Source: a virus
DNA: 64,000 nucleotides
Direction: 5' to 3' (one strand)
UHGV virus genome: UHGV-0218015
Below, piece by piece: positions 1-64,000 of the stretch. The position numbers and the translations under genes are program-made. Below the pieces are notes generated by a model that was not told the origin of the DNA, searched no databases, and was given only the letters and a program-made list of their open reading frames with translations. How positions within the stretch are numbered: the stretch's first letter is position 1; every line of letters begins with the position of its first letter.

Positions 1-1470
1 ATGGTCATGTCGTCGTTCCGTATTCCTGGCGACTCAAGGCCGATCTCAAGACCGATTAACTTGCCATTCATTCGTCGTGGTGGGTTGATGAACTATTACG
101 GGACAACGTACCACGTTGCGCCTGTTATTCATCAGCCGGGTATCTGTCGTGAGCATGGTGGGGTGTTTGTTAATTTTGACTTTAAACGTAAAGCGTCACT
201 AAAATTCTGTAAGCACCCGGTACGTATTTTAGTGAATGGGAAGAAAGAAGAGTTGTTCTTGCCCGGAACAAACAATTTGTTTAAAGCCAAAAACGCCACA
301 CATCCTGATACGGACGAGAAACCGTTAATGTACTGGTTATTCGGACGTTATGGATTTAAGGAAGCCATCAAACGTTATACTGGTGTGGATGTAGAGATAT
401 ATCCTGCATTCAAAGTACCTGAAATCGATCTCGATAAAAAAGTAGTAATCGGTTCAGGTGAACCTAAGCATAATCGGGCGATTATGTACGTAGTGACGGT
501 TCCTGCAGAGGCTTTACCGAATCTCGATAAAGCGGGATGGGATCAAAACGAACACTTATTACTCGTAGCGATTTCTGCATTCTTTAAAGCAGCGCACTAT
601 TATTGCGGAAAACAAGCGATTAAAAACGGCAACGTTGTTCCTTTACCGCCGTTGTTTACCGCTATTAATGAACTTGCAATGGAGGACGATGTTGTAAACC
701 TGAATTCCTCCGCAATTTGGCGGGAGATTTTGGGGAGAAGTATTGTTGGACTTAAACCGTCTGATATTGAACTGGCACACAGCATGACGAAACACTATAC
801 GGAGTGTGAACGCTACGTTAACTCAACATTCCGTGGCGAGTTAATGATGTCAGATCCCGATATCCCGGACGATATGGATATGTTTGATTTCTTCTGGTAC
901 GCGACGAAGTTGATGGTGAGAACGCGCCTCACGAAACAAGGCGATATTCCGTCAATGTATGGAAAACGTCTGACCGTAACAGATTACCTGTTATTAGGTG
1001 AGCGTGGTTTTACACCTACCATTGCTGCGATTCGTTTTCACTTGGGACAAACGGAGAATAGAACACCGGAGTCTTGTGCGAACATGATACGCAGTGCGTT
1101 GAATAAAGACATTGTAACCAGCCTGGTATTGCGGAACATTACCGGTAACGGCGGTGTAAGTTATTTCAACGCTTCTACAGAGTCTATGGTGCTGGGGGTT
1201 TCAACCCATGCTATCAGCCAGACAGAAACAGAATCAAAACGTAGCAGCAAGGGCGGTAAGACGGTTAACCTTAACGACCGGACAAAACATGCCTCTGCAT
1301 CTCATCTGGAATGTGGTAACGTGTATTACATTCCGAAATCATCACCGTTCAAATCGGGCATTCTCAATCCGTATATGAAGACGAATACCCAACTGGTGAT
1401 GGTACGTAATCCAAAACTCAACGACTTGATCCAAGCAACCGAAGAAGACATTGCGAAGATTGGCCGTTAA
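1..1470 (+). CDS. hypothetical protein (489 aa); ORF starts at window position 1, upstream extension cannot be excluded
   Basis: Long ORF in + strand gene array, followed after 40 nt by next gene with AGGAG RBS; no recognisable motif. Confidence 0.5.
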   Translation: MVMSSFRIPGDSRPISRPINLPFIRRGGLMNYYGTTYHVAPVIHQPGICREHGGVFVNFDFKRKASLKFCKHPVRILVNGKKEELFLPGTNNLFKAKNATHPDTDEKPLMYWLFGRYGFKEAIKRYTGVDVEIYPAFKVPEIDLDKKVVIGSGEPKHNRAIMYVVTVPAEALPNLDKAGWDQNEHLLLVAISAFFKAAHYYCGKQAIKNGNVVPLPPLFTAINELAMEDDVVNLNSSAIWREILGRSIVGLKPSDIELAHSMTKHYTECERYVNSTFRGELMMSDPDIPDDMDMFDFFWYATKLMVRTRLTKQGDIPSMYGKRLTVTDYLLLGERGFTPTIAAIRFHLGQTENRTPESCANMIRSALNKDIVTSLVLRNITGNGGVSYFNASTESMVLGVSTHAISQTETESKRSSKGGKTVNLNDRTKHASASHLECGNVYYIPKSSPFKSGILNPYMKTNTQLVMVRNPKLNDLIQATEEDIAKIGR

Positions 1471-1509
1471 CGAATTAAATTATAGAAAAGACGTAACAGG
1501 AGTATAATA

Positions 1510-3150
1510 ATGGCAACTGTCAATAAAGACGCAATTCGTAACCACATCTATAGCACAATCTCTAGTGGCCGCGACGAACTTTTATCATACCTTTGTAATC
1601 AAGCACGTGCTGCCGGAATGAATGACGACAAATACATGGATAATGCTGTTACCGTCGCCACGTGGTTTGTATACAACCGTCGTCCAGATAACGAAACTGC
1701 ATCGGCGATTCTGGCAACATTTAAATCGACGCTGTATAGTGACTTACTGGGGCGTGGTATGCAGCCATTGGACCCGCGTATTCACAGCCAGCTGGAACAG
1801 GAATTCCGTACGGCGAATCAGTATGCGGTACAAGCTAAACAGCTTATGGGACATTCGAGCTCTTTCGCTGGCCCAACAATGCCCGCTTCGCCGAGCTTAG
1901 CGATGCCCGCGTCTAGCTTTACAGGCAGTGGCCACGGTAGCCCACGACCAGCAACAGCGGTAGAAGGGGGTTCTATCCCAATGTCAACTTACGATCCGCG
2001 CACAGCGGAACAGAAGCAAACAGCGCAACCGCAAGGTAACTTCGGTCAGCCTGCACAACAACCAGTGCAACAGGCACAGCTACAACCGACTGTTTCGCAC
2101 TCTATGGTGGAAGCTAACAAGCCGCGTGAGCTCGACGAGAAAACCATCGAAGAACTTGTCGAACGTTACAATAAACCTATCATCGATCATTTCCGGGTAG
2201 AAATTGTGGAAGACTATTTAGATCACGAACTTAGAGAACAGATTAAGAAAAACATTCTTACGCCAAAAGAACTCAACGAACGCATCAAAAATTCACCGTA
2301 TTCAAGCCACCGCAATTGGTCTGAAAAGGTTGACGAAATCATCGATAATAAAGACATCGATTATTGCGTCTATGATGAAGCGGACGTGATGGTGAAAACC
2401 GAAAGCGAGTATAAATTGTTCCCGATGGTAAGTACGGACTCGAGCAAAACTTACCTTCAAGAATTTTATACCGCCACCCGTCAGGCAATTGATGGTATTG
2501 AAGACATTCGCGATATTGACGATCCGGAAGAGATGCTGAAGAATACTATCGAAATGGTGTTCCACATCCGTAAAATGTCTGAATGCCTACTGCAATATTT
2601 CAATAGCCAGGCTGAGGAGCCAGAAACGTTGAAACAAAGCTGTGTGGAGTTCTGTCAGCAGTTTAACGCAACACTCACTGTTTTGGTTCACAACGCTATT
2701 TCTGTTGCGACAAACTACGGTAAAGGTATCCCAGGTACGAAATTTGTGCAATTCGATTGCAACTTAAGCGATCTCGAATATTTCCGTGACACTCTGTTCC
2801 CGCGCACCATCGGTGAAAATGGCGTAACCACGGCTGCGGATTTCTTCCGCGAACTGTGCTTGCTGGTCGCACGTTCTGTTCGTAAGCTACATTTCCGTCT
2901 GAAATCTAACGATCATGCTATTGAAATTTGCCGCGTAACGTACACCATTCAGCTGCCTGCGGATTATCCGTCTGCGAAAGGACGCAATATCGTAGAGATT
3001 TCCTCATTCGGTAATGCGTTTGAACCTATCGTCGGTATCTATGAAGCAATTAACCAACGCGCACCTGAAGCTATTGTGAAGCTGGCTACGCCGTCGGCAT
3101 CGTACACGCTGCTTAGCAATGGTGAAATTACCGCGCCGGTGCGTTACTAA
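1510..3150 (+). CDS. hypothetical protein (546 aa) with central Ala/Pro/Ser/Gln-rich low-complexity linker
   Basis: ATG preceded by AGGAG RBS (1497-1501); long ORF; disordered segment MPASPSLAMPASS...QPAQQPVQQAQLQ. Confidence 0.6.
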   Translation: MATVNKDAIRNHIYSTISSGRDELLSYLCNQARAAGMNDDKYMDNAVTVATWFVYNRRPDNETASAILATFKSTLYSDLLGRGMQPLDPRIHSQLEQEFRTANQYAVQAKQLMGHSSSFAGPTMPASPSLAMPASSFTGSGHGSPRPATAVEGGSIPMSTYDPRTAEQKQTAQPQGNFGQPAQQPVQQAQLQPTVSHSMVEANKPRELDEKTIEELVERYNKPIIDHFRVEIVEDYLDHELREQIKKNILTPKELNERIKNSPYSSHRNWSEKVDEIIDNKDIDYCVYDEADVMVKTESEYKLFPMVSTDSSKTYLQEFYTATRQAIDGIEDIRDIDDPEEMLKNTIEMVFHIRKMSECLLQYFNSQAEEPETLKQSCVEFCQQFNATLTVLVHNAISVATNYGKGIPGTKFVQFDCNLSDLEYFRDTLFPRTIGENGVTTAADFFRELCLLVARSVRKLHFRLKSNDHAIEICRVTYTIQLPADYPSAKGRNIVEISSFGNAFEPIVGIYEAINQRAPEAIVKLATPSASYTLLSNGEITAPVRY

Positions 3151-3194
3151 GGGGCTTCGTGCCCCCTAATCTATAGACACCACAGGACAGTATC

Positions 3195-3443
3195 ATGGCA
3201 GCCTATGTTGATTATAGTAAAACAAAAATTGAGTTAAAGGAGATTGATACCGCCGCTCGTTTAAAACAACAACTTAATCTGGAGTTATACCAACTCCAAG
3301 TTCGGATACATGAACGCGAACAGCTCATTGAAAAACGCCCAATTTTCATTGACGAACGCCAAGTGAAACTGATCACTGCGGAACTGGAGGTAATGGCCGC
3401 AGAGAAATTGTTGTTAGAAGAACGCATTGCCGCTATTGTTTAA
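3195..3443 (+). CDS. small coiled-coil-like protein (82 aa)
   Basis: ORF ends just before hairpin terminator at 3455-3487; heptad-like Leu/Glu/Lys-rich sequence. Confidence 0.45.
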   Translation: MAAYVDYSKTKIELKEIDTAARLKQQLNLELYQLQVRIHEREQLIEKRPIFIDERQVKLITAELEVMAAEKLLLEERIAAIV

Positions 3444-3454
3444 TCGCCCCCACA

Positions 3455-3487
3455 GGAGAGCTTCGGCTCTCCTCCTTTATTTTTATT
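3455..3487 (+). terminator. rho-independent terminator
   Basis: Stem GGAGAGC / loop TTCG / GCTCTCC followed by TCCTTTATTTTTATT. Confidence 0.7.
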
Positions 3488-3531
3488 CCCCAATTTATTA
3501 TAGCCGCCCACTATAGTGAGGGAATGAGGAA

Positions 3532-3831
3532 ATGATTAAATATGTTGTTATTAATGTAAACTACGAACGTAGTCCACGTTTTCGCTTCGAATTACCTGAA
3601 ACCGAAGCAACCATGGAGTTTAATCGCTATTTATTAGAACATTCAAACACCAAAATCAATCACGGTAGATACTGGCTTATCTACTACAATGCCCGTAATG
3701 AATTACTGAAAGCAGTTGAGAAATCAGGTCAGTCGGAGCTGTTAGCGAAACTGATGGCGTACGATAACGATCCCTTAGCAATAGGAGTTATGTTAGACCT
3801 TGTTATTAAGAAAGATGAAATAGCGTGGTGA
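3532..3831 (+). CDS. hypothetical protein (99 aa)
   Basis: ATG with GAGGAA RBS; ORF ends before bidirectional terminator. Confidence 0.5.
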   Translation: MIKYVVINVNYERSPRFRFELPETEATMEFNRYLLEHSNTKINHGRYWLIYYNARNELLKAVEKSGQSELLAKLMAYDNDPLAIGVMLDLVIKKDEIAW

Positions 3832-3890
3832 AAAAAGAAAAGCTACTCCGACCCCAGAAGGGTCGGAGTAAGCTCGAATTATTTTTTTTT
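3831..3890. terminator. bidirectional terminator between convergent genes
   Basis: Stem CTCCGACCC / loop CAGAA / GGGTCGGAG flanked by an A-run (3830-3845) and a T-run (3882-3890). Confidence 0.7.
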
Positions 3891-3895
3891 GCTAT

Positions 3896-6613
3896 TTAGA
3901 GAGTTTCGTCGGTGTTGTCGTCTGTACCGGTATCCGTCTCGTCCGTGTCTTCAGCAGAAACGTCTTCTTCCGATGTCGTATCGGTTTCCGTCGTTTCTTC
4001 ATCAGACATGTCCAAGTCTTCATCACCACCCAGATCGTCACCACCTAAGTCCTCATCACCACCTAAGCCGCCGTCGTCTTCAGACCCGCCACCAAAGTCG
4101 CTACCCCCGCCGAAGTTATTGGCGTCCTCAGGATTCAAATCAGCCGCTTTTGCTAAGGTTTCAACTTTACCTGTTGCACGCTTAGCTAACTGAATCAACG
4201 TTTTAGATGCTGATGCGATTTCATCAGAAATCATCTTGACGTTTTCGCCACGTTTATCTTCGTCGTAGATCAAATCAAACAGATCGGTTTCTATGCCCTG
4301 ATTGCGTAGCCAGTTACGCGTATAGAACGATTTAATCATCGTCTTGAGATCATCAGGCTGCATTTCGATACCTTCATTCTGAAGCATATTTGAAATGTCG
4401 TCGGTAACAACCAGATCCGCCAGTTTCTCAATGAACTCATAGCGTTTGTCGAACAGATCCGCTTGTGAAGAAGAAGCTGATGTGTCTGGTGGTGGTAAGG
4501 TGACTTTCATGCCATTGATGAACTTCGCCAGATACTCTGACGTTTGCTTGGTCAAGTCTTCACTTGTTACGTTAGGATTTTGATTGCGAATATATTCAAC
4601 GATAATACGAATCAATTCTGCTTGTAACTTAGGAGAGGCTTGCAAACTGTTTGTCACGTAGCGTGTTAACGGCGTAGACAGGATTTCTTGTTTCTTCACG
4701 ATTTGCTGAGTCACCAGCAGTGACTTGGAATAAATCTGCGAAGCAAATTCCAGGTTTTCTGGTGTCAAAACAAGATCCGGGTCTACACACGCGATGTGGC
4801 AAGTACGACGGAGTAAGTTTTCATCGATTTGCTGATCGGGCACTTTATACTCAGGCGTTGTGTCCGAAACTGACACTTTATGACTGGCGTAGTATTCGTT
4901 ACCCGTCACGTTAAATGCAATCCCGGCATTAGCCCCCATTGACCAGGCATCGTTGATATCGCCCCACATCGGTAAACGACGATTATAGGAGTTGAGGATA
5001 TCCGATTTAACTTGGTCAACTGTTTTCTGACCGTTCATATCGTCCGGCGATAACTCAATGTCATATTGCATGTGACGCGCTGAGTTCAACACTGAAGAGT
5101 TCATTGTTGCGAACAACAGCGCCATCCTGACCGTGGAGATGATAAAGGAACGTTCGGTAATAGACACCCCGATACCATCTTCGTTAAAGTCGGTTGCAAA
5201 GTAGCATAAGTTATTAACCGGGATATAGACAACCTGTGTGTGACGTTTTGCGAGGTGACGTGCCAGTAGAATACGACCGAAGGTTTCGGTAATTTTCATG
5301 CTGATTTCGGCACCACCCAACGCTTGACTTAAAGCGCGGGTAAATTCGTTCTCAGCAATCTCGCTGCAACGTGCACTTAAACGGTTGGCGATTTCAGGCG
5401 TTATACGAGAGGTATTACCCAAGCCTAAATTAGAGCGGTTGATAATACTGTCTGTCATGCCGTCGTTATTAAGGTAGTTCATAAAGTTCGCGTCCCCGTA
5501 AAGTGAGGAACGTGAGTTGATGAAGTTACCCATATCGTCAATAATGGTCAGAAACCCAATAGGGTTACGAACGTCGTCACCAATAACCAACGGGGCGGTA
5601 GACTCAGCAGGGAGTAAACATTCGAAATAGTCGATCTGGTTGTTTTCATCCATCGAAATAATCGGGATGTTACCATAAAGCTGAGTTTTTGGTGTACTTT
5701 TGTACGCTTCGTTCAGATCACCTAAGTTGATGAAGCCTTTTTCAGCTGCATCACGCTGACGATCGTTAAACTGTTGATTAACTTCATACGGCGCAGCACC
5801 TGTCGGTGTGGCAGGCTTTTCATATGCGGCTTGCTCTAATTGGCCGTAGAGACCAGTACGAGCGTTCTCATGCGCGATTCGACGATAAGCATGGGGCAGT
5901 AACGTGATACGTGGGTTGTCGGTAATCGAGATGTCCATTTCGAACTTATCTGAGAACATCTTATCATGGTTACTGAAATTGATTTTCAGTGATTGTGGTC
6001 CTTTAACAGGTCCACGGACACGACTCAGAATAGATTCCACACCTACGCGTTGCCCGTCATCTTGCGAGTTGATTGGGCCGAGAATACCGAGTTGTTCTTC
6101 GAAATACGCGGCTTGAGAACGACGCATGGATTCGGTAGCGATTTTGGTGTCTAAACCGAACAGCTGGTCAAATCCATTGTCCGAGATTATCATCACTGGA
6201 CTTGCGCCTTTTGTTTTTAACGCGTCGTAAATCCACTGATATAATTTCTTAGGTAATTGACGTACGTTATCATGATAATCACGCGTTGGTGTCAGTAAGT
6301 CATTACGTAAGTCAATTGGAATGTCTGCGATGTTGTCGTAAATCAACGTGGTGTTGATTAAGTCTTTTGTCGACAGCAAGCTCGAAGTTGCAATGGTAAC
6401 AATCGTTTCGAGTTCAGGTAACGCATCAAAGATACGTTCCGCATTTTTGATAGTACGAATACGCGAACTTACAATTCCTGCAAGTTCCTGACGTGTTGGC
6501 GTAGAACCACCCTCGCTACGCGTACCGCGTTGTTGCTGGGGTGCTGGGCCCGTAGTTTTACGAAGAATTGCAGCTACGGCGGGGTCGCCCGTTAATTTAC
6601 TAATATCGTCCAT
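3896..6613 (-). CDS. large hypothetical protein (905 aa) with highly acidic Gly/Asp/Glu/Thr-rich C-terminal tail; possible virion or portal-like protein
   Basis: Long - strand ORF with GGAGA RBS 5 nt upstream of ATG; C-terminal GGDEDLGGDDLGGDEDL...TDETDTGTDD low-complexity tail. Confidence 0.6.
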   Translation of the reverse strand: MDDISKLTGDPAVAAILRKTTGPAPQQQRGTRSEGGSTPTRQELAGIVSSRIRTIKNAERIFDALPELETIVTIATSSLLSTKDLINTTLIYDNIADIPIDLRNDLLTPTRDYHDNVRQLPKKLYQWIYDALKTKGASPVMIISDNGFDQLFGLDTKIATESMRRSQAAYFEEQLGILGPINSQDDGQRVGVESILSRVRGPVKGPQSLKINFSNHDKMFSDKFEMDISITDNPRITLLPHAYRRIAHENARTGLYGQLEQAAYEKPATPTGAAPYEVNQQFNDRQRDAAEKGFINLGDLNEAYKSTPKTQLYGNIPIISMDENNQIDYFECLLPAESTAPLVIGDDVRNPIGFLTIIDDMGNFINSRSSLYGDANFMNYLNNDGMTDSIINRSNLGLGNTSRITPEIANRLSARCSEIAENEFTRALSQALGGAEISMKITETFGRILLARHLAKRHTQVVYIPVNNLCYFATDFNEDGIGVSITERSFIISTVRMALLFATMNSSVLNSARHMQYDIELSPDDMNGQKTVDQVKSDILNSYNRRLPMWGDINDAWSMGANAGIAFNVTGNEYYASHKVSVSDTTPEYKVPDQQIDENLLRRTCHIACVDPDLVLTPENLEFASQIYSKSLLVTQQIVKKQEILSTPLTRYVTNSLQASPKLQAELIRIIVEYIRNQNPNVTSEDLTKQTSEYLAKFINGMKVTLPPPDTSASSSQADLFDKRYEFIEKLADLVVTDDISNMLQNEGIEMQPDDLKTMIKSFYTRNWLRNQGIETDLFDLIYDEDKRGENVKMISDEIASASKTLIQLAKRATGKVETLAKAADLNPEDANNFGGGSDFGGGSEDDGGLGGDEDLGGDDLGGDEDLDMSDEETTETDTTSEEDVSAEDTDETDTGTDDNTDETL

Positions 6614-6624
6614 TGGGGTCTCCG

Positions 6625-8808
6625 ATGCAGAGATTTAACATATTTCGTGATCAGAACATCACGTTGGCGAAATCGCTGATTATTAAATCAGAATCAATCG
6701 CACAACAGATGAATCTGGCAATAACCGAGAACGGCGGTTTCGTTTCCGATAACCGTAGTACGTGGCGATACTACCTGCATTTAGCAGGACAACGTCACGA
6801 AATGGATAAACCCATTTACATAACGTCGCTCGACACGCAAGAGCAGATAGAATTAACGACAGCCAACCTGTCCCGTCATAAAAAGACCTCTAACGTTTTT
6901 CGTTCGAATGCTGAGTACATCGAGGCGTTGATCGCAAGTTATCCCGAATACGCGATTTATATTCGCGGCGTCTTTACGCCAATCGATTTAAAATACGCTT
7001 TACGTGTAGACGATTGTTCTATTTTGTATTACGACAGCTCGTTAGTAGAATCGCAAGAGACGTCATTGATTAGCCGACTGGAAGCGAGAATTCGTGCGGC
7101 ACATGTCCGTTACATGGCTGAGGGTTGGAAGGTCCACAACGATGCGTTTGTGTTAGCTTTCTATTGCATGTTGTTTCCTCAGTTACCAGGCATAATTGGT
7201 TATATACGTTCTTCTTTACAGCATACGACAGAAACGCACTCTTTCTTCGTTACCGAATTTTTAGCTTCGCATCAGGAACTGCATGAGTTTATGCCGTATC
7301 TGACTCAGAAACAAAAATTCATTCTTTATCGGAATATCCGATACTGGGAACGCAATTCAGGGAAAGAGGAGATCTTCGATTGGCAAATCGATGCGCTATT
7401 GACAGGTTGGGGAATGCCTGCGGTTGGGTATAATGTTGCACAGCAGATTCACGAACCGAAAGATAACGATGATAATTCCTTAACACCGTTACCTATCGGC
7501 TATCAGCAATCTTTAAACTACACAGAGAAAGACTCTGGACGCGATTTGGATATTGTTGCCACTACGGACATAATCCAAAAAGAGGTGGGGTTAGCGTATA
7601 ATAACCCGGCGTACGAACCGGAGTATCAAGAAGACTTAGACACCCGACTGAGTCTGACACAATACCCCAACTTAACGACGAAACTCGTAGAAGTCACCGC
7701 TGTTGACCCAGAAGCTATTGAGCGTTTTGAATACACACATAACCTCTTTAATGAATGGGTGCATTTGGTCGCGAAGGGAAAATACAGCATCTACCACGAG
7801 ATTCTTAACCCGACCAACGGCGACACGTTAAAAATGAGTTCGAAAGAGCTGTTGGCGTTGTTTTTGTACGCGGCGTATAAAGGCTACTCTGATGTCGCTC
7901 TTGAAGAAATCCCGGTATTTAACGTTTTTGATGTTTTGATTAAACGATGGGTTTCGTTCGATGAAATGGAACAACATCTTATCCCGAGTTGGGAACACCG
8001 TTTCGACGCACTGATTAACTACTACACCGATACCCACACCGAGGTAGTCGGAACCATTCTCAGTGCCGATGAACTTTACGATACGGTTAATGAAATTATT
8101 TTGCAGAAGCGCCGTCGTTGGCGTTACAGCCAAAACCGCCGTAAAATTCCCGACCGTGCAGCGGGCCTAATGTTGTTCGATTACCATTATCGCGATTACC
8201 GATGTGATTTAAAGTTAAAGTATCGTAACTACGATGAGTTCTTTAAGACCTTCGGTTTAGACTACACACTGGTCTCCGCAGAGACGTGGCAAGATATCGC
8301 AACTGATGCATTGAACACCGCAACAAACCTCGAAACGCGTGCAACTATTTCGCAATCTGAAATACAGCGTGCGATGGTTCGATTGATGACCAAGCTTTCG
8401 TCGTATACCGTACATTTTGCTGCGCGGATGGGGTCAGATTCTTACGACGTTATGGACCCGCTTTGTCCAATCTTAGGGGATATCCCTATGAGTGGGGAGG
8501 GTACAGTTACCATCATTGAACCTCTCTTAGGCGTACAGTCAGTTACGCGACATCAACACATGACGACGGACAAAGTGCTTCCCGCAGCGCCGGTGATTAA
8601 AGAGCTGTCCATGCCGCAACACATCAAACTACGGATGAACATTTACATGGGTATCCGTGTGAGAGTGAATCAGCAAGTCGTGGTGAATATTAATGAACCG
8701 ACCACCGGGGTTGTTAAGGTCAAGTCTTCACTTGACGACTGGGCGTTAAGCGAACAGGTGAAAATTAACGATCTCGAAGGGTTTACGTTAGACCAGCTAC
8801 CTAAGTGA
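6625..8808 (+). CDS. hypothetical protein (about 727 aa; ORF track start 6613 is TTG, ATG at 6625 preferred)
   Basis: Long ORF; ATG 6625 preceded by GGGG at 6615-6618; start lies within 12 nt of the divergent 905-aa gene start. Confidence 0.55.
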   Translation: MQRFNIFRDQNITLAKSLIIKSESIAQQMNLAITENGGFVSDNRSTWRYYLHLAGQRHEMDKPIYITSLDTQEQIELTTANLSRHKKTSNVFRSNAEYIEALIASYPEYAIYIRGVFTPIDLKYALRVDDCSILYYDSSLVESQETSLISRLEARIRAAHVRYMAEGWKVHNDAFVLAFYCMLFPQLPGIIGYIRSSLQHTTETHSFFVTEFLASHQELHEFMPYLTQKQKFILYRNIRYWERNSGKEEIFDWQIDALLTGWGMPAVGYNVAQQIHEPKDNDDNSLTPLPIGYQQSLNYTEKDSGRDLDIVATTDIIQKEVGLAYNNPAYEPEYQEDLDTRLSLTQYPNLTTKLVEVTAVDPEAIERFEYTHNLFNEWVHLVAKGKYSIYHEILNPTNGDTLKMSSKELLALFLYAAYKGYSDVALEEIPVFNVFDVLIKRWVSFDEMEQHLIPSWEHRFDALINYYTDTHTEVVGTILSADELYDTVNEIILQKRRRWRYSQNRRKIPDRAAGLMLFDYHYRDYRCDLKLKYRNYDEFFKTFGLDYTLVSAETWQDIATDALNTATNLETRATISQSEIQRAMVRLMTKLSSYTVHFAARMGSDSYDVMDPLCPILGDIPMSGEGTVTIIEPLLGVQSVTRHQHMTTDKVLPAAPVIKELSMPQHIKLRMNIYMGIRVRVNQQVVVNINEPTTGVVKVKSSLDDWALSEQVKINDLEGFTLDQLPK

Positions 8809-8815
8809 GAGAACC

Positions 8816-9343
8816 ATGGCATATCGTGTCGATTTAACGAAAGCACCTAAACAAATTTTAGTAGACCGGATTAACTACGTATTTAGTCTATCCTATACTG
8901 CTGATAACATCGAGTTTAACGCAAACGGCGTTCAACCACTAACTTTAGCAGAACGCCAACGTTACGGACTAGAATCAAAGGTTGCTGCCGTCTTCCGTAA
9001 CGGCGTTGTCGGTAACCAGGAATTCATTTTAACTCGCGTTGATTTGGCAACGTTCTTGGCCGATGAACCGGTGAGTGTACCGAAAGGCGCAGTAACGTCC
9101 AGCGAAGAGTTGGCTGATTATATCGTCGCACAAACAGGGCTCGACCTGCGTGCCGACGACATTATGATTGAGCCGATTTCAGAGGAACTGGATTCTTATG
9201 ATGTTCGTCTCGTCCCGAATCATTTGTCTTTTAAAGGAACGATTCCGGTCGTATTTACTGATTCCACTCCACGCAAATTGGCGTCTCTTGTGACGAAATT
9301 GGCGTTGGATGGGTTCCGCCCAGGAGAATTAATCAATGTCTAA
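8816..9343 (+). CDS. hypothetical protein (175 aa)
   Basis: ORF 8 nt after previous stop, same-strand array. Confidence 0.5.
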   Translation: MAYRVDLTKAPKQILVDRINYVFSLSYTADNIEFNANGVQPLTLAERQRYGLESKVAAVFRNGVVGNQEFILTRVDLATFLADEPVSVPKGAVTSSEELADYIVAQTGLDLRADDIMIEPISEELDSYDVRLVPNHLSFKGTIPVVFTDSTPRKLASLVTKLALDGFRPGELINV

Positions 9344-10223
9344 TGTCAAAGTTTACGACGGTAAACTCTCGACGGTAACGCTTAATGCGATGCGTTTAGC
9401 TACCGCATTAATTACCGGTGCTGACGTGCAATACCCACAAAAATCCACACTGAATGAGTTCTATAAACTCATGCAAACGCCAGTGCCGGATGGTAAAGCG
9501 CGTCCTCATTTGCAGTACATGGCAATTGGCAACCGTGGTCATATGGTCGACACCTCTGATGTGGTGGCTGACGTTGTACCTGTAGGTAAAGAACCTATTG
9601 CTTCCGGGATGTTTTCCCGCGTTCCGTTTGTCCTGCGTACAAAAGACAATGATCTGTCTGACGAACAGCGTAAGAAATACGCCTTCCGTACTCTGGAAAC
9701 CATCAATAAACGTCAGTATTGGGCGTATTACTTAAAACGTATCGACATGCGTGCTGTAAAAACGTCAGACTACGATATCAAGCGTGAGAACGGCGTTGAG
9801 ACGGTCGAAGACTTTGTGTACACAGACACGGAATTAAACCCCGTGCCGAAAGTATTGCCGGATTACGATTACGATGACGATGGTACTGTCGCAATTCCAG
9901 ACGGACGTTATGTCGAATCTGGTGCTGACCTGGTTATTCCGTGGACAGACTTTGATGTTCAGGAATACATGCACGTAACGAGCATTATGCGTGGTAGTCC
10001 GCGTAGTTCAATTATCTCTGAACTGGCACTCTGTTCTGGGTTAGACCAGGTAGCGTCCGGGGATTCTGCAGCTGGGTCTAAATTCAGCTATAACGAGGCG
10101 ATTGGGGTCCAGGCGCTGTACTATATTTCGATGTTTACCAACCTGGCACAGACGAATGACAAACTGTCTTTGACCATTCGCATCGGACAACCTGCGCCGT
10201 TCTTCCTGGGGACAGCTAACTGA
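9336..10223 (+). CDS. hypothetical protein (295 aa)
   Basis: ORF overlaps upstream stop by 8 nt (translational coupling). Confidence 0.5.
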   Translation: MSNVKVYDGKLSTVTLNAMRLATALITGADVQYPQKSTLNEFYKLMQTPVPDGKARPHLQYMAIGNRGHMVDTSDVVADVVPVGKEPIASGMFSRVPFVLRTKDNDLSDEQRKKYAFRTLETINKRQYWAYYLKRIDMRAVKTSDYDIKRENGVETVEDFVYTDTELNPVPKVLPDYDYDDDGTVAIPDGRYVESGADLVIPWTDFDVQEYMHVTSIMRGSPRSSIISELALCSGLDQVASGDSAAGSKFSYNEAIGVQALYYISMFTNLAQTNDKLSLTIRIGQPAPFFLGTAN

Positions 10224-10867
10224 TGTTGATACCCGAGCCGAGACTTCCAGATAAGATGGTAAGAATCGCGGCAATAGACCCCGGTACGAGCCATCTTGGT
10301 ATGGCAGTATTGGATTGGGAATACGGCAGCGATCAAGCCGAAGTGGTTTGGGCTGATACCATGCATGTATTAGACCCAACGCATCCAAATGCGTTCGCAG
10401 AGTGTGTCGGTAAACGTGACGATCGTTTAGTTAAGCTCGAAGCTTGTTACCGTGAATTTCTTCGGATTGCCTGCCCAACTTTCGTTGCAACTGAGACACC
10501 GTTCATGCGGAGAGCAAAACTCTCCGCTTATGAATCTGGCGTCGAACTACAATTAATGTTGCGACGTACTTTGTGGGATATTTACCCGGAGAAAATTTTA
10601 CACGGCTTCAATCCTATCATTGTAAAATCATTCGTTGGGGTGGAGGCGAAGGGGACGGATAAAACCGATATGTTTCGGGCCGTGACCAAGCTCTACCATG
10701 ATCATGCTTTGTTTGATATTACAACGTTAGATGAGCACAGCATTGATGCTGTGGCGGTGGGAAATATTTTCGTCAGGGTAAATCTGTTAAACTTAAACAG
10801 CTTGCTACCGCCTAAACAAAAGTCGACTAAGACCTCCAGGCGGAGAAGGCGTCGGAGAAAACGTTAA
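10223..10867 (+). CDS. putative RuvC-like Holliday junction resolvase (RNase H fold) with poly-Arg C-terminus
   Basis: RIAAIDPGTSHLGMAV matches the RuvC N-terminal catalytic Asp motif (IDPG); internal ATE and C-terminal DEHSIDAVAVG motifs; tail SRRRRRRRKR. Confidence 0.5.
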   Translation: MLIPEPRLPDKMVRIAAIDPGTSHLGMAVLDWEYGSDQAEVVWADTMHVLDPTHPNAFAECVGKRDDRLVKLEACYREFLRIACPTFVATETPFMRRAKLSAYESGVELQLMLRRTLWDIYPEKILHGFNPIIVKSFVGVEAKGTDKTDMFRAVTKLYHDHALFDITTLDEHSIDAVAVGNIFVRVNLLNLNSLLPPKQKSTKTSRRRRRRRKR

Positions 10868-11445
10868 TGGAACCAAGCACACAAGCACTACCCACTGAAA
10901 TACTTGACTTGCTGATTCAAGCTGGAAACAAAAAGTTAAGTAAAGAACAATCTGAACAGTTAACGAAACTCTTGAAAGCGGCGTATGGGGATGAAGTCGA
11001 TGTTGACGTTACCCGTTCGGGAACAAAGATTCTTTCCGACTTACGACCGACGTTAATTGATAATTTAGGCAAACTATCAGAACAATTCCATCAGCAGGCA
11101 ACTGATGCTGTGGAATCTCTCGGGGATGAGGTTAGTAAAGAAACCATGCTAACCTTATGGCCGAAATTAGCCGCTTCCCAGAAGTTCATTATTGCCATTC
11201 TGACGTTGGCGACGGTTATTGTAACGGGGTTCCTGGGTTACGACACACATCAGCATTTTCCAGAAGACAGTCTAGATGTTCTGATTGTGACGTTGGTACC
11301 GTTCTTTGCATTGGTTGTTTTTGCGACTTGGCCGATTAAAACGTTGGCTTATAAGTCTCTTGAGATAGCCACAAAAGTTGTTGAGAAGAAGCTTGAGAAA
11401 TCAGGCCAGCTTAAGTCGAAGACAGAAAGCCCAACAACGAAATAA
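10867..11445 (+). CDS. putative membrane protein (192 aa)
   Basis: Two hydrophobic segments (FIIAILTLATVIVTGFLGY, LIVTLVPFFALVVFATW). Confidence 0.5.
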   Translation: MEPSTQALPTEILDLLIQAGNKKLSKEQSEQLTKLLKAAYGDEVDVDVTRSGTKILSDLRPTLIDNLGKLSEQFHQQATDAVESLGDEVSKETMLTLWPKLAASQKFIIAILTLATVIVTGFLGYDTHQHFPEDSLDVLIVTLVPFFALVVFATWPIKTLAYKSLEIATKVVEKKLEKSGQLKSKTESPTTK

Positions 11446-11450
11446 TATTA

Positions 11451-11489
11451 ACCTCTACCTTCGGGTAGAGGTTACTTCTTTTTATTTTT
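11451..11489 (+). terminator. rho-independent terminator
   Basis: Stem ACCTCTACC / TTCG / GGTAGAGGT followed by TACTTCTTTTTATTTTT. Confidence 0.75.
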
Positions 11490-11526
11490 ACAATTTTTAA
11501 ACATAGTGTGAGACTTAAAAGAAGGA

Positions 11527-12189
11527 GTGTTAATTGTGGAACCGTTACGCTTAATGACCAGAACGTTGCTGATACCTATTCAGGAGCTGAAGGTTGGACC
11601 GTTGGTCGCCTCTAATGGGGAAATTGTTGATTTCGTTAAAGACGAAAAAATTGTTACGACCGCTTTTCAAGAGACGGTCCATCGCTATTATCGTGCAGTG
11701 CCTTTATCCGGCAGTTTAGATTGTCCGGGTGTGGAGGGGAGTACGTCTGCGTTAATAGCGGAGCACTTAGAAAAGAAAGGGTTTGGGGTTGGGAAGGGAC
11801 AGGTTTTTGTAGACGCTGTCGAATTGAACGAGTATCAGAACGACCTAAGACTTCAGATAAGGAGATTACTCACCCGCTATGGTATTTTCTCGATTAATTG
11901 TAAGTTTGACGACGTTCGGATGTTAGACCACGGTTTTACTACCGCCCTTAAAATCTGTCGCGGTAAAAGATTCATTCAGTTTGTTTGGTGGGTGCCGACC
12001 CTACGTGGTGAGAGAAAAACGGTGGAAGGGTTGTACGGTTGGGCTTTATGGAGCGAAGTTCCAGTAACGAAACTCGATGCAATTATTCCACAACATCGAA
12101 ACGTCCCACTTAGCAGTTTATTTACTTCTGGTGGGAACACCACGTGGGATGAATTTGTTAAAAATGTTTTATCGATAGGGGAACAATAA
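11527..12189 (+). CDS. hypothetical protein (about 217-220 aa; likely GTG start at 11536 after AAGGAG)
   Basis: ORF after terminator; AAGGAG at 11517-11522. Confidence 0.45.
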   Translation: MLIVEPLRLMTRTLLIPIQELKVGPLVASNGEIVDFVKDEKIVTTAFQETVHRYYRAVPLSGSLDCPGVEGSTSALIAEHLEKKGFGVGKGQVFVDAVELNEYQNDLRLQIRRLLTRYGIFSINCKFDDVRMLDHGFTTALKICRGKRFIQFVWWVPTLRGERKTVEGLYGWALWSEVPVTKLDAIIPQHRNVPLSSLFTSGGNTTWDEFVKNVLSIGEQ

Positions 12190-12665
12190 TGCAACCGTTA
12201 AATATTACCGAAGACAAAATCTCTGCTAAATTTCCTGAATTGTGCGAATATGTGAAAGACTTAAATTCGATTCGTGAAACGCCGGTTAGAATCACTTTGG
12301 CCGTTGAAGACGATATTACACATGGGGTTGCAATCTGGGAACCGGGGAATCTTATTTATCTGGTGGTGGCCGAGGGTTCTCGTCGCAGTGGTGTAGGTTC
12401 CTTTTTACTGAAATATGTTCAACTCAATTCAGATCGTCAAATGGTGATGTGTCGTGTTCATCCCTCAAACATCGACGGTCTATGTTTCTTTTCCAAAAAA
12501 GGCTTCCAAATAGACCGATGGTTTATTGCCAGTGACTCCCGTCGGTATTTTCGTATGACGAACAGTAACATTGATTCGTCATACACCCCGCCAGAAGAAG
12601 GATATTTGGTGGATTTTATTGAAAACACCCCCATCTTTCTCTCTGTTGCGGATAAGATTTATTAG
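12189..12665 (+). CDS. hypothetical protein, possible GNAT-like acetyltransferase (158 aa)
   Basis: Segment VVAEGSRRSGVGSFLL resembles the GNAT motif A acetyl-CoA loop (R-x-x-G-x-G); weak. Confidence 0.35.
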   Translation: MQPLNITEDKISAKFPELCEYVKDLNSIRETPVRITLAVEDDITHGVAIWEPGNLIYLVVAEGSRRSGVGSFLLKYVQLNSDRQMVMCRVHPSNIDGLCFFSKKGFQIDRWFIASDSRRYFRMTNSNIDSSYTPPEEGYLVDFIENTPIFLSVADKIY

Positions 12666-12684
12666 AAATGGTTGAGAGCCCAAA

Positions 12685-13161
12685 ATGATTCGTGTCGAAT
12701 ATGAGACGCGGTGCTTGGAAGGCAATAAAGCAAAAGTGTTACGTTGCGTTGAAGTTATCCCCGCTCACGAGATTGACTTGCGTACAGGTCGTGTTCGGGG
12801 TGTTCCTGTAACGATAATAGAACATAATCCTTGTTCGCAATTTAAAGAGAAGGCAACTCCAGTAGTACGTTCTCGGCGACGAGAGGACTTTTCTGATCTC
12901 CGCAAATCTTTTACACGGCACTACCGACGTAGTAAATGGAAAGCGCTGGTATTAATTTTAGTGGATGATTTTATTAAAGACTTGGTTTGGGAGGAGGTGC
13001 TAAAAGAGCGCGGTTTTACACCCAAGCCATTCTCGTATCACTGGGAACGTTTCAAAAAGAAATATCGCGAAGCGTTATGGTTTTCGCCGAACACGCGGAA
13101 CATGATTCCGCGCTTAGAGTCGAAACCATGGCTACGCGAACATCTTGATGAGGTATACTGA
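12685..13161 (+). CDS. hypothetical protein (158 aa)
   Basis: ORF in compact array. Confidence 0.45.
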   Translation: MIRVEYETRCLEGNKAKVLRCVEVIPAHEIDLRTGRVRGVPVTIIEHNPCSQFKEKATPVVRSRRREDFSDLRKSFTRHYRRSKWKALVLILVDDFIKDLVWEEVLKERGFTPKPFSYHWERFKKKYREALWFSPNTRNMIPRLESKPWLREHLDEVY

Positions 13162-13553
13162 TGAAAAGATCTGTTATTACCCTTTTTCTAACGTTACTTT
13201 CATTTTCCGCGATAGCGGAATTTAAACCGCACGATATTAGTCGTTTTGAACCTACGGTGCCAGGGGATAAACCTGTCGTATTTAAATCTACCGACCAACC
13301 AGTCGTTGCGGTTCAAAACGATGAGTTTGCCACGGTAAATTATGGCAAAACCGAACTGTGCCCAGCGGGTGGCTACTATTTGGTAAATATCAAACGACGT
13401 ACATATCAGTTTGTTGATCCTGGAAGCTGTTCTGCCGGTGTAAAGGTAATGTTAGAAACTGTACCCTATGTAAATAAAAGTATTAAAATACAACGTTTAA
13501 CTTTTTATGTCGGTGATGAGATCACCGCACGCTACCCGTTATACGGGTATTAG
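13161..13553 (+). CDS. putative secreted protein with N-terminal signal peptide (130 aa)
   Basis: MKRSVITLFLTLLSFSAIAEF: basic N-region, hydrophobic core, AIA-E cleavage-like site. Confidence 0.5.
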   Translation: MKRSVITLFLTLLSFSAIAEFKPHDISRFEPTVPGDKPVVFKSTDQPVVAVQNDEFATVNYGKTELCPAGGYYLVNIKRRTYQFVDPGSCSAGVKVMLETVPYVNKSIKIQRLTFYVGDEITARYPLYGY

Positions 13554-13576
13554 TGATTAACCCCCGCGGAGTTTGT

Positions 13577-14215
13577 ATGTCTTTTGTAATTGATTTTGAA
13601 GTTGGTCATAGACAGAACTTACTCAACCTCGTCAGCTACTGTAATAACGGCAGTGTACGTAAAAAGCTTTCGGCTGAGAAAGTGGATGTTTCTTTAATGG
13701 GTGCACCCACACCGGAAGGTCGGTATCGGGTAAAGTTAACTAACCGCAACGATATTAACGACGCGGTGATGGTATCTTACACAAAACTTCAACTAAACGA
13801 CTTTCTTGAGATTCCCGGTAAGTATCTGGATTGGTTCGATTTCGAAAACGGCCAACCGAAAAATTACGATAAATGGGCAAAGTCCGCGAAAGCGTCAGTA
13901 GAGAAGATGTGTCAAGATCGTGGTATGATTTTGTCACGTGCATGGGACACTGGCTCGCAGTGCCATGTTGAGTATGATGACGATCTTGAGCGCTATGCGG
14001 TAGTTTACGAATGTGATTCGTTTATTTATAGCGCACGAAATCGTTTTATTCTACCGCTTCATATTGGGCAAATTATTACGAATAAAACCCTTGACGGACT
14101 TAACTACAACAACGAACTGGATAAGCGCCCTTTAGCTGACTTAGATGGTGAGTTGGATGTCTGGATGGGTAAAGCGTTACTCGAAACTGCCGTTTTAAGT
14201 AGTTTAGAAGAGTGA
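13577..14215 (+). CDS. hypothetical protein (about 212 aa; ATG 13577 preferred over track start 13553)
   Basis: GCGGAG RBS 6 nt upstream of ATG at 13577; ORF ends before terminator. Confidence 0.45.
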   Translation: MSFVIDFEVGHRQNLLNLVSYCNNGSVRKKLSAEKVDVSLMGAPTPEGRYRVKLTNRNDINDAVMVSYTKLQLNDFLEIPGKYLDWFDFENGQPKNYDKWAKSAKASVEKMCQDRGMILSRAWDTGSQCHVEYDDDLERYAVVYECDSFIYSARNRFILPLHIGQIITNKTLDGLNYNNELDKRPLADLDGELDVWMGKALLETAVLSSLEE

Positions 14216-14228
14216 TATCGTCAACGAT

Positions 14229-14272
14229 AGGAGAGAACCTTTTCGGGGTTCTCTCCTGCTTTCTTTTTTTTT
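14229..14272 (+). terminator. rho-independent terminator
   Basis: Stem AGGAGAGAACC / loop / GGTTCTCTCCT followed by GCTTTCTTTTTTTTT. Confidence 0.75.
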
Positions 14273-14302
14273 CACTTCACAACTTCAGTATGGAGGTGAC
14301 AA

Positions 14303-14851
14303 ATGTATAAAATCGCTATTATTGGTTCTCGAGAAACGCCCGAAGACACGATGCAAGAAATGTTGGACGTGTTGCAACGCGGGTTCAAAATTCTTCGTAA
14401 TAAACAGCACAAAATCGAAACCCGTTCGGGTGGTTGTTATAAAGGGCCAGACCAATTACAGTTTATGTTAGCGCGTACTGAACCAGGTCCACATATTTGC
14501 TATTTGCCCGACGATCGTAAGTTGTGGTTACGTAAGTTACATCCGAATGTTGACTTTCGCGTTATCCCTCAAGACATTCGTTATCGTGGGATTGTGGCAT
14601 CGCTTCACCCTAATCCCGATAAGCTATCGGATATAGCTTGGGCTTTGCATGGACGAAACTTAAATATTGTATCCGGTGACGCTTTAGACAACCCCGTAGA
14701 TGCGGTCTATTATTACGCTGAACACGATAAAAAGGGAAATCCAAAAGGTGGTACAGCAATGGGTGTCCGCTATGCGCAGTCACTGAACATCCCTTGCTAT
14801 TATCATGTTACGGATGCATCTAAGTGGTTAGAAGACCTACGCTTATTATGA
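14303..14851 (+). CDS. hypothetical protein (182 aa), possible Rossmann-like SLOG/DprA-type domain
   Basis: N-terminal KIAIIGSRETP resembles the GSR nucleotide-binding loop of DprA/SLOG folds; weak. Confidence 0.35.
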   Translation: MYKIAIIGSRETPEDTMQEMLDVLQRGFKILRNKQHKIETRSGGCYKGPDQLQFMLARTEPGPHICYLPDDRKLWLRKLHPNVDFRVIPQDIRYRGIVASLHPNPDKLSDIAWALHGRNLNIVSGDALDNPVDAVYYYAEHDKKGNPKGGTAMGVRYAQSLNIPCYYHVTDASKWLEDLRLL

Positions 14852-14901
14852 AGTTAGTCAGGGCGGGCTTCTCCCCGCTTTAGCTTAAAATGGGGTAAAG
14901 G

Positions 14902-16035
14902 ATGTCAACATTAGATTCCGATTTAGAAGTCCTTTGCGATGACTACGATCGATTGGTCGCGTTAGAGTCGCTTAATGTTAAAGACAATTATCCGGCGATT
15001 GTCGCTATCCGAAAACGGTGGGTTTTAGACGATGTGCAGGTTGCGCTAGAGTCTGCAGCGATGATGGAACGCGCGCAATTTGTTGCGGACACTGAGCCTT
15101 ACGCAGGAGTAGGTAAAGCGGTCGCACGCGCGACCGGCAGAGCGGTTAAAGGGGCTAGTCGTGTTGCTGGAAAGGCAGCGGTAGCGGGGGCTAAGGCAAC
15201 TGGAAACTTCGCAGGTAAGCATTCTAAGCAACTTGCGTTACGTTTTGTCGACTTCGCGGAAGCCGCCGGTAAAGAAGTCATAAAGGAATTAAAAGAAGCG
15301 ACGTCTAAAGCGACGACTTTAGAACGCAAACTGCAAAAGTTAACCGCAAAGCTAAGTTTACTCGGCATCAAGGACACGTTAAAGCCTGTCGACTGCGACA
15401 CGGGAAGTTGGACAACCAAAGTTTGTTTAGAAGACAAGCCTAACGTAAAAGCATGTATTGAATTCAGTAAGAACCTGAGCGCAATGGATGCGATGGTCAA
15501 CGAGTATACCGTTAAAACACGCACTATTATCGGTAAGAGCAAGAAAGTTACCGAGAGCGGTTTGGAGAAAGTGGGTCGGTCGACGAACTGGGCGATTAAA
15601 CGAAGCGCAGGACTGTTCGGTATTATTGATCCGTTTAAAACGGTGAAAGCGTATCCGTGGCCTGGTAACGTGGTGGTCGTTGAACACGACAACGGTAAGA
15701 TTGAGTGGGCGATTGCCCGCGATGGTGATTTTGGCCACACAATCAAATCTCTGAACTTGCACGAAATCGGTTCAGCTCTAGACGCTGTTAGAAACATTAT
15801 CCGAGCGTTACGTCAGCGTGGTACGAAACGACGTAGTGTTGGTTATACCGGTATTTACGATGAAGTTCAGCGAATGAAAAAAGAGCTGAAATCGTTAGAT
15901 GGCCGTGAGTTACGCGATGCTACTGTCCGGTATAAAAACGCGCTGCGTTTAGAAGATGCCTTTACTACTTCGTTGGTGCGTGTTGCGGAGGGCTTACTGG
16001 AATGGTGCAGGTTGTCGCTGATTGAGGTTAAATAA
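14902..16035 (+). CDS. hypothetical protein (377 aa) with Ala/Lys/Gly-rich segment
   Basis: Long ORF; GGTAAAGGATG context. Confidence 0.5.
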   Translation: MSTLDSDLEVLCDDYDRLVALESLNVKDNYPAIVAIRKRWVLDDVQVALESAAMMERAQFVADTEPYAGVGKAVARATGRAVKGASRVAGKAAVAGAKATGNFAGKHSKQLALRFVDFAEAAGKEVIKELKEATSKATTLERKLQKLTAKLSLLGIKDTLKPVDCDTGSWTTKVCLEDKPNVKACIEFSKNLSAMDAMVNEYTVKTRTIIGKSKKVTESGLEKVGRSTNWAIKRSAGLFGIIDPFKTVKAYPWPGNVVVVEHDNGKIEWAIARDGDFGHTIKSLNLHEIGSALDAVRNIIRALRQRGTKRRSVGYTGIYDEVQRMKKELKSLDGRELRDATVRYKNALRLEDAFTTSLVRVAEGLLEWCRLSLIEVK

Positions 16036-16502
16036 TGCGTATTACTATTATTCTCAAACCCGACAGTAAATACGGAAAGTTATACGGCGACCAGGTACTC
16101 AAACTGCACAACATGCTGTTCGCAGAAGAGAAAGTGCGTATTAGTCAGTTAACCGGACGTGACACGTTCAACCCCATCGAACGTTTAGAAGAGATTTGGC
16201 CTCAAGATTATCTCTGTGCGTGTGCGGTGGACGACAACGAACAGCTTCTGGGATTTATGACGTTCTCAATGGGTTCTTGCTCAAAGGACACGTTTGTTTA
16301 CATCGGGAATTACTATGTGGTTCCTGAAGCACGCTCTCAAGGGGTAGGCCGTGCGCTTATGGACAAAGTCCGTGAATACGGAAAGTCCAAAGGCTGTGGT
16401 TGGATGAGTCTGGATGTGTTAGACAACAACGTTAAAGCTATCTCCTTGTATGAGAAGATGGGATTCCGTACCGAATGCAGGGAAATGATAAAGGAAATCT
16501 AA
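16035..16502 (+). CDS. GNAT family N-acetyltransferase (155 aa)
   Basis: VVPEARSQGVGRALM (motif A R/Q-x-x-G-x-G/A) and LYEKMGF (motif B) typical of GNAT. Confidence 0.6.
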   Translation: MRITIILKPDSKYGKLYGDQVLKLHNMLFAEEKVRISQLTGRDTFNPIERLEEIWPQDYLCACAVDDNEQLLGFMTFSMGSCSKDTFVYIGNYYVVPEARSQGVGRALMDKVREYGKSKGCGWMSLDVLDNNVKAISLYEKMGFRTECREMIKEI

Positions 16503-16503
16503 A

Positions 16504-17136
16504 ATGGCTGCAAGATTAGTACCGTTTCATGACGGGTCTAGATATACTTTTGGTGTAGAGCGTTACGCTGTGGGTTTTCGTCCTGGTTGGAGAGTGGTAC
16601 GAATCGATAAAGCGTGTTGGTGTTTACCGACCGGCATTTTTGATTACTTTACACCTGAAGCTTTAACGCGGTTTGTTTCTCTGGGTTCACCCACTCAACG
16701 TGCGGCGTGGGAAAAGAATATTCGTTGTCGTTATTTGGGTAAAACACGAAACGCGACAGTCCGTGGCGTTTATCACGTAAGAAGTCGTTGGTTACACGTC
16801 GAGCCGACACACCCACGATGTGCAGTCACACCCTTTAATGGGGAGTATAAAGGTCAGGTATACACAGGATTGCATTTTGCTTTTCCAGACAACCCCGATC
16901 TTAATTACTTTTTAGCCACCCAGAAAAACGTTACGTTGTCTACGTTCTATAAATACCTTTTGTTCTATCCTGCGTATGTCGTTGCAGAATATGAACACAA
17001 AGCATTTCCCCTACCTTACGGTAGAGACAGGAGATTAGCAGGATGTTCTATCGAGAACTTCAGCAATACACCGACGCTCTCCGAAAAGCGACCATCGATG
17101 CAGACAACAACCTCAGAGATGTCGTTAGCGCTATAG
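16504..17136 (+). CDS. hypothetical protein (210 aa); 3' end overlaps next ORF
   Basis: ORF 1 nt after previous stop; the last 94 nt overlap ORF 17043..17414 in another frame. Confidence 0.4.
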   Translation: MAARLVPFHDGSRYTFGVERYAVGFRPGWRVVRIDKACWCLPTGIFDYFTPEALTRFVSLGSPTQRAAWEKNIRCRYLGKTRNATVRGVYHVRSRWLHVEPTHPRCAVTPFNGEYKGQVYTGLHFAFPDNPDLNYFLATQKNVTLSTFYKYLLFYPAYVVAEYEHKAFPLPYGRDRRLAGCSIENFSNTPTLSEKRPSMQTTTSEMSLAL

Positions 17137-17414
17137 AACAGTGTTCGGATGTATTGTATGCGGAAACGATTGAATCGCCAACTCACGACGGTGTGAAATC
17201 GCTCCAGCTACACGTTTGTAGTAAACACGGTAGTCTGTCGTTAAACTTCCGTGTAGGTTTAGATTATTACATGGTTCGTAAGAGCTATTTAAGTTGTGAT
17301 GGCGACCTCTATCCGGTTGTCTGGAACAACGATTATTCTAAGTTTGTTTATCCGCTTGAAGAACACCGACGCACGGTTTACGAATTTGTGAAAGCTGTTC
17401 TTGAGGGGTTCTAA
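17043..17414 (+). CDS. hypothetical protein (123 aa)
   Basis: ATG preceded by GGAGATTAGCAGG; ORF ends 14 nt before next gene. Confidence 0.45.
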   Translation: MFYRELQQYTDALRKATIDADNNLRDVVSAIEQCSDVLYAETIESPTHDGVKSLQLHVCSKHGSLSLNFRVGLDYYMVRKSYLSCDGDLYPVVWNNDYSKFVYPLEEHRRTVYEFVKAVLEGF

Positions 17415-17428
17415 GAGAGGGCCTTGTA

Positions 17429-18034
17429 ATGTCAGAGATGATTCTCGATTCATTACTATTGATTACAGTATCGTATATCAACAAAACAGGCAAGTTGCCT
17501 AAACGTGGCGTTACTATCGAACGTGACGGGTTTAAACACCGCTATCCCTTAACGAAAATTTTGGATTTAGCTGCACGTTTAGCCAAGATGCGTCGACCGA
17601 ATAGCGAAGCGGCTCCGAAATACGTATTGCTGGTTTTACAACGCGCGATTTCTGAGGTGCGACGTAAACGTCGCCGTGCTGCGTTTCGATTTTATCCAAA
17701 CTCGACGCAACAAGTGGTGGGGGAATACAGCAATATGGTCGTTGATCTTCGTGCAGGTCGGAGTAATGTAACTGGGTTGGCGTATAACCGCCTTAAACGC
17801 ATTCTGGACGACAGTGATGCTTTAACCACACCGCAAGAGGGGCAAGCAGCTCTAACGCTTCTACGTGACGCTGAGCTCGTTATTGTGGACACCGCCGTGC
17901 AGGCAGCAAGAATGCAACATTATCTTGCTAAACAAGGGTTAGTCTTGCTGTGCGTAACTTCTGCACAGGCTGCTAACCTCACCTCACCGGAAACGTCAGA
18001 AGTGTGGAGTGGTCCGATTGTTGACCACCAATAA
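17429..18034 (+). CDS. hypothetical protein (201 aa)
   Basis: ORF followed by terminator hairpin 18042-18078. Confidence 0.5.
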   Translation: MSEMILDSLLLITVSYINKTGKLPKRGVTIERDGFKHRYPLTKILDLAARLAKMRRPNSEAAPKYVLLVLQRAISEVRRKRRRAAFRFYPNSTQQVVGEYSNMVVDLRAGRSNVTGLAYNRLKRILDDSDALTTPQEGQAALTLLRDAELVIVDTAVQAARMQHYLAKQGLVLLCVTSAQAANLTSPETSEVWSGPIVDHQ

Positions 18035-18041
18035 AACCTTA

Positions 18042-18078
18042 CCCCTACTTAACGGTAGGGGCGGGTTTCTTTTTTATT
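18042..18078 (+). terminator. rho-independent terminator
   Basis: Stem CCCCTAC / TTAACG / GTAGGGG followed by CGGGTTTCTTTTTTATT. Confidence 0.7.
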
Positions 18079-18083
18079 GTAAA

Positions 18084-18126
18084 TTATTACAACTGTTACC
18101 CTCATTGTGAGAAGTTTCACTTAACG
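18084..18126 (+). promoter_or_regulatory. degenerate copy of the conserved promoter-like motif plus hairpin
   Basis: ATTATTACAACTGTTACCCTCATTGTGAGAAGTTTCACTTAACG shares TTAC...GTGAGA...CACTTAACG with the 42262 copy. Confidence 0.3.
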
Positions 18127-18148
18127 TGCGTAAAAAGGTAAAACTATA

Positions 18149-18772
18149 ATGCTTAAGACAGTGTCTATTGATGGTCCTGACTTTTCTGGGAAATCAACGT
18201 TGTGTAAAATGGTAAAAGCGATGTTGGAATCCGCCGGATTAAAAGTTTGCGTTCGGAACCATCCGACATCTGAAACCGAGGCGGGCATTCGTGCACGCAG
18301 TTTGGTTGTACAGTCTGCTTCGAATACAAAAATTGCTGAAGCGATGTGTGATGATTTCCTTCACACGTTGGACCACGTTGTTGATGAATACGATGTTGTT
18401 ATTTTCGATCGCTTCTGTCCTTCAACGATTGTTTATCAGGGGACAGATGGTAAGGACGTGGTTTTCCAACGTAAGCTAACTCGTCATTTCCACACTCCTG
18501 ACCTTTATGTTTGGACAGATGTTGATTACCCAACAGCGTTAGCGCGATTTAAGAAACGTGTAGAAGAACAAGGTAAGAATTGGGATGATGAGGTACTTAC
18601 AGTTAAGTATCTAAAGGACAACCAATGTTGGGATGGTTTACGTGACCATTATCGATTCGCGCACCACATCCTAACAGAAGGCGGTTGTCTTCACACGTTA
18701 TTACCGGTAACGCAGAATGACGATTACCGTTTGAAAGCCGCAGAGATTGTTACGCACATTTTAGCGAACTAA
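18149..18772 (+). CDS. thymidylate kinase-like dNMP kinase (P-loop)
   Basis: Walker A SIDGPDFSGKST; DRFCPSTIVYQG and PDLYVWTDVD...ARFKKR parallel Tmk DRH..S..AYQG and lid regions (recalled alignment, not computed). Confidence 0.6.
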   Translation: MLKTVSIDGPDFSGKSTLCKMVKAMLESAGLKVCVRNHPTSETEAGIRARSLVVQSASNTKIAEAMCDDFLHTLDHVVDEYDVVIFDRFCPSTIVYQGTDGKDVVFQRKLTRHFHTPDLYVWTDVDYPTALARFKKRVEEQGKNWDDEVLTVKYLKDNQCWDGLRDHYRFAHHILTEGGCLHTLLPVTQNDDYRLKAAEIVTHILAN

Positions 18773-18779
18773 CCGCTTA

Positions 18780-18816
18780 GGTACCACCCAACGGTGGTAC
18801 CTATATTTTATTTTTT
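18780..18816 (+). terminator. rho-independent terminator
   Basis: Stem GGTACCACC / CAAC / GGTGGTACC followed by TATATTTTATTTTTT. Confidence 0.8.
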
Positions 18817-18860
18817 CTCAGATATATATTACTTAGGTGAGAGTTACAATTAACTCTTTA
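18815..18860 (+). promoter_or_regulatory. conserved phage promoter-like motif with downstream hairpin (copy 1)
   Basis: TTTTCTCAGATATATATTACTTAGGTGAGAG followed by hairpin GAGAGTTA-CAAT-TAACTCTT; near-identical motif at 37886 and 42258. Confidence 0.55.
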
Positions 18861-18891
18861 CACCGACTTGTTAACCTAAAGGAGTATTACC

Positions 18892-19251
18892 GTGGCTTAC
18901 AATCACAATTCCATCGTTCTGGCAAAACGTAAATTTGGCCTTCATTTGTCTTACGTAGTTTGTCATTTGACCACGAAAGACATTACCCAGCGTGAGCTTG
19001 CCCAGCTTGCGAAAGTTTCACAACCCGTTATCTCATCTATTAAGAACGAACGCGTAGAACGTTTAAGCTTGCCGATTATGATGAAAGTTGCTGATGCGAT
19101 TCGTCTGAAATATCAGATTAGTTTTAATTCCGTTAAGGGTCGTTGCTCAGTAACCGTTCACGTAGAGTCCGCATTGGACTACGTTGCAAACACGTCCATT
19201 AAACGTACCAAGAAGAATGTGCGTTTTATCACTAACACTGTAACACACTAA
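18892..19251 (+). CDS. helix-turn-helix (XRE/Cro-like) transcriptional regulator (119 aa), GTG start
   Basis: ITQRELAQLAKVSQPVISSIKN matches the HTH_XRE pattern; GGAGTATTACC-GTG RBS context. Confidence 0.5.
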   Translation: MAYNHNSIVLAKRKFGLHLSYVVCHLTTKDITQRELAQLAKVSQPVISSIKNERVERLSLPIMMKVADAIRLKYQISFNSVKGRCSVTVHVESALDYVANTSIKRTKKNVRFITNTVTH

Positions 19252-19272
19252 TCAACCTGAAGGAGTAATATC

Positions 19273-19929
19273 ATGGCACCGAAAACTAAAGAAACTGTAA
19301 AGAACGAGACTAAAGCCAACGAAGTTCAACCGGCTGCGAAGGTTGAACTTTTACCCTGCGTTAATGAAATAATTGGGGTGAAATTCTTAACTTTTAATCC
19401 GTATACTGACCTGGTTTTCGATTTTTATCAAGACCAGCCTTTCAACTTATTCACACTTGTCTGCACTTATAATGGCGACATTTTGGCGGTTGCGCCTGGC
19501 CTTAATAGAGACAAGTTACTTACAGGTACGGTTATTACTGAAATTCTCCTGCGGTTAATGCATAAGTTTGAAGGGCCTGAACTTGACAAAATCGGTGTTA
19601 AGTTAGCTGACCTACTAGTCAATGCTGCCGACTGGTTGAGTTTTAACCCTTCTATCTATTTCCATTTCAATACAAATATTCTTCACGCCGTAACAGACGA
19701 TGGTAAAAAGTATCGCATCTTAATTAAGGGTGGGGTGCAACAACCTTTGTTCTCTAGACAAAACTGCCATATTAAGTTTTCGCCTGACTTGGTAGAAGTT
19801 TACGGCCAGCGAGTAGCGACTGGCCACTACGAGGTCCATCTCAGATTTTTCAATTACCTGTATGAAAAATTAGGGAAAGCTGGCATGACACCCAATCTTG
19901 CTTTCACAAGCTCTGCCCCTTTTGCGTGA
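19273..19929 (+). CDS. hypothetical protein (218 aa)
   Basis: GAAGGAGTAATATC-ATG RBS; ORF followed by terminator. Confidence 0.5.
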   Translation: MAPKTKETVKNETKANEVQPAAKVELLPCVNEIIGVKFLTFNPYTDLVFDFYQDQPFNLFTLVCTYNGDILAVAPGLNRDKLLTGTVITEILLRLMHKFEGPELDKIGVKLADLLVNAADWLSFNPSIYFHFNTNILHAVTDDGKKYRILIKGGVQQPLFSRQNCHIKFSPDLVEVYGQRVATGHYEVHLRFFNYLYEKLGKAGMTPNLAFTSSAPFA

Positions 19930-19941
19930 TGTTTAATAATT

Positions 19942-19975
19942 GGGGAACTTCGGTTCCCCTTTCTTTTTTGTTTTT
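19942..19975 (+). terminator. rho-independent terminator
   Basis: Stem GGGGAAC / TTCG / GTTCCCC followed by TTTCTTTTTTGTTTTT. Confidence 0.8.
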
Positions 19976-20023
19976 ACAGCTTTAGCGTATTGTTTTGAGA
20001 CGACCTTTTAAGGAGTAATTAAC

Positions 20024-21022
20024 ATGGCTTTTAGGAAGACTATAGAACGTACCGCCACGGATTTAACAGTAGGTCGGTTAGCACGTAGAGATATTCGCAA
20101 CCCTCAACTTCAGGCTTGTTTATCTGGCCCTAACGGTGCGGTGATTCGTGAGGCGTTGTGCAATAGTGAACTGAATACGTTCTCTTTACAAAAAGGAAAA
20201 ACAATTCAAGGGTTTATCATCACAAAACACATTTACGGCGATCCAACGTTACACTGCTTGTATATGCATGAAATTGTACCAGGTTGTTTGAACAAACTGA
20301 ACCTACTACTGGTACTCGACTACACCGGTTTTACGTATCTTAATCGAATCGCCAGTGGTGTAGAAGAAATCTCTGAGCTTAATGACTTAGGATTTAGACA
20401 CACCCACACCACATACCGTTTAGGTACACGCTCGTTATTGGATATCGCTCTACCAACGAACGTGAAGAACATCTCTGGTGATTTTTATAAAGAGTTAACC
20501 GCTGCACAACGAGAACAGCTTATGTTGCTTTTAGGCGCGAGCGTAGTTGAAAACATCAACGCTGACCCTGTGGGCCGCTCACGACAAATCATGCCACAAG
20601 TCGAAACGTTGGTGGAGTTAGTACGTCACGTCAACCACCACACCTATGTTTGGATGGACGGCAACGATGTTGTGGGCGTGGTGCAAGTTAAATTGCGTAA
20701 TCTTAACGAGTGTGAATTAAAAGCCATTGCGGTAAGTGAAACACATCGGGGGCGTGGTATCGGACGGACTTTGTTATACCGTGCTCTGCAGATTGCATCG
20801 ACAACAGCGGCACCATTGGAGATAGGGTGTTTCAATAACAACCCTGCATTTAGACACCTGGTCGTCGAATTATTTAAATTTCGGTCCTACGAGTACGAAT
20901 TTGTTTTAGTGCGCGACGATGACGTCGTCAGTTGGGAGCGTCGGAAAAATCGTGTCGAGCTGGTGTTAGGCGACGAAGTATCATCGTTACAAGGCGGATA
21001 TAATGCGGAAACCAATTATTAA
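20024..21022 (+). CDS. protein with C-terminal GNAT acetyltransferase domain (332 aa)
   Basis: C-terminal IAVSETHRGRGIGRTLLYRAL (GNAT motif A); AAGGAGTAATTAAC-ATG RBS. Confidence 0.5.
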   Translation: MAFRKTIERTATDLTVGRLARRDIRNPQLQACLSGPNGAVIREALCNSELNTFSLQKGKTIQGFIITKHIYGDPTLHCLYMHEIVPGCLNKLNLLLVLDYTGFTYLNRIASGVEEISELNDLGFRHTHTTYRLGTRSLLDIALPTNVKNISGDFYKELTAAQREQLMLLLGASVVENINADPVGRSRQIMPQVETLVELVRHVNHHTYVWMDGNDVVGVVQVKLRNLNECELKAIAVSETHRGRGIGRTLLYRALQIASTTAAPLEIGCFNNNPAFRHLVVELFKFRSYEYEFVLVRDDDVVSWERRKNRVELVLGDEVSSLQGGYNAETNY

Positions 21023-21818
21023 GTGGATGGGTGGGAAAACACGTGTTTTAGGGGAATTACAAAAGGTCTTGCCTAAACGTACAACCTTTGTAGAACCGTT
21101 TGTGGGTGCAGGGTCTGTTTTCCTAAATACGAATTACAGCCGGTATATTTTATCGGATTCTAACCCTGATTTGATACGCTTACTTTGTGTTGCGCGTGAA
21201 CAGCCTGAAGAACTGATCGCTGCGTCGCAGCCGTTGTTCTTAGACGGTAATACTACTGTAAAGTATATGGAGCGTCGTGAGCTGTTTAATAGCGGTAAAT
21301 CGATGTCAGAAGTTGAGCGTGCTGCGATGTTTTTATACTTAATGCGTCACGGTTATAACGGTATGTGTCGCTATAACAGTAGCGGTGGGTTCAATGTTCC
21401 GTTTGGACGTTACCCGAATGGGGTTTATTATCCATTAGAAGAAATTCGTGACTGGGCTAAACGTTGTGCGGAAGTTGATTATCTGGAAATTGTTTGTGAG
21501 GACTTTCGTTCTGTATTAGCACGGACACCTGAGGATGCTGTGATTTATGCTGATCCTCCGTATATTCCGTTATCGGATACTGCGAAACATGCGCAATACC
21601 ACCGTAAAGAATTCTCACAAACGGATCATCGTGAATTGGCCAAGTTACTACAGCAGCAGGTGGAACGTGGCAACAGTGTCGTGTTGTCAAATGCAGACAC
21701 CCTACTCACCCGAGAAATTTATTACGGTTTTGAGTGGCGCAGTATTGAGGTTGGTCGCTATATGGGTGCGTCTGGCGCTACTCGGAAAACGGTGACTGAA
21801 TTACTGGGAGTGCTCTAA
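21003..21818 (+). CDS. dam: DNA adenine methyltransferase (Dam family, GATC N6-adenine MTase)
   Basis: KWMGGK, EPFVGAGSVFLNT (SAM-binding FxGxG), YNGMCRYN, NVPFGRY and DPPY catalytic motif, collinear with E. coli/T4 Dam. Confidence 0.9.
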   Translation: MRKPIIKWMGGKTRVLGELQKVLPKRTTFVEPFVGAGSVFLNTNYSRYILSDSNPDLIRLLCVAREQPEELIAASQPLFLDGNTTVKYMERRELFNSGKSMSEVERAAMFLYLMRHGYNGMCRYNSSGGFNVPFGRYPNGVYYPLEEIRDWAKRCAEVDYLEIVCEDFRSVLARTPEDAVIYADPPYIPLSDTAKHAQYHRKEFSQTDHRELAKLLQQQVERGNSVVLSNADTLLTREIYYGFEWRSIEVGRYMGASGATRKTVTELLGVL

Positions 21819-22591
21819 TGCGTATAGTGGATATTGACGATTATCGTAATGACCATTTAGCAATTGGTGTGGGTGGTAGAATAGTTTCGCTAACCCGTCT
21901 ACGAAAAGGGTTGATAGAAAAAGACATCATTCGCGAATCTGAAGATCCGACCTTTATCATTCTTTCGAACACGAATCAGCTGCAATGTGTCTTCTCCGGT
22001 CGCGCCGATGGTAAGATTTTCTACATGTCGGCAATCGTTGTGTTTGCGAAGAAGAAAATTAATTTCGCACAACTCAAACGTTTGTTAAATGTAGAGGTGT
22101 TTGATGTCACATACCCTGCCAATGACCTAAAACGTCGCGATCAGTTAATGGCGTTCTTGCGTATGCAGCCGTCGTTCATCGATTATGAGCTGACGTTTAC
22201 TGAAAAACCTGAAGTTCGCACCGATTTGCCTGATGTAGATGATATTGAATCTCTAACGTTAGAAGAAACGTTTACGATCACTAAGGTGGTTAATGTCAGC
22301 TTGGATACGCGCTGCCTGGAATTGTTAGCGATTGGTGCAGCAGAAGGTTTGTGCTGCCGTAAAGATGGTAAAGTTGAAGGTATCTTAGTCTATTCGAAAA
22401 TCAACGAAAAGACGTTTGCCACCGAAGGTTTCTTCTATAACGATTGTACTTACGGGAATGCGCTCTTGACCACGTACTACCGTATTGCGTATTTAAAGGG
22501 CGCAACCGTGCGTCTTACTTTTCCATATTCAGCACCTCCATCGATGCCTGGTGTTGAGGCAGAAGCATTAACTGGTCATTTTATCTTTTAA
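21818..22591 (+). CDS. hypothetical protein (257 aa)
   Basis: ATG overlaps dam stop (ATGA coupling). Confidence 0.5.
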   Translation: MRIVDIDDYRNDHLAIGVGGRIVSLTRLRKGLIEKDIIRESEDPTFIILSNTNQLQCVFSGRADGKIFYMSAIVVFAKKKINFAQLKRLLNVEVFDVTYPANDLKRRDQLMAFLRMQPSFIDYELTFTEKPEVRTDLPDVDDIESLTLEETFTITKVVNVSLDTRCLELLAIGAAEGLCCRKDGKVEGILVYSKINEKTFATEGFFYNDCTYGNALLTTYYRIAYLKGATVRLTFPYSAPPSMPGVEAEALTGHFIF

Positions 22592-22600
22592 GGACATTGA

Positions 22601-22828
22601 ATGGAAATCAAACGTATTGTAACCAAAGACAAAAAGATTGCTTATGTTGCAGGTGATAACGAGTTCTCGGCGGTTATTAATGCTGAGAACGTGCTGATTA
22701 TCGGTTATCCAGGTAAAGATATTACTCGCAGTCATCAACGTGTGATTGACAAACTTATCGCCAAAGCAAAAGCGCGTGATGGTGTTGGTTCAGCACAAAC
22801 CCATACCGGGTTAACGTTGGTACTCTAG
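22601..22828 (+). CDS. hypothetical protein (75 aa)
   Basis: Short ORF in array. Confidence 0.4.
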   Translation: MEIKRIVTKDKKIAYVAGDNEFSAVINAENVLIIGYPGKDITRSHQRVIDKLIAKAKARDGVGSAQTHTGLTLVL

Positions 22829-22866
22829 CCAGCAGGTAATATGACCTCTTAACTGGAGACTTAGAG

Positions 22867-23373
22867 ATGAAAGAGACTCTGGATTTTAATCAGCTGGAGC
22901 AGCACGATTTTGATCTCGGTGTTCGCGACTTAGAAGCTGACTACGAAACACGTTGTAAAGAATTCTTTAATCGCTACGGGCAATTGATTACCGGGGCATC
23001 TGAAGACACAGAATTCTCGTTAGACGATTTCGAAAAGATTCTGTCTTGCTTTATCACAGACAGCTTAGCGAAACAGGCATTGCTGGTAGAACAGAACCTG
23101 CAAATGGTGGAGCCTACAGATGCTCACGCTGTGCTAAAAGAATCCATTATTCCGAACGACGAAATTATGGATGCGGTAGCAGGTATTCGTGGTACGTTCG
23201 ACGCAGCCGTGGAAGACTATGCCGAACAGCTTCGTGAGTCTGGGCTAACGTTGTGTGCGCCTGCGGGCGAACAGTTACCTTCTGAAGAAGAAACGGAAGA
23301 AGCACGTAATCGCTTAGCGCGTTATGTGATTACTTCTGTGTTAGTAGACGATCGCGAAGAAAACGTACTGTAA
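22867..23373 (+). CDS. hypothetical acidic protein (168 aa)
   Basis: ORF followed by terminator 23379-23416. Confidence 0.5.
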   Translation: MKETLDFNQLEQHDFDLGVRDLEADYETRCKEFFNRYGQLITGASEDTEFSLDDFEKILSCFITDSLAKQALLVEQNLQMVEPTDAHAVLKESIIPNDEIMDAVAGIRGTFDAAVEDYAEQLRESGLTLCAPAGEQLPSEEETEEARNRLARYVITSVLVDDREENVL

Positions 23374-23378
23374 ACCTT

Positions 23379-23416
23379 CCCTCTCTCCGTTTGGAGAGAG
23401 GGAGTATTTATTTTTA
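23379..23416 (+). terminator. rho-independent terminator
   Basis: Stem CCCTCTCTCC / GTTT / GGAGAGAGGG followed by AGTATTTATTTTT. Confidence 0.8.
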
Positions 23417-23471
23417 CGCTTTCGTGTCTAATTATGCACACGTAAACAAAATTAATTGAGGAACAGCTTAA

Positions 23472-23789
23472 ATGTGGTTAAGTGCGATTCACCGTGATTT
23501 ACCAAAACAAGAAATGGTATTTACCGTTGGGGAACCAGCAACTGTAGTAGGTGTTGCTAAGTTCGAAAGGGTGGAAGAAGGTCAATTCGTCGTAGTAGAC
23601 GACAACGAGAACGAATTCATGTTGTTCCACCCTGAGGTCGATACCTCTGAAATCTGTGAGGGTTCTCTTTTGTTATCCTGGCAAATCCCTGAAACTAAAG
23701 AATGGAAATGGTGTGTTGCTAAACCGACAAATGAAGCCGGAACCGCATACGTGTTTGGGGAAATCTATGTCGAACCAAAACCACACTAA
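23472..23789 (+). CDS. hypothetical protein (105 aa)
   Basis: ORF with GAGGAACAGCTTAA-ATG context. Confidence 0.45.
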   Translation: MWLSAIHRDLPKQEMVFTVGEPATVVGVAKFERVEEGQFVVVDDNENEFMLFHPEVDTSEICEGSLLLSWQIPETKEWKWCVAKPTNEAGTAYVFGEIYVEPKPH

Positions 23790-24075
23790 TACCGACGAAA
23801 CGAATTTACAGCGCTTGCAACGGACACTAACTGCACCGCTAGGTGGTGAGGTTCACGAACGTTGGGTAATTGGGAGGGTGGTAGAAATTGACTATCCTCA
23901 GGATCAGTTACTGTTAAAAAACTGCTCAACGAACGTGCCTTTCACGTTACCGCGCACTGTGTTCCGCCTTACACCCAACGTTGATGAAATACTGACTATT
24001 GACAGGAAACTTCTATCGATAGAACTTCAGCATTTCCCGCTGCCTGGTAAGTCGGTTAATATTGCGCTATGTTAA
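23767..24075 (+). CDS. hypothetical protein (about 102 aa; ATG 23767 preferred over track start 23656)
   Basis: ATG at 23767 overlaps the end of the previous gene; the track ORF from 23656 lies inside the previous gene in another frame. Confidence 0.4.
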   Translation: MSNQNHTNTDETNLQRLQRTLTAPLGGEVHERWVIGRVVEIDYPQDQLLLKNCSTNVPFTLPRTVFRLTPNVDEILTIDRKLLSIELQHFPLPGKSVNIALC

Positions 24076-24089
24076 TGGCTGTCTAAAAA

Positions 24090-24130
24090 ATTTAAGATAT
24101 ATTTCATCTATGTGAGAATTCTCACTTAAC
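24090..24130 (+). promoter_or_regulatory. variant copy of the conserved promoter-like motif plus hairpin
   Basis: AAGATATATTTCATCTATGTGAGAATTCTCACTTAAC: perfect palindrome GTGAGAA/TTCTCAC, 20 nt upstream of gene 24149. Confidence 0.45.
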
Positions 24131-24148
24131 TAAATGGAGTAATCTAAA

Positions 24149-24418
24149 ATGGCTAAGATCTATATTGTTGAAAAACGTGCAGGTAATGTACTTTCTTATT
24201 ACGAAGAAGGTAAACCTGAGAAAATCAAAACACTCAAACTCGACGGTTTCAATGTGAAGAGTTTACGTAAGGGCGTGAAGATTACCTTTAAAGGTCTGGT
24301 TCGCGCAGGTAACTTACAGATTGTTAAGGACGATGGTACGATGGTTGCATTAGCACCTGTCAGTGCTGCGAAAACGACAGCAGGTCGTGGCTGCTACGGT
24401 AGCAGTCGTAAGATTTAA
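24149..24418 (+). CDS. hypothetical basic protein (89 aa)
   Basis: TAAATGGAGTAATCTAAA-ATG; ORF followed by terminator. Confidence 0.5.
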   Translation: MAKIYIVEKRAGNVLSYYEEGKPEKIKTLKLDGFNVKSLRKGVKITFKGLVRAGNLQIVKDDGTMVALAPVSAAKTTAGRGCYGSSRKI

Positions 24419-24426
24419 GCAGTGCC

Positions 24427-24466
24427 CCTCTCTCCTAACGGAGAGAGGGTACTTTTATTTTTCTTC
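24427..24466 (+). terminator. rho-independent terminator (same stem sequence as 23379)
   Basis: Stem CCCTCTCTCC / TAAC / GGAGAGAGGG followed by TACTTTTATTTTTCTT. Confidence 0.8.
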
Positions 24467-24475
24467 GAGGTGTAT

Positions 24476-24965
24476 GATGACAACAGTTTTAGTAACAAAC
24501 GATTACATTTTAGCTGACCGACTTGTGGATTATGGTGGCACGGTTAAAGAATTGCCCAAACTGCACAAACACAAAAACAAGTTTGTTTTCTACACGGGAG
24601 AACTTGTACTGGACACCGAATTTTGGAAAATATCGATTACCGCTGCTATAGAAGAATATTTAGACGAGGATAAACGTCAGAAAGTTGAGCCCTTGCTTGC
24701 AGATCTTTTCGAAAAAGAGCGAATATTCGATCAAATAGTCATTTTTACGGTTAGAGAAACACATTGGCTGACATTAGTGGCAGATAAGTTTAAAACGTTT
24801 GTGATAAATAAAAATGCGGTTTGGGCAACGGGTTCTGGTGGAGGATTTGCGCGGGCTGCTTGGGCAACTGGAATATCAGAAAAGAAAATTATGCCATTGG
24901 TAGGTTCTATTGATCCGTCTAGCTCGACCACTTACGACTTGTTTTACAGGAAGGGTTTACGATGA
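24476..24965 (+). CDS. hypothetical protein (about 163 aa; ATG 24476 preferred because the track ORF from 24363 spans the terminator)
   Basis: ATGATG at 24476 after CGAGGTGT; upstream part of the track ORF overlaps gene 24149..24418 and the terminator. Confidence 0.45.
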
Positions 24966-25483
24966 AGATAAATGCGGTTTTAATCGGCGATGAAATATTC
25001 GTGAATACAAAAACACAATATTTGTATTACGAAGGTATTACCGTAATAGACGATTATTACGGTAAGTACGGTTGGTGGATTCCGTCCCCTAACTCTTTAC
25101 GATTAGAAGATGCATTAACCGCCGAAAAGAACAAATTGGATACCGATTGGACTTATATCAGTTCCGTAATTGACGCCAGTGGCCGAATTAAAGATGTCTA
25201 CTGGACTAAGGAGTCAGGTTGGCGCGTTACGCTACATCATCCCGCACCGGTAAGACTGCTGTACGACCACTCGGACAGTTCTGAATTAGCGTTTACCATT
25301 GAGACGCTCTCGCTACGTAAAGATTTAGATAACGTGGGTAAAGGGAAGTGGTCGATTGAACGTGTAGAGGAAATTCTTAGTCACTTTAAAGCCAACAACA
25401 AATTTAAACGTTGGTGTACATTACCTGAGCTAGTAGAGGAGTTGAAAAAGCGGGACTGCAAGCCGTTACCTTTTAACCCGTAG
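24962..25483 (+). CDS. hypothetical protein (173 aa)
   Basis: ATGA start/stop overlap with upstream gene. Confidence 0.5.
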   Translation: MKINAVLIGDEIFVNTKTQYLYYEGITVIDDYYGKYGWWIPSPNSLRLEDALTAEKNKLDTDWTYISSVIDASGRIKDVYWTKESGWRVTLHHPAPVRLLYDHSDSSELAFTIETLSLRKDLDNVGKGKWSIERVEEILSHFKANNKFKRWCTLPELVEELKKRDCKPLPFNP

Positions 25484-25528
25484 TCTTTTTTACAACTGTG
25501 GCTATTTTAATGATTAGGAGAAAAGAAA

Positions 25529-25993
25529 ATGAAATGTTTTGAATCTAAAGAAATTGTTGAGTTGTTTAAGCAGCGTGAGAAAACCGCTTTCCGTGACCTG
25601 TACGATTCTGACTATCGTCCTCTGTTTGCGGTATTAATGCGACTGGATAAAGAACCCGAAGTCGCGTTAGCAGAAGTCCAACACCACCACGTCAGTTTCG
25701 TATTAACCGAAAACATGAGCCGGTGGGTAGATGCTATGCTGATCCGTATTGGGCTCTTGGAAACGCCACACCGTTGGGAAGTGGTTATTCAGAAATCATT
25801 ATTCCCACGGGAAGACATTTTCAACAAATATCGTCCGAAACAGTATTACAACCACGACGGGTCGCCGAAACGTGCTTTCCTGGCACCGCAACACTTCGTA
25901 ACCTATGTAACGTTGCGTTACAAAGACACCGTGGTGCCGTTTGACACCTACCTGGAGATGCGTGAGATAATTTTAGGGAAGAATCCGATATGA
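25529..25993 (+). CDS. hypothetical protein (154 aa)
   Basis: TAGGAGAAAAGAAA-ATG RBS. Confidence 0.5.
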   Translation: MKCFESKEIVELFKQREKTAFRDLYDSDYRPLFAVLMRLDKEPEVALAEVQHHHVSFVLTENMSRWVDAMLIRIGLLETPHRWEVVIQKSLFPREDIFNKYRPKQYYNHDGSPKRAFLAPQHFVTYVTLRYKDTVVPFDTYLEMREIILGKNPI

Positions 25994-26472
25994 TTCAATT
26001 TTCTGTTGACGCAGAAAGATTGGCGTCATTTAAAGACCGTGCTCAGTTTGCAGTTAAAAACGGCTATATTGAAAAAGGTGTTCGTGATACCTGTAAACTA
26101 ATCAACGACCATCCGCATCTGGCGACAATGTGGAGTTGTGAAGGCCACGGTATGTATTCTAAATCGCCAGGAAACTTGCATATTGTTTTTGCAACAGATG
26201 GTATCGGAAGCCAGCTTCCAATGCAGGTTATGTCCGAACTTGCAAAGTCGGATTTACCTAATTTTTGGAATCTTAGTTTGTGTCGTCTTTATATACCGGA
26301 CGCATACACGGATTTGGTATATCTTGAACCTGATTACGGGCTAAACACCGACGACACGTCTTACTGGTCTTGGAAAATCGGATACATGTGCTTGATTAAT
26401 CGTCCAGTATTAATTGAGGCACGACAGGCTCTTTATAAAGCATTTCACACAGTATTAGTTGAGAATAAATAA
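25990..26472 (+). CDS. hypothetical protein (160 aa)
   Basis: 4-nt start/stop overlap with upstream gene. Confidence 0.5.
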   Translation: MIQFSVDAERLASFKDRAQFAVKNGYIEKGVRDTCKLINDHPHLATMWSCEGHGMYSKSPGNLHIVFATDGIGSQLPMQVMSELAKSDLPNFWNLSLCRLYIPDAYTDLVYLEPDYGLNTDDTSYWSWKIGYMCLINRPVLIEARQALYKAFHTVLVENK

Positions 26473-27164
26473 TGGCTACCAAACAAAAGAAACCTCGTAA
26501 CAAAAAGTATAACCCGAAAGCGGCTGCTAACCGTACCGCGCACACCATTGCTGAAAATGCGTTAAACCGCATTACTTTCGTCGGTAGCTCTATTCGTCCT
26601 ATCGGCCCGTACGCGGGCCGTGGTTTCCAGTTTACAACGTCACCGCGTATGCGCATGGCAGCGACTGATATGTTAATCGGTGGTTTGTTTGACGAACCGC
26701 GTAACTGGAAACTTTGGGTTGCGCATCTGTACGAAACAGATAACGGTGTACAAGCAGAAACCATCGTTGCAACGCTTGACGACTACACGTTAAGTGATTT
26801 CTGCCAACATGGTGACAAAATCATTAAATCGCTACGTGAGACAGAAGAAAACTACTTCGGTTATGCTTTTGTTGCTGCACCTAACGAACGTTATGATTTC
26901 GACCAGGGAGAAGAACGCTTACTGGAAAACTTCATGCATTCTGGGCTGTTAGACAAATCCCTACACCTACCTGAAGAAGAACTGATGGTTACGCGTAAGG
27001 ATATGGTAACGTTGCTGTTAGCCGATCGTGGTCGTTTTGATGTTACCGAATCCCATGTACGTAAAGTGCAGAAACTTGTGGATAAGGTAGACGAAACTGA
27101 TCTGGACACTAACGAAGTCGCAACCCGTATTCAATCGGTGGTCAATCAGGAAGAGGATTACTAA
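26472..27164 (+). CDS. hypothetical protein (230 aa), basic N-terminus
   Basis: ORF coupled to upstream stop. Confidence 0.5.
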   Translation: MATKQKKPRNKKYNPKAAANRTAHTIAENALNRITFVGSSIRPIGPYAGRGFQFTTSPRMRMAATDMLIGGLFDEPRNWKLWVAHLYETDNGVQAETIVATLDDYTLSDFCQHGDKIIKSLRETEENYFGYAFVAAPNERYDFDQGEERLLENFMHSGLLDKSLHLPEEELMVTRKDMVTLLLADRGRFDVTESHVRKVQKLVDKVDETDLDTNEVATRIQSVVNQEEDY

Positions 27165-27166
27165 AC

Positions 27167-27697
27167 GTGATAGCGCGACTTGTGAGTTGGTTTAAGCAAC
27201 GTCGTGCAAAGGCGGTCGAATGGCCGCCTATTACGCATGACGAGAAAGTGGCTCTTTTTTTGGGATATAACAAAGACTTGGGGAGATTAGGCGAGTTAAT
27301 GCACTTAACGGAACGCCAGGTTTTTGCTAAGATTTCGAGCACCGAGTTGCGTAAAGAAGTAATTCCCCACCTATCCTTTTTAGGGCAGGTTTATGCAAAG
27401 ACGACAGAGGAATTTTTATCAACCCAAGGTAGCGAACGGCCACATATTCGGTTTTCCGTCGTAGGTGAACCTGATACGGTAGGTGAAATCGATTTTAAGA
27501 TGCTGTATCGCAGAATAAAAGATGATGGGTTTATACATGTTAAACGATTATCAAAAACTTCTGTGGTGATTTATCATCGCGCTGATCAGGATTTGTTAGG
27601 GTGTGTTATAAGGCTAACAAATTTACATAGTTTTTACGTTGACTTACTTACAGAGTTTTATCCAGAACCTTGGTGTTTTATAGATGAAAATAAATGA
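27167..27697 (+). CDS. hypothetical protein (176 aa), GTG start
   Basis: GTG 2 nt after previous stop. Confidence 0.45.
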   Translation: MIARLVSWFKQRRAKAVEWPPITHDEKVALFLGYNKDLGRLGELMHLTERQVFAKISSTELRKEVIPHLSFLGQVYAKTTEEFLSTQGSERPHIRFSVVGEPDTVGEIDFKMLYRRIKDDGFIHVKRLSKTSVVIYHRADQDLLGCVIRLTNLHSFYVDLLTEFYPEPWCFIDENK

Positions 27698-27896
27698 CGG
27701 ATATATCATATCAGCAATTGTTTCGACTACACTGATTGTAGCGATGTTGATGTTCTACGTTAAGACGTCTGACGAATCACGTAGAGACTCCCTTTATCGT
27801 GAATGTATGTCAGACACTACTGTAGATAATCCACGTTACGCTGAATTAGTAATGGCGTGTACGGAATACGCTAATCGAATGGGAGGAGGGAAATGA
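27684..27896 (+). CDS. small single-pass membrane protein (70 aa), paralog of next gene
   Basis: TM segment IISAIVSTTLIVAMLMFYV; shares Y-x-x-C...A-C pattern with 27893..28090. Confidence 0.45.
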   Translation: MKINDGYIISAIVSTTLIVAMLMFYVKTSDESRRDSLYRECMSDTTVDNPRYAELVMACTEYANRMGGGK

Positions 27897-28090
27897 AAAT
27901 TTGGTTACCGATTCTAGTATTTATCCTTATCGCAGGGGCACTCGCAAGTGCTGAGTTAGACAACCGTACTTTAGAAACGAAACGTGAGTTGTATCAGGAC
28001 TGTATAAAGGATTATACTCCAGGTACAGAGCTTCATGCACAGGCTGTAAGAAGCTGTGCGTTGATGGCTGAAACGCAGACTCGTTCCTAA
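27893..28090 (+). CDS. small single-pass membrane protein (65 aa), paralog of previous gene
   Basis: TM segment IWLPILVFILIAGALASA; YQDCIKD...SCALMAE parallels YRECMSD...ACTEYA. Confidence 0.45.
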   Translation: MKIWLPILVFILIAGALASAELDNRTLETKRELYQDCIKDYTPGTELHAQAVRSCALMAETQTRS

Positions 28091-28464
28091 TGCGTATCTG
28101 GACGCTACAACTCGCTAAGTGGCGGTTAGCTAAGCAGAAAGGATTTCACGCGGTGGATATCACCGTGAAGTCAGGGCGAAAGGAACTCGCCCCCGACTGG
28201 GATTTCCTAATGGCGTATAAAAATTCTGCCCAAGACGCTGCCGCTGAGCGTGAATACACGATAAAGTATTTGTACAAACTCGAACGACTGTTAGATGCCG
28301 ATGCCGAAGTTTTAGTGTCGTTACTCAGACACGAAGACCTGGTTTTGATGTGTTATTGTCCTGCAGGTAAGTTTTGTCATCGTCACCTACTGGCGAACAA
28401 ACTTCAAGAAGTGGGAATGACGTTCGGTATCGATGTTGAGTTATGTGGAGAACTAACGGTCTGA
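28090..28464 (+). CDS. hypothetical protein (124 aa) with C-Y-C...C-H-R motif
   Basis: ORF coupled to upstream stop; MCYCPAGKFCHRHLL Cys/His cluster. Confidence 0.45.
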   Translation: MRIWTLQLAKWRLAKQKGFHAVDITVKSGRKELAPDWDFLMAYKNSAQDAAAEREYTIKYLYKLERLLDADAEVLVSLLRHEDLVLMCYCPAGKFCHRHLLANKLQEVGMTFGIDVELCGELTV

Positions 28465-28490
28465 TTTGATATTTAGCTGTAAAATGACTG

Positions 28491-28538
28491 TCTACCGCCC
28501 GATTCTATGGGCGGTAGATGTTTTTTATTTTTTTTTGA
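28491..28538 (+). terminator. rho-independent terminator
   Basis: Stem TCTACCGCCC / GATTCTAT / GGGCGGTAGA followed by TGTTTTTTATTTTTTTTT. Confidence 0.8.
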
Positions 28539-28552
28539 TCTGGGAGGCTATA

Positions 28553-29113
28553 GTGGCCACATACGTACCTGATTTAAGTCTGTCCTCAGCCGAATTGGTG
28601 GTCGCTTTAATCAACCACGATAACGGTTCACGGTTGTCTCTAAGCGAAATTCGTATTAGCAACACTATGGCAAACCTGTCCCCGACTACGTCGCGTCGTA
28701 ACACACTGACAGAGATTACAAAAATCAGGAAACCTGATGGTGCTTCTGTAGTTGTTTATTACGACCGCTTGGATGCGGACAAAGTGTTAGCGTCCGAACC
28801 TATTTTGATTTCGTTAGATGGTACCGAAGACAACCTTCGTGACATTTTAGGTGTTGTAAATGAATTCTGCGGAACGAACTTACAACCCGAGGATTTACAT
28901 GCTTCAGATATCACTTTAGGTAACGATCCTATTGCTGTCAACGTTGCTGACGATTCTCCAGCGTGGGTGAATGCGTTTATGGTGACGTTATTTGATAAAA
29001 CTGAACGGGCATTAGCAAACGAAGAAGATGCAATCTTCTGTATTGGTGACGATGCTGTTCTTACATTTGAGGTTCCAGATGGAGACTCCGCTGAAGAAAA
29101 CCCGGCTACATGA
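28553..29113 (+). CDS. tail-fibre-associated accessory protein (about 186 aa; GTG start after GGGAGG), paralog of 35204..35716
   Basis: VATYVPDLSLSSAELVVALINHDNG...VVYYDRL parallels MEKFTPDLSLTSLNMVISLVNHD...QIYYNRL; sits directly upstream of the fibre gene. Confidence 0.5.
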   Translation: MATYVPDLSLSSAELVVALINHDNGSRLSLSEIRISNTMANLSPTTSRRNTLTEITKIRKPDGASVVVYYDRLDADKVLASEPILISLDGTEDNLRDILGVVNEFCGTNLQPEDLHASDITLGNDPIAVNVADDSPAWVNAFMVTLFDKTERALANEEDAIFCIGDDAVLTFEVPDGDSAEENPAT

Positions 29114-29318
29114 ACTTGACGGTTTTTCTGGTAATGGAGGCCAAAGCAAACGTTTATCAAGACTTAGTAAACCCAGATCATGAGAACGCGGAGTTGGGCA
29201 TCACTTTCACGTTAGAAGATGATGGATTAAAACCAGTATAATAATCCGCTTATAAAAATGTTGGGGGAGGTGTTTTACCTTCCCAGATCTTTTAGCTCCA
29301 GATAGAGAATTAAATATC

Positions 29319-32300
29319 ATGGCTAAAGCGGTAAAGAAAATACGTTTACACGACTTACATCCGTACACCGGGGATATCGGTGAAGGCGTTTTACTTTTTT
29401 CGAAAGACGAAAAAGATTATAAGTTACCAGTCCGCGAGATCGTTGCGGACATTGACACCGTCAGAAGTGCGGTTGCTGATGCACAAACGGCTGCGGCCAA
29501 ATCACAACAGTCCGCAACAGAAGCTACGAAAGCTAAAGATTTAGCAGAAACAGCGAAGCAACAGACCACCACTTTAGCTTCCACAGTTAATGAGCAAGCG
29601 GGAACCGTCGCCACTAAAACTGCGGAGGTTAACAAAAAACACGCTGAAGTTTTAGCAGCGAAAACTGCCGTAGATACTGTTTCACAATCAGTAAATGAGA
29701 AGGCTCAAGCTGTCGCCGCAAGCGAACAATCTGTGACAGCTGTAGCGGCTGATGTAACTAAGAAAGCAGAAACGGTTACGCAACGGGCCGGACAGGTTCA
29801 ACAGACCGCTACCAGTATCGCAAATACTGCGGCTTCAATTGAGGCCAGTAAGGGCGCGGTGGAGAAGGTTGCTGCGCAGGTTACGAAAGATAAAGAAAGC
29901 TCAGAAGGCGCAGCTACACGCTCGGAGTCAGCCGCTCTGCGTGCGGAGAAAATCGCTGCACAGGGTTTAGTTGACGCTAGTACGACCGGTAAAGGTATCG
30001 TTAAACTTAACAATACCCTGACTAGCGAATCCGTGACGGAGGCTGCCACACCGTCCACGGTTAAACAGCTGAACGACGAATTACAGTTAAAAGCCGATAA
30101 ACATTCGCCGAATTTTACGGGTAACCCGACATCACCAACGCCTCCAAAGGACTCGAATGACACGAGCATCTCCACAACGGCCTGGGTGCGTGCTGCTATC
30201 GCGGAATTGGTTGGTTCTTCACCTGAGACGTTAGATACCTTAGCGGAATTAGCTACGGCGTTAGGTAATGACCCTAACTTCGCAACAACGATTACTGAGA
30301 AACTTGCACAGAAGCAACCTATCAGTCCACTACTTACTGCTATTGCCGCAGTCACAACCGCAGCAAACAAGCTCCCTTATTTCACTGGCACTAATAAAGT
30401 CGGGTTAACTGACTTTACAGAAACCGCCAGAACCTTGTTAGCAAAAGGGACAACTGCGGATATCATCAATTTCTTGGGATTAAAAGCCACTGTAGATAAA
30501 GCGAACTCTGCGTTACAGAAAAACTCTAACGGTGCTGATATCCCCAATAAAGAAACCTTTGCTCGCAATATTGGTCTATCTCCTGATACCTATCTGCGTT
30601 TCCGTGGTGAAATGCCCGCAGATGCTGATATTAACACATTTGCTCCAGATGCCAATTACACAGGAACATGGTCCAAGTCGACATCAACAAACGCATCGAT
30701 AGCAAAACACTTCCCGGAAGACGGTGCGGTAGGTTATCTAGAAGTGTATAAAGCGGGCAACTACAGTGGAGCGCAACGTTTTACCTGCCGTAATGGTAAC
30801 GTGTACAACCGCATGTTGTCAGCCGCGTGGAACGGAACTAATGGCCCGTGGTCACCGTGGAGAATGGTAACTACAGGTGTACGCCCGTTATCTACATCGA
30901 TCGATCTGAACTCCTTAGGCGGCGCTGAGCACATGGGTAACTGGCGTAACTCGTCCAGTTCGTTAGCGGTGTTCGACAGACATTATCCTGAAGAGGGCGG
31001 TAATGCGCAAGGCGTATTAGAAGTCATGGAAGGCGGTCTTTATGGACGTTTACAACGTTACACCACTCGTCGTGGTACGATGTATGTCCGTGGTTTGACT
31101 GCGACTTGGGATTCGTCTAATCCGCAGTGGGAAGATTGGATTCAGGTTGGGTATCAGGTAGACGGTGCCTACTATAAGGGTAGCTTTAACGACTTAACTA
31201 AACCGGGTCGCTTTAGTGTTACCGGCGAGGCTACAGACGGTCCGTTAACAGACTCTGCTGGCGCAACCTTGCTAGGCGTTTGCGAAGTTACCTTACGCTT
31301 AGACGGTTCAGGTGTTGAACAAAATTATACCACATACGGTACAGGCGCAACTTCGAAAGGTCGCAAGTTCCAACGAATTCGTACAGGAAATGCCTGGAGC
31401 GAATGGCGAGAGATTTTCACATCCTATTCACTCCCGTTGGCTTTAGGGATCGGTGGGGTTGCTGCTAAGGTAGATCCGTTAGACTGGCAAACCTTCGACT
31501 TCGTTCCTGGCCAGATGATAAGTACACCATTGAATACCATGAAAAACATTCCTGCGGGAATGGATTGGGGTGTTATCGACGGTAACTTGGTTACTATTCT
31601 TGTAGGGGCGTCGGAGGACACCGGTACTGGCCGGAGTATGTTGGTCTGGCGTGGTACAGTGTCTACTGCTAACTATCGCTTCTTTGCTGTTCGCGTCGCT
31701 GGTGAAAAGGGTAAACGTACTATTACTAGCCGCCAGATGCCCGTATTGAATGCAGCGCATACGTGGGCAGAAAAACAGACCTTTGCAAAAGGGTTATCAG
31801 GTGAGTTAACAGGCAATGCTGCTACGGCAACGAAACTGAAAACAGCCCGTTTAATCGGCGGTGTAAGTTTCGACGGTAGCGGAGACATTAGCCTCCCTGG
31901 TGTAAACCAACAGGGTAATCAAAACACCTCTGGGAACGCGGGAACCGCAACCAAATTACAAACGGCTCGAAACATCAACGGTGTGAAATTTGATGGGTCT
32001 AGAGACATCAATATCAACACGTTGGTAGGACGTGGACGTGTTACTGCACTGACTGGATCAAACAAAGGTACACCCGGTATTCAGATGTACGAAGTTTACA
32101 ATAACGGTTATCCAACCGCTTATGGTAACTTACTGCATTTGGGCGGTTCTGCTGCGCTAGGCGAAGGGGAACTGTTAATCGGATGGTCGGGGACGAGCGG
32201 TGCGCACGCACCCGTTTATATTCGTAGTCGACGTGATACTGCTGATGCGCCGTGGTCAGATTGGGCACAAGTTTATACTGCCCGTGATAGCATTCCTGGT

Positions 32301-33758
32301 GTAAATGCCACAGGTAATCAGGATACTACCGGCAACGCCGCTACCGCGACGAAACTGAAAACCGCTCGCAGGATCGGAGGCGTTAGCTTTGACGGTACAG
32401 GTGATATCAATTTACCGGGCGTTAACCAGCAAGGCAACCAGAATACGACAGGTAATGCAGCGACCGCTACTAAGTTACAAACCGCACGTAAGATCGGCGG
32501 TGTGGTGTTCGATGGGACAAAAGACGTTAATCTTCCTGGTGTAAACCAAACCGGTAACCAATCGACTACGGGGAATGCGGCGACAGCGACTAAGCTACAG
32601 ACTGCTCGAAATATAGGTGGCGTAGCTTTTGATGGTACTAAAGACATCAGTTTACCTGGAGTAAACCAAACAGGGAATCAGTCGACCACCGGAAACGCAG
32701 CCACGGCAACAAAGTTGCAAACCGCAAGAACCATCAATGGTATTGCGTTTGATGGCACTAGAAATATATCGTTAGGGCCAGCCGAAATAGGTTGTCCGGC
32801 ATCACCTAGTGGTTGGTTAGAAACTGGCGCTAATGGCGGTGCAATAACTACAGCACAGCTAGTGACGTTATTGAAAAATAACGGCGCATTTACCACAAGA
32901 TCGTGGGTTGCTCGCTGTGCGTGGGCTTATGCCGCCAGTGCGTCCATACCTCACAGCGAGACGGGTTGTGGTGTCATTCCGTTAGCTGGGGCCGTTATAG
33001 AAGTCATTAGTAACGGCAACAGCACAAACAACTACACGATCCGTATAACGACCGCCACAACGACGAGCGTCGGCGGAGCACTCACTAATGCGGAGTTTAT
33101 CTACGTATTTAACGGCGATGGATACTCACCAGGCTGGCGTCGTGCTTACAATACGAGAAACAAGCCAACTGCTGCGGAAGTGGGCGCGTTACCGTCAGGG
33201 GGCGGTACTGTAGGCGGTGATTTAACCGTTAATGGTAAATTGGCCACTAAATACCCTGATTTTCGAATCGCTTACGGTACCTACGGTTTTATTTTACGTA
33301 ACGACGGTGCCAATACCTATTTCTTAGTAACCGACGCCGGACAAGCCGCAGCGGGTTCCTGGAACGGATTACGCCCGTTGTCTTTTAATAATTCTAACGG
33401 CCAAGTAAACTTTGGACATAACGTTACTGGCAACGGTAACGGTTCGTTTAACGACGTACAGATTCGTTCTGACCGTCGTAACAAACGTAATCTGGTGAAG
33501 CTGGATAAAGCTTTGGATCGGTTAGAGTTACTAACCGGTTATTTGTACGAAATTCAGCATCCTGATGACGGTTGGCAGACTTCTGTAGGTCTAATTGCTC
33601 AGGACGCATTAGAAGCGTTACCTGAACTTGTGTCAGAGGACGACGATGCCATTTCAGGCGAAAAACGTTTACGTCTAAATTACAATGGCGTTATTGCGCT
33701 GTTAGTAGAGGGTATGAAGTCTCTTCGCCGAGAGCTTAAAGAACTCAAGGGGAATTAA
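29319..33758 (+). CDS. long tail fibre protein (1479 aa) with tandem fibre repeats and C-terminal intramolecular chaperone (peptidase S74) domain
   Basis: About six 38-aa repeats GNAATATKLxTAR-IGGV-FDG--DI-LPGVNQ-GNQ; C-terminal SDRRNKRNL...GLIAQDALEALPELV...LNYNGVIALLVEGMKSLRRELKELK matches the S74 autoproteolytic chaperone of endosialidase-type fibres. Confidence 0.85.
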   Translation: MAKAVKKIRLHDLHPYTGDIGEGVLLFSKDEKDYKLPVREIVADIDTVRSAVADAQTAAAKSQQSATEATKAKDLAETAKQQTTTLASTVNEQAGTVATKTAEVNKKHAEVLAAKTAVDTVSQSVNEKAQAVAASEQSVTAVAADVTKKAETVTQRAGQVQQTATSIANTAASIEASKGAVEKVAAQVTKDKESSEGAATRSESAALRAEKIAAQGLVDASTTGKGIVKLNNTLTSESVTEAATPSTVKQLNDELQLKADKHSPNFTGNPTSPTPPKDSNDTSISTTAWVRAAIAELVGSSPETLDTLAELATALGNDPNFATTITEKLAQKQPISPLLTAIAAVTTAANKLPYFTGTNKVGLTDFTETARTLLAKGTTADIINFLGLKATVDKANSALQKNSNGADIPNKETFARNIGLSPDTYLRFRGEMPADADINTFAPDANYTGTWSKSTSTNASIAKHFPEDGAVGYLEVYKAGNYSGAQRFTCRNGNVYNRMLSAAWNGTNGPWSPWRMVTTGVRPLSTSIDLNSLGGAEHMGNWRNSSSSLAVFDRHYPEEGGNAQGVLEVMEGGLYGRLQRYTTRRGTMYVRGLTATWDSSNPQWEDWIQVGYQVDGAYYKGSFNDLTKPGRFSVTGEATDGPLTDSAGATLLGVCEVTLRLDGSGVEQNYTTYGTGATSKGRKFQRIRTGNAWSEWREIFTSYSLPLALGIGGVAAKVDPLDWQTFDFVPGQMISTPLNTMKNIPAGMDWGVIDGNLVTILVGASEDTGTGRSMLVWRGTVSTANYRFFAVRVAGEKGKRTITSRQMPVLNAAHTWAEKQTFAKGLSGELTGNAATATKLKTARLIGGVSFDGSGDISLPGVNQQGNQNTSGNAGTATKLQTARNINGVKFDGSRDININTLVGRGRVTALTGSNKGTPGIQMYEVYNNGYPTAYGNLLHLGGSAALGEGELLIGWSGTSGAHAPVYIRSRRDTADAPWSDWAQVYTARDSIPGVNATGNQDTTGNAATATKLKTARRIGGVSFDGTGDINLPGVNQQGNQNTTGNAATATKLQTARKIGGVVFDGTKDVNLPGVNQTGNQSTTGNAATATKLQTARNIGGVAFDGTKDISLPGVNQTGNQSTTGNAATATKLQTARTINGIAFDGTRNISLGPAEIGCPASPSGWLETGANGGAITTAQLVTLLKNNGAFTTRSWVARCAWAYAASASIPHSETGCGVIPLAGAVIEVISNGNSTNNYTIRITTATTTSVGGALTNAEFIYVFNGDGYSPGWRRAYNTRNKPTAAEVGALPSGGGTVGGDLTVNGKLATKYPDFRIAYGTYGFILRNDGANTYFLVTDAGQAAAGSWNGLRPLSFNNSNGQVNFGHNVTGNGNGSFNDVQIRSDRRNKRNLVKLDKALDRLELLTGYLYEIQHPDDGWQTSVGLIAQDALEALPELVSEDDDAISGEKRLRLNYNGVIALLVEGMKSLRRELKELKGN
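31790..32770 (+). repeat. in-frame tandem coding repeats (about 114 nt units, about 6 copies) inside the tail fibre gene
   Basis: Repeated ACGAAACTGAAAAC/ACTAAGTTACAAACCGC... units encoding NAATATKLQTAR-GGV-FDG. Confidence 0.8.
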
Positions 33759-33762
33759 AGAT

Positions 33763-33790
33763 AGGGGGAGTAATCCCCCTAATTTAGTTT
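33763..33790 (+). terminator. putative terminator hairpin (weak T-run)
   Basis: Stem AGGGGGA / GTAA / TCCCCCT followed by AATTTAGTTT. Confidence 0.4.
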
Positions 33791-33799
33791 GGAGGATTT

Positions 33800-34345
33800 A
33801 TGGGGGTAGCATCCGGCTGGGTTGGAAGCTCAGCAAAGGCAGTAACCGGTCAGGAGTGGATGAGTGTGGCAGGTAATAAGCTTAAACTGAGCACGCCATT
33901 TAACATGTCGCAGATGGTCGGGCGTAGCGTAGAGGATCTTAAACTCGTTGTAGGCCGATCAACCTATGTTGTTTTGGTGCAGGCTACGAACACGCAGTGG
34001 GTTCCTATTACAAATACGTATGGGGGGTATTCGAACAACTCTACAACAACGGGTGCTGGTTCTACAGTATCGAATCGTGTGCAAACACAAAATGCGGCCG
34101 GTTCGGTGTCAGGTTCGATCTTGGGTTGTAGCGTCACACATCTTAGCCAAGTACAAAATACTGGTATTATCTACATGGCCCTAACCAATGGACCAAATCA
34201 GAATATTACGCTTTCGTTTAACGGAACGAAGATTACTTTTCTACCGTACTCCTACAGTAACGGCGTCCGGCGCTATGAGGCTAAGACGGCAACCAACTGG
34301 TTATTTAATCAGAACGGTGCAACAATTTCAATAAGTGTAGTCTAA
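33800..34345 (+). CDS. tail-fibre-module protein (181 aa), paralog of 34599..35105; possible distal adhesin
   Basis: N-terminus MGVASGWVGSSAKAVTGQEWMSVAGNKLKLSTPFNMSQMVGRS shared with the downstream paralog. Confidence 0.5.
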   Translation: MGVASGWVGSSAKAVTGQEWMSVAGNKLKLSTPFNMSQMVGRSVEDLKLVVGRSTYVVLVQATNTQWVPITNTYGGYSNNSTTTGAGSTVSNRVQTQNAAGSVSGSILGCSVTHLSQVQNTGIIYMALTNGPNQNITLSFNGTKITFLPYSYSNGVRRYEAKTATNWLFNQNGATISISVV

Positions 34346-34355
34346 GGACAGAAAG

Positions 34356-34586
34356 ATGTTAAGAAAAGTTTTACTGGGTTTCGCATTGCTTACAGTAAGT
34401 GGATGTCAACAACTACCCGAACCTGTATGTTACGGCACAGCTAAGCTGGGTAATGAAGAGACTACGATCAATATTTTCGACGTAAAAAAGCAGGGCAGAT
34501 ACACACTTTATAAAGCTGATCATCATTATAATTGGCGTTGGGTTGGGCGTGGTGCTTTCGATTCAATAACATGTAGAAAATCTTAA
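34356..34586 (+). CDS. small lipoprotein (76 aa), candidate Llp-like superinfection-exclusion or receptor-blocking lipoprotein
   Basis: Signal peptide with lipobox LTVSGC (MLRKVLLGFALLTVSG-C); located inside the fibre module. Confidence 0.55.
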   Translation: MLRKVLLGFALLTVSGCQQLPEPVCYGTAKLGNEETTINIFDVKKQGRYTLYKADHHYNWRWVGRGAFDSITCRKS

Positions 34587-34598
34587 CAGGAGATCGCG

Positions 34599-35105
34599 AT
34601 GGGGGGGGTAACCGGTTCGTGGGTCGGTTCTTCGGCCAAGAACGAAACGGGCGAACAATGGATGAGCGCTGCTGGTAGTAAATTAGGATTGGGTAGACCT
34701 TTTATGATGAGTCAAATGGTGGGACGATCTATGGGCTGTAAAATTGCAACCGCTGCATATAGCGATTCTTTAGGTAAGAAATGGGGCGCAGTAGGACCAA
34801 GCTGGCCGTTAAACCAGAAAAATCAGGGAACCATTCAAAACGCGGGTAACTGCGGGGTGGGAACTTTAGTAGGTATTGAGTTACAGTTAACGACGATAGT
34901 TGCCAACGCAAAGCCTACTTTAGCGGTTTACTTACAAGGAGGCAGAGCCTCTAACATTACCGTAAATTTAGGTGGTAACACCTGCGCGCTGGCCTATCAG
35001 CAGGTTATTAACGGACAGCATTATTACTGGACTAATAACATCAGCGCTGCGTTCCAAAACGTGATGAAATCGACAGGCGCACTGCGTGATTTGAGAATTA
35101 GCTAA
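34599..35105 (+). CDS. tail-fibre-module protein (168 aa), paralog of 33800..34345; start codon fused to a G8 tract
   Basis: MGGVTGSWVGSSAKNETGEQWMSAAGSKL...MSQMVGRS; ATG followed by GGGGGGG (34601-34608). Confidence 0.5.
   Translation: MGGVTGSWVGSSAKNETGEQWMSAAGSKLGLGRPFMMSQMVGRSMGCKIATAAYSDSLGKKWGAVGPSWPLNQKNQGTIQNAGNCGVGTLVGIELQLTTIVANAKPTLAVYLQGGRASNITVNLGGNTCALAYQQVINGQHYYWTNNISAAFQNVMKSTGALRDLRIS
34601..34608. repeat. G8 homopolymer inside the start of gene 34599
   Basis: ATGGGGGGGGTAACC read directly. Confidence 0.9.
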
Positions 35106-35139
35106 TTATTTTCAACTGAAAGCGGTTGAAAATAATCGT

Positions 35140-35149
35140 GGGGGGGGGG
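35140..35149. repeat. G10 homopolymer in the intergenic region upstream of gene 35204
   Basis: AATCGTGGGGGGGGGGTGAATG read directly. Confidence 0.9.
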
Positions 35150-35203
35150 TGAATGTTTTTTAGTCAATATTTTATGACCCCCAACCGTAGGAGGTAAACA
35201 TAC

Positions 35204-35716
35204 GTGGAAAAATTCACACCAGATTTATCACTAACTTCACTTAACATGGTTATTTCACTGGTTAACCATGACCTCCAACTTGACTTGCAAGAGAACGAGG
35301 TTGAAGTCAGTGACGTAAAAACCAGTGATGAAATGGATCGTGACTCCACTGCCATTGTAAAGATTAAACGTCCTGGAAACAGAACGTTGCAAATCTACTA
35401 CAACCGTTTAACCGCAGAGCGGTGGTTAAACCAACAACCTATTCTGGTAAAAGTAAGAGGTGAAGGGTTTAATGCACACGATCTTATCGAATCCGTCAAT
35501 GCCGTTTGTGGTGCTAACTTACAAACCGACGATTTAACCGACCAGTCGTTCACGGTAGGTAAAGACGCGGTAACGCTTAGCATCGCTCCGAATTCCATCG
35601 CTTATAAAGGACAGTTCTCCGTGGTGGTTTTCGGCCCAGATGAAACACCGTGTGGCATCGGTGATGATTCTGTCGTGTTGACGTTTGACAATAAAATCTT
35701 AACTTTTGGAGAGTAG
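35204..35716 (+). CDS. tail-fibre-associated accessory protein (170 aa, GTG start), paralog of 28553..29113
   Basis: TAGGAGGTAAACATAC-GTG RBS; sequence parallels the 28553 gene; directly upstream of the tailspike gene. Confidence 0.5.
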   Translation: MEKFTPDLSLTSLNMVISLVNHDLQLDLQENEVEVSDVKTSDEMDRDSTAIVKIKRPGNRTLQIYYNRLTAERWLNQQPILVKVRGEGFNAHDLIESVNAVCGANLQTDDLTDQSFTVGKDAVTLSIAPNSIAYKGQFSVVVFGPDETPCGIGDDSVVLTFDNKILTFGE

Positions 35717-35719
35717 TAG

Positions 35720-37840
35720 ATGAGTCAGCCAATTGGAAAGAAACGTATCCATGAACTCGACAATTTCTCTGGCGATCTCAAAGGTGCGTTAGTTCTTCTT
35801 TCTAAGGAAGAAAAAGAATATAAAATTGATATTGCAAAACTTCAGGGCACGACGGAGCCGGAGTATTACTTCGTGATTCCTATAGCCGGGCAATCTAATG
35901 CGATGAGTTATGGTGAAGGGTTGCCTCTACCGGCGACGTTGGACGCTCCCGATCCGCGAATTAAACAGATGGCGCGCCGTGCGAAGGTAACGCCTAATGG
36001 GGCTGATTGTAAATATAACGACGTCATTCCAGCGGATCACTGTCTGCACGACGTGCAAGATATGTCCAAATACTCGCATCCCAATGCCAATTTGAGCAAA
36101 GGTGAATACGGATGTGTGGGTCAAGGTCTACATATCGCGAAGCGTCTTCTCCCGTATATTCCTAAGAACGCCGGTATCTTACTAGTACCCTGCGCACGCG
36201 GCGGTTCTGCTTTCACGGGTGGTGCAGAAGGTACCTTCGATGAAGCCACAGGAGCCACTGAGTCGTCAATGCTATGGGGGGTGGAGAAACCGCTTTATAA
36301 AGATTTAGTTAGCCGGACCAAAAAAGCTCTAGAAGTTAATCCTAAAAATAAACTCTTGGCTGTAGTGTGGATGCAGGGAGAGTATGATCTGACTAAAGTA
36401 CAATACGCACAACAACCAGCGTTATTTAACGCAATGGTAGAGCGTTTCCGAACTGATCTCTCTGACCATCTCTCTCAGATGCCCGAGTACGACACCGCCG
36501 AAGTACCATGGATCTGCGGGGACACTACCTATTATTGGAAGGAAAAATATCCTGCCCAATATGAAACCGTATACGGTAATTATCGTAACAATGAACAAAA
36601 AAATATCTTTTTTGTTCCATTCATGTACGACGATAATGGCCAACGTGTACCGACTAATGATCCCACTGACGATCCTGATATCACTGGTGCGGCCTATTAC
36701 GGTGCTGCCTCCCGTACTGTTAAAAACTGGACGTCTGAAACAAGGAATAGCCATTTCAGTTCTTGGGCACGACGCGGTATTATCTCAGAGAGAATAGCTG
36801 CCGAGATATTATCAAGAACAGCGATTGGTGCAATGTTCCTGACGAAGAACGACACTAAGAGCTCCAAAGACAATAAGAATGTGGTAAGAAGCTATACCCC
36901 ATTAGTAGAGTCTGTGGGTTATAACGGACGTCGTGGGGATGGTTCCCTGAAAGGGCAAGGTTGGAACAATATCGTTGATTGTAACGTAACCGTGCAAGAT
37001 TCTGAGGATGGAAACGGGCATTTCGTCGAATTAAGAAAGGCTGTAAAGATGAAACCTTGGAATGTAACTAAGTCAATGACATCTGCTGCGGACATGATAC
37101 GTTACGGTGGACGTCTGACCGTTACTTTTAGACTAAAAGGTGATTTAGCAGCAGATCGTTTCGGATTAGGACTTTATTGGCGTATTTCCGCGTCCGACCT
37201 ACCTTCTGGTACTACATTTGCTGACGCTGGTGTGGCTGAGACGAACCCGTACCTAATGTCTTTTTTCTTACAGACCGACGCTACGAATCTTAATCTGATG
37301 CATCATAAAAAGCAAAATGCGAAATTAGGAACTTTTGGTGCGTACGATAATAACTGGCATACGCTTGAAATCATTTATCCTGGTGCCAATAAAACCACAG
37401 TCACACCTGTGCTGGACGGTACGAATGGTACTCCATTTGATCTGGCGAACAGTCCAGCTAAGACCGATTTGAACGAATTGGTTCTGACGGATATTACGAA
37501 AGTTACTGCCTATGATATCGATATTTCTAAGTTTGAGATCTCGGTCAATCGTGATTCTGGTAGCATAGTGTTATCTGAGGAAGATGTGTCGTCTTATGTG
37601 TATTTCCCACCCACCAACCGTGGCGGCCAACTTACTATTCCTGATCTAGAATATAGTGTGGGCAGAAATATTCAGATCGTGGCAAATAAGGCTGGTAAGA
37701 TCACCGTTAAACCGGAAAATTCAAACGTTCTCATCACTCCAAAGAGTGGGACAGAAGGTCTTGCCAAACCCATTGATACCAATGAAAGTATTACGCTAAT
37801 GCAGATTGGTTCCGATGGTAAAAGCTGGGTAGTTATTTAA
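35720..37840 (+). CDS. tailspike/tail fibre (706 aa) with putative SASA/SGNH-type carbohydrate esterase domain
   Basis: N-terminus MSQPIGKKRIHELDNFSGDLKGALVLLSKEEKEYK parallels the 1479-aa fibre N-terminus; FVIPIAGQSNAMSYGEG resembles the GQSN(M) active-site motif of sialate O-acetylesterase-like esterases. Confidence 0.6.
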   Translation: MSQPIGKKRIHELDNFSGDLKGALVLLSKEEKEYKIDIAKLQGTTEPEYYFVIPIAGQSNAMSYGEGLPLPATLDAPDPRIKQMARRAKVTPNGADCKYNDVIPADHCLHDVQDMSKYSHPNANLSKGEYGCVGQGLHIAKRLLPYIPKNAGILLVPCARGGSAFTGGAEGTFDEATGATESSMLWGVEKPLYKDLVSRTKKALEVNPKNKLLAVVWMQGEYDLTKVQYAQQPALFNAMVERFRTDLSDHLSQMPEYDTAEVPWICGDTTYYWKEKYPAQYETVYGNYRNNEQKNIFFVPFMYDDNGQRVPTNDPTDDPDITGAAYYGAASRTVKNWTSETRNSHFSSWARRGIISERIAAEILSRTAIGAMFLTKNDTKSSKDNKNVVRSYTPLVESVGYNGRRGDGSLKGQGWNNIVDCNVTVQDSEDGNGHFVELRKAVKMKPWNVTKSMTSAADMIRYGGRLTVTFRLKGDLAADRFGLGLYWRISASDLPSGTTFADAGVAETNPYLMSFFLQTDATNLNLMHHKKQNAKLGTFGAYDNNWHTLEIIYPGANKTTVTPVLDGTNGTPFDLANSPAKTDLNELVLTDITKVTAYDIDISKFEISVNRDSGSIVLSEEDVSSYVYFPPTNRGGQLTIPDLEYSVGRNIQIVANKAGKITVKPENSNVLITPKSGTEGLAKPIDTNESITLMQIGSDGKSWVVI

Positions 37841-37845
37841 TTTAA

Positions 37846-37889
37846 ACCGTAGGATGGACTTAGTCCATCCTACGGTTTTTATATTTTTT
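37846..37889 (+). terminator. rho-independent terminator
   Basis: Long palindromic stem CCGTAGGATGGAC...GTCCATCCTACGG followed by TTTTTATATTTTTT. Confidence 0.85.
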
Positions 37890-37936
37890 CTCAGATATAT
37901 ATTACCTAGGAGAGAGTGAAATTTACGTTCACTCCA
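37886..37936 (+). promoter_or_regulatory. conserved phage promoter-like motif with downstream hairpin (copy 2)
   Basis: TTTTCTCAGATATATATTACCTAGGAGAGAG followed by hairpin GAGTGAA-ATTTACG-TTCACTC (stem differs from copy 1 but pairing is preserved). Confidence 0.55.
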
Positions 37937-37963
37937 TTAGTTATAGCCGAAAAGGAGGATTAG

Positions 37964-38815
37964 ATGTCACACCCGTATTATCTCCCGCGCATTCTAGCAA
38001 ATAGGGACCCCAGTTATTACTACGAACAAACAAAGGGATTTGTTGAACGACTTTATATTCGTGAATTTAATACCGATGAAATGACAGATGGCCAGTATCT
38101 AGAGTATCTAAAAGACCTTTACGCTTTTTCAAAATCGAATAAAGGTAGGTTTGGACGTTACTCAGTCATTAGAGATGATGAATATCGTCATTTAGCTAAG
38201 CCTGTTACTTACCCTATTGTTACACGCGCCTATACATCGGATAGGCAATATATCGCTGAGCTAAAATTTCCATTGCGGATAGACGGGCCCCAAATTAGCG
38301 CTATAGAAGTAGAGATTCAACCAATTGCTGAAGACTATATTGAAGACTACTTCAAGAAAGCTAAAGACGTACTCGAGGAGGGTTTAAGCTACTCTGAAGA
38401 AGGAACGATCTGTCTTCTCTCGTTACTCACGAAGACTTATATCACAGCAAATTTCCGTATCTCCGATTCCAGTAACTACAATACACTTACCCCCTCTAAA
38501 ACAAAACCTGTTTATTGGGACGATCGGCTAGTCGACAGACAACGCTGGCTTACTATCTTAGATAGAGTAAAATTCGAGCCACCTAAACACACCGAAGACG
38601 ATTTTATTTTATTGCACAACTTCGAACCAATTTATATTCCAACGCATTTTGATCAAGCCTTACGTCATCGGTTGAAGTATGTGTTGGAATTACGGTACGG
38701 GAAGATAAATGGGCTGACCTGTTCTGGTGAATTGGGTGAAGAAGAACGCGAGAAGATAAAAATCGTGTATGATAAGTTGGTTGAAGATTACATTAAGAAG
38801 GAAGGGCAATTATGA
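37964..38815 (+). CDS. hypothetical protein (283 aa)
   Basis: AAAAGGAGGATTAG-ATG RBS downstream of promoter motif. Confidence 0.55.
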   Translation: MSHPYYLPRILANRDPSYYYEQTKGFVERLYIREFNTDEMTDGQYLEYLKDLYAFSKSNKGRFGRYSVIRDDEYRHLAKPVTYPIVTRAYTSDRQYIAELKFPLRIDGPQISAIEVEIQPIAEDYIEDYFKKAKDVLEEGLSYSEEGTICLLSLLTKTYITANFRISDSSNYNTLTPSKTKPVYWDDRLVDRQRWLTILDRVKFEPPKHTEDDFILLHNFEPIYIPTHFDQALRHRLKYVLELRYGKINGLTCSGELGEEEREKIKIVYDKLVEDYIKKEGQL

Positions 38816-39255
38816 AACCAAATACTACTAATGGCATTATGTTGCTTTGTGATTCTGAAACGTTAGCAAACCGTATTCGTGGTTTGATGCAAGTACGTTG
38901 GCAGCAGAAAGTTCTCGTGGATTACGATGCACCGTTTGTTCACATTACCTGGTTGCCAGAAGCTAGTGATTTCAAAGAACGTATAACCACGAGAAGAATT
39001 AAAGAATGGTTATCGGCAATCATTAATAAACAGATTACCGTTATCAATTTCCAACTTTTCGGTACCGCTGAAGAACATGAAATCTTGAAACAGTGTTTAA
39101 GAGACTTGGGTCTTTCCTCTTCTGTTCGTGGTAGCTGCTATACGGCTTACTTTATCGGTTCACTTGAACTGTTTAAGAATACACTAATGCTTCAACTAAA
39201 AGACGACTACAAACTTTTAGATAAAATCGATTTCGAATTCCCAGGCATGATTTAA
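38812..39255 (+). CDS. hypothetical protein (147 aa)
   Basis: ATGA overlap coupling. Confidence 0.5.
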   Translation: MKPNTTNGIMLLCDSETLANRIRGLMQVRWQQKVLVDYDAPFVHITWLPEASDFKERITTRRIKEWLSAIINKQITVINFQLFGTAEEHEILKQCLRDLGLSSSVRGSCYTAYFIGSLELFKNTLMLQLKDDYKLLDKIDFEFPGMI

Positions 39256-39266
39256 GGAACTATAAC

Positions 39267-40109
39267 ATGTTACGGTTCGAACTCACCGAAGAAGAAAAAG
39301 TCATCAGCAGGTTTAAGATCTCCCCTATCCCCACTGAAGAACAAATTAAGGAAATCGCTGAGTTACAAAAAACGTACACCTTTTACTATAAAGTTAAATC
39401 GGAATCGTTTAACATTTTCTGGGTAGAAGGTGATGTCGATTTTCCTAACAAACTCATTAGTGCGATTACGGATATTTTAGTACGATCTGTTGAGGTGTCT
39501 AAAGATCCAGAATTACACGATCAAATGACTTGTGGGCTAAAGGACAAGCCAACTACGAAAGGCAACGCTTACTACACAAAGGAGTTCCCACTTACCCCCA
39601 AACAAGCAGATAAAATTGGACCAATACTATACCATTTTTTCAGCGATAAATTCACGTATGTGATTGAAGACAACATGCTTAAAGTGAGCTATGAATATAC
39701 TGCTTATCGATCTCCTATAAATCAACTATTGAAAGATATAGAGGGCGAAAATATTCTGCTATTTACCGTTGAAAACATTACAGAAGCCGGTGCTGATGAG
39801 CTTATCAGTGTTGTGAAAGGTGAATACAAGCTCGCCGAAATAATGATTTATCAAAGCAGATATCTTAAAGGTGACTTGCATCTCCTGATCAAAAACGAAC
39901 CACGACTTCTTAAAACTTTGGAAACCCATGCGAAGAAAATTAAGAGAGACAGTGAATCTTTTAAACACGTTCTCGAGAAATACGAGAAAGAAGTCAGCGA
40001 ACGCCTTTCACGCCACCTTTTTGGGGAGTTCGAAAATCACATTGACAAATACGCCCAGTTGTTTGATAAGTTTTGTAACGAGATGAGAGAAATTCGAAAT
40101 CTCAAATAA
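39267..40109 (+). CDS. hypothetical protein (280 aa)
   Basis: AAGGAACTATAAC-ATG. Confidence 0.5.
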   Translation: MLRFELTEEEKVISRFKISPIPTEEQIKEIAELQKTYTFYYKVKSESFNIFWVEGDVDFPNKLISAITDILVRSVEVSKDPELHDQMTCGLKDKPTTKGNAYYTKEFPLTPKQADKIGPILYHFFSDKFTYVIEDNMLKVSYEYTAYRSPINQLLKDIEGENILLFTVENITEAGADELISVVKGEYKLAEIMIYQSRYLKGDLHLLIKNEPRLLKTLETHAKKIKRDSESFKHVLEKYEKEVSERLSRHLFGEFENHIDKYAQLFDKFCNEMREIRNLK

Positions 40110-40151
40110 CGAAGGCTTAATCACACCACCATTTACCTAAAGGAGCATTAA

Positions 40152-40667
40152 ATGTCAGTAAATATTAACATGAATCTTTATACTAAACGTGAACGTCAGA
40201 TTCTGGCGAATCAACCTGGTGTTACGACTATCGACGGTAAACCTATTGACCGTTTAAAAGTTATCGTTGCGCGAAATTGTCATGAACACGATTGGGACAT
40301 CACTTACTTCCGTTGTTGTTCGGTCGCAAACGCGCTTACTCAACTCTCTAACTACCACTCAGGACCGCTATTAAAAGACTGGGTTTGGTTAGTGCCTAGA
40401 ACACCCTCAGCAATTGAGTATCCCGCTGGACTAGTTTATATTCGACCTGTCGCTTATCCAGAGCGTCTGAAAGAATATCTTGAAGTTATCTGGAACCGTC
40501 CTCGTAAAGAGCTGGTGACGATTATTAATTTACTGCAGCAGATCGAAATCCCTGGCGTTTCGAATTTGAAACTCACGTCTCGCGATATTAACCAGGCTTA
40601 CTGGGAACTGGAGTGGACAGAACCGAAATTCGAAAACACTAACCGTATTTTCTTGCACCGGGGGTAA
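40152..40667 (+). CDS. hypothetical protein (171 aa)
   Basis: CCTAAAGGAGCATTAA-ATG conserved RBS context. Confidence 0.5.
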   Translation: MSVNINMNLYTKRERQILANQPGVTTIDGKPIDRLKVIVARNCHEHDWDITYFRCCSVANALTQLSNYHSGPLLKDWVWLVPRTPSAIEYPAGLVYIRPVAYPERLKEYLEVIWNRPRKELVTIINLLQQIEIPGVSNLKLTSRDINQAYWELEWTEPKFENTNRIFLHRG

Positions 40668-40669
40668 AA

Positions 40670-40951
40670 ATGTTAGATTGGTTGTTGGGTTTAATTAACT
40701 CACGTCAACAGGAGCTTTATAAAGAAAACACGCGATTACGGCAGGAGCTTAGTAACAATCGTCAAACCAAACGACAATTAATTCGGGTGGTAAAACAACA
40801 GGCGCGTTGTATACGTGATATCGATTATCAGTATCACCGTCTGAATACCTTAGACCCAACAACAAAAGCCCTCGGTGGAACAATCGGACACGCACGGAAA
40901 GTCAGTCACGATGCGTTAGTTCGATTAGATACAATAGAAGAGAAACTGTGA
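40670..40951 (+). CDS. hypothetical protein (93 aa)
   Basis: ORF coupled 2 nt after upstream stop. Confidence 0.45.
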   Translation: MLDWLLGLINSRQQELYKENTRLRQELSNNRQTKRQLIRVVKQQARCIRDIDYQYHRLNTLDPTTKALGGTIGHARKVSHDALVRLDTIEEKL

Positions 40952-40957
40952 TTAGCT

Positions 40958-40980
40958 CTCCCTCGGGAACACCGAGGGAG
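40958..40980 (+). promoter_or_regulatory. GC-rich stem-loop without T-run at intergenic junction (possible RNA processing or translational control element)
   Basis: Stem CTCCCTCGG / GAACA / CCGAGGGAG, 5 nt upstream of the GTG start of the next gene. Confidence 0.3.
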
Positions 40981-40985
40981 ATAAG

Positions 40986-41384
40986 GTGATTTACATGATA
41001 CGTTTATTTTACTTAAAAAGGCGTTTGTCATTAAAAGCCCAACTGTTTGTTAACGAGAAAGTTAAAAACTGGCTGTGCGGTAAAAGGGTACAATATGTCG
41101 TTAAAGAAGGCGACTGGTATACGGAGGTTGTGACTTCCCCTAACGGTGAACTTATAAACGTTACTATTCGTGACGTTATGGTTAAGGTTGGTAGGGGTGG
41201 CGGTCGGTTGTTTGAATCGGAAACTATAAGAGTCGCTGCTAAACAATTGAAAGATGGTCGAGTTTTATTCAATGTTACCGCCCAGAAATACTACGACAAT
41301 TTATTCGAGTGTCAACGAGCAATGGACAGAATGACCCGTGAGATGCGAAGAATGCACATTACGGAGATCACAATAGGAGTTTAA
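40986..41384 (+). CDS. hypothetical protein (132 aa)
   Basis: GTG start after AAGG; ATG at 40995 is an alternative. Confidence 0.45.
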   Translation: MIYMIRLFYLKRRLSLKAQLFVNEKVKNWLCGKRVQYVVKEGDWYTEVVTSPNGELINVTIRDVMVKVGRGGGRLFESETIRVAAKQLKDGRVLFNVTAQKYYDNLFECQRAMDRMTREMRRMHITEITIGV

Positions 41385-41695
41385 TGATGGAAAATAAAAT
41401 CGCGAACACATCGGCACCTGAGAACATTGTCAATTATATTCTCAGTGGCGGGTTATTAGAAGACAACAAAGAAACGTGCGATAAACTCGTTTCTCAACTA
41501 CTGCCTATTCGTTCAGAATACTGCGAAATCGTTATCTTAGGTTCCGAGTATTGTGTACGCTCTTACTGCCGACGTTTCGAAGCTTTACGCGTTCCACGTA
41601 CGTTAGGCGGCGTAATACTTTTAGTCTCTAACTTCCACAGTGCACACGTTCGTGTTGCAACCTGGATTGCAAACGGTGGCGATAATGGTTTTTAA
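41384..41695 (+). CDS. hypothetical protein (103 aa)
   Basis: ORF in array. Confidence 0.45.
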   Translation: MMENKIANTSAPENIVNYILSGGLLEDNKETCDKLVSQLLPIRSEYCEIVILGSEYCVRSYCRRFEALRVPRTLGGVILLVSNFHSAHVRVATWIANGGDNGF

Positions 41696-41981
41696 ACTAA
41701 TTCGACTATTTAAACGTAAGAAATGTCCTGTCTGCGAAATTAATGAAAAGATTATTGCTAAGCAAGACGAGCTAATCAAGCAACAAGATAAGTTGCTCAC
41801 TGAAATGGGCGAACGCTATTTTAAACTTTGTGCTATTACCGAACTGATTAGTGAAGGTGTGTTAACGAAAGACGGTGGGTTAGAGTTGGTCAAGAAGGCA
41901 ACGATTCACTGTCGCCCTGAAGTAGAAAAATATAAACTTGAAGTGAAACGTGAAATGTGGGAGATCATTAATGAAGCGTGA
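41685..41981 (+). CDS. hypothetical protein (about 98 aa; ATG 41685 preferred), C-P-V-C motif
   Basis: ATG at 41685 overlaps upstream stop; the track ORF from 41640 overlaps the previous gene by 56 nt. Confidence 0.4.
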   Translation: MVFKLIRLFKRKKCPVCEINEKIIAKQDELIKQQDKLLTEMGERYFKLCAITELISEGVLTKDGGLELVKKATIHCRPEVEKYKLEVKREMWEIINEA

Positions 41982-42252
41982 AACGGTTGTATTTCGTAGT
42001 AATGGTGATGTGGTTTTGTATCGTGGTAAGAAACGTATTCGTACGTTAGAATACCGAGAAGCAAAACGTTTCGTTGAAGAGTGTGCGTGGTTAATGCATT
42101 ACGAAGGGAACTATCGCGCCATCTTAGAAGCACCGCGTTTAGAACGTGCAGTTGCGCAGATGGCAATAGGTAATCCTAAGAACTGTTACCTGGCCCGTAA
42201 GCCCAAATACCTACAGCGTGTCTCGCTAGGCAGTTTTATTGCGGGTTTTTAA
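41950..42252 (+). CDS. hypothetical protein (100 aa)
   Basis: ORF overlapping upstream gene end. Confidence 0.4.
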   Translation: MKCGRSLMKRETVVFRSNGDVVLYRGKKRIRTLEYREAKRFVEECAWLMHYEGNYRAILEAPRLERAVAQMAIGNPKNCYLARKPKYLQRVSLGSFIAGF

Positions 42253-42257
42253 TAAAA

Positions 42258-42310
42258 ATATTTTCAGATATATATTACCTAGGTGAGAGTTCAGTTACTC
42301 TCACTTAACG
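42258..42310 (+). promoter_or_regulatory. conserved phage promoter-like motif with downstream hairpin (copy 3)
   Basis: ATTTTCAGATATATATTACCTAGGTGAGAG followed by hairpin GTGAGAG-TTCAGTTA-CTCTCAC, then CTTAACG. Confidence 0.55.
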
Positions 42311-42333
42311 AAACCATTTTAGGAGAATATACC

Positions 42334-42828
42334 ATGAACTTCACTAGACTTGATTACACTAACGAATTAGTCGACAAAGAAAAATACAAATTCACGATTG
42401 ACTTGGGTTACGGGCTGTGGGACGTAGAAAAAGATATTCTACACAAAGAATTCCGTGAGCAATTCGGTGCATTATTCTGCGCAGGATTCCGTAGAAATTC
42501 TATTGATATCGGTTATGGTGCAACACCGTATAGCGACGAAGAAATGTTTAAGCTGATAACACAGATTATCGGAACTCGTGTGGCTAAACGTTTTAATTAT
42601 TCTAACGAACTTGTTTCGAAAGAACATTACAAGTTCACTGTTAGACTACCTGTTCCTCTCTTTAAAGAAGATAAGAATAGACTCTATAAAGCCCTACAAA
42701 CCGAATTCGGTAAAACGCTCAAAGTAGGGTTCCGCAGTCGTAGTATCGATATCGGAATTAGCGTAGACGTGTGCAGTGACGATGACCTTTACGAATTAGT
42801 TTCGGAAGTTATCGGAAAACACCTCTAA
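42334..42828 (+). CDS. hypothetical protein (about 164 aa) built from an internal tandem duplication of an 80-aa module
   Basis: AGGAGAATATACC-ATG; halves NFTRLDYTNELVDKEKYKFTIDLG...GFRRNSIDIGYG and RFNYSNELVSKEHYKFTVRLP...GFRSRSIDIGIS align; the track start 42283 lies inside the promoter motif. Confidence 0.55.
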   Translation: MNFTRLDYTNELVDKEKYKFTIDLGYGLWDVEKDILHKEFREQFGALFCAGFRRNSIDIGYGATPYSDEEMFKLITQIIGTRVAKRFNYSNELVSKEHYKFTVRLPVPLFKEDKNRLYKALQTEFGKTLKVGFRSRSIDIGISVDVCSDDDLYELVSEVIGKHL

Positions 42829-42872
42829 GCGTAAATTAACGCTTCAGCTTGTAAAACCAAAAGGAAAATAAA

Positions 42873-43649
42873 ATGAAAACTATCGAGTTTAAGAATAGTA
42901 GTCTTTGGGCATACACGCACATCATTACGAGTTTCCTGAAAAACGTTACTCCACATCTTGCTTATCAGATTTATGGGAATGAGCTCACTATCGGTGGTTT
43001 TAACGAGGATGAATTAAAACGAGCAAAAGAGTTCATTGACGATGTTCTTCGTGGTGAAGCAACGTGTTTAGTTGCATGTTACGTTGCTAAAGACAAAGGA
43101 AGATTAAACGTCATGGCAATTTTCAGATCGTTCTCCGAAAAAGTATACGAAGTTGAGAAGATTAGTCATACCGTTTATATTGTTTACTTTAAACGTTCGG
43201 CGGAGAAAAACGCTGATAAAATTCTGGAGTATTTCGACTGTAACCCGGGGGAAGGTATGGATGTCTATACGCTCGGTTACGATGGGGTACCTCACCGGAA
43301 TAACCTTATTCGCATTGACGAACCTTTTTCAGTCAATGACGATTCCTCGCCTATAGAGATGGTTCTGGTACACAAAGATCGATTCGCGCATTACGATTCT
43401 GATACTATTCAACGTGTCCTGAACAACGTTAATATTCAGTTTTCACAAACCGAGCACTTAGTACGTGCATGTCTTAGGTCTAATGGCACAACATCATTTT
43501 TCTTCGAACGTCAAACTGTTTGGCATACTTATCTGGCTCTGATGGAAGAACTTGATAGGATCGAGCCAGTTCAGGTTGGTGCAAATTGCTTATATTGGAT
43601 AAAAACAAAAGGGTTCATGAATGAAAACGCTCAATTCAGATTTGCGTGA
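42873..43649 (+). CDS. hypothetical protein (258 aa)
   Basis: CCAAAAGGAAAATAAA-ATG RBS. Confidence 0.5.
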   Translation: MKTIEFKNSSLWAYTHIITSFLKNVTPHLAYQIYGNELTIGGFNEDELKRAKEFIDDVLRGEATCLVACYVAKDKGRLNVMAIFRSFSEKVYEVEKISHTVYIVYFKRSAEKNADKILEYFDCNPGEGMDVYTLGYDGVPHRNNLIRIDEPFSVNDDSSPIEMVLVHKDRFAHYDSDTIQRVLNNVNIQFSQTEHLVRACLRSNGTTSFFFERQTVWHTYLALMEELDRIEPVQVGANCLYWIKTKGFMNENAQFRFA

Positions 43650-44049
43650 TTACATCCGTCAGTACCCAGCCAGTATTCCTGTACTGGCGTCGCTTACGCT
43701 TTCAGGTACTGACGTTAACATCTTAACGGTGGAACAGTTCCACGAGATAATAAAAACCGCTTATAACTCCATTACCGCAACGTCAGTACGTAAACGTTGC
43801 GATTATCCCGACGGGGATTTCGGCACCGAGATGTTTACAGATTATGCGGTTGCGTTTCTGTTAGGGCGACACTGCCTCGATAAACTTAACACTGCTGTAG
43901 AAGGGGAAACAGTGACGGAAATAGTCAACGCTTGGCAGCAACGTATTCTGAGCGACGCTTACTGCCGACAGGCGTTAAAACGAATGTCCACAACGGCGAT
44001 TACAAACGACCAGCGTGCTTTAGAGTTCTTTAAGCACAATTACAGCTAA
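43621..44049 (+). CDS. hypothetical protein (142 aa), paralog of 44910..45341
   Basis: MKTLNSDLRDYIRQYPASIPVLASL parallels MFFVLNDEIRNYIRNNPIALGVLAGF. Confidence 0.5.
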   Translation: MKTLNSDLRDYIRQYPASIPVLASLTLSGTDVNILTVEQFHEIIKTAYNSITATSVRKRCDYPDGDFGTEMFTDYAVAFLLGRHCLDKLNTAVEGETVTEIVNAWQQRILSDAYCRQALKRMSTTAITNDQRALEFFKHNYS

Positions 44050-44071
44050 TTTACCAAAAGGAAAAAATGAC

Positions 44072-44833
44072 ATGTTTAATATCGAAATTACCCCGCTCGT
44101 TAAAACTGAAATCCGTCCGGTTCCTGAAGCACAGTTACTCGATCAACTTTATCGCATATTCCTGGATAAAGGTGTACATTTCCGTGTAGAGCAGGTCAAC
44201 GATGAAAGCATCGTATTCTACTGGACTCACTGCAACGATTATCTTTGCGACACTATTGCGAAAGAAATCGGTGAGTTACTCAACTCAGCAGAAGGTACCA
44301 CGAACACTCGGGTGGAAACGACCGAGACTGAACAACCGAAAGTAGAAGAACAGCAGAAAGACGAACCACACGTCCTCTGGTACGAAGGTAAGAAGATTAA
44401 GGAAATTAAAGAAGCGTTAGAGACCCTCTATCCCGACGATTTAGGCATTTATTCGGATAACGATAAGATCGTCGTTCGATTGAAGAAAGACGATCGTAAT
44501 CTCATGGAAGAAATTAGTTCTATCGCTGAGCTGATCGATAACGATGCCGTTCGACTTATTTCGATTCACGGTATCGGAAAAGATACCGCTGATGAACTCA
44601 TGCGTGTGGCTGTGCACGAACACAAGGAGAAAATTCGTCAATCCGTTTACAAAGGTGAAACACTCACCGTTTTGATCGACAACGATGTTGAGGTTTTCAA
44701 ATCATTAACGAACTTTTTGCGAATTGTTTCAACGGATTCTTATATCGAAAAAGCACGTGCCTTGGTTCTCGAAAAGCTTTTTAATATTTACAACAAAGAT
44801 TGCGATTGTCCTAATTGTCAAAAACGTCGTTAA
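44072..44833 (+). CDS. hypothetical protein (253 aa) with C-terminal CDCPNC zinc-ribbon-like motif
   Basis: ACCAAAAGGAAAAA-ATG; C-terminus NKDCDCPNCQKRR. Confidence 0.5.
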   Translation: MFNIEITPLVKTEIRPVPEAQLLDQLYRIFLDKGVHFRVEQVNDESIVFYWTHCNDYLCDTIAKEIGELLNSAEGTTNTRVETTETEQPKVEEQQKDEPHVLWYEGKKIKEIKEALETLYPDDLGIYSDNDKIVVRLKKDDRNLMEEISSIAELIDNDAVRLISIHGIGKDTADELMRVAVHEHKEKIRQSVYKGETLTVLIDNDVEVFKSLTNFLRIVSTDSYIEKARALVLEKLFNIYNKDCDCPNCQKRR

Positions 44834-44858
44834 TTAACGATATTCTAAATTCAACCAA

Positions 44859-44891
44859 GGGGTGGATTACCACCCCTCTATTATTGTATTT
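44859..44891 (+). terminator. rho-independent terminator
   Basis: Stem GGGGTGG / ATTA / CCACCCC followed by TCTATTATTGTATTT. Confidence 0.6.
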
Positions 44892-44909
44892 ACCTAAAGG
44901 AGTATTAAA

Positions 44910-45341
44910 ATGTTTTTCGTATTAAATGATGAAATCCGTAACTACATTCGTAACAATCCGATTGCTTTGGGCGTTCTAGCAGGTTTCTGTCGTCCAAATA
45001 CTGACTTCGATTTAGTTAAGTTAGAAGAATATCAGGAAATTGTGAATACTAACTACATGCACATCTGTAGCTGGGGTAAACGTCCTCGCGAAGAGTACCC
45101 TGTAGGTGAGTTAGGTGACACTATGCATCGTGACCAGAATCTGATGCACGAATTCGTTGAATACACACTGGAAAATCTTAACTATCCGCTTCTTGTCGAC
45201 ACTGTACCAGAAATGGTTGACGAATGGTTAAGTCGTGTTTACAATGACCCTACTGCCAACAAGTTACTGAGTCAGATGTCACAAACTTCTCGTGACATCG
45301 ACACTCGTACGCTGATGTACTTAGCACACAACGTTCGCTAA
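44910..45341 (+). CDS. hypothetical protein (143 aa), paralog of 43621..44049
   Basis: CCTAAAGGAGTATTAAA-ATG; paralogous N-terminus. Confidence 0.5.
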   Translation: MFFVLNDEIRNYIRNNPIALGVLAGFCRPNTDFDLVKLEEYQEIVNTNYMHICSWGKRPREEYPVGELGDTMHRDQNLMHEFVEYTLENLNYPLLVDTVPEMVDEWLSRVYNDPTANKLLSQMSQTSRDIDTRTLMYLAHNVR

Positions 45342-45348
45342 CCTTACT

Positions 45349-45402
45349 CCGCTATAGGCTTCGGTCTATAGCGGAATTAATTTTCTTTCCCTTTTCTTTT
45401 TT
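45349..45402 (+). terminator. rho-independent terminator
   Basis: Stem CCGCTATAG / GCTTCGGT / CTATAGCGG followed by a T-rich tract. Confidence 0.75.
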
Positions 45403-45508
45403 GTTATTTTGACGCTGCTTTACTTACCTTCTACTCGACTATTCCTATGCTGGCTGAGGGATGTAAAACGACCTCTTAAACCTTTTTTACTTATTGTGAG
45501 TTAACGCG

Positions 45509-46357
45509 ATGTCTCTTACGTCAAAACAGAAACTGCTAAAACTCATCAACACTGAAAACAATATTGTTCCGCCATTGACCTTCAGTGATGTTGATATCGG
45601 CGAACCTACTGGTACTGGGGTTGATACCCAGGTGGTTCTGACTTCTAAACTCAAAGGCGATGAGTCTACTACTTTAACGGTGACTTACCATCGTCGTAAT
45701 TTGCCCGAATACCTAACAGGTGAGTTGGTATTCGGTAACGACGGTGTTGTAACCGCCTCAGATTTGCTTAACGCAATCAACGCAAAATACGATTTAAATA
45801 TTCTGCCATCGGATATCGTTGATGCGAAAGTTGAAGGTAAAACCCACCAACTTACCGCTAACGAGAAATCTTACGAGTGGTGTGGCGAAGTGACGCTTAC
45901 GCTACGCGATCCTATTGATCTGGCTAAATTGCTACCTGTTACTCAATTAGAAAACCTGGTAGAGTATCCGTCCACTAAGAAAGGTAACGCTGCGGTTTAT
46001 TCTTACCCAATTGACTTCACCGCAGAAAAAGATTACCTTGATCCAATTACCATCAACGGCACCGTAGACTTAGTAGAGTTAGCTACTAAACTGACTAACG
46101 TTGTTGATGAGAAATGGGTAAGCGTACCTAAGAACGCTGCTAATAACTTGTTCGGTGCTAAGGTTATCTACGATGGCCCTACCGCAGGTTTCGAAGGCGC
46201 AAATGCGAAGTACACGCGTGTGCTGGTACTCGCCCTAAGCGGTATGTGTTCTAACCTGACCGGTAAACTGTTAATTCACTTTAACGGAACCGATCGTCCG
46301 AAGTCGAAGATTGAATTAGCCAAGACTAATTCGGTCTTACCGGGATTCTTAGATTAA
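45509..46357 (+). CDS. member 1 of a four-gene paralog family (282 aa), unknown function, possibly virion-associated
   Basis: N-terminus SKQKLLKLINTEN...LTFSDVDIGEPTG parallels 46371, 49515 and 50113 products. Confidence 0.55.
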   Translation: MSLTSKQKLLKLINTENNIVPPLTFSDVDIGEPTGTGVDTQVVLTSKLKGDESTTLTVTYHRRNLPEYLTGELVFGNDGVVTASDLLNAINAKYDLNILPSDIVDAKVEGKTHQLTANEKSYEWCGEVTLTLRDPIDLAKLLPVTQLENLVEYPSTKKGNAAVYSYPIDFTAEKDYLDPITINGTVDLVELATKLTNVVDEKWVSVPKNAANNLFGAKVIYDGPTAGFEGANAKYTRVLVLALSGMCSNLTGKLLIHFNGTDRPKSKIELAKTNSVLPGFLD

Positions 46358-46370
46358 GAGGATTACAGTA

Positions 46371-46847
46371 ATGACCAGTCAAGAAACTATTTTCGACCTT
46401 ATTAAAAAGGCTAACCCAGACGCCGAGCTCGACACCGCCAAAGTCACATTGGGTGAGCCCGTCGTAAGTACCGGTACGTACAACACCGAAATTACGGTTG
46501 TGCCGGTTAAAAATCTCGGTTATGTTAATAAGCAAACGTTCCAGTATAACCGCATTGATGCAGGTTTGTATTTCCTCAACGTATTGCCGAAACTGTTAGT
46601 TGAGACAGCAACCACGACTGCGGACCTGCTGCCTGTAATTAACGAGCAGTATGGCTTAACCCTTACCGAAGACGATGTGTGGGTAGAGCAGGTTGGTGCG
46701 TTGCCGCTAGACGGCAGTGCAATCGAGCACGGTATTTTCTTCCGCCCCGAGTGTCTAACCTGGGTCGGTGGTTTTACAGTGCGTGTTGCGCGTAAACCGT
46801 CTGTCGAGACACCGCCAGCTAAGCCATCGCGCGCTAAGAAGAAATAA
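46371..46847 (+). CDS. member 2 of paralog family (158 aa)
   Basis: TIFDLIKKANPDAELDTAKVTLGEPVV parallels family N-termini; GAGGATTACAGTA-ATG. Confidence 0.55.
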   Translation: MTSQETIFDLIKKANPDAELDTAKVTLGEPVVSTGTYNTEITVVPVKNLGYVNKQTFQYNRIDAGLYFLNVLPKLLVETATTTADLLPVINEQYGLTLTEDDVWVEQVGALPLDGSAIEHGIFFRPECLTWVGGFTVRVARKPSVETPPAKPSRAKKK

Positions 46848-46852
46848 CTACA

Positions 46853-46886
46853 GGGTGGGGTAATCCCACCCTCTTTTCTTTTTTTG
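46853..46886 (+). terminator. rho-independent terminator
   Basis: Stem GGGTGGG / GTAA / TCCCACCC followed by TCTTTTCTTTTTTT. Confidence 0.8.
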
Positions 46887-46909
46887 TGTAAAAAGAGGAG
46901 TTAAAGAAA

Positions 46910-47500
46910 ATGGCCGAACGTTGGACTAAAGAAGGTATTATTGAATCAAAAACAGATTTAGAGGGTGGGTACGTCAATGACCCTGACGATAAAGGTGGGG
47001 AAACCTGTCACGGGGTAACACTGACAACTGCACGCGAATACGGGTACAAAGGAAGAATGAAAGATCTGACCCGTGCGCAAGCGTTTGATATTTACGATCG
47101 TGGTTGGTGGAAGAAACTTAAACTCGATGAGATTTTCGCTATCTCGCCGATACTCGCCGACAGGATGTTTGATTTTGGTATTAACTCTGGTCGTGTTAAC
47201 TGTGTGAAATCGTTACAACGTATTCTCAACGTTTTAAATAACGAAGGGAAACTTTACGCAGATATTGACACCGATGGTGGTATGGGACCTAAAACACTAG
47301 GTGCTCTGAATGCTTATCTGAATTACCGTAAAGGCGAGGGATTAGGCATCTTAATCTTTGCGTTAATCTCACATCAGGTAACCTACTACACGGAAATCTC
47401 CGAAAAGCGTAAGAAGAATGAAAAATTCGCTTACGGCTGGTACGGACGCGTGTACAGGGAAATGCCGGATTATGTAGTGAAGGCGGGGTTAGTAAAATGA
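46910..47500 (+). CDS. endolysin, glycoside hydrolase family 108 (lysozyme-like) with C-terminal peptidoglycan-binding domain
   Basis: LEGGYVNDPDDKGGETCHGVT matches the GH108 catalytic-site signature; AGAGGAGTTAAAGAAA-ATG RBS. Confidence 0.8.
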   Translation: MAERWTKEGIIESKTDLEGGYVNDPDDKGGETCHGVTLTTAREYGYKGRMKDLTRAQAFDIYDRGWWKKLKLDEIFAISPILADRMFDFGINSGRVNCVKSLQRILNVLNNEGKLYADIDTDGGMGPKTLGALNAYLNYRKGEGLGILIFALISHQVTYYTEISEKRKKNEKFAYGWYGRVYREMPDYVVKAGLVK

Positions 47501-47601
47501 ATTGGTTTGCTAAACTCTTAGCACTATTGTGGAAAGCGTTAACGTCTGGACGGAAACGTAAAGACGAAAAGCGTGGGTACGAATTTTTCTGGTTTCTATA
47601 A
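47497..47601 (+). CDS. small hydrophobic peptide (34 aa), candidate lysis accessory (holin-like or spanin-like) protein; not in ORF track
   Basis: ATG overlaps endolysin stop (ATGA); MNWFAKLLALLWKALTSGRKRKDEKRGYEFFWFL, amphipathic N-terminus and basic C-terminus. Confidence 0.3.
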   Translation: MNWFAKLLALLWKALTSGRKRKDEKRGYEFFWFL

Positions 47602-47616
47602 GGGAAGGTGTGGGTA

Positions 47617-48282
47617 ATGGAGAAGCTTCAATATAAACGTTTAGACAATAAGTGGTTTGTATTAACGGAGGATTACCATTATCCGTTTACGTTACGCGAG
47701 ATTTATCACGACCACGTACACTTAGACCGTGCGGTTTATTTAACGGGTGTATTGCCTGACACGCAACTGTGGTTAACAGCACCGAAAGGGTTCGTTACCG
47801 ATTTAGCGTCAATTCCTGATCACCTCCAGGGAATTTTCCATCCTGACGGACCGTGGGCACCTGCGGCCTGTATTCACGACTTACTCTATCAAAAATGCAA
47901 CACGGAGCGTAGCTATCCCATGACACCGGGTGGTAACGTTTCGCGTTTCATCGATAAAGAGTTCTCTGACTTAACTTTCCTGCGTATTATGCAGTCGTTG
48001 GAAATCTCGCCTTATATCTGCCAAACATTTTATAAGGCCGTTGTTGAATTCGGCTGGGATGCCTACGTAGATCCTAATGCAAAGCCATCCTACAGCACTA
48101 ACGCGTTTCGTACGTTAGATTACAATCGAAACTATTTATTCGTTCGCGAGTTTAAGGAACCTGCAATCCCTGACCACGAACGTATTGATATCACCACAGA
48201 TTGTCCCGTTAATGTCAAATACCTGAACATCAAACGGGCTTTTCTGTCTGGGAGGGAAGATGTTTCATCCAAATCCGAGTAA
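47617..48282 (+). CDS. hypothetical protein (about 221 aa; ATG 47617 preferred over track start 47608)
   Basis: AGGGAAGG RBS before ATG 47617. Confidence 0.5.
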   Translation: MEKLQYKRLDNKWFVLTEDYHYPFTLREIYHDHVHLDRAVYLTGVLPDTQLWLTAPKGFVTDLASIPDHLQGIFHPDGPWAPAACIHDLLYQKCNTERSYPMTPGGNVSRFIDKEFSDLTFLRIMQSLEISPYICQTFYKAVVEFGWDAYVDPNAKPSYSTNAFRTLDYNRNYLFVREFKEPAIPDHERIDITTDCPVNVKYLNIKRAFLSGREDVSSKSE

Positions 48283-48775
48283 CTTTAAACTCAGAGAGTT
48301 AGTACCACAGTCCTATATTGCCAAATACGGCGATTCCGCAATTCGGTTTATGAATCCGTTGTTAATGATCTCCCTACAACAGATTCGTAATCGTTTCGGC
48401 AGAATGGTGATTAACTCAACTGCCGCACAACAGCGCGGACTAAGAACCTTAGATTTCTTTATTAATCAAGAAAAGCCTAAGGGTGGTAGTTATAAACAAC
48501 GTGCGTTGCAGCTTTACGCCGATTCAGGAAGTCAACACAAATTCGGTAACGCCATTGATGCAACGTTGTTGGATAGCACCGTAAAACAGGTTCACGACTA
48601 TATCGCTGCTAACCCTGACGAGTTTCCGTTCATTCACTTTATTGAATGTGACATCAGTTGGTTGCACATTGACGTTCGTAACCAGCCTAACATTACTTTC
48701 TGGTCACCAAATCGTGGTACTGTGAAAGTTGTTAAGCAAAAACCAATCGATTGGAGCGCCTTAGTCGAGATTTAA
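48260..48775 (+). CDS. putative peptidase M15-family cell-wall hydrolase (171 aa)
   Basis: SQHKFGNAIDA (H-x-x-G-x-A-x-D zinc-binding motif) and downstream WLHID histidine typical of M15 peptidases. Confidence 0.5.
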   Translation: MFHPNPSNFKLRELVPQSYIAKYGDSAIRFMNPLLMISLQQIRNRFGRMVINSTAAQQRGLRTLDFFINQEKPKGGSYKQRALQLYADSGSQHKFGNAIDATLLDSTVKQVHDYIAANPDEFPFIHFIECDISWLHIDVRNQPNITFWSPNRGTVKVVKQKPIDWSALVEI

Positions 48776-48860
48776 CTATTTCTAAGGTGTTTATACCTTA
48801 TTTTGTATAAAGACGCTCAGAATGCGTTTTACGCACGATTTGGCGGTTAAAATGAATATA

Positions 48861-48895
48861 CCCTACTCCCGATAAGGAGTAGGGTAGTTTTTATT
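48861..48895. terminator. terminator hairpin between convergent genes
   Basis: Stem CCCTACTCC / CGATAA / GGAGTAGGG followed by TAGTTTTTATT. Confidence 0.7.
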
Positions 48896-49382
48896 GTTCC
48901 GCAGGATGGAGCATTGTTCCAGTGTCAGACGCTACACCTTCTTTACAGTGGAAGAAAGTAATGCCTTTACCATCACCCGTTTTATATTCTAAAGTAGAAT
49001 ACGCAAACGTTGGCGTTTTTGAAAGTAAGCCATTTACACGATAGTAACGTTGTCCTGTGATAGGATCAATATTCCCATTAACTTTACCTAATAAATCTTT
49101 ATAAAGTTGCGGCGACTCAATCTTGCCGTTTGGCCAAGTGGCTACCCAGTTAGCACCAGTATCGAGTACAGTTACTGACCCTAGCATTATATTAGTCGAG
49201 CTGACGACAGGTTTGTAATTTGCAAAATCTTGCTCTGCACCCATACAGGTGTAAATAACCATATCATGTGGCTCCACCGGCACAGTCGAGAATTGGCCGT
49301 TACCATTCGGTTGTAAGGCACATCCTGCCAATGAAAAAACACCAACCATAACGATAAGAAAACGTTTTATCATACTCTTCAC
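48891..49382 (-). CDS. lipoprotein (163 aa), isolated - strand gene in a + strand region (moron-like)
   Basis: Signal peptide plus lipobox: MKSMIKRFLIVMVGVFSLAG-C; own upstream intergenic region (49383-49514) and downstream terminator. Confidence 0.7.
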   Translation of the reverse strand: MKSMIKRFLIVMVGVFSLAGCALQPNGNGQFSTVPVEPHDMVIYTCMGAEQDFANYKPVVSSTNIMLGSVTVLDTGANWVATWPNGKIESPQLYKDLLGKVNGNIDPITGQRYYRVNGLLSKTPTFAYSTLEYKTGDGKGITFFHCKEGVASDTGTMLHPAEQ

Positions 49383-49514
49383 CTTTTATAAAAAAGTTAA
49401 AGTTAATTAATTTTACAAGCAACCCTTCTGCCGCCTGTCATAACTATTAACACCGCTTCTATAATCCGAACAATACTATGCAAACCACCCATACTACTTA
49501 CGAGGTAAAAAACA

Positions 49515-50045
49515 ATGGCTAAAACTTTTCAACAGCAGCTTATCGAACTTATTAACACTAAAAACAGCTCTCTGAGCTCCGCTCTCACCGTAGCTGATGT
49601 TGACTTTAGTGCTGTCGCTGACTTCACCGGAGAAGCTGGCCGCAACACTAAAATTACTCTGACCGCCAAGGCAGAAAGCCAGAACTTCAAAGGCGAGAAA
49701 GAATTCCACTATACTCGTCTTTCCTGCGACATCGTTGGTGAAGTTGAAGTAACTGCACCTACTACCGATTTCGATTCACCAACGAAAATCCTGGCAAAAG
49801 TTAACGCAGCCATGGCTGAGAAAGGGTACACCGATGACGAGTTCGGTGAAAACGACCTGCAAACTATTTCCCGTGAAGAAGAAGGCAAAACCATTTACGT
49901 AGTAACTGTTGTGGCTGGACACCTGAAGTTCCTGCCAGGTACTGTTGCAACGTATAAAGTTACTCCTCCGGCTATTGAGAAAGTAGTATTGAACGGTTTG
50001 GAAGGTGAACTGGATGGCTTCACCGCACCAGCGCCTAAAGAGTAA
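49515..50045 (+). CDS. member 3 of paralog family (176 aa)
   Basis: FQQQLIELINTKNSSLSSALTVADVDF...NTKITLTAKAESQNFKGEKEFHYTRL parallels 50113 product. Confidence 0.55.
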   Translation: MAKTFQQQLIELINTKNSSLSSALTVADVDFSAVADFTGEAGRNTKITLTAKAESQNFKGEKEFHYTRLSCDIVGEVEVTAPTTDFDSPTKILAKVNAAMAEKGYTDDEFGENDLQTISREEEGKTIYVVTVVAGHLKFLPGTVATYKVTPPAIEKVVLNGLEGELDGFTAPAPKE

Positions 50046-50052
50046 TTGATTC

Positions 50053-50090
50053 GGGGGGGGGTGGTAACCTCCCCCGATATTTCTTTAACT
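50053..50090 (+). terminator. terminator-like hairpin containing a G9 tract
   Basis: GGGGGGGGGTGGTAACCTCCCCC hairpin followed by GATATTTCTTTAACTTTCATTTT. Confidence 0.5.
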
Positions 50091-50112
50091 TTCATTTTAA
50101 GGATTTAAGATA

Positions 50113-50643
50113 ATGGCAGCTACTAACCAGATGATGTTAGTTGCGCTTTATAATGCTGCTAACACAGAGCTACCGCATCAGGTCACTGATAAAGAGGTAA
50201 CTTTTGGTCAACCTGTCGCTCTTGAAAAGGGCGATAAAAATACCAAAGTTACCATGACCGCACGTACAGAGTCTGAAAATTTTAAAGGCGCAATCGAACT
50301 GCATTACGATCGTCTGGAACCTGGCGTTATCGGACGCATTGAGGTAACGGACGATTTGGCTCTCTGGACTGGAGAAAACGAACTACGCGACCGATTACAG
50401 TTCTACATCAATAAAGTAAAACCTGACGACTCTATCGCGCCTGGTGACGTTGAGTACACCACCGAAGACCAGAAAGACGAACACGATAGCGTCACTCTGC
50501 GTACGGTAACTTGTACCGTTACTGAAAAGAACCTCCGTTATAAACCGGGTGTAATGGCAACTTTCGTAATTACGCCGAAAGTTGTTGATAATCGTATTGA
50601 CCTGGCCACCACCGACGGTGAACTTGACGGCTTTACTGCTTAA
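50113..50643 (+). CDS. member 4 of paralog family (176 aa)
   Basis: NQMMLVALYNAANTELPHQVTDKEVTF...NTKVTMTARTESENFKGAIELHYDRL. Confidence 0.55.
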   Translation: MAATNQMMLVALYNAANTELPHQVTDKEVTFGQPVALEKGDKNTKVTMTARTESENFKGAIELHYDRLEPGVIGRIEVTDDLALWTGENELRDRLQFYINKVKPDDSIAPGDVEYTTEDQKDEHDSVTLRTVTCTVTEKNLRYKPGVMATFVITPKVVDNRIDLATTDGELDGFTA

Positions 50644-50667
50644 TCGCTAAGTCAACTACTACAACAA

Positions 50668-50720
50668 AAAATAATAAGTTTACCTACCTCCTTTACGGAG
50701 GTAGGTACTTTTTTATTTTA
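50668..50720. terminator. bidirectional terminator between convergent + and - gene blocks
   Basis: Stem TACCTACCTCC / TTTAC / GGAGGTAGGTA flanked by an A-run upstream and TTTTTTATTTTA downstream. Confidence 0.8.
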
Positions 50721-51387
50721 TCCCCATTTCCAAAGCGTACGCTCGGATGGTATCATAATCACGCCGCTCGGCTAAAAGCCGAAGCTCTTTTTTCTGCTCG
50801 GTTTTCTGCCCATGCAATTTCTGATCACGTTTCACAATCGCTGCCATCAGTTCTTTGCATTGTTCCAACGTGAACGGTTCTATTCGTGCATTCGACGTAT
50901 CCAACCAATATTCCGGGGCGGTTTCAGACTGAATATACTGACTTAACATCTGTCGCGATGCGTCGTCTGTTTGGAAATAACACCCATTTAACTTAATGGG
51001 TGCATAACGCTGTTCCTCATAAAGACGTTCCATCTCTATCATGATTTTCTGAACATCTTGATAGATATAACGTGCAGTTGATCGAACGTTGTTTCGTATT
51101 TCTTCTAAATCAATCTCAAGAACATCAGCGATAAATTCTTTCGCTTTCTGTAGAGTGAAATTAGCCTCAATCTCCGACATATCGTAACTACGCATCTGTT
51201 CGATTGCGGCCTTATCTTCCAACCCATCGATTAATTTGTAGTGTAGAAGCGCACAAAAACCCGCACGACCACGATCCTCGTTGCCAATTCGTTCCATGTA
51301 ATTACCGTGGCGATCGATTGGAAGCCCTCGTGAGAAATAACGTTGACGTATTTCCTCTTTCGTTAAGCCTTCGTCAATAACAGACAT
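50713..51387 (-). CDS. hypothetical protein (224 aa), last gene of the rSAM/Cys-rich operon
   Basis: - strand ORF overlapping upstream gene by 25 nt; ends at bidirectional terminator. Confidence 0.5.
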   Translation of the reverse strand: MSVIDEGLTKEEIRQRYFSRGLPIDRHGNYMERIGNEDRGRAGFCALLHYKLIDGLEDKAAIEQMRSYDMSEIEANFTLQKAKEFIADVLEIDLEEIRNNVRSTARYIYQDVQKIMIEMERLYEEQRYAPIKLNGCYFQTDDASRQMLSQYIQSETAPEYWLDTSNARIEPFTLEQCKELMAAIVKRDQKLHGQKTEQKKELRLLAERRDYDTIRAYALEMGIK

Positions 51388-51935
51388 TCATCTTCTCCTT
51401 TAACTAAACCTAGCTCAATTAACAATTCAAAATCGATTTGGCGAAATTTGTTATCAAAACCAGAATCCCAATCGATGTGTAATCCTTGTCGTTCTTCATC
51501 GGTAAGTTCAGGATAAATTAAATCATGGAACGCTTCACGTTCCTCGTAAAATCCATCGATAGTAGAATCTGGATTCCGCATTGCGTAAATCGTGATGCCC
51601 GGAAAGGATAATCCTAATGCTGTTATAGATTCGACGCTTGGTTCTTGCAAGGCCCTGCGTAATAGCACGATTTTATGTCGTGGAAAATCTAGTACACGTT
51701 GTTCAAACCCAGGATTCCGTTTCTCAATTTCTGTAACTGAAAGATCGGTGAGTTCTGTGCAATACATTGGGATAACTACAGTTACTCCGTGGCGAATTAA
51801 TAATCGTTTAACATCGTCAGTGAAGTCTTCACCATTAATTTGCACATAACAACCAAACAATTTTGTAGTTTCTAAAAATTTTTCCAGAAAACGGAATTTA
51901 CGCTTCGTAATATTGTGGATCAGAATTGGCTTCAT
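51363..51935 (-). CDS. hypothetical protein (190 aa) in rSAM/Cys-rich operon
   Basis: - strand ORF overlapping the SPASM rSAM gene end by 38 nt. Confidence 0.5.
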   Translation of the reverse strand: MKPILIHNITKRKFRFLEKFLETTKLFGCYVQINGEDFTDDVKRLLIRHGVTVVIPMYCTELTDLSVTEIEKRNPGFEQRVLDFPRHKIVLLRRALQEPSVESITALGLSFPGITIYAMRNPDSTIDGFYEEREAFHDLIYPELTDEERQGLHIDWDSGFDNKFRQIDFELLIELGLVKGEDECLLLTKA

Positions 51936-53220
51936 CTTTGGTTTCTCTCAATTGTTTTTCTTTCTGGGTACGTTCACGTACGCAACGAGGGCAATAACAC
52001 ATGCTATTGTCATGAAAATCTTTCACTGACGTCGTGCCCATTTTCTGTTTCCAATATTCCGCAACCATCAACTTTGCAGTTGTCCAGCCGCATTGACGGC
52101 GTTCAGCGTGATAAGCTTTGCGATCTTCTAGCGTCCCTTCTCCATTCTCGTAAGATGCAGCCGCACAACTACCACAAGCGTGCTTCATTGGACAACCTAA
52201 ACAGGTTTCAGGATAGTTGGTGTATTGCGTCTGAATCTCTTCCAGCAATTTCCCGTCATCTAAGCTAACGAATTCCCGGCCAACTAATTCAAATACGGCA
52301 GAACGTGATGTTACGGTTGACATGAAACGGTTACAACCGAAGATCTTACGATCAAATCCTAAGCAGGTCATGTGTGTTAACGTACCGCAGAACGGGCGTA
52401 AACGTTCTGGATTCAAACGTACAGTATCGTTATACAATAACTGATCACGCCAGTTTGGTTCCCAGATAGTATCAAAATCTAACCCGTCTGGAATGATGTG
52501 CGACAAAGTGTTACGTGGGTTGGTGTGTAAGCCCTTCTCAACCCAATAATCAACCACGTCCATCATCTGCAATGCGATTGAAGTAGCCATGCTCCGTGGC
52601 ATAATGTCTTCGAAGGTTACGTTGCCAGAAATAGTTCCGCCGCCAGTAATATCAATTAATGATTTCATTCCAGCAGCATAGAACGGTAACGTTTCCAACG
52701 TAAAGGTCGCTTTTACACCAAGTTCTGCAATACCGACTTCTTTTAAGTAGTTATAGCCCCGCACAGCGGCCTCGTAAGATCCTTCACGAGTTGTTGTAAA
52801 AATCCGGTACTTATCGTGCGATTCGGGCAATCCATCAATAGACACGCCGATAGAAAGCCTGTCTTTCCAACGTTCAATAATTTCTCTATTCAAAGGTCTA
52901 TCTAACAACGTTCCGTTAGTAGAGATGCTAAACATAAACGGCCGATTATGTTTTTCGCATAACTCTTCTGCGGTTTCAAATGCCGCCTTTAATAGTTTAG
53001 GCTGCATAAACGGCTCACCACCGATGATATCGATAACGACCTCGATGTTTGTCAGATCTTTATCTCGTTCAAAACAAGCGTGTAGAAAATCAACAATATC
53101 CGCCGCTTTGTTATTACGGGGATACTTACGTTCGTAACAATACTCACAGTCCAAGTTACACGATAAATTTGTAACAATTTGATAAGTCAGTTGTTTTGGA
53201 TAACTATTTTCTTGACTCAT
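51898..53220 (-). CDS. radical SAM enzyme with C-terminal SPASM-like auxiliary Cys cluster domain (440 aa), putative peptide-modifying maturase
   Basis: N-terminal CNLDCEYC (C-x3-C-x2-C), GGEP SAM-binding motif, C-terminal CGTLTHMTC...GC and CLGCPMKHACGSC (C-x2-C-x5-C-x2-C) clusters. Confidence 0.8.
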   Translation of the reverse strand: MSQENSYPKQLTYQIVTNLSCNLDCEYCYERKYPRNNKAADIVDFLHACFERDKDLTNIEVVIDIIGGEPFMQPKLLKAAFETAEELCEKHNRPFMFSISTNGTLLDRPLNREIIERWKDRLSIGVSIDGLPESHDKYRIFTTTREGSYEAAVRGYNYLKEVGIAELGVKATFTLETLPFYAAGMKSLIDITGGGTISGNVTFEDIMPRSMATSIALQMMDVVDYWVEKGLHTNPRNTLSHIIPDGLDFDTIWEPNWRDQLLYNDTVRLNPERLRPFCGTLTHMTCLGFDRKIFGCNRFMSTVTSRSAVFELVGREFVSLDDGKLLEEIQTQYTNYPETCLGCPMKHACGSCAAASYENGEGTLEDRKAYHAERRQCGWTTAKLMVAEYWKQKMGTTSVKDFHDNSMCYCPRCVRERTQKEKQLRETKDEANSDPQYYEA

Positions 53221-54142
53221 TTTCCGCCCCTCTATTACGCTCTGCCATCACTACACGACGAATGTACTCGTAAGCTTCTACACCTATTGAGGAGGCTAGT
53301 TGGTTACACCCTGCTTTTGTAGTTATTGGTACATTTTTAAGTTGGTTTTCTTCCCCGTCCGCGTCTATCCTGAGACTTTCGCTACAGACATTACAAGCAT
53401 GATCGAAGAATCTGTTTACAATAAAACCGCAGTCTCTAGAATTTAGAACGTTTAATCTTTCTATATTCTCCTGAATTCTAAAATACCCGTAAATAAAGTT
53501 CATAACGTGATCGGGAGATAACGGTTTTGGCATGTTTTTATCTAGTAATAAGGACATGGAACGAAAACCGTAATGATAGATAGCAGTATGTAATTGAATG
53601 ATATCTTCATGCCATCTTTTGTTGGATAAATTCTCCCTCGTAACAACAGCCCAAGTGTTAACATTATTCAAGCTGTAAATTACTTCTAACGCTTCATGAC
53701 AATTATCATCAATAAAGCGCTTAAAAGGCCGTTCGGAAAGATTAAACCCATCGATGCTAACATATATAGCATCGAATTGTTTTAACAACGGTAGATGCGA
53801 TTTACGCATTTTTAAACCGTTCGTGAACATCTGGTGTTTGAGTTCAGGACGGATCGTTTTTAATTCGTCGACAAACGCCTCAATCTTTCGAGTTGCCAGT
53901 AGCGGTTCACCGCCAGTCCACTGAATTTCAGTAATGGTTGGGTTAGACGCCAACGCTTTCAAAATTCGTTCACGTTGAAACTCTCGCGGAGAATCTTCAC
54001 GATGCATGTAATAGGCTCCGCCGCAGAAGCTACAGTCCAGATTACATTTGGATGTAGCAACTACGGACAATACGGTGGGTTTATTGTATAAACGATTCGA
54101 TAACCTTGGCTCTACGTCGGTTGTCATTGCAGGTGAGTCCAT
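53204..54142 (-). CDS. radical SAM enzyme (312 aa), paralog of 56177..57091
   Basis: SKCNLDCSFCGG (C-x3-C-x2-C), QWTGGEPLL; C-terminal C-x12-C-x2-C; three nucleotide-identical patches with the paralog. Confidence 0.8.
   Translation of the reverse strand: MDSPAMTTDVEPRLSNRLYNKPTVLSVVATSKCNLDCSFCGGAYYMHREDSPREFQRERILKALASNPTITEIQWTGGEPLLATRKIEAFVDELKTIRPELKHQMFTNGLKMRKSHLPLLKQFDAIYVSIDGFNLSERPFKRFIDDNCHEALEVIYSLNNVNTWAVVTRENLSNKRWHEDIIQLHTAIYHYGFRSMSLLLDKNMPKPLSPDHVMNFIYGYFRIQENIERLNVLNSRDCGFIVNRFFDHACNVCSESLRIDADGEENQLKNVPITTKAGCNQLASSIGVEAYEYIRRVVMAERNRGAENESRK
53457..53539. repeat. 83-nt patch 100% identical to 56421..56503 (between radical SAM paralogs)
   Basis: CTTTCTATATTCTCCTGAATTCTAAAATACCCGTAAATAAAGTTCATAACGTGATCGGGAGATAACGGTTTTGGCATGTTTTT present in both genes; further identical patches 53782..53818 = 56747..56783 and 54002..54055 = 56966..57019. 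Confidence 0.85.
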
Positions 54143-54149
54143 CTATTTT

Positions 54150-55037
54150 TTAAATATAGCCAATGGATAACAAAGGATCGTCGTAAGCGTTAACTCCAGG
54201 TTTTAATACAAACGGTGAATTGTAAGCCTCAATAATACGATTAAGGTCTTTATAACGCACGTTTAAACGTTCTAGATCCGCTAACGTTACGTTACGTTCC
54301 AATACCGCCGACACTGCCGCTTTTTCTTCATCAGTTAACGTGACTTTCGTCATTAAGAAACTAACAAGTTTCGCTAAATCTGCTTCCGATGACGGATGTT
54401 CACCAATACGTGTTTGAATTAAATGCTGCATCCATGGTTTACGAATACGTTTTGTGATTTCATGTTCATCTGTAAGGGCAACCCATACTGAACGTTCACG
54501 ATCCCACATAAATTTGTAACTGTACGCCATCAGATCTGCTAAACAGTTGATGCCAAGTTCCTCGTAACCTTCTATTTCAATATACGGTTCAGTATCAACA
54601 TAGTTTTTTGTTTCTACAGGAACCAGGGCATAAAAGTACGGGAATGAACCAAGATAGTCTGGAGACCACCAACGTCGTGCTACAGGCTTCGCATTCAACT
54701 CTTTAAATGGCGTAAAGAACAATTCCAAATCTACAGAATTATTCAGAATACCGTCACTAAAGAAATATTTACCGTCAACCAATTTACCGCGTAAATCTGA
54801 ATCACCGGTAAACACCACTACGCTTTCTGCTGTCAGATCGCGTATTTTAAAAGTGTTTTCTACTGAATAGTTATTGCGATCGGTAAAAAAACGACCACGC
54901 ACTTTGGGCCATTCGCCAGGTAACTGGGTTAACAAACGAACTTTATCTTCCAAATGAGCGCGTATTGAATCGGGGGAAGAAATATGAAGTGGGTGGTTGA
55001 AAATTGTTTTATAGGCTAAATGCAAATCGTTTTTCAT
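54150..55037 (-). CDS. hypothetical protein (295 aa) in rSAM/Cys-rich operon
   Basis: - strand ORF, 7 nt downstream gap to rSAM gene. Confidence 0.5.
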   Translation of the reverse strand: MKNDLHLAYKTIFNHPLHISSPDSIRAHLEDKVRLLTQLPGEWPKVRGRFFTDRNNYSVENTFKIRDLTAESVVVFTGDSDLRGKLVDGKYFFSDGILNNSVDLELFFTPFKELNAKPVARRWWSPDYLGSFPYFYALVPVETKNYVDTEPYIEIEGYEELGINCLADLMAYSYKFMWDRERSVWVALTDEHEITKRIRKPWMQHLIQTRIGEHPSSEADLAKLVSFLMTKVTLTDEEKAAVSAVLERNVTLADLERLNVRYKDLNRIIEAYNSPFVLKPGVNAYDDPLLSIGYI

Positions 55038-55049
55038 TGATTACTCCAA

Positions 55050-55568
55050 TTATTTTACGGTCAATCTGACGTTCAAGGTATAGAACCCGCCACGCCATTG
55101 CCTGCCGGTAACTTCAAATTCTGCAGTAAAGCCGTTTGATTTACTCGGTTGCTGCTTAATCGCCATGCTTCCGCCGGAATTACTTAATACTTCTAATGAG
55201 ATAGAAGCAGAAGATGCATTACCGATAGAGTCTATCTTAAAACTAGCCGCGTCTGTAAAATTAACAGTGATACCATTACCCATTGCAACTTGAGGGTAGG
55301 CGTAGGACTTTCCAGACAGTAACGATTTAAAGACCCTTATCGGTTTCTCTCTACCGGTTGACGTTACGCATTGAATAAAGACAGCCCCAGTAGAGAAATT
55401 GATACGAACAGTATCTTTAGCGTGTAGCTTAGACTCAACATAAACAACGGCTTTGTTGTCGTAGGTTGGTCTTGAAGGGGTTGGCGTAGAACCACCGCTA
55501 GAGGGCTTACTTACCCCCCCCCGCCCCCTTACTACAGCTACCGCTGCACGACCAACTACATCCGCCAT
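55050..55568 (-). CDS. hypothetical protein (172 aa) with Gly/Ser/Pro-rich N-terminal linker; 5' end overlaps Cys-rich peptide gene C across a G-homopolymer
   Basis: Only in-frame ATG is at 55568, 62 nt inside gene C; N-terminal codons span GGGGGCGGGGGGGGG (C9-G-C5 on + strand, 55514-55528). Confidence 0.4.
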   Translation of the reverse strand: MADVVGRAAVAVVRGRGGVSKPSSGGSTPTPSRPTYDNKAVVYVESKLHAKDTVRINFSTGAVFIQCVTSTGREKPIRVFKSLLSGKSYAYPQVAMGNGITVNFTDAASFKIDSIGNASSASISLEVLSNSGGSMAIKQQPSKSNGFTAEFEVTGRQWRGGFYTLNVRLTVK

Positions 55569-55716
55569 TACAATTATAATGACTTAAAGGTAATCCTGCG
55601 AGATTGTTGGTTGAGGAAACCGTTCCTTGGTTTGCAATATAGTTGTTTGCATTAGCGGTGGTGATATATCCCTCCGCCGTTACTAATCTGTCGCGTATGT
55701 TTTTAAGACTTATCAT
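55507..55716 (-). CDS. Cys-rich peptide C (69 aa): conserved leader plus short C-x-x-x repeat core; putative RiPP precursor
   Basis: MISLKNIRDRL leader; core HYNCNGGCSWSCSGSCSK parallels peptides A and B; starts 3 nt after the stop of peptide B. Confidence 0.55.
   Translation of the reverse strand: MISLKNIRDRLVTAEGYITTANANNYIANQGTVSSTNNLAGLPLSHYNCNGGCSWSCSGSCSKGAGGGK
55514..55528. repeat. homopolymeric tract C9-G-C5 (+ strand) at the junction of peptide C and the 172-aa ORF
   Basis: TTACCCCCCCCCGCCCCCTT read directly from sequence. Confidence 0.9.
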
Positions 55717-55719
55717 TTC

Positions 55720-56118
55720 TTATCTTCCAGTACACGATTGCTGACATCCGCCTCGACATGAACCTGAACATGTTCCGGTGCAACTACTTGAACAACCGCC
55801 CGAGCAATTACCTGTGCACCCTCCTGAGCAGGTACTGCTACAACCTGTGCAACCTGTACTACATCCTGAAACACAGTTCGCTGAACAGGAAGAACCGCAG
55901 CCGCCGGAGGCGTTGCCGGTACAGCCGCCCGAACAACTTGAGCACGTCCAGCTACAGCTACCTCCACAGTCATAGTGATTTCTCGGCTGTCCTCCAAACA
56001 GATCGCTATTATTAGTGGCTTTACCACGAATATAGTTCTGCACCGCACCTGTATTTTTTAATGCAGTAGAGTCTATGTTATCTAGCCGGGCCTTTAAAGA
56101 AGATAAACCAATCGCCAT
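55720..56118 (-). CDS. Cys-rich peptide B (132 aa): about 50-aa leader plus (C-x-x-x)n core with about 21 Cys; putative RiPP precursor
   Basis: Leader LSSLKARLDNID...; core DCGGSCSWTCSSCSGGCTGN...CSGGCSSSCTGTCSGSCRGGCQQSCTGR with Cys at nearly every fourth position. Confidence 0.65.
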   Translation of the reverse strand: MAIGLSSLKARLDNIDSTALKNTGAVQNYIRGKATNNSDLFGGQPRNHYDCGGSCSWTCSSCSGGCTGNASGGCGSSCSANCVSGCSTGCTGCSSTCSGGCTGNCSGGCSSSCTGTCSGSCRGGCQQSCTGR

Positions 56119-56176
56119 TTTAATACCTACTGGTTTAGTGCCCCCTAGGACACATTATAATTCACTTTCTGTAAAA

Positions 56177-57091
56177 TTATCGTAGTTTTTCTGAGACTCT
56201 ATTCTTAGCCCCTACCACACGACGTATATAGTCGTAAGCATCTAATCCAACCTTTCTGGCCAAGTCACTACAGCCGTGTTGCGTTACGATTTCAACGTTC
56301 TTTACTTGGTTCTGGGCACCGTCAGACTCAATGCGAAAACAACGACTACATGTGTTACAGGGTTCATCAAATAACGCATTTAGCGTAAACGCACATTCAC
56401 TTCGATTGGACGAATTCAGTCTTTCTATATTCTCCTGAATTCTAAAATACCCGTAAATAAAGTTCATAACGTGATCGGGAGATAACGGTTTTGGCATGTT
56501 TTTGTCCAAAACCAGCGACATCTCACAAAAACCATAATGGTAAATGTGGTTATGTAACGCAATTATATCTTCGTACCAACGTTTATCCCCAATACGCTCG
56601 CGTGTCAAAACCGCCCAAGTACGAATATTTTTCAATTCGTAAATTGTCTCCAAAACCTCGTATTGTTTTTCTTCGATAATCCGCATGAACGGACGCTCTG
56701 ATTCTTTGAATCCATCCATGCTAAAAAAGATACTATCAAAACCCTTTAACAACGGTAGATGCGATTTACGCATTTTTAAACCATTGGTATACAGGTAATG
56801 TTCGCAACGAGGATACTTCTCCCTTATCTCTTCTATAAGGGTATCAATTTTACGCGTGGCAAGTAATGGTTCGCCCCCTGACCATTGGATATTTGTGATA
56901 GTCGGGTTATTTTCCAGCGCCTCGATAATACTTTCCTTTTGTACTTCTGCGGTTGTATCCTCTCTATGCATGTAATAGGCTCCGCCGCAGAAGCTACAGT
57001 CCAGATTACATTTGGATGTTGTAATCACGTTTAACGTTCTCGGATTACTGTAAAGCTTATCGGATACCGTCGGTCTAGTAAGTTCTTCCAT
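56177..57091 (-). CDS. radical SAM enzyme (304 aa), paralog of 53204..54142
   Basis: SKCNLDCSFCGG, QWSGGEPLL; shares identical nucleotide patches and PKPLSPDHVMNFIYGYFRIQENIERLN with the paralog. Confidence 0.8.
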   Translation of the reverse strand: MEELTRPTVSDKLYSNPRTLNVITTSKCNLDCSFCGGAYYMHREDTTAEVQKESIIEALENNPTITNIQWSGGEPLLATRKIDTLIEEIREKYPRCEHYLYTNGLKMRKSHLPLLKGFDSIFFSMDGFKESERPFMRIIEEKQYEVLETIYELKNIRTWAVLTRERIGDKRWYEDIIALHNHIYHYGFCEMSLVLDKNMPKPLSPDHVMNFIYGYFRIQENIERLNSSNRSECAFTLNALFDEPCNTCSRCFRIESDGAQNQVKNVEIVTQHGCSDLARKVGLDAYDYIRRVVGAKNRVSEKLR

Positions 57092-57110
57092 TCGAATTGA
57101 TCCTTATTTT

Positions 57111-57506
57111 TTATGGGTTAGAACAACCACCTGCACAAGAACCACTACACCCCGAGGAACAACGTCCAGCACATCCCCCACTACAAGTCCCACTACATCC
57201 TGAACAACCACCCGAACACGTTCCGCTACAACCACTGCATTGATTACCACACGCAGAGGAACAGCTTCCTACGCACACCGATGTACATGTACCTGAACAA
57301 CTCGTACAACCATGCGTACAACCGTTTGAGCATGTCCAGCTACAGCTACCTCCACAATCTAATCGACCGGGTGTCCAACCTGAAAATGAATCAGCAGCGT
57401 TATGTGCTTTCGACGCAACTTGCGGATCAACACGTGGGCCAGTTGCCATTTGGTTCTCTACGTTGGTGATTCGGTCACGCACATTTTTAACACTGATCGC
57501 CATCAC
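57111..57506 (-). CDS. Cys-rich peptide A (131 aa; ATG at 57503 likely start): leader plus (C-x-x-x)n core with about 23 Cys; putative RiPP precursor
   Basis: Leader MAISVKNVRDRITNVENQ; core DCGGSCSWTCSNGCTHGCTSCSGTC...CSGGCAGRCSSGCSGSCAGGCSNP; AAGGA RBS. Confidence 0.65.
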   Translation of the reverse strand: MMAISVKNVRDRITNVENQMATGPRVDPQVASKAHNAADSFSGWTPGRLDCGGSCSWTCSNGCTHGCTSCSGTCTSVCVGSCSSACGNQCSGCSGTCSGGCSGCSGTCSGGCAGRCSSGCSGSCAGGCSNP

Positions 57507-57515
57507 GTATCCTTA

Positions 57516-57560
57516 AAATAAAAAAGAATGGAGGACTACGTCCATAAACATAGTTCCTCC
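57516..57560 (-). terminator. putative rho-independent terminator or attenuator (- strand) between fibre genes and the Cys-rich/rSAM cluster
   Basis: On - strand: GGAGGAACT...AGTCCTCC hairpin followed by ATTCTTTTTTATTTT. Confidence 0.5.
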
Positions 57561-57570
57561 TGTAATTAAA

Positions 57571-58770
57571 TTATTTCGTACCTGCTTCTGCCTGAACGTC
57601 ATCACGGGACGTCAGGTTAGCGTTAACGTGTACTGAAGCCTGAACCACACCACCGTATTTCTTGTGGAGATAACCTGTGTGTGGGTTATCTGCCGCAATA
57701 TGGTTTTGTAGGTTCTGATTCGCCTGACTGATTGCGTTCGTGTTATTCGCAACCTGTTGTTTAAGCGCATCCAAGTTTTGTTGCAGATTATCAATTTTCT
57801 GATCGGTCTCATTACCCCGCTGTTCTAACGCAGCAATGCGCTGAATCGCTTGGTTGAGTTTGGTGTTCAGATCGTTGATATTTTTCTGTAACTGTAACAC
57901 TAACGAGTTTAGGTTCGCCAGCGCCAGTGCCATTTTCTGATAGTTTTGTGCAACGACGTTAAGTTGGTCGTTCCACGCTTCCAGAGATTTGACAACAGCA
58001 TCAATACGTTTTCCTAACGCTTCGTCCGCTTTCTTCAATGCATTGATATCGGCAATCGTTGCATCAATGGCTGTCTGAACACTGCGAATTAAAGCGCGGA
58101 TCTCCGTTTCCGTTAACCCGTTAACCTGATGAATATCCAGATGGTGGACATTACCAGTAGAGTTAATGTGCGCGTTCAGCGCGTCCAGGAAATCGTTTTT
58201 CAGGCTATCGAGAATCGCTTTGATGTTCTCAAGCTGTACAGCATCACCCGCAGTTATCGCATCTTTAATGCCAGCGAGCACTGTAATGATATATTCGAAG
58301 CCGTAAATATCACCGACGTCTTTATACGTTGGTGCTGAAGGAAACGTGTCCGGCACATTTCGCAAGTCTTTAAAGCCAACAGTTCGATTATCGAGTTTCA
58401 ACTCGGCAATCGCTTGCTCAATCGCGGTCACATTTGCAGACTGAGGACCACCAACTACTTGCGCCGATACCGTGATATCGGTCGGAATCGCGGTGTTCGT
58501 TACAACAACCGCCATTACCACTTCCCGGTTCTTCGTCAATTTCTCATAAGCCGGGTGTGCAAAAATCAGTTCATAGTCCGTTCCACGCTCATATGTCGCT
58601 CCAGGTCGATTGGCAACCCGCAAGCGGAACGTATCGGCATAAAACGGACCATCAGGGAAAGCAAACGCACGGTTAACTTTGCCTGTACCTAACGTAATCT
58701 GACGCTCCACGGCGTTAGAGGTTAGGGTTCCCGTTAAATCTAAAGGGTATTGGTATACAATGGAGGCCAT
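57571..58770 (-). CDS. fibre-like structural protein with long C-terminal coiled coil (about 399 aa from ATG 58770; track ORF extends to 58896)
   Basis: AAGGAGAG RBS 6 nt upstream of ATG 58770; N-terminal FPDGPFY motif shared with the 1728-aa protein; heptad-rich region (LEQRGNETDQKIDNLQQNLDALKQQV). Confidence 0.6.
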   Translation of the reverse strand: MASIVYQYPLDLTGTLTSNAVERQITLGTGKVNRAFAFPDGPFYADTFRLRVANRPGATYERGTDYELIFAHPAYEKLTKNREVVMAVVVTNTAIPTDITVSAQVVGGPQSANVTAIEQAIAELKLDNRTVGFKDLRNVPDTFPSAPTYKDVGDIYGFEYIITVLAGIKDAITAGDAVQLENIKAILDSLKNDFLDALNAHINSTGNVHHLDIHQVNGLTETEIRALIRSVQTAIDATIADINALKKADEALGKRIDAVVKSLEAWNDQLNVVAQNYQKMALALANLNSLVLQLQKNINDLNTKLNQAIQRIAALEQRGNETDQKIDNLQQNLDALKQQVANNTNAISQANQNLQNHIAADNPHTGYLHKKYGGVVQASVHVNANLTSRDDVQAEAGTK

Positions 58771-58810
58771 GGCCACTCTCCTTAATCCGAGACGTCCTTG
58801 TCTCGTGGCG

Positions 58811-61800
58811 TTAAGATGTAAACATAAGATTGAACTGGAGTTTATCGATATCGCGAGTTTGTGCTGGGTTAACCGCATCGTACGTGGTTGCCACATAGAC
58901 CGTTAACGTGCCGTCAGAATACGCGGTTTTCACCGGTGGTGTAGTCCCTGTCTGTCCATCAGTTACAATGACGACAGGTTGAGCCGGGAGTTGACGAAAC
59001 TGACTCTTAACCGCTTTATAGACCAAACCAGATTGTGCCGCTTGCTCTGTGGCGGTGTACACGATAAACGGTGTGTCGATATCTGTCTGTTTAATGACAG
59101 TGTTCGTCTCAACGTCAATCAGCTGAACAGCACCAAATTTGGTCCGGTAACTATCGTATTCATTTTTTGGAATGACAAACGTAGCATGAAGGCGGACTTC
59201 GGCGGCTGGCTTAAATCCCGCGTGTTCTTTTTCCAGGTAACTGTTAGCAGTTAGCGTTACTGTCTGTTCAGTCATCGTACCGCCAGACTGATTTAGCCCG
59301 TAACGAACTTGAGTTATACCTGTCGGGGCCGCAAGCCTGATTTTCAGTCTACGATTAGCAGTACCAGGATCGCCAGGTACTTTAACACGCAGACTCAATG
59401 CCAGATATGCATACTCGCCAGTAGTCGGTTTCGTATACGCGCCCAACCACTTCATGTTCGCGGTTGCTGCTTGTTTGTTCTCAGAAGCAGTAGCCGCTGC
59501 AACGTTCGCAGCAACCGCTTTCTGCCAGAACTGGTCAGCGCAGTTCTCATACGCCACCCTGCTGATACTTTTATAACCTGAATAGGTTTCCTGTACCGGC
59601 AACCTGGAACGTGTTGTAATCCCGGACAACGTATTCCATTTCTGACCATCGACATACCCAGCACCCTTGCTCGCAGATGCTGTAACGACTTTAACGGGTT
59701 TATTAACCAGCGTTAATAGTGGGCCAGTTTTCCTGTCGAATGCCTGCGCCACATCGTGTTGATCAACAATCGATGCATGATTTTCCAGCTCTTTTACGCG
59801 ACCTAACCGTTTTACTTTATCGATACTGATATCCGTAATACGGTTCGAATCAGTGGTTACAGTCCCAACAAACAGTCTCGACGAGGTATCAGCTAACTGC
59901 TCTAAACCGATGCGGTATTGGGCAGTAGAACCGACCACTTCAGCATAAACGTAGAACGTCTGGTTAGCATGATTAGTCGGGAATTCATCGCTTAAATCAA
60001 CGGACCATCTTGGAACGGTATATCTTTTATTTCCAAAACTTAACTCGGTTTCCTCCGTCAGATAGAAATTCCAACCGCTCTGTGTTTGTACGCCGCCAAT
60101 AATAATCTTATCGATAACAGTATATTTTTTGTTAAACAAATCAGAGATTCTATACTGTTCGCCACCGAGATACAACTCGTTTAAATCTTCCGAGTTACAA
60201 GTCAATAGCGCGATGCCCGAGAGATCGGGTATATAGACTTCAGATGTATTATTCAGCTTATACGTATAGCCCCACGCCCGATGAATTTCGCCGGTAAACC
60301 ATTCGCCTTTTTTAGTCAAGTTTATCCCAAAAGCAAAAGAAATCTCTGATCCTACAAGATTCCCACCAACCAGGTTATGTATTGAGAATCTGAACTTTTG
60401 TCCGTCTTGCGAATAAAGGAAAACTTGACCGGAGCGTTGTTTAAGTTCACCATTAAAAGCTGTGGGTGAGAGATTAATGGCGTTACTGGCCACTTTTTCC
60501 CTGAACGTCATCATTCTCGCTTCCGAACTAACGAACCTTATGACCCCGTTGGTTATAGTCGGTTTTACCTGAAAGAAGTAAAAAGCAAACTTATTTACCC
60601 CGTCAGTGTCTTTATAGATAAGACTCACTATCGCGATACAAAGCGGACCACCAGACATCGTTTGACCAAGCACCCAAAAGGACAAACTGTAGTTGTTCTT
60701 TTTGGTCTTAGCTACGCTAATCCGCTCATAGGCGTTGCCGTTAGATGCCCCGGAGAACTGGCTGGACTGAACAATATTAGTCAGCTTCGCCCATTCTGCC
60801 GCATCGATAGACAACCGATCACTACCCACCGTAGTGGTACCGTAAACAACTGTACACGGTTTACTTTCGGCACCGATAAAATAAGCCCCTTCTAGTAGGC
60901 CGTTCGGTATTTCTGGCGTAACAACCAGCGGTATATTTGTCAATATGCCGTATTCGTTCGCTGTTTTTTCAACACGGCGGGATGTTGGTCCAAAACCACC
61001 GTATCCAGGATAACCATAGGTCGTATTTTTATCATATTCGGCTTCAATGAAATAAGCCGATTTTTGATGTTTAAGCCATACTTTGTTTGTTCCTGGGAAG
61101 AACAATGGGAAGGTCATAGACGGTTTCCACACCGAACCCACCACAGGGTTTATCCGATTTTCAAACGTAGATTGCCCCTCATACCCCACACTCAACTTAA
61201 CATAGTCCAGATAACTAACTCCTTCTGGGAGTTTCTGGTAATGGAGAGATGGTGCGAGTTGTTTTTCTGTCGAACAGCAGCAAGAATAAACCATATCACC
61301 GACACAGATTCTATTGTCGGCCATATAGCCAGAACTTCGAGTAGCCCATTTCCATTTCAGCTCTATTTTTGTTCCGTCTTTTAAGTAACAACCTGTAGTA
61401 TCGATTTTGATTGGGAAGACGTTAGTTGTCTCTAACCCAACCTCCCCGGTTAATAGGTCAAGACGATAAGCACCATTCCATGGCCCGAATGTGGTACCTT
61501 TCGTTGAAGAAAAACCAAGACAAACACCAGACACGCCGACGGTTAACAAGTGACCGTCCTTAACAACGGGCGTTATCCATCTTGACGACCCTCTAGTTAA
61601 TTGTAAGTTCACTGTCCACAACGCTTTGCCTTCCGCAGTGAAGTAGGCAAGACGCTTCGTATTCGGATTATCTACATCGAACGCGCCAGGTTCAACCAAA
61701 TCGGCACACTTACCGATTTTTCGTGTAGACCTTAAATCAACCTGTTCAAACCGATCGGTTTTATTAAGCCGCAATAAGCCAACACGGAACATGGGTTGTG

Positions 61801-63997
61801 GGGTATCCTTAATGTAGTCCACCAGAGTATTGTTTTTCAGATCGGCCATTAGCATCGTACGCAAAACATAGACGCCGTTATCGGCTATGACCACACGATC
61901 CATGAACATATTCGGCACAAATTCCCATGTTGTTTCTGAAACAAATTCTGAGAAAGTTACCAACCTGACATCGGTATGTTTGGTGTAATCCATTGAACCG
62001 TTCAGTTTAACTAAATAATAATTATTGTCGCTGCCCTTCGCTATAAATGCTTCGGTACCAGTAACGGTAATTTCTTTTAGTTCCACCCCCGGATAATTCG
62101 TCTCTAACCCTTTCGGCTTATAACGGAAAGTTGTTTTGTAAATTTCACCGAGACTTTTGTCGTTTTTTAACCCAGCAACAGCGTAATAAATACCCTCAGT
62201 TCCCGGAAGGGCGGATTTAGAGCTAATTAAAGCATAAAGCTTACCTTGTTGTACCCCTATAACCATCTGGAGCGCATCCATGTTTTTACCATAACCTTCG
62301 TAATTACCCATCGACAAGATCGGCAATATCGAATTGTTGGTATATTTGCTCCCGGCCGTTGTCCATGAGGGCAAGAGGGTATTCAGTTTATCAGAGACCT
62401 TCTTAATCTCTTTTGCGAACAGCCACCCTTGGCGTGATGTGACGGCTTTATCATTCGTGGTATCAATCGCATCCCACAGCTGTAAGATACCGTCCACTGT
62501 TGCGCTACCAATCGGGACATTATCCAAATCAGCGGTAGTGTGCGTGTGTACCTTCAAACTTTTATTTTTCAGCACGTTCGCTAATGCTTTTGTTACCGGT
62601 TTAGCGATGGGTGTGGTGTTATTCATCTTATCGATACCGAAATCGGCCTTCGTTAAGGTTAACACCATGTTGTCGCCTGTCTTAACAAACCCTTTACCGT
62701 TAACCGTGTAGTCGTCGTCAACGTACAAGTCCAACCGGTTTTTTAACTCGGTCACAGCCTTTTGGGAAATAGCAGTGCCTAGCGCTACAGAGGTTGCGAT
62801 ATTCGTAATCGAAAACACCCCATAAACCGACTCGGTTGCTGTGGGAATATTCGCGTTCAACGTTAGTGGGTTAGACTGCTTCGCTGTACCGTACGGTTTT
62901 ACGGTATCTGACGATTTGAAATAGGCATTCGCTTCAAGTAACGTTACAGACGTCAGGTACATGTTCACCATTTCTGGTGTAACGAGATACACAGAGTTAT
63001 AGACCGGTGCTAATACATCCTGTTCTGACCCAGAGTGTACCCAAAGCGTATTCAGACCCGCACTGAACTCAACCGCTAAACCGGATTCGTTGTTGTCCTG
63101 GTCTGCTTTAATCACTAACGGCTGCGGTGAGGTAATTAACCACTTATCACCACGGATGCTGATGATGTGTCCGCCCGGCGTTTTAAACGTTAATTCATTA
63201 CCGTTCGTGGTGCCCCAACGACCGTAAACGGTACCGAGGGCTTCACCCATTAGCTGTTCAACGTCTGATTGCTCAATGCCCGCCGAACCCATCAGCGTAG
63301 CCAGTTGGTCAATTGTCAACCCAAACGCTTTTGTAGCGTCAACAGCACGTCCTAAAACCGGAAGGGCCCCAACGTCATTGGTCGTATACTGGTGAGCGTT
63401 AGGATTAAGGTGGTGTTGGTATAGTTCTTCATCGAAAATCTTTTTACCGTTCTCGTAAATCAGGTTAGTGACTTCGGTGAAGGCCGCATCTAACTCTGTT
63501 GAACGCTGAACGATTTTCTTACGGATATCGTTCAACGCTTTAACGACCTCGTCCCTCAGAATAGCTTCTTCTAAGTTAGCAGGGGGGTCGATTGGTTGAA
63601 TAACCGGCGCGTACGCCATTAACTCCGACCAGTCCACGTTACGCGGGTCTTTCAGGTCAGTACGAACTAAGAACTTCCCGATTTCAGATTGCGGTACACG
63701 ATACTGCCGTGCTACCCCTAAAATCTCATATTCGATTTCTGTTGCAGTAAGCAACATAAACCCGCCATAAATCTGATCTTGTTCAGCTTCTGCGAGTTCT
63801 TTAAAGTAATAGCCTAAATAGTAGTCCAACCCCTCAATCAGAGTACGACGTCCGTTAGGCGCGGTATCGTCGGCTACTGTGAGTTTTAATCCGATACGAT
63901 AAAAAGGTCCTTCAGGCGGAATGACCACGTTAAATCGGTTAGGGTACGTCGTTGTGCTTAGCGTACCGTTAAACTGCGCCGCGTCTTCTCTCGGCAT
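58811..63997 (-). CDS. very large tail fibre or baseplate-like structural protein (1728 aa); start is 3 nt from window edge so N-terminus may be incomplete
   Basis: 5.2-kb ORF, Gly/Thr/Tyr/Asn-rich; N-terminal PPEGPFY...GLDYYLGYYFKEL parallels the N-terminus of the 57571 protein. Confidence 0.6.
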   Translation of the reverse strand: MPREDAAQFNGTLSTTTYPNRFNVVIPPEGPFYRIGLKLTVADDTAPNGRRTLIEGLDYYLGYYFKELAEAEQDQIYGGFMLLTATEIEYEILGVARQYRVPQSEIGKFLVRTDLKDPRNVDWSELMAYAPVIQPIDPPANLEEAILRDEVVKALNDIRKKIVQRSTELDAAFTEVTNLIYENGKKIFDEELYQHHLNPNAHQYTTNDVGALPVLGRAVDATKAFGLTIDQLATLMGSAGIEQSDVEQLMGEALGTVYGRWGTTNGNELTFKTPGGHIISIRGDKWLITSPQPLVIKADQDNNESGLAVEFSAGLNTLWVHSGSEQDVLAPVYNSVYLVTPEMVNMYLTSVTLLEANAYFKSSDTVKPYGTAKQSNPLTLNANIPTATESVYGVFSITNIATSVALGTAISQKAVTELKNRLDLYVDDDYTVNGKGFVKTGDNMVLTLTKADFGIDKMNNTTPIAKPVTKALANVLKNKSLKVHTHTTADLDNVPIGSATVDGILQLWDAIDTTNDKAVTSRQGWLFAKEIKKVSDKLNTLLPSWTTAGSKYTNNSILPILSMGNYEGYGKNMDALQMVIGVQQGKLYALISSKSALPGTEGIYYAVAGLKNDKSLGEIYKTTFRYKPKGLETNYPGVELKEITVTGTEAFIAKGSDNNYYLVKLNGSMDYTKHTDVRLVTFSEFVSETTWEFVPNMFMDRVVIADNGVYVLRTMLMADLKNNTLVDYIKDTPQPMFRVGLLRLNKTDRFEQVDLRSTRKIGKCADLVEPGAFDVDNPNTKRLAYFTAEGKALWTVNLQLTRGSSRWITPVVKDGHLLTVGVSGVCLGFSSTKGTTFGPWNGAYRLDLLTGEVGLETTNVFPIKIDTTGCYLKDGTKIELKWKWATRSSGYMADNRICVGDMVYSCCCSTEKQLAPSLHYQKLPEGVSYLDYVKLSVGYEGQSTFENRINPVVGSVWKPSMTFPLFFPGTNKVWLKHQKSAYFIEAEYDKNTTYGYPGYGGFGPTSRRVEKTANEYGILTNIPLVVTPEIPNGLLEGAYFIGAESKPCTVVYGTTTVGSDRLSIDAAEWAKLTNIVQSSQFSGASNGNAYERISVAKTKKNNYSLSFWVLGQTMSGGPLCIAIVSLIYKDTDGVNKFAFYFFQVKPTITNGVIRFVSSEARMMTFREKVASNAINLSPTAFNGELKQRSGQVFLYSQDGQKFRFSIHNLVGGNLVGSEISFAFGINLTKKGEWFTGEIHRAWGYTYKLNNTSEVYIPDLSGIALLTCNSEDLNELYLGGEQYRISDLFNKKYTVIDKIIIGGVQTQSGWNFYLTEETELSFGNKRYTVPRWSVDLSDEFPTNHANQTFYVYAEVVGSTAQYRIGLEQLADTSSRLFVGTVTTDSNRITDISIDKVKRLGRVKELENHASIVDQHDVAQAFDRKTGPLLTLVNKPVKVVTASASKGAGYVDGQKWNTLSGITTRSRLPVQETYSGYKSISRVAYENCADQFWQKAVAANVAAATASENKQAATANMKWLGAYTKPTTGEYAYLALSLRVKVPGDPGTANRRLKIRLAAPTGITQVRYGLNQSGGTMTEQTVTLTANSYLEKEHAGFKPAAEVRLHATFVIPKNEYDSYRTKFGAVQLIDVETNTVIKQTDIDTPFIVYTATEQAAQSGLVYKAVKSQFRQLPAQPVVIVTDGQTGTTPPVKTAYSDGTLTVYVATTYDAVNPAQTRDIDKLQFNLMFTS

Positions 63998-64000
63998 CGT

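What the first reader, a model, noticed from the sequence alone, without database searches (positions are those of the whole stretch)
28553..35716. Duplicated [accessory gene - fibre gene] cassette in the tail fibre module
Each fibre gene (29319 and 35720) is immediately preceded by a paralogous 170-190-aa gene (28553..29113 and 35204..35716; conserved PDLSL(S/T)S...V(A/S)L(I/V)NHD...YYxRL). Between the two cassettes sit two further paralogs (33800..34345 and 34599..35105) and a lipoprotein gene. This suggests modular duplication and divergence of receptor-binding units, with the small proteins as fibre-specific assembly factors or distal adhesins.
Basis: seen in the sequence. Interest (0 to 1): 0.45.

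Follow-up and report, generated by a model that had tools for sequence, protein, structure and literature searches.

The report
Modular receptor-binding locus, jumbo phage
This stretch is the host-recognition gene cluster of an undeposited giant phage of E. coli and Salmonella, related to SPN3US, in which proteins sharing a 40-residue attachment tag carry a fibre, adhesins and an esterase borrowed from unrelated phages; the parts are known, but their arrangement and an apparent on/off switch are new.

Summary
28553-29113 (A1) and 35204-35716 (A2) are paralogs (34% identity, E=2e-33), and each lies just upstream of a fibre-type gene.

- **A1/A2:** members of DUF7941, a virion family of phiKZ-like phages, and orthologous to SPN3US gp122. 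They match no chaperone or adhesin family.
- **The two "further paralogs":** a different family, Gp38_N tip adhesins. They flank a Cor superinfection-exclusion lipoprotein.
- **Shared tag:** what unites the two large genes is a ~43-aa N-terminal anchor, also found on SPN3US gp123. Only about 17 protein clusters in 1.84 billion carry it.
- **Cargo behind the tag:** here it is a long fibre whose distal half, autochaperone, adhesin and Cor match SSU5 and Stx phages, and a NanS-p-type sialate O-acetylesterase.
- **Relatives:** they have two A genes but one to four anchor genes. The A1-fibre adjacency here comes from a 3.3-kb deletion that left a scar.
- **Extra finding:** a poly-G run at the start of adhesin B2 is 8, 9 or 10 bases long in near-identical genomes, so the gene is in or out of frame.

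Best model: the anchor is a virion-docking handle for swappable receptor-binding proteins, with A1/A2 as the probable DUF7941 docking partners. That last step is inferred.

The parts
28489..28536 (+). Strong terminator-like hairpin plus a T9 run; upstream boundary of the locus. It lies inside the TTG-extended ORF, which argues for the 28553 start of A1.
   Evidence: 13-bp stem, 7 GC pairs; T9, length varies among contigs
28553..29113 (+). A1: 186-aa DUF7941 protein of the gp122 subfamily (N-terminal globular domain plus a short tail ending in IGDDAVLTF)
   Evidence: Pfam PF25613 65.1 bits against a cutoff of 27; phrog_2935; 46% identity to SPN3US gp122; family profile hits PDB 9xqd PHIKZ127 at E=3e-11
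29079..29183 (+). Relic ORF (METPLKKTRLHELDGFSG...): the first ~20 codons of a gp123-like anchor gene fused out of frame to the 3' end of a gp124-like gene. This is the scar of a ~3.3-kb deletion.
   Evidence: window 28900-29119 matches L017 10339-10558 (89.5%) and window 29140-29398 matches L017 13881-14142 (82.5%)
29319..33758 (+). Fibre 1 (1479 aa): anchor (aa 1-43), coiled-coil shaft, Phage_fiber_2 repeat, 40-aa repeats, Gp34_trimer domain, S74 intramolecular chaperone
   Evidence: distal part 40-73% identical to SSU5_021 and the last 110 aa 69% identical to Stx2-86 gp21
29319..29447 (+). N-anchor of fibre 1 (MAKAVKKIRLHDLHPYTGDIGEGVLLFSKDEKDYKLPVREI)
32454..32730 (+). 120-nt (40-aa) tandem repeats in the fibre 1 shaft. 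One unit is missing in some contigs, giving 1439 instead of 1479 aa.
33471..33755 (+). S74 autochaperone (aa 1385-1479), predicted to be cleaved off after Ser1384 (SDRRNK Ser-Lys dyad)
   Evidence: PF13884, aa 1384-1438
33800..34345 (+). B1: Gp38_N-type fibre-tip adhesin (181 aa), 69% identical to the Stx2-converting phage 86 'tail fiber adhesin'
   Evidence: (aa 1-48 match S16 gp38, PDB 6F45_D, E=9e-6)
34356..34586 (+). Cor-type superinfection-exclusion lipoprotein (76 aa, VSGC lipobox)
   Evidence: phrog_1119 E=1e-25; 62% identical to Stx2-86 Cor
34599..35105 (+). B2: second Gp38_N adhesin (168 aa), 59-63% identical to adhesins of O104:H4-type Stx phages and of phage-plasmid CMS-2020a
34601..34608 (+). 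Poly-G run directly after the ATG of B2. G8 is in frame; G9 and G10 in near-identical contigs destroy the Gp38_N domain.
35140..35149 (+). Intergenic poly-G (G10 here, G9-G13 among contigs), 55 nt upstream of A2 in a structured spacer. The tract is conserved in relatives.
35204..35716 (+). A2: 170-aa DUF7941 protein of the gp122 subfamily
   Evidence: Pfam 51.6 bits
35720..37840 (+). Fibre 2, really an anchor-tagged enzyme. Anchor aa 1-43; NanS-type SGNH esterase aa 45-364 (GQSN Ser59 and His345 present); NanS-p lectin-like domain aa 400-610; unassigned C-terminal domain aa 611-706.
   Evidence: 3PT5 E=3e-122; 6YP6 E=2e-38
37844..37878 (+). Strong terminator-like hairpin (16 bp); downstream boundary of the locus
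8816..9343 (+).
45509..46847 (+). Two more DUF7941 paralogs (282 aa full-length type; 158 aa). They correspond to the SPN3US gp138-154 'paralog family B' array.

Best explanation
The region 28.5-37.9 kb is the accessory receptor-binding-protein (RBP) locus of a ~225-kb SPN3US/Asesino-related jumbo phage that occurs in E. coli, Salmonella and Shigella samples.

**The handle.** Each RBP starts with the same ~43-residue N-terminal anchor (consensus M..a[VI]KK.R[LI]HEL..[YF].GD...gV.L.SKdEKEYK[LI]). The anchor acts as a virion-docking handle. Whatever lies behind it is exchangeable cargo.

**The cargo in this phage.**
1. A long trimeric fibre. Its distal half and S74 autochaperone come from the same pool as the fibres of SSU5 and Stx phages. 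After autocleavage at Ser1384, its tip is capped by one of two alternative Gp38_N adhesins, B1 or B2.
   - B1 travels with a Cor lipoprotein, which presumably blocks B1's outer-membrane receptor in the infected cell.
   - B2 is turned on or off by slippage of a poly-G run directly after its start codon.
2. A NanS-p-type sialate O-acetylesterase in which the capsid-binding DUF1737 domain of the Stx-phage enzyme has been replaced by the anchor.

**The small genes.** A1 and A2 are DUF7941 proteins: an N-terminal globular domain plus a short linker strand. The most likely role is as the virion-side partners that connect anchor-tagged RBPs to the DUF7941 and peripheral-baseplate network. They are not chaperones and not adhesins.

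**Shown:** the homologies, domain boundaries, synteny, deletion scars and poly-G polymorphism.
**Inferred:** that the anchor docks onto A1/A2, that B1 and B2 compete for one fibre tip, that Cor blocks B1's receptor, and that the poly-G variation is biological switching.
For: **The anchor is a modular handle**
- It heads both large genes here and SPN3US gp123.
- An exhaustive HMM search of 1.84 billion representatives finds about 17 clusters. All carry it at residues 1-43, with cargo of 133 to 1494 aa.
- The esterase body is 50% identical to Stx-phage NanS-p from residue 44 onward.
- In phi24B, the NanS-p N-terminal DUF1737 domain is the capsid-attachment domain. Here one attachment domain has replaced another.
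- SPN3US gp123 and gp124 are virion proteins not labelled as head proteins.

**A1/A2 as partner**
- Both are in Pfam DUF7941 well above cutoff.
- The family profile hits phiKZ gp127 (PDB 9xqd, E=3e-11). That protein terminates the gp139 band of each outer baseplate lobe.
- Goslar has DUF7941 modules fused to carbohydrate-binding, hydrolase and LRR domains, and its gp22 forms head-to-tail filaments.
- The gp122-type gene directly precedes an anchor gene, abutting or overlapping it, in SPN3US, Asesino and most of the ~220-230-kb relatives examined. Where it does not, a deletion scar or relic marks the lost anchor gene.
- A-type and anchor-type phylogenies agree.
- Both families are confined to the same clade.

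**Adhesins and Cor**
- Gp38_N at 72.7 and 67.1 bits, and a match to the S16 gp38 N-domain.
- The same order, fibre then adhesin then Cor, occurs in Stx2-86 and SSU5.
- Cor function is described in the literature.

**Poly-G switch**.
Against: - **SPN3US gp122**, the ortholog of A1, gave no peptides in wild-type virions and only trace peptides in one mutant preparation. gp123, of similar size, was seen in every sample.
- **SPN3US 'paralog family B'**, which is DUF7941, was assigned to the head because it is present in tailless particles. This conflicts with the baseplate-filament model of the Goslar preprint.
- **Stoichiometry is not 1:1.** Relatives have two A genes and one to four anchor genes. 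A genes also persist after their downstream partner has been deleted: A1 here, A2 in L025 and L045.
- **No sequence link between anchor and DUF7941 linker.** Profile-profile comparison found nothing.
- **No usable structure.** The AF2 model of A1 has pLDDT 53, and no complex prediction could be run.
- **The phylogenetic congruence is confounded.** Adjacent genes are co-inherited anyway.
- **Poly-G lengths come from assemblies, not reads.**
Confidence: 0.55

Rival explanations
1. A1/A2 are non-structural assembly factors for the anchor-bearing proteins. They would help the anchor fold, trimerise or dock, and then leave.
For: SPN3US gp122 was undetected in wild-type virions while gp123 and gp124 were detected. 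The A gene abuts or overlaps the anchor gene that follows it.
Against: - There is no match to any chaperone family: Caudo_TAP, DUF4376, or T4 gp38/gp57.
- The family is a virion family with a member resolved in the phiKZ baseplate.
- Fibre 1 already has an S74 autochaperone.
- Relatives place Caudo_TAP or DUF4376 genes downstream of their RBPs.
- A genes lie upstream of their supposed clients, which is unusual for fibre chaperones.
Confidence: 0.2
2. A1/A2 are ordinary members of the multi-copy DUF7941 virion family (head-internal or filament-cloud subunits) with no specific relation to the neighbouring RBPs. Adjacency would reflect only co-inheritance within a late-gene block.
For: - Five DUF7941 genes lie in this window, three of them away from any anchor gene.
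- SPN3US family B is present in tailless particles.
- A genes survive loss of their downstream neighbours.
- The count of A genes does not match the count of anchor genes.
Against: - The gp122 subfamily is a distinct clade. A1 and A2 find each other at E~1e-29 in phmmer, but the other window paralogs only at about 1e-4 to 1e-6.
- In deposited phage genomes outside this clade it is essentially single-copy: 30 places in 29 records.
- Wherever it was inspected, it sits directly before an anchor gene or the relic of one.
- The gp122 subfamily and the anchor are confined to the same clade, and the more distant KpGz_1 has DUF7941 genes but no anchor.
Confidence: 0.25
3. A1/A2 are distal adhesins sitting at the fibre tips.
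For: Their small size and position next to fibre genes.
Against: - That role is filled by the Gp38_N proteins B1 and B2.
- A1/A2 are well conserved within each type (76-93% among relatives), whereas adhesin C-termini are replaced wholesale.
- They belong to a baseplate-associated family.
Confidence: 0.03
4. The poly-G length differences at B2, and at the esterase junction in relatives, are sequencing or assembly artefacts rather than phase variation.
For: Homopolymers of 8-10 G are error-prone. Only assemblies were examined, not reads. The G8 tract is lineage-specific: other alleles start ATGGGGGTA or ATGGCGGT.
Against: - In 6 contigs x 20 kb, every other 1-nt indel lies in or just upstream of an intergenic spacer; none disrupts a confidently placed coding sequence.
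- A G9 run elsewhere (55514-55522) reads G9 in two assemblies whose B2 runs differ (G10 and G8). This rests on two samples, because those loci were retrieved by an exact product that fixes G9.
- B2 states do not follow SNP relatedness. The window's nearest neighbours are G9 and G10, while a distant contig is G8.
- The exact full-length product is found in 21 contigs, the truncated call in 89 blocks.
- An independent G9/G10 tract splits the esterase RBP at its anchor-cargo junction in relatives.
Confidence: 0.3

Closest known systems
SPN3US gp122-gp123-gp124 (Seoulvirus) and Asesino gp139-141
   Same: Orthologous unit: a gp122-type DUF7941 gene directly followed by a gene starting with the same ~43-aa anchor, in the same genomic neighbourhood with a DUF488 gene upstream.
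   Different: Those phages have one copy, the anchor sits on a 157-aa protein, and an anchor-less 1005-aa tail protein follows. Here there are two A genes. The gp123-like and gp124-like pair has been deleted, and the anchor is fused directly to a 1479-aa fibre and to a 706-aa esterase.
DUF7941 proteins of chimalliviruses (Goslar gp22/gp23 and others; phiKZ gp126/gp127)
   Same: Same Pfam family. A1/A2 have the N-terminal domain plus a short linker, like Goslar gp23. Their C-terminal IGDDAVLTF strand aligns with the linker motif of the full-length paralogs.
   Different: In Goslar the host-recognition domains are fused to DUF7941. Here they sit on separate proteins that carry a different N-terminal tag. 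The location of A1/A2 is untested, and the SPN3US ortholog was not seen in virions.
T2/S16-type long tail fibre gp37 with tip adhesin gp38
   Same: B1 and B2 carry the Gp38_N attachment domain (match to PDB 6F45 chain D residues 1-49) and lie directly downstream of the fibre gene.
   Different: The C-terminal domains are not the glycine-rich GP38 (PF05268) type; they belong to phrog_1121. The fibre ends in an S74 autochaperone, and there are two adhesin genes in tandem.
Fibre - adhesin - Cor modules of Stx2-converting phage 86 (gp21-gp23) and phage-plasmid SSU5 (021, 022, 025)
   Same: Same gene order. B1 is 69% identical to gp22, Cor 62%, the S74 domain 69%, and fibre segments are up to 73% identical to SSU5_021.
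   Different: Here the module is grafted onto a jumbo-myovirus anchor and has a second adhesin (B2, of the O104:H4 Stx-phage type) behind Cor.
NanS-p esterase gp84 of Stx phage phi24B (a capsid decoration protein)
   Same: Same catalytic and lectin-like domains at ~50% identity. Both are mounted on a virion through a small N-terminal domain.
   Different: The DUF1737 capsid-binding domain is replaced by the jumbo-phage anchor, and an extra ~95-aa C-terminal domain is added. The expected position is the tail or baseplate rather than the capsid facets.
Hypermutable poly-G tracts in receptor-binding genes of Campylobacter Fletchervirus phages (Sorensen et al. 2021, Cell Rep 35:109214; I saw only the citation)
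   Same: A homopolymeric G run inside an RBP gene whose length sets the reading frame.
   Different: The host group is different (Enterobacteriaceae) and so is the phage type (jumbo). The tract sits at the start codon or at the anchor-cargo joint. No phenotype has been shown.

Membership tests
DUF7941 (PF25613), for A1 and A2 | Match to the family HMM above the curated cutoff | tested here: met
   65.1 and 51.6 bits against a cutoff of 27; phrog_2935 at E=4e-26 and 5e-23
DUF7941 (PF25613), for A1 and A2 | Homology to a member located in a solved virion structure | tested here: met
   A profile of 12 family members hits PDB 9xqd chain 0 (PHIKZ127) at E=3e-11, residues 14-158. Its position in the baseplate lobe is described in PMC13250141.
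DUF7941 (PF25613), for A1 and A2 | N-terminal globular domain followed by a linker that docks head-to-tail onto another protomer | tested here: inconclusive
   The C-terminal IGDDAVLTF strand aligns with the linker motif of the long paralogs. The AF2 model was too poor to judge (pLDDT 53), and no multimer prediction was possible.
DUF7941 (PF25613), for A1 and A2 | Present in the virion (peripheral baseplate or filaments) | not testable with these tools
   The literature is mixed. SPN3US gp122 was not detected in wild-type virions. Family B was assigned to the head. phiKZ gp127 is in the baseplate.
Tail-fibre assembly chaperones (Caudo_TAP/Tfa, DUF4376, T4 gp38/gp57A), considered for A1/A2 | Sequence membership in a known chaperone family | tested here: not met
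   No such hit in Pfam or PHROGs
Tail-fibre assembly chaperones (Caudo_TAP/Tfa, DUF4376, T4 gp38/gp57A), considered for A1/A2 | Encoded immediately downstream of the client fibre gene | tested here: not met
   A1/A2 are upstream. In relatives the downstream slot holds Caudo_TAP or DUF4376 genes, and fibre 1 has its own S74 chaperone.
Gp38-type fibre-tip adhesins, for B1 and B2 | Gp38_N attachment domain at the N-terminus | tested here: met
   PF21721 at 72.7 and 67.1 bits against a cutoff of 25; 6F45_D residues 1-49 at E=9e-6
Gp38-type fibre-tip adhesins, for B1 and B2 | Gene directly downstream of the fibre gene, with a hypervariable C-terminal receptor domain | tested here: met
   Gene order. 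B1 and B2 share nothing beyond residue ~45. Alleles are swapped among relatives.
Gp38-type fibre-tip adhesins, for B1 and B2 | Glycine-rich GP38 (PF05268) receptor-binding domain as in T2 and S16 | tested here: not met
   No PF05268 hit for B1 or B2; they fall in phrog_1121. A 260-aa adhesin in relative L046 does carry PF05268.
Cor/Llp superinfection-exclusion lipoproteins | Family match, lipobox, and position next to the RBP gene | tested here: met
   phrog_1119 at E=1e-25; 62% identity to Stx2-86 Cor; LTVSGC lipobox. Receptor blocking itself cannot be tested here.
S74 intramolecular-chaperone fibres | Peptidase_S74 domain with a Ser-Lys dyad at the cleavage site | tested here: met
   PF13884 at aa 1384-1438; Ser1384 and Lys1389 in SDRRNK. 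Cleavage itself was not tested.
NanS / NanS-p sialate O-acetylesterases, for fibre 2 | SASA/SGNH catalytic domain with GQSN serine and a conserved histidine, plus the NanS-p C-terminal domain | tested here: met
   3PT5 at E=3e-122 (aa 45-364) and 6YP6 at E=2e-38 (aa 400-610). GQSN Ser59 and SHF His345 are conserved in the alignment.
NanS / NanS-p sialate O-acetylesterases, for fibre 2 | N-terminal DUF1737 capsid-binding domain of the Stx-phage enzymes | tested here: not met
   Similarity to NanS-p starts at about residue 44. The first 43 aa are the jumbo-phage anchor.
Phase-variable (contingency) gene, for B2 | Homopolymer inside the ORF whose length differs among otherwise near-identical genomes and sets the frame | tested here: met
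   G8, G9 and G10 in 10, 6 and 5 of 21 loci. Exact full-length product in 21 contigs against the truncated call in 89 blocks. States do not follow SNP distance.
Phase-variable (contingency) gene, for B2 | Mixed states within one population, and a host-range phenotype | not testable with these tools
   Only consensus assemblies were available.

The most novel reading that the evidence does not exclude
This clade of enterobacterial jumbo phages uses hypermutable poly-G runs placed at module boundaries as contingency switches, so that one genome produces virions with different receptor-binding sets (bet-hedging of host range). The runs sit at the start codon of adhesin B2 here, at the anchor-cargo joint of the esterase RBP in relatives, and in a conserved G9-G13 run upstream of A2. 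In parallel, the 43-aa anchor with gp122-type DUF7941 would be a plug-and-socket system that lets the phage mount RBP modules taken from Stx phages and SSU5-like phage-plasmids.
Probability: 0.35. Interest if true: 0.65.

Novelty: new variant of a known kind. Interest (0 to 1): 0.5.

Why it matters
Host recognition by phiKZ/SPN3US-type giant phages is poorly understood. The DUF7941 family was proposed as a host-recognition filament system only in 2026, and SPN3US proteomics assigns it to the head instead.

This locus offers a small, testable case. There are two DUF7941 proteins and a 43-residue tag shared by every accessory RBP of the clade. Binding assays or AF3 on these pairs could confirm or refute the socket idea.

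The locus also shows that a virulent jumbo myovirus draws RBP modules (fibre tip, Gp38_N adhesin, Cor, NanS-p esterase) from the same pool as temperate Stx podoviruses and SSU5 phage-plasmids. That is useful for predicting and engineering host range.

If the poly-G switching is real, it extends phage-encoded phase variation of RBPs beyond Campylobacter phages.

Tried and rejected
- **Anchor as a mimic of the DUF7941 linker strand.** An apparent 'GxAVxxF...EKDY' resemblance prompted a profile-profile comparison. hhalign gave probability 0.1% and E=0.46, so no support.
- **AF2 model of A1** with a 12-sequence alignment. Mean pLDDT was 53, so I ran no fold search on it.
- **Pseudo-complex of A2 plus the fibre 2 N-terminus,** using their shared reading frame.
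- **Word-indexed search with the anchor profile.** It returned only truncated fragments. The exhaustive search was needed.
- **Non-N-terminal hits in that search.** P0025, a Gram-positive surface protein with a repeated DGTVTFTKDGKEFKVP motif, I read as a false positive. P0036 and P0039 look like scrambled misassemblies.
- **Mirror-tree test of A against anchor.** The correlation is significant (r=0.77, Mantel p=0.0002). I discount it because adjacent genes are co-inherited, and because anchors diverge much more (51-54%) than the A proteins next to them (76-87%).
- **Sigma-70 promoter scan.** No enrichment: 12 sites against 14.2 expected. Such phages use their own RNA polymerases in any case.
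- **Megablast against deposited phages.** Essentially nothing found.
- **Search for the source project of the metagenome samples.** Nothing found.
- **Exact look-up of the 172-aa product next to the G9 run at 55514.** Not on record.

Full report
**1. What is in the sequence**

On the + strand, between two strong terminator-like hairpins (28489-28520 and 37844-37878), lie seven genes and one gene relic:

| Name | Coordinates | Size |
|---|---|---|
| A1 | 28553-29113 | 186 aa |
| Relic ORF | 29079-29183 | |
| Fibre 1 | 29319-33758 | 1479 aa |
| B1 | 33800-34345 | 181 aa |
| Lipoprotein | 34356-34586 | 76 aa |
| B2 | 34599-35105 | 168 aa |
| A2 | 35204-35716 | 170 aa |
| Fibre 2 | 35720-37840 | 706 aa |

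- A1 and A2 are real paralogs: 34% identity over 172 residues, E=2e-33.
- B1 and B2 are paralogs of each other only in their first 43 residues (67%, E=1e-16). They are unrelated to A1.
- The two large proteins share only their first 41 residues (34%, E=1e-6).

It merges two different small-protein families, though, and it misses the feature that actually links the two large genes.

**2. Source**

A2's exact sequence occurs in 192 blocks of public assemblies, many of them on contigs of about 225 kb. Related 151-225-kb viral contigs are in IMG/VR. A 221.9-kb circular 'plasmid' of a urinary E. coli isolate is a relative.

No deposited phage genome is close at the DNA level. At the protein level the nearest are the ~240-kb SPN3US (Seoulvirus) and Asesino (Erskinevirus) groups, with A1 44-48% identical to their proteins. 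The window therefore comes from an undeposited genus of SPN3US-like jumbo phages of Enterobacteriaceae.

**3. A1 and A2**

Both match Pfam DUF7941 well above threshold (65.1 and 51.6 bits against a cutoff of 27). They also match PHROG 2935, 'virion structural protein'.

Their SPN3US ortholog is gp122. It is directly followed by gp123, a 157-aa protein whose first ~43 residues are homologous to the N-termini of fibre 1 and fibre 2, and then by gp124, a 1005-aa tail-associated protein.

DUF7941 is multi-copy. The window holds three more members: 8816-9343, 45509-46357 and 46371-46847. By position and mass, the SPN3US array gp138-154 ('paralog family B') belongs to the same family.

A profile of the family hits phiKZ gp127 in the solved virion (PDB 9xqd, E=3e-11). 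gp127 terminates the gp139 band of each outer baseplate lobe (PMC13250141).

A 2026 preprint on phage Goslar reports that:
- DUF7941 is specific to chimalliviruses;
- Goslar gp22 forms filaments in vitro and is predicted to oligomerise head-to-tail, with the linker of one protomer docking on the N-domain of the next;
- three Goslar members carry carbohydrate-binding, hydrolase or LRR domains behind the DUF7941 module.

A1 and A2 have the N-domain plus a short tail. The conserved end of that tail (IGDDAVLTF/Y) aligns with the linker motif of the full-length paralogs.

Evidence against a structural role comes from SPN3US proteomics:
- gp122 gave no peptides in wild-type virions and only 3 peptides in one mutant preparation, whereas gp123 and gp124 were always found;
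- family B was assigned to the head because it is present in tailless particles.

**4. The N-terminal anchor is the unifying element**

Nine anchors from this clade, SPN3US and Asesino align with invariant M1, K7, R9, H11, L13, L26, S28 and Y34.

An exhaustive HMM search of 1.84 billion representative proteins found 23 hits. About 17 are genuine, and every one of those carries the motif at residues 1-43. Total lengths are 133, 154-156, 188, 205, 259, 273, 706, 710 and 1494 aa, plus truncated fragments. This is the signature of a docking handle with exchangeable cargo.

The anchor has no match among solved structures. It also shows no detectable profile similarity to DUF7941.

**5. The cargo**

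*Fibre 1* is a long fibre made of a coiled-coil shaft, a Phage_fiber_2 repeat, 40-aa repeats, a Gp34_trimer domain and a C-terminal Peptidase_S74 autochaperone. The expected Ser1384/Lys1389 dyad is present.
- Its distal parts are 40-73% identical to the fibre of phage-plasmid SSU5.
- Its last 110 residues are 69% identical to the fibre of Stx2-converting phage 86.
- In both of those phages the fibre gene is followed by a Gp38_N 'tail fiber adhesin' and a Cor gene.

*B1* is 69% identical to the Stx2-86 adhesin. The lipoprotein is 62% identical to that phage's Cor.

*B2* is 59-63% identical to the adhesins of O104:H4-type Stx phages and of phage-plasmid CMS-2020a.

Both B proteins carry the Gp38_N domain, which matches residues 1-49 of S16 gp38 (PDB 6F45). 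From my own knowledge (Dunne et al. 2018, Structure), that domain attaches gp38 to the tip of the gp37 fibre. Cor and Llp lipoproteins block the phage's own outer-membrane receptor, classically FhuA.

*Fibre 2* is not a fibre in the usual sense.
- Residues 45-364 match E. coli NanS (3PT5, E=3e-122) and residues 400-610 match NanS-p (6YP6, E=2e-38).
- It is 50% identical to the NanS-p esterase of Stx phages from residue ~44 onward. The GQSN serine and the SHF histidine are conserved.
- In phi24B, NanS-p (gp84) has just been shown to be a capsid-decoration protein held by its N-terminal DUF1737 domain.
- Here DUF1737 is replaced by the anchor. One attachment domain swapped for another is the best single argument that the anchor is a virion-attachment handle.

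**6. Comparative anatomy changes the 'duplicated cassette' picture**

Gene orders in relatives:
- **L017/L023:** A1 - gp123-like (153 aa, anchor) - gp124-like (1001 aa) - fibre 1 - adhesin - adhesin - A2 - 206-aa anchor protein.
- **L018/L025 and E. coli 98232:** the same front half with a 944-aa or 1001-aa gp124-like protein, but no intact anchor gene after A2 (scar, see below).
- **L042:** A1 - fibre 1 - adhesin - 273-aa anchor protein - DUF4376 - A2 - 709-aa protein in the anchor-RBP position (anchor not checked) - DUF4376.
- **L041:** A - 207-aa protein (206-aa type) - 710-aa anchor protein.
- **L046:** A2 - relic of the 206-aa gene - esterase RBP.

Across these there are two gp122-type genes per genome, but from one intact anchor gene (L025, E. 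coli 98232) up to three confirmed, or four if the unchecked 709-aa protein in L042 carries the tag.

The likely ancestral units are A1 - small anchor protein - large protein, as in SPN3US, and A2 - 206-aa anchor protein - large anchor RBP.

In the window lineage, and in L016, a clean ~3.3-kb deletion removed the gp123-like and gp124-like genes:
- window 28900-29119 aligns to L017 10339-10558;
- window 29140-29398 aligns to L017 13881-14142;
- a 34-codon relic remains (METPLKKTRLHELDGFSG..., 29079-29183).

A comparable scar follows A2 in L025 and in the E. coli replicon.

A2 and anchor N2 are the most divergent members of their respective families, and A1 groups with gp122. A and anchor therefore share a duplication history. 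A2 has no closer relative in any deposited phage.

**7. Poly-G**

B2 begins ATG-GGGGGGGG-TA (G8, reading MGGV...). In 21 loci from near-identical genomes the run is G8 (10 loci), G9 (6) or G10 (5). G9 and G10 put the Gp38_N domain out of frame.

- The exact full-length product is on record in 21 contigs. The truncated 124-aa call is on record in 89 blocks.
- In 6 contigs x 20 kb, every other single-base indel lies in or just upstream of an intergenic spacer.
- The run length does not track SNP distance.
- A G9 run at 55514-55522 reads G9 in two assemblies whose B2 runs differ (G10 and G8). This is a weak control, because those loci were retrieved by an exact product that fixes G9.
- A second run (G10 at 35140-35149, range G9-G13) lies in a structured spacer 55 nt upstream of A2. 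It is conserved in most relatives examined, though no run of 7 or more was found in L024.
- In relatives L046 and L048, a G9 run sits exactly at the anchor-cargo joint of the esterase RBP and splits it into 45-aa and 663-aa ORFs. A G10 product also exists, whereas the window reads QGTTEP with no run.

In both genes a G5 seems to have grown by one glycine codon to G8 and then slips. Phage-encoded poly-G switching of RBPs has been reported for Campylobacter phages; I saw only the citation. I rate biological switching at about 0.65-0.7 and artefact at about 0.3.

**8. Mechanism proposed**

*Shown:* families, domain limits, synteny, scars, polymorphism.

*Inferred:*
1. The anchor docks RBPs to the virion.
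2. The gp122-type DUF7941 proteins are the docking partners, linking RBPs into the DUF7941 and peripheral-baseplate network.
3. After S74 autocleavage, the fibre 1 tip binds either B1 or B2 through their shared Gp38_N domain, giving two specificities on one fibre type.
4. Cor protects infected cells and progeny from B1's receptor.
5. Poly-G slippage makes B2 optional.
6. The esterase de-O-acetylates a sialic-acid-type or other O-acetylated glycan on the host surface or in mucus.

Step 2 is the weakest. I give it about 0.45, against about 0.2 for a chaperone, about 0.25 for an unrelated DUF7941 subunit and about 0.03 for a distal adhesin; the remainder is unassigned.

**9. Verdict**

The finding is real. 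The interpretation needs correcting. All components belong to known families, but several things are new:
- two gp122/anchor units in one jumbo phage;
- a minimal shared handle carrying modules from Stx and SSU5 phages;
- a NanS-p esterase re-mounted through a different handle;
- tandem alternative tip adhesins with Cor;
- probable poly-G switches.

I class it as a new variant of a known kind, of moderate interest.

Noticed in passing
window 34601-34608 (start of B2): A poly-G run directly after the ATG is G8 here (in frame) but G9 or G10 in near-identical contigs. The exact full-length B2 product is in 21 contigs, and the truncated 124-aa call is in 89 blocks. It looks like a phase-variable adhesin.
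   Followed up: yes
window 35140-35149 (spacer between B2 and A2): An intergenic G10 run varies from G9 to G13 among contigs. It is conserved in relatives L022, L023, L025, L045 and L046; no run of 7 or more was found in L024. The spacer folds into two hairpins (z=-3.7). Its function is unknown; it may be regulatory for A2 and the downstream RBP.
   Followed up: partly
window 29079-29183 and 29114-29318: Relic of a gp123-like anchor gene fused to the 3' end of a gp124-like gene. This is the scar of a ~3.3-kb deletion, shared with contig L016. The genes are intact in L017, L018 and the E. coli 98232 replicon.
   Followed up: yes
L046 4127-4135 and L048 924-932 (relatives of this phage): A G9 run exactly at the anchor-cargo joint of the NanS-p-like RBP splits it into 45-aa and 663-aa ORFs. 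A G10 variant product (P0019) also exists. The window has no run at this position.
   Followed up: partly
window 55507-55716 and 55050-55568, minus strand (G9 at 55514-55522): A G9 run lies in the 62-nt overlap of a Cys-rich 69-aa ORF and a 172-aa ORF, inside a minus-strand block of mostly unannotated genes that also holds a radical-SAM gene and, further upstream, the gp168-like 1728-aa gene. A one-base change would fuse the two ORFs. The 69-aa product is on record in 59 blocks, so the G9 state is common.
   Followed up: partly
window 50053-50061: An intergenic G9 run is followed by CCCCC, forming a hairpin after the gene ending at 50045. G runs serving as hairpin arms recur in this genome.
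   Followed up: no
window 32454-32730: 120-nt tandem repeats in the fibre 1 shaft. One unit is absent in some contigs, giving 1439 instead of 1479 aa, so fibre length is polymorphic.
   Followed up: partly
L037 and L038 (contigs of the same phage): In some assemblies fibre 2 is called as 193 aa and fibre 1 as 557 aa. Other RBP genes are therefore also disrupted in part of the population. I did not examine the cause.
   Followed up: no
L045 = NZ_CP173450.1 (E. coli 98232, urine, Egypt): A 221.9-kb circular 'plasmid' in a complete E. coli genome is a relative of this jumbo phage (81.7% identity over 37% of the locus). This suggests episomal or carrier-state persistence in a clinical isolate.
   Followed up: partly
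window 46910-47500, 47608-48282 and 48260-48775: Directly after the DUF7941 pair at 45509-46847 come three genes: a GH108 plus PG_binding_3 muramidase-like protein, a DUF1353 protein (PHROG 'tail assembly chaperone') and a further endolysin-like protein.
   Followed up: no
window 28090-28464: A DUF488-N3a gene lies immediately upstream of A1. It is conserved in the same position in SPN3US and Asesino at 57% identity.
   Followed up: no
SPN3US literature against the Goslar preprint: DUF7941, which is SPN3US paralog family B, is assigned to the head in SPN3US because it is present in tailless particles. The Goslar and phiKZ work assigns it to baseplate-anchored filaments. The two views have not been reconciled.
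   Followed up: partly

What the first reader, a model, noticed from the sequence alone, without database searches (positions are those of the whole stretch)
29319..33758. Tail fibre with tandem fibre repeats and an autoproteolytic C-terminal intramolecular chaperone domain
The 1479-aa protein carries about six 38-aa repeats (NAATATKLQTAR-IGGV-FDG...LPGVNQ-GNQ) encoded by tandem 114-nt units (31790..32770). Its last 100 aa (SDRRNKRNL...GLIAQDALEALPELV...LNYNGVIALLVEGMKSLRRELKELK) match the peptidase S74 chaperone found in endosialidases and L-shaped tail fibres, which cleaves itself off after trimerisation (expected cleavage near the S-D at about nt 33470). Repeat-number variation would alter fibre length.
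Basis: partly seen in the sequence, partly recalled or inferred. Interest (0 to 1): 0.45.

Follow-up and report, generated by a model that had tools for sequence, protein, structure and literature searches.

The report
Jumbo-phage tail fibre with detachable chaperone

Summary
ORF 29319..33758 (+) encodes 1479 aa. It has six copies of a GNAATATKLxTARxIxGVxFDG motif and a C-terminal Peptidase_S74 chaperone (Pfam E 5e-10). The Ser1384/Lys1389 pair is conserved in all 121 relatives.

Three corrections:
- The repeat unit is 40 aa/120 nt, not 38 aa/114 nt.
- The array is split 2 + 4 by a 93-aa insert.
- Pfam's fibre repeat (PF03406) matches aa 221-260, not these repeats.

Relatives carry 4, 5 or 6 units. 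Genomes at least 98% identical differ by exactly one 120-nt unit.

The main addition is that the tip motif GNGSFNDVQIR|SD matches T6 gp37. Two genes with the gp38 N-terminal docking domain follow, at 33800..34345 and 34599..35105, flanking a cor exclusion lipoprotein gene. The fibre is therefore best read as a T2/T6/S16 gp37-type shaft. Chaperone release would expose a dock for a monomeric adhesin. Cleavage and docking are inferred, not shown.

The second adhesin gene begins with a G8 tract that is G9 or G10 (frameshifted) in near-identical genomes. All long G/C tracts in the window vary in this way, so either real slippage or assembly error fits.

Verdict: an ordinary new member of a known kind, in an unusual host genome (an SPN3US/Asesino-related jumbo phage).

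The parts
29319..33758 (+). Tail-fibre gene, 1479 aa (155.9 kDa; predicted mature 145.0 kDa)
   Evidence: ORF; PHROG tail-fibre families; masses
29319..29453 (+). N-terminal anchor motif (aa 1-45), shared with the second fibre at 35720 and with a remnant ORF at 29079
   Evidence: BLASTP 39% identity over 36 aa, E 2e-9; a local HMM finds only these three places in the window
29454..29963 (+). Ala/Thr/Gln-rich stretch (aa 46-215), probably coiled coil
   Evidence: Only weak SMC/Rad50-type matches, far below cut-off; composition visible. The coiled-coil reading is an inference.
29973..30602 (+). P2 gpH-like segment (aa 219-428); contains the single Pfam Phage_fiber_2 unit at aa 221-260
   Evidence: tblastn about 48% identity to P2/Wphi gpH and 53.6% to the Goslar fibre; PF03406 E 2.8e-10
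30603..31811 (+). Unassigned globular region (aa 429-831), with three ~95-aa stretches ending in W-x-x-W
   Evidence: No Pfam or PDB match. The AF2 model failed at pLDDT 32. 83-97% conserved among relatives.
31812..32051 (+). Shaft repeat copies 1-2 (40 aa each; copy 2 is a half unit)
32052..32330 (+). 93-aa insert that splits the repeat array; weakly similar to the upstream W-x-x-W domains
   Evidence: BLASTP E 0.006 to aa ~551-610; 94-99% conserved among relatives
32331..32810 (+). Shaft repeat copies 3-6. This is the block whose copy number varies (2, 3 or 4) among relatives.
   Evidence: A 120-nt deletion placed at 32535 is seen in L001, L007, L021 and L023.
32805..33233 (+). Mu/P1 S-fibre-like domain (aa 1163-1305); the most variable part of the fibre among relatives
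   Evidence: PDB 8ju3_A, stretch E 2e-27; 53-60% mean identity to relatives at aa 1141-1260
33084..33383 (+). Gp34_trimer-type trimerisation domain (aa 1256-1355)
   Evidence: PF21446 E 5.6e-19; Foldseek hits T4 gp34 (4uxg) and Mu (5yvq)
33435..33467 (+). Tip strand GNGSFNDVQIR (aa 1373-1383): predicted last residues of the mature fibre and the adhesin dock
   Evidence: Aligns with T6 gp37 GNGSFSDVYIR|SD and Stx2 phage 86 gp21 GNGSFNDVQIR|SD. The role of the DVYIR-type strand is taken from PMC7917993.
33468..33755 (+). Peptidase_S74 intramolecular chaperone (aa 1384-1479; 96 aa, 10.9 kDa). Ser1384 is the predicted nucleophile and Lys1389 the base; the predicted scissile bond is Arg1383-Ser1384.
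   Evidence: mechanism from PMC4690869 and PMC7917993
33800..34345 (+). Tip adhesin 1 (181 aa): gp38 N-terminal docking domain plus an unassigned C-terminal domain
   Evidence: PF21721 E 2.4e-20; phrog_1121 'tail fiber adhesin' E 7e-53; aligns to S16 gp38 (6f45_D) residues 1-49; 69% identical to Stx2 phage 86 gp22
34356..34586 (+). Cor-type superinfection-exclusion lipoprotein gene (76 aa)
   Evidence: NCBIfam NF047972 at 69 bits against a cut-off of 31; phrog_1119; 61.5% identical to Stx2 phage 86 cor
34599..35105 (+). Tip adhesin 2 (168 aa): gp38 N-terminal docking domain plus a different C-terminal domain
   Evidence: PF21721 E 1.3e-18; phrog_1121 and phrog_33139
34601..34608 (+). G8 tract across codons 1-4 of adhesin 2. 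It is G9 or G10 (frameshift or immediate stop) in near-identical genomes.
28553..29113 (+). DUF7941 virion protein gene preceding the fibre (start taken from gene calls in relatives); paralogue of 35204..35716
   Evidence: PF25613; 34% identity between the two, E 4e-32; gene call in L001

Best explanation
The gene encodes the long tail fibre of an undescribed ~225-kb jumbo phage of Enterobacterales. The protein is a mosaic. It starts with a lineage-specific ~45-residue anchor and an Ala-rich rod, followed by a P2 gpH-like segment and unassigned globular domains. Then comes a shaft of 40-residue GNAATATKL units (2, then a globular insert, then 4), a variable Mu/P1 S-like domain and a gp34-type trimerisation domain. 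It ends in a 96-residue Peptidase_S74 intramolecular chaperone.

The inferred mechanism runs as follows. Three chains trimerise with the help of the chaperone. Once the beta-helix is correctly formed, Ser1384, activated by Lys1389, cuts the Arg1383-Ser1384 bond and the 10.9-kDa trimer of chaperone pieces leaves. This exposes a flat tip made of the ...DVQIR strands. As in T2, T6 and S16 gp37, one monomer of a gp38-type adhesin then docks there through its N-terminal helical bundle.

This phage encodes two alternative adhesins directly downstream. They share the docking domain but have different C-terminal domains, so fibres probably carry one or the other. The receptor is read by the adhesin, not by the fibre itself. 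Shaft length changes in steps of one 40-residue unit between relatives.

Shown here: the ORF, the repeats and their copy-number variation, family and fold membership, motif conservation, and gene order in relatives. Inferred: cleavage, docking, one adhesin per fibre, and the effect of repeat number on length.
For: Chaperone identity:
- PF13884 scores 39.9 bits against a cut-off of 22.
- S16 gp37 (PDB 6f45_A) aligns over aa 1346-1477, E 3.5e-12.
- An AF2 model of aa 1290-1479 has pLDDT about 90 in the chaperone half. It hits the MyRF ICA domain 7dc3 (TM 0.60 on target) and the endosialidase chaperone 3gw6 (probability 0.98).

Catalytic pair:
- S-D-x-R-x-K is present in 121 of 121 relatives. It is at least 90% conserved in a more diverse set that reaches down to about 33% identity.
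- The Ser-to-Lys spacing of +5 is the same as T5 pb1 Ser1264/Lys1269 (PMC4690869).

Cleavage site and dock:
- GNGSFNDVQIR|SDRRNK aligns with T6 gp37 GNGSFSDVYIR|SDSRLK.
- It also matches the published S16 and fPS sites DLNVS^SDRRIKK and DVYIR^SDGRLKI (PMC7917993). That paper assigns the DVYIR strand as the gp38 dock.

Adhesins:
- Both downstream ORFs match Gp38_N above cut-off.
- Adhesin 1 aligns to S16 gp38 residues 1-49.
- Both keep two of the three conserved Trp residues, W7 and W20.
- These are the only Gp38_N genes in the 64-kb window, and this is its only chaperone-bearing ORF.

Relatives:
- The same slot in L002 and L003 holds a classic 260-aa polyglycine GP38 (PF05268) plus a second short Gp38_N adhesin.
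- RefSeq annotates the homologous pair in E. coli 98232 as a tail fiber domain protein followed by a receptor-recognizing protein.
- The order tip+chaperone / adhesin / cor is the same in Stx2-converting phage 86 gp21-gp23, at 62-69% aa identity.

Repeat variation.
Against: - No protein-level data exist. Cleavage and docking rest on homology.
- The third docking Trp of S16 gp38 (W36) is Asn in adhesin 1 and Met in adhesin 2.
- The window's adhesins lack the polyglycine receptor-binding domain that defines classic gp38, and their C-terminal domains have no solved relative.
- The chaperone is short: 96 aa against 113 in S16 and 133 in T5.
- Only a monomer could be modelled, and the segment around the cleavage site has pLDDT below 50.
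- Nothing shows that both adhesins use this fibre. The rest of the ~225-kb genome, outside the window, was not examined for other chaperone-bearing fibres.
Confidence: 0.75

Rival explanations
1. The fibre is itself the terminal receptor-binding protein, as in T5 pb1 or the K1F endosialidase. On this view the chaperone simply leaves, and the two small downstream proteins are assembly factors or belong to another fibre.
For: - The region just before the tip (aa 1141-1260, Mu/P1 S-like) is the most variable part among relatives, as expected of a receptor-contacting domain.
- The window's adhesins lack the classic polyglycine domain and one of the three docking Trp residues.
Against: - The tip strand matches gp37 proteins that are known to be capped.
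- Gp38_N is specifically the docking domain (PMC6851490).
- Relatives put a classic GP38 in the same slot.
- No other chaperone-bearing fibre exists in the window.
Confidence: 0.12
2. The S74 domain is a degenerate remnant that is not cleaved and stays on the fibre.
For: It is shorter (96 aa) than characterised chaperones. The model is of low confidence at the junction.
Against: - The Ser/Lys pair and most core residues are at least 90% conserved across divergent homologues.
- The domain is the best-conserved part of the protein, at 95-98% identity. That argues for function.
Confidence: 0.05
3. The repeat-number differences among relatives are assembly artefacts (collapse or expansion of repeats), not real variation.
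For: Most relatives come from short-read metagenome assemblies.
Against: - Units share only 63-74% nt identity and exact runs of 15 nt or less, too little for assemblers to collapse them.
- Differences are always whole in-frame 40-aa units.
- The 5-unit form recurs in at least three separate assemblies (the contigs behind L001/L023, L007 and L021) that differ elsewhere by up to 1.7%.
Confidence: 0.05

Closest known systems
Distal long tail fibre of T2/T6/S16-type T-even phages (gp37 with a C-terminal chaperone, plus the gp38 adhesin; PDB 6F45)
   Same: - C-terminal S74 chaperone with an SD(R/S)RxK site.
- Near-identical tip strand: GNGSF-DV-IR.
- A gene with the Gp38_N docking domain directly downstream.
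- One GNAATATKL shaft unit also occurs in T6 gp37.
   Different: - The host genome is an SPN3US/Asesino-related jumbo phage, not a Straboviridae member.
- The fibre is a single 1479-aa protein with its own baseplate anchor, not a gp34-35-36-37 chain.
- There are two adhesin genes rather than one. In this window both are short (181 and 168 aa) and lack the polyglycine domain.
- The third docking Trp is replaced.
- The chaperone is 96 aa against 113 aa.
Stx2-converting phage 86 gp21-gp22-gp23 (tail fibre, tail fibre adhesin, Cor)
   Same: Same order of fibre tip+chaperone, 181-aa adhesin and cor. Identities are 69%, 69% and 62% at the protein level. DNA is 65% identical over 839 nt spanning the fibre 3' end and adhesin 1. 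The cleavage motif GNGSFNDVQIR|SD is identical.
   Different: - That fibre is 673 aa, with collagen-like repeats, on a 60-kb temperate lambdoid phage.
- It has no second adhesin and no 40-aa repeat array.
T5 pb1 L-shaped fibre and K1F endosialidase C-terminal intramolecular chaperone (PDB 4UW8, 3GW6)
   Same: Same Pfam family (PF13884). Same Ser...Lys(+5) pair. Cleavage of the bond before the Ser after trimer folding (PMC4690869). Fold match to 3gw6.
   Different: In those proteins the mature C-terminus is itself the receptor-binding or enzymatic tip, and no adhesin is added. Their chaperones are longer (133 aa in T5 pb1).
Tail fibre gp090 of jumbo coliphage Goslar, with its Caudo_TAP assembly protein gp089
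   Same: Same locus plan, a DUF7941-like virion protein followed by a long fibre, in a related jumbo phage. 53.6% identity over aa 248-430.
   Different: Goslar's fibre ends like P1 gpS and uses a separate Tfa/U-type chaperone. It has no S74 domain and no gp38-type adhesin.
P1 S / Mu S fibres and the P1-S-like fibre of Escherichia phage Cyrano
   Same: - 73.5% identity to Cyrano over aa 825-1378, including GNAATATKL units with the same 40-aa spacing.
- Mu/P1 S-like domain at aa 1163-1305.
   Different: In the C-terminal alignment Cyrano's fibre shows no SD-R-K site or S74-like C-terminus. P1 and Mu fibres are matured by a separate U/Tfa-type chaperone and switch tips by DNA inversion; that statement is from my own knowledge and was not tested here.

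Membership tests
Peptidase_S74 / C-terminal intramolecular chaperone domain | Profile match above Pfam's curated cut-off | tested here: met
   PF13884, 39.9 bits against 22, E 5.2e-10, aa 1384-1438
Peptidase_S74 / C-terminal intramolecular chaperone domain | Nucleophile Ser with a Lys five residues downstream, at the domain start | tested here: met
   S1384...K1389. Conserved in 121 of 121 close relatives and at least 90% in a diverse alignment. Same spacing as T5 Ser1264/Lys1269 (PMC4690869).
Peptidase_S74 / C-terminal intramolecular chaperone domain | Sits at the extreme C-terminus, after a trimeric beta-structured fibre or spike domain | tested here: met
   Last 96 residues, directly after a Gp34_trimer-type domain
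Peptidase_S74 / C-terminal intramolecular chaperone domain | Fold similar to solved chaperone domains | tested here: met
   The monomer AF2 model hits the MyRF ICA domain 7dc3 (E 3.7e-4, TM 0.60 on target) and 3gw6 (probability 0.98). Only a monomer was modelled.
Peptidase_S74 / C-terminal intramolecular chaperone domain | Autoproteolytic release after trimerisation | not testable with these tools
   Needs protein work: SDS-PAGE or mass spectrometry of virions, and an S1384A mutant
T2/T6/S16-type gp37-gp38 adhesin-capped fibre | gp37-like tip strand immediately before the cleavage site | tested here: met
   GNGSFNDVQIR|SD against T6 GNGSFSDVYIR|SD; fPS DVYIR^SD (PMC7917993)
T2/T6/S16-type gp37-gp38 adhesin-capped fibre | Adhesin gene with the Gp38_N attachment domain directly downstream of the fibre gene | tested here: met
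   PF21721 at 72.7 and 67.1 bits against 25 for 33800..34345 and 34599..35105. Same arrangement in relatives.
T2/T6/S16-type gp37-gp38 adhesin-capped fibre | Three conserved Trp residues in the attachment domain that fill three equivalent pockets on gp37 | tested here: inconclusive
   W7 and W20 are kept in both adhesins. The third (S16 W36) is Asn in adhesin 1 and Met in adhesin 2. The feature is described in PMC6851490.
T2/T6/S16-type gp37-gp38 adhesin-capped fibre | Polyglycine-rich receptor-binding domain in the adhesin (Pfam GP38, PF05268) | tested here: not met
   No PF05268 match for either window adhesin. It is present in the first adhesin of relatives L002 and L003. The window's adhesins are therefore gp38-like in docking only.
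T2/T6/S16-type gp37-gp38 adhesin-capped fibre | Physical 3:1 complex of the fibre tip with the adhesin | not testable with these tools
   No multimer modelling or experiment was available
Pfam Phage_fiber_2 (PF03406) tail fibre repeat | The 40-aa GNAATATKL units match the PF03406 profile | tested here: not met
   PF03406 matches once, at aa 221-260. The repeat block alone gives no Pfam family at E up to 10 apart from noise, and no PDB relative apart from designer repeat proteins.

The most novel reading that the evidence does not exclude
The G8 tract across codons 1-4 of the second adhesin gene (34601..34608) may be a slippage-prone ON/OFF switch. In G8 genomes the adhesin has its docking domain. 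In G9 or G10 genomes translation stops within 26 or 4 codons. A phage population would then be a mix of virions whose fibre tips carry adhesin 1 only or adhesins 1 and 2. That would be host-range bet-hedging, of the type described for poly-G tracts in Campylobacter phages, but here on an adhesin-capped fibre of an enterobacterial jumbo phage. Whole-unit changes in shaft repeats and swapping of adhesin cassettes would add slower layers of variation at the same locus.
Probability: 0.35. Interest if true: 0.65.

Novelty: new member of a known kind. Interest (0 to 1): 0.35.

Why it matters
The fibre itself is a textbook combination: modular shaft, S74 chaperone and gp38-type cap.

Its value is context. 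A T-even-style adhesin-capped tip, previously tied to Straboviridae and some lambdoid or SSU5-like phages, has been grafted onto the anchor of an SPN3US/Asesino-type jumbo phage. Among described relatives, Goslar uses a separate Tfa-type chaperone in this slot. The adhesin tblastn search returned few or no Salmonella or Erwinia phage records, which is where the window's described relatives sit.

The lineage is common in public data. About 120 near-full-length variants were found, with ~220-226-kb contigs in metagenomes and in Salmonella, E. coli, Shigella and Enterobacter assemblies.

The locus shows three separable kinds of host-range variation:
- shaft repeat number;
- a hypervariable S-like domain;
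- interchangeable adhesin cassettes.

That makes it a convenient natural series for fibre engineering, and for testing whether poly-G tracts act as switches in enterobacterial phages.

Tried and rejected
- Megablast of the fibre gene against 50,697 phage records found nothing. No known phage carries this gene as a whole, and tblastn shows only partial, mosaic matches, none covering 80% or more.
- The PDB sequence search of the repeat block gave only designer 'Cake' repeat proteins, a periodicity artefact. A profile of 31 relatives added nothing for aa 430-1110.
- AF2 on aa 425-830 with 31 close relatives gave pLDDT 32, which is unusable, so no fold search was run on it. The idea that these are pyocin-type 'knob' domains is only a recollection and remains untested. 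The 93-aa insert resembles them only weakly (E 0.006).
- Pattern scans for the adhesin-2 poly-G context in IMG/VR, JGI metagenomes and GTDB genomes found nothing. The lineage was reachable only through exact-protein look-ups.
- I considered that the poly-G variation is specific to the adhesin gene and rejected it. All four G/C runs of 8 or more in the window vary among relatives, so the tract is not uniquely variable and assembly error cannot be excluded.
- I looked for a link between cor and a FhuA-binding adhesin in PMC10373560. The paper has no mention of cor, so the receptor remains unknown.
- A BLASTP self-comparison listed no off-diagonal hits. The repeats were located by motif search instead.

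Full report
**1. The observation**

The window has an ATG-started ORF at 29319..33758 (+) of 1479 aa. A motif search finds GNA[AG]TATKL at aa 832, 872, 1005, 1045, 1085 and 1125, which is nt 31812, 31932, 32331, 32451, 32571 and 32691.

The period, however, is exactly 40 aa/120 nt, not 38 aa/114 nt. Tandem Repeats Finder also reports period 120, and only for 2.3 copies at 72% matches. The array is interrupted: two copies, a 93-aa insert (32052..32330), then four copies. Copies 1, 3, 4 and 5 are full units (GNAATATKLxTARxIGGVxFDGxxDxxLPGVNQxGNQxTx). Copies 2 and 6 share only the first ~26 residues and lead into globular domains.

Full units are 75-90% identical as protein but only 63-74% as DNA, with no exact shared run longer than 15 nt. 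These are old, selectively maintained protein repeats, not a recent DNA duplication.

SDRRNK begins at aa 1384 (nt 33468). The C-terminal piece is 96 aa and 10.9 kDa.

**2. What the protein is**

PHROG tail-fibre families match with E down to 1e-287. Pfam gives three domains above cut-off:
- Phage_fiber_2 at aa 221-260;
- Gp34_trimer at aa 1256-1355;
- Peptidase_S74 at aa 1384-1438 (39.9 bits against 22).

It matches a different, single place. The repeat block alone has no Pfam family and no solved relative.

The same unit does occur once in T6 gp37, and five times in the P1-S-like fibre of phage Cyrano, three of them in a run at the same 40-aa spacing. It is therefore a known, widely shared shaft element without a curated model.

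No phage record carries the gene as a whole. Protein-level matches are partial and come from different phages:
- P1 S (aa 245-1370, 51% of the query covered);
- Cyrano (aa 825-1378, 73.5% identity);
- T6/PST gp34-gp37 (aa 382-1477);
- P2 gpH and Goslar (aa 219-430);
- PDB 8ju3 S/S' fibre (aa 1163-1305);
- T4 gp34 and Mu S (aa 1293-1374).

The gene is about 50% G+C against 44% for the window. It is a typical mosaic fibre.

**3. The chaperone**

Beyond the Pfam match, S16 gp37 (PDB 6f45_A) aligns across aa 1346-1477 (E 3.5e-12).

I built an alignment of 50 sequences reaching down to about 33% identity. In it Ser1384, Asp1385, Arg1387, Lys1389 and most of the core are at least 90% conserved. All 121 close relatives keep S-D-x-R-x-K, with 96-97 residues from that Ser to the C-terminus.

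An AF2 monomer model of aa 1290-1479 has pLDDT about 90 over the chaperone half. By Foldseek it matches T4 gp34 and Mu S for the first half. For the second half it matches the MyRF ICA domain (7dc3, TM 0.60 on target) and the endosialidase chaperone 3gw6 (probability 0.98).

In T5 pb1 the Thr1263-Ser1264 bond is cut, with Ser1264 activated by Lys1269 (PMC4690869). In S16 the cut is DLNVS^SDRRIKK (PMC7917993). By alignment, the bond here is Arg1383-Ser1384, at nt 33467|33468.

Family membership is well supported. Cleavage itself is inferred.

**4.

The residues before the cut, GNGSFNDVQIR, are almost the same as in T6 gp37, GNGSFSDVYIR. PMC7917993 describes this DVYIR-type strand as the flat triangular tip on which gp38 docks once the chaperone has left.

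Directly downstream lie two ORFs, 33800..34345 (181 aa) and 34599..35105 (168 aa). Both match Pfam Gp38_N, the adhesin's attachment domain, at 72.7 and 67.1 bits against a cut-off of 25, and PHROG 'tail fiber adhesin'. Adhesin 1 aligns with S16 gp38 residues 1-49.

Of the three Trp 'prongs' described for S16 gp38 (PMC6851490), W7 and W20 are kept in both adhesins. The third is Asn in adhesin 1 and Met in adhesin 2. Neither adhesin has the polyglycine domain (PF05268).

The two adhesins share only the first ~45 residues, at 67% identity. A local HMM scan shows these are the only Gp38_N genes in the 64-kb window, and this fibre is its only chaperone-bearing ORF.

**5. Relatives confirm the plan**

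A database search returned 120 near-full-length homologues at 77-97% identity (two of them with 72% best-alignment coverage). Many lie on contigs of 220-226 kb. Some are named from Salmonella, E. coli and Shigella assemblies.

In three fetched loci the fibre is followed either by the same adhesin / 76-aa ORF (cor) / adhesin set (L001), or by a classic 260-aa polyglycine GP38 plus a short Gp38_N adhesin (L002, L003). RefSeq annotates the pair in a 221,873-bp circular 'plasmid' of E. coli 98232 as a tail fiber domain-containing protein followed by a receptor-recognizing protein.

The order tip+chaperone / 181-aa adhesin / cor is also found in Stx2-converting phage 86 (gp21-gp23), at 69%, 69% and 62% protein identity. 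The distal module has evidently moved as a cassette between very different phages.

The related jumbo phage Goslar has the same DUF7941-plus-fibre plan. Its fibre, however, ends like P1 gpS and has a separate Caudo_TAP assembly protein. The window as a whole is about 73% identical in DNA to parts of Erwinia phage Asesino and Salmonella phage SPN3US. The adhesin search listed few or no Salmonella or Erwinia phage records. The module therefore appears absent from the described relatives.

**6. Variation**

Among the 120 relatives plus the query, total repeat number is 4, 5 or 6. The first pair of copies is constant (one relative shows only 4 motif hits, lacking the first spacing) and the second block has 2, 3 or 4 units. 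P0001, at 97% identity, lacks exactly unit 5.

I aligned 18 loci that are 98.3-100% identical to the window. Very few indels appear:
- one clean 120-nt difference, placed at 32535, in four loci;
- length changes in two poly-G tracts;
- three isolated 1-nt changes.

Its effect on fibre length is a reasonable inference that I could not quantify.

The least conserved part of the fibre is aa ~1141-1260, the S-like domain, at 53-60% identity. The chaperone is the most conserved, at 95-98%.

**7. Poly-G tracts**

Adhesin 2 begins ATG followed by seven more G, a run of eight. Exact-protein look-ups found the full 168-aa product on 21 contigs. A 124-aa call from an internal Met, which lacks the docking domain, is indexed in 89 blocks.

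The tract is G8 in the window and ten loci, G9 in seven and G10 in one. The G10 locus is otherwise 100% identical to the window over 6.4 kb. G9 stops translation after 26 codons and G10 after 4.

A G10 tract at 35140 ranges from G9 to G13. The other two long G/C runs in the window, G9 at 50053 and C9 at 55514, also vary.

The variation is therefore a general property of long G/C runs in this lineage, or of its assemblies, and is not special to the adhesin. Real slippage would make the second adhesin phase-variable, as reported for Campylobacter phages (Sorensen et al. 2021, Cell Rep 35:109214, listed in the references of PMC10877375). Read-level data are needed to decide.

**8. Verdict**

The thing itself is ordinary: a new member of the class of chaperone-bearing mosaic tail fibres.

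The better model is the adhesin-capped gp37 of T2, T6 and S16, not T5 pb1 or the endosialidases.

The features of some interest lie around the gene rather than in it:
- two alternative tip adhesins;
- a cor gene in a jumbo phage;
- cassette exchange with lambdoid prophages;
- possibly slippage-controlled adhesin expression.

Noticed in passing
window 34601..34608 (start of adhesin 2, 34599..35105): A G8 tract spans codons 1-4. Near-identical genomes have G9 (seven loci) or G10 (one locus), which truncates the adhesin before its docking domain. The truncated 124-aa call is indexed more often (89 blocks) than the full 168-aa product (21 contigs).
   Followed up: yes
window 35140..35149, 50053..50061, 55514..55522: The other three G/C runs of 8 or more in the window also vary among near-identical genomes: G9-G13, G9-G10 and C9-C10. 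About 0.6 such runs would be expected by chance in 64 kb (my own estimate from the base composition); four are seen. The C9 run lies near the 5' end of a 172-aa ORF (55050..55568, minus strand), which is called as only 77 aa in two relatives; one of them carries C10, and the tract context was not found in the other.
   Followed up: partly
window 34356..34586: A Cor-type exclusion lipoprotein gene (NCBIfam equivalog, 69 bits) sits between the two adhesin genes of a jumbo phage. The adhesin-plus-cor pair is shared with Stx2-converting phage 86. This hints that adhesin 1 targets the receptor that Cor blocks (FhuA in phi80/N15, from my own knowledge), but nothing here tests that.
   Followed up: partly
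window 29079..29183: A 34-codon remnant ORF (METPLKKTRLHELDGFSGNGG...) carries the first ~19 residues of the fibre anchor motif. In relative L002 an intact 153-aa anchor protein and a 1001-aa tail protein occupy this position. A third fibre module has apparently been deleted here.
   Followed up: partly
window 35204..37840: A second module with the same plan: a DUF7941 protein (35204..35716), then a 706-aa fibre with the shared N-terminal anchor, a SASA-type carbohydrate esterase domain and DUF6645. It is probably an O-antigen or capsule deacetylating fibre. In relative L021 it is split by a G6-to-G7 change at 36276.
   Followed up: partly
window 45509..46847 and 49515..50643: Four more DUF7941 paralogues (282, 158, 176 and 176 aa) lie around an endolysin-like gene (Glyco_hydro_108 plus PG_binding_3). 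The Pfam labels come from gene calls on relatives. The family is heavily expanded in this phage.
   Followed up: no
window 51898..57091 (minus strand): Three radical-SAM genes (440, 312 and 304 aa) lie with small ORFs of unknown function, including the one carrying the C9 tract. This could be a peptide- or nucleotide-modification cluster.
   Followed up: no
H66 NZ_CP173450.1 (L024); H72 NZ_CP134650.1; contigs: Relatives of this jumbo phage are deposited as circular ~222-kb 'plasmids' of E. coli 98232 (urine) and Enterobacter ludwigii, and as ~220-kb contigs in Salmonella and Shigella isolate assemblies. This suggests a carrier state or plasmid-like persistence in cultured isolates.
   Followed up: partly
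L022 (position equivalent to window 32014): One relative has a 1-nt deletion inside repeat copy 2 that splits the fibre gene into 902-aa and 557-aa ORFs. It is either a defective variant or an assembly error.
   Followed up: no
window 28090..28464: A DUF488-N3a family gene lies two genes upstream of the fibre and is conserved in all relatives fetched. Its function is unknown.
   Followed up: no
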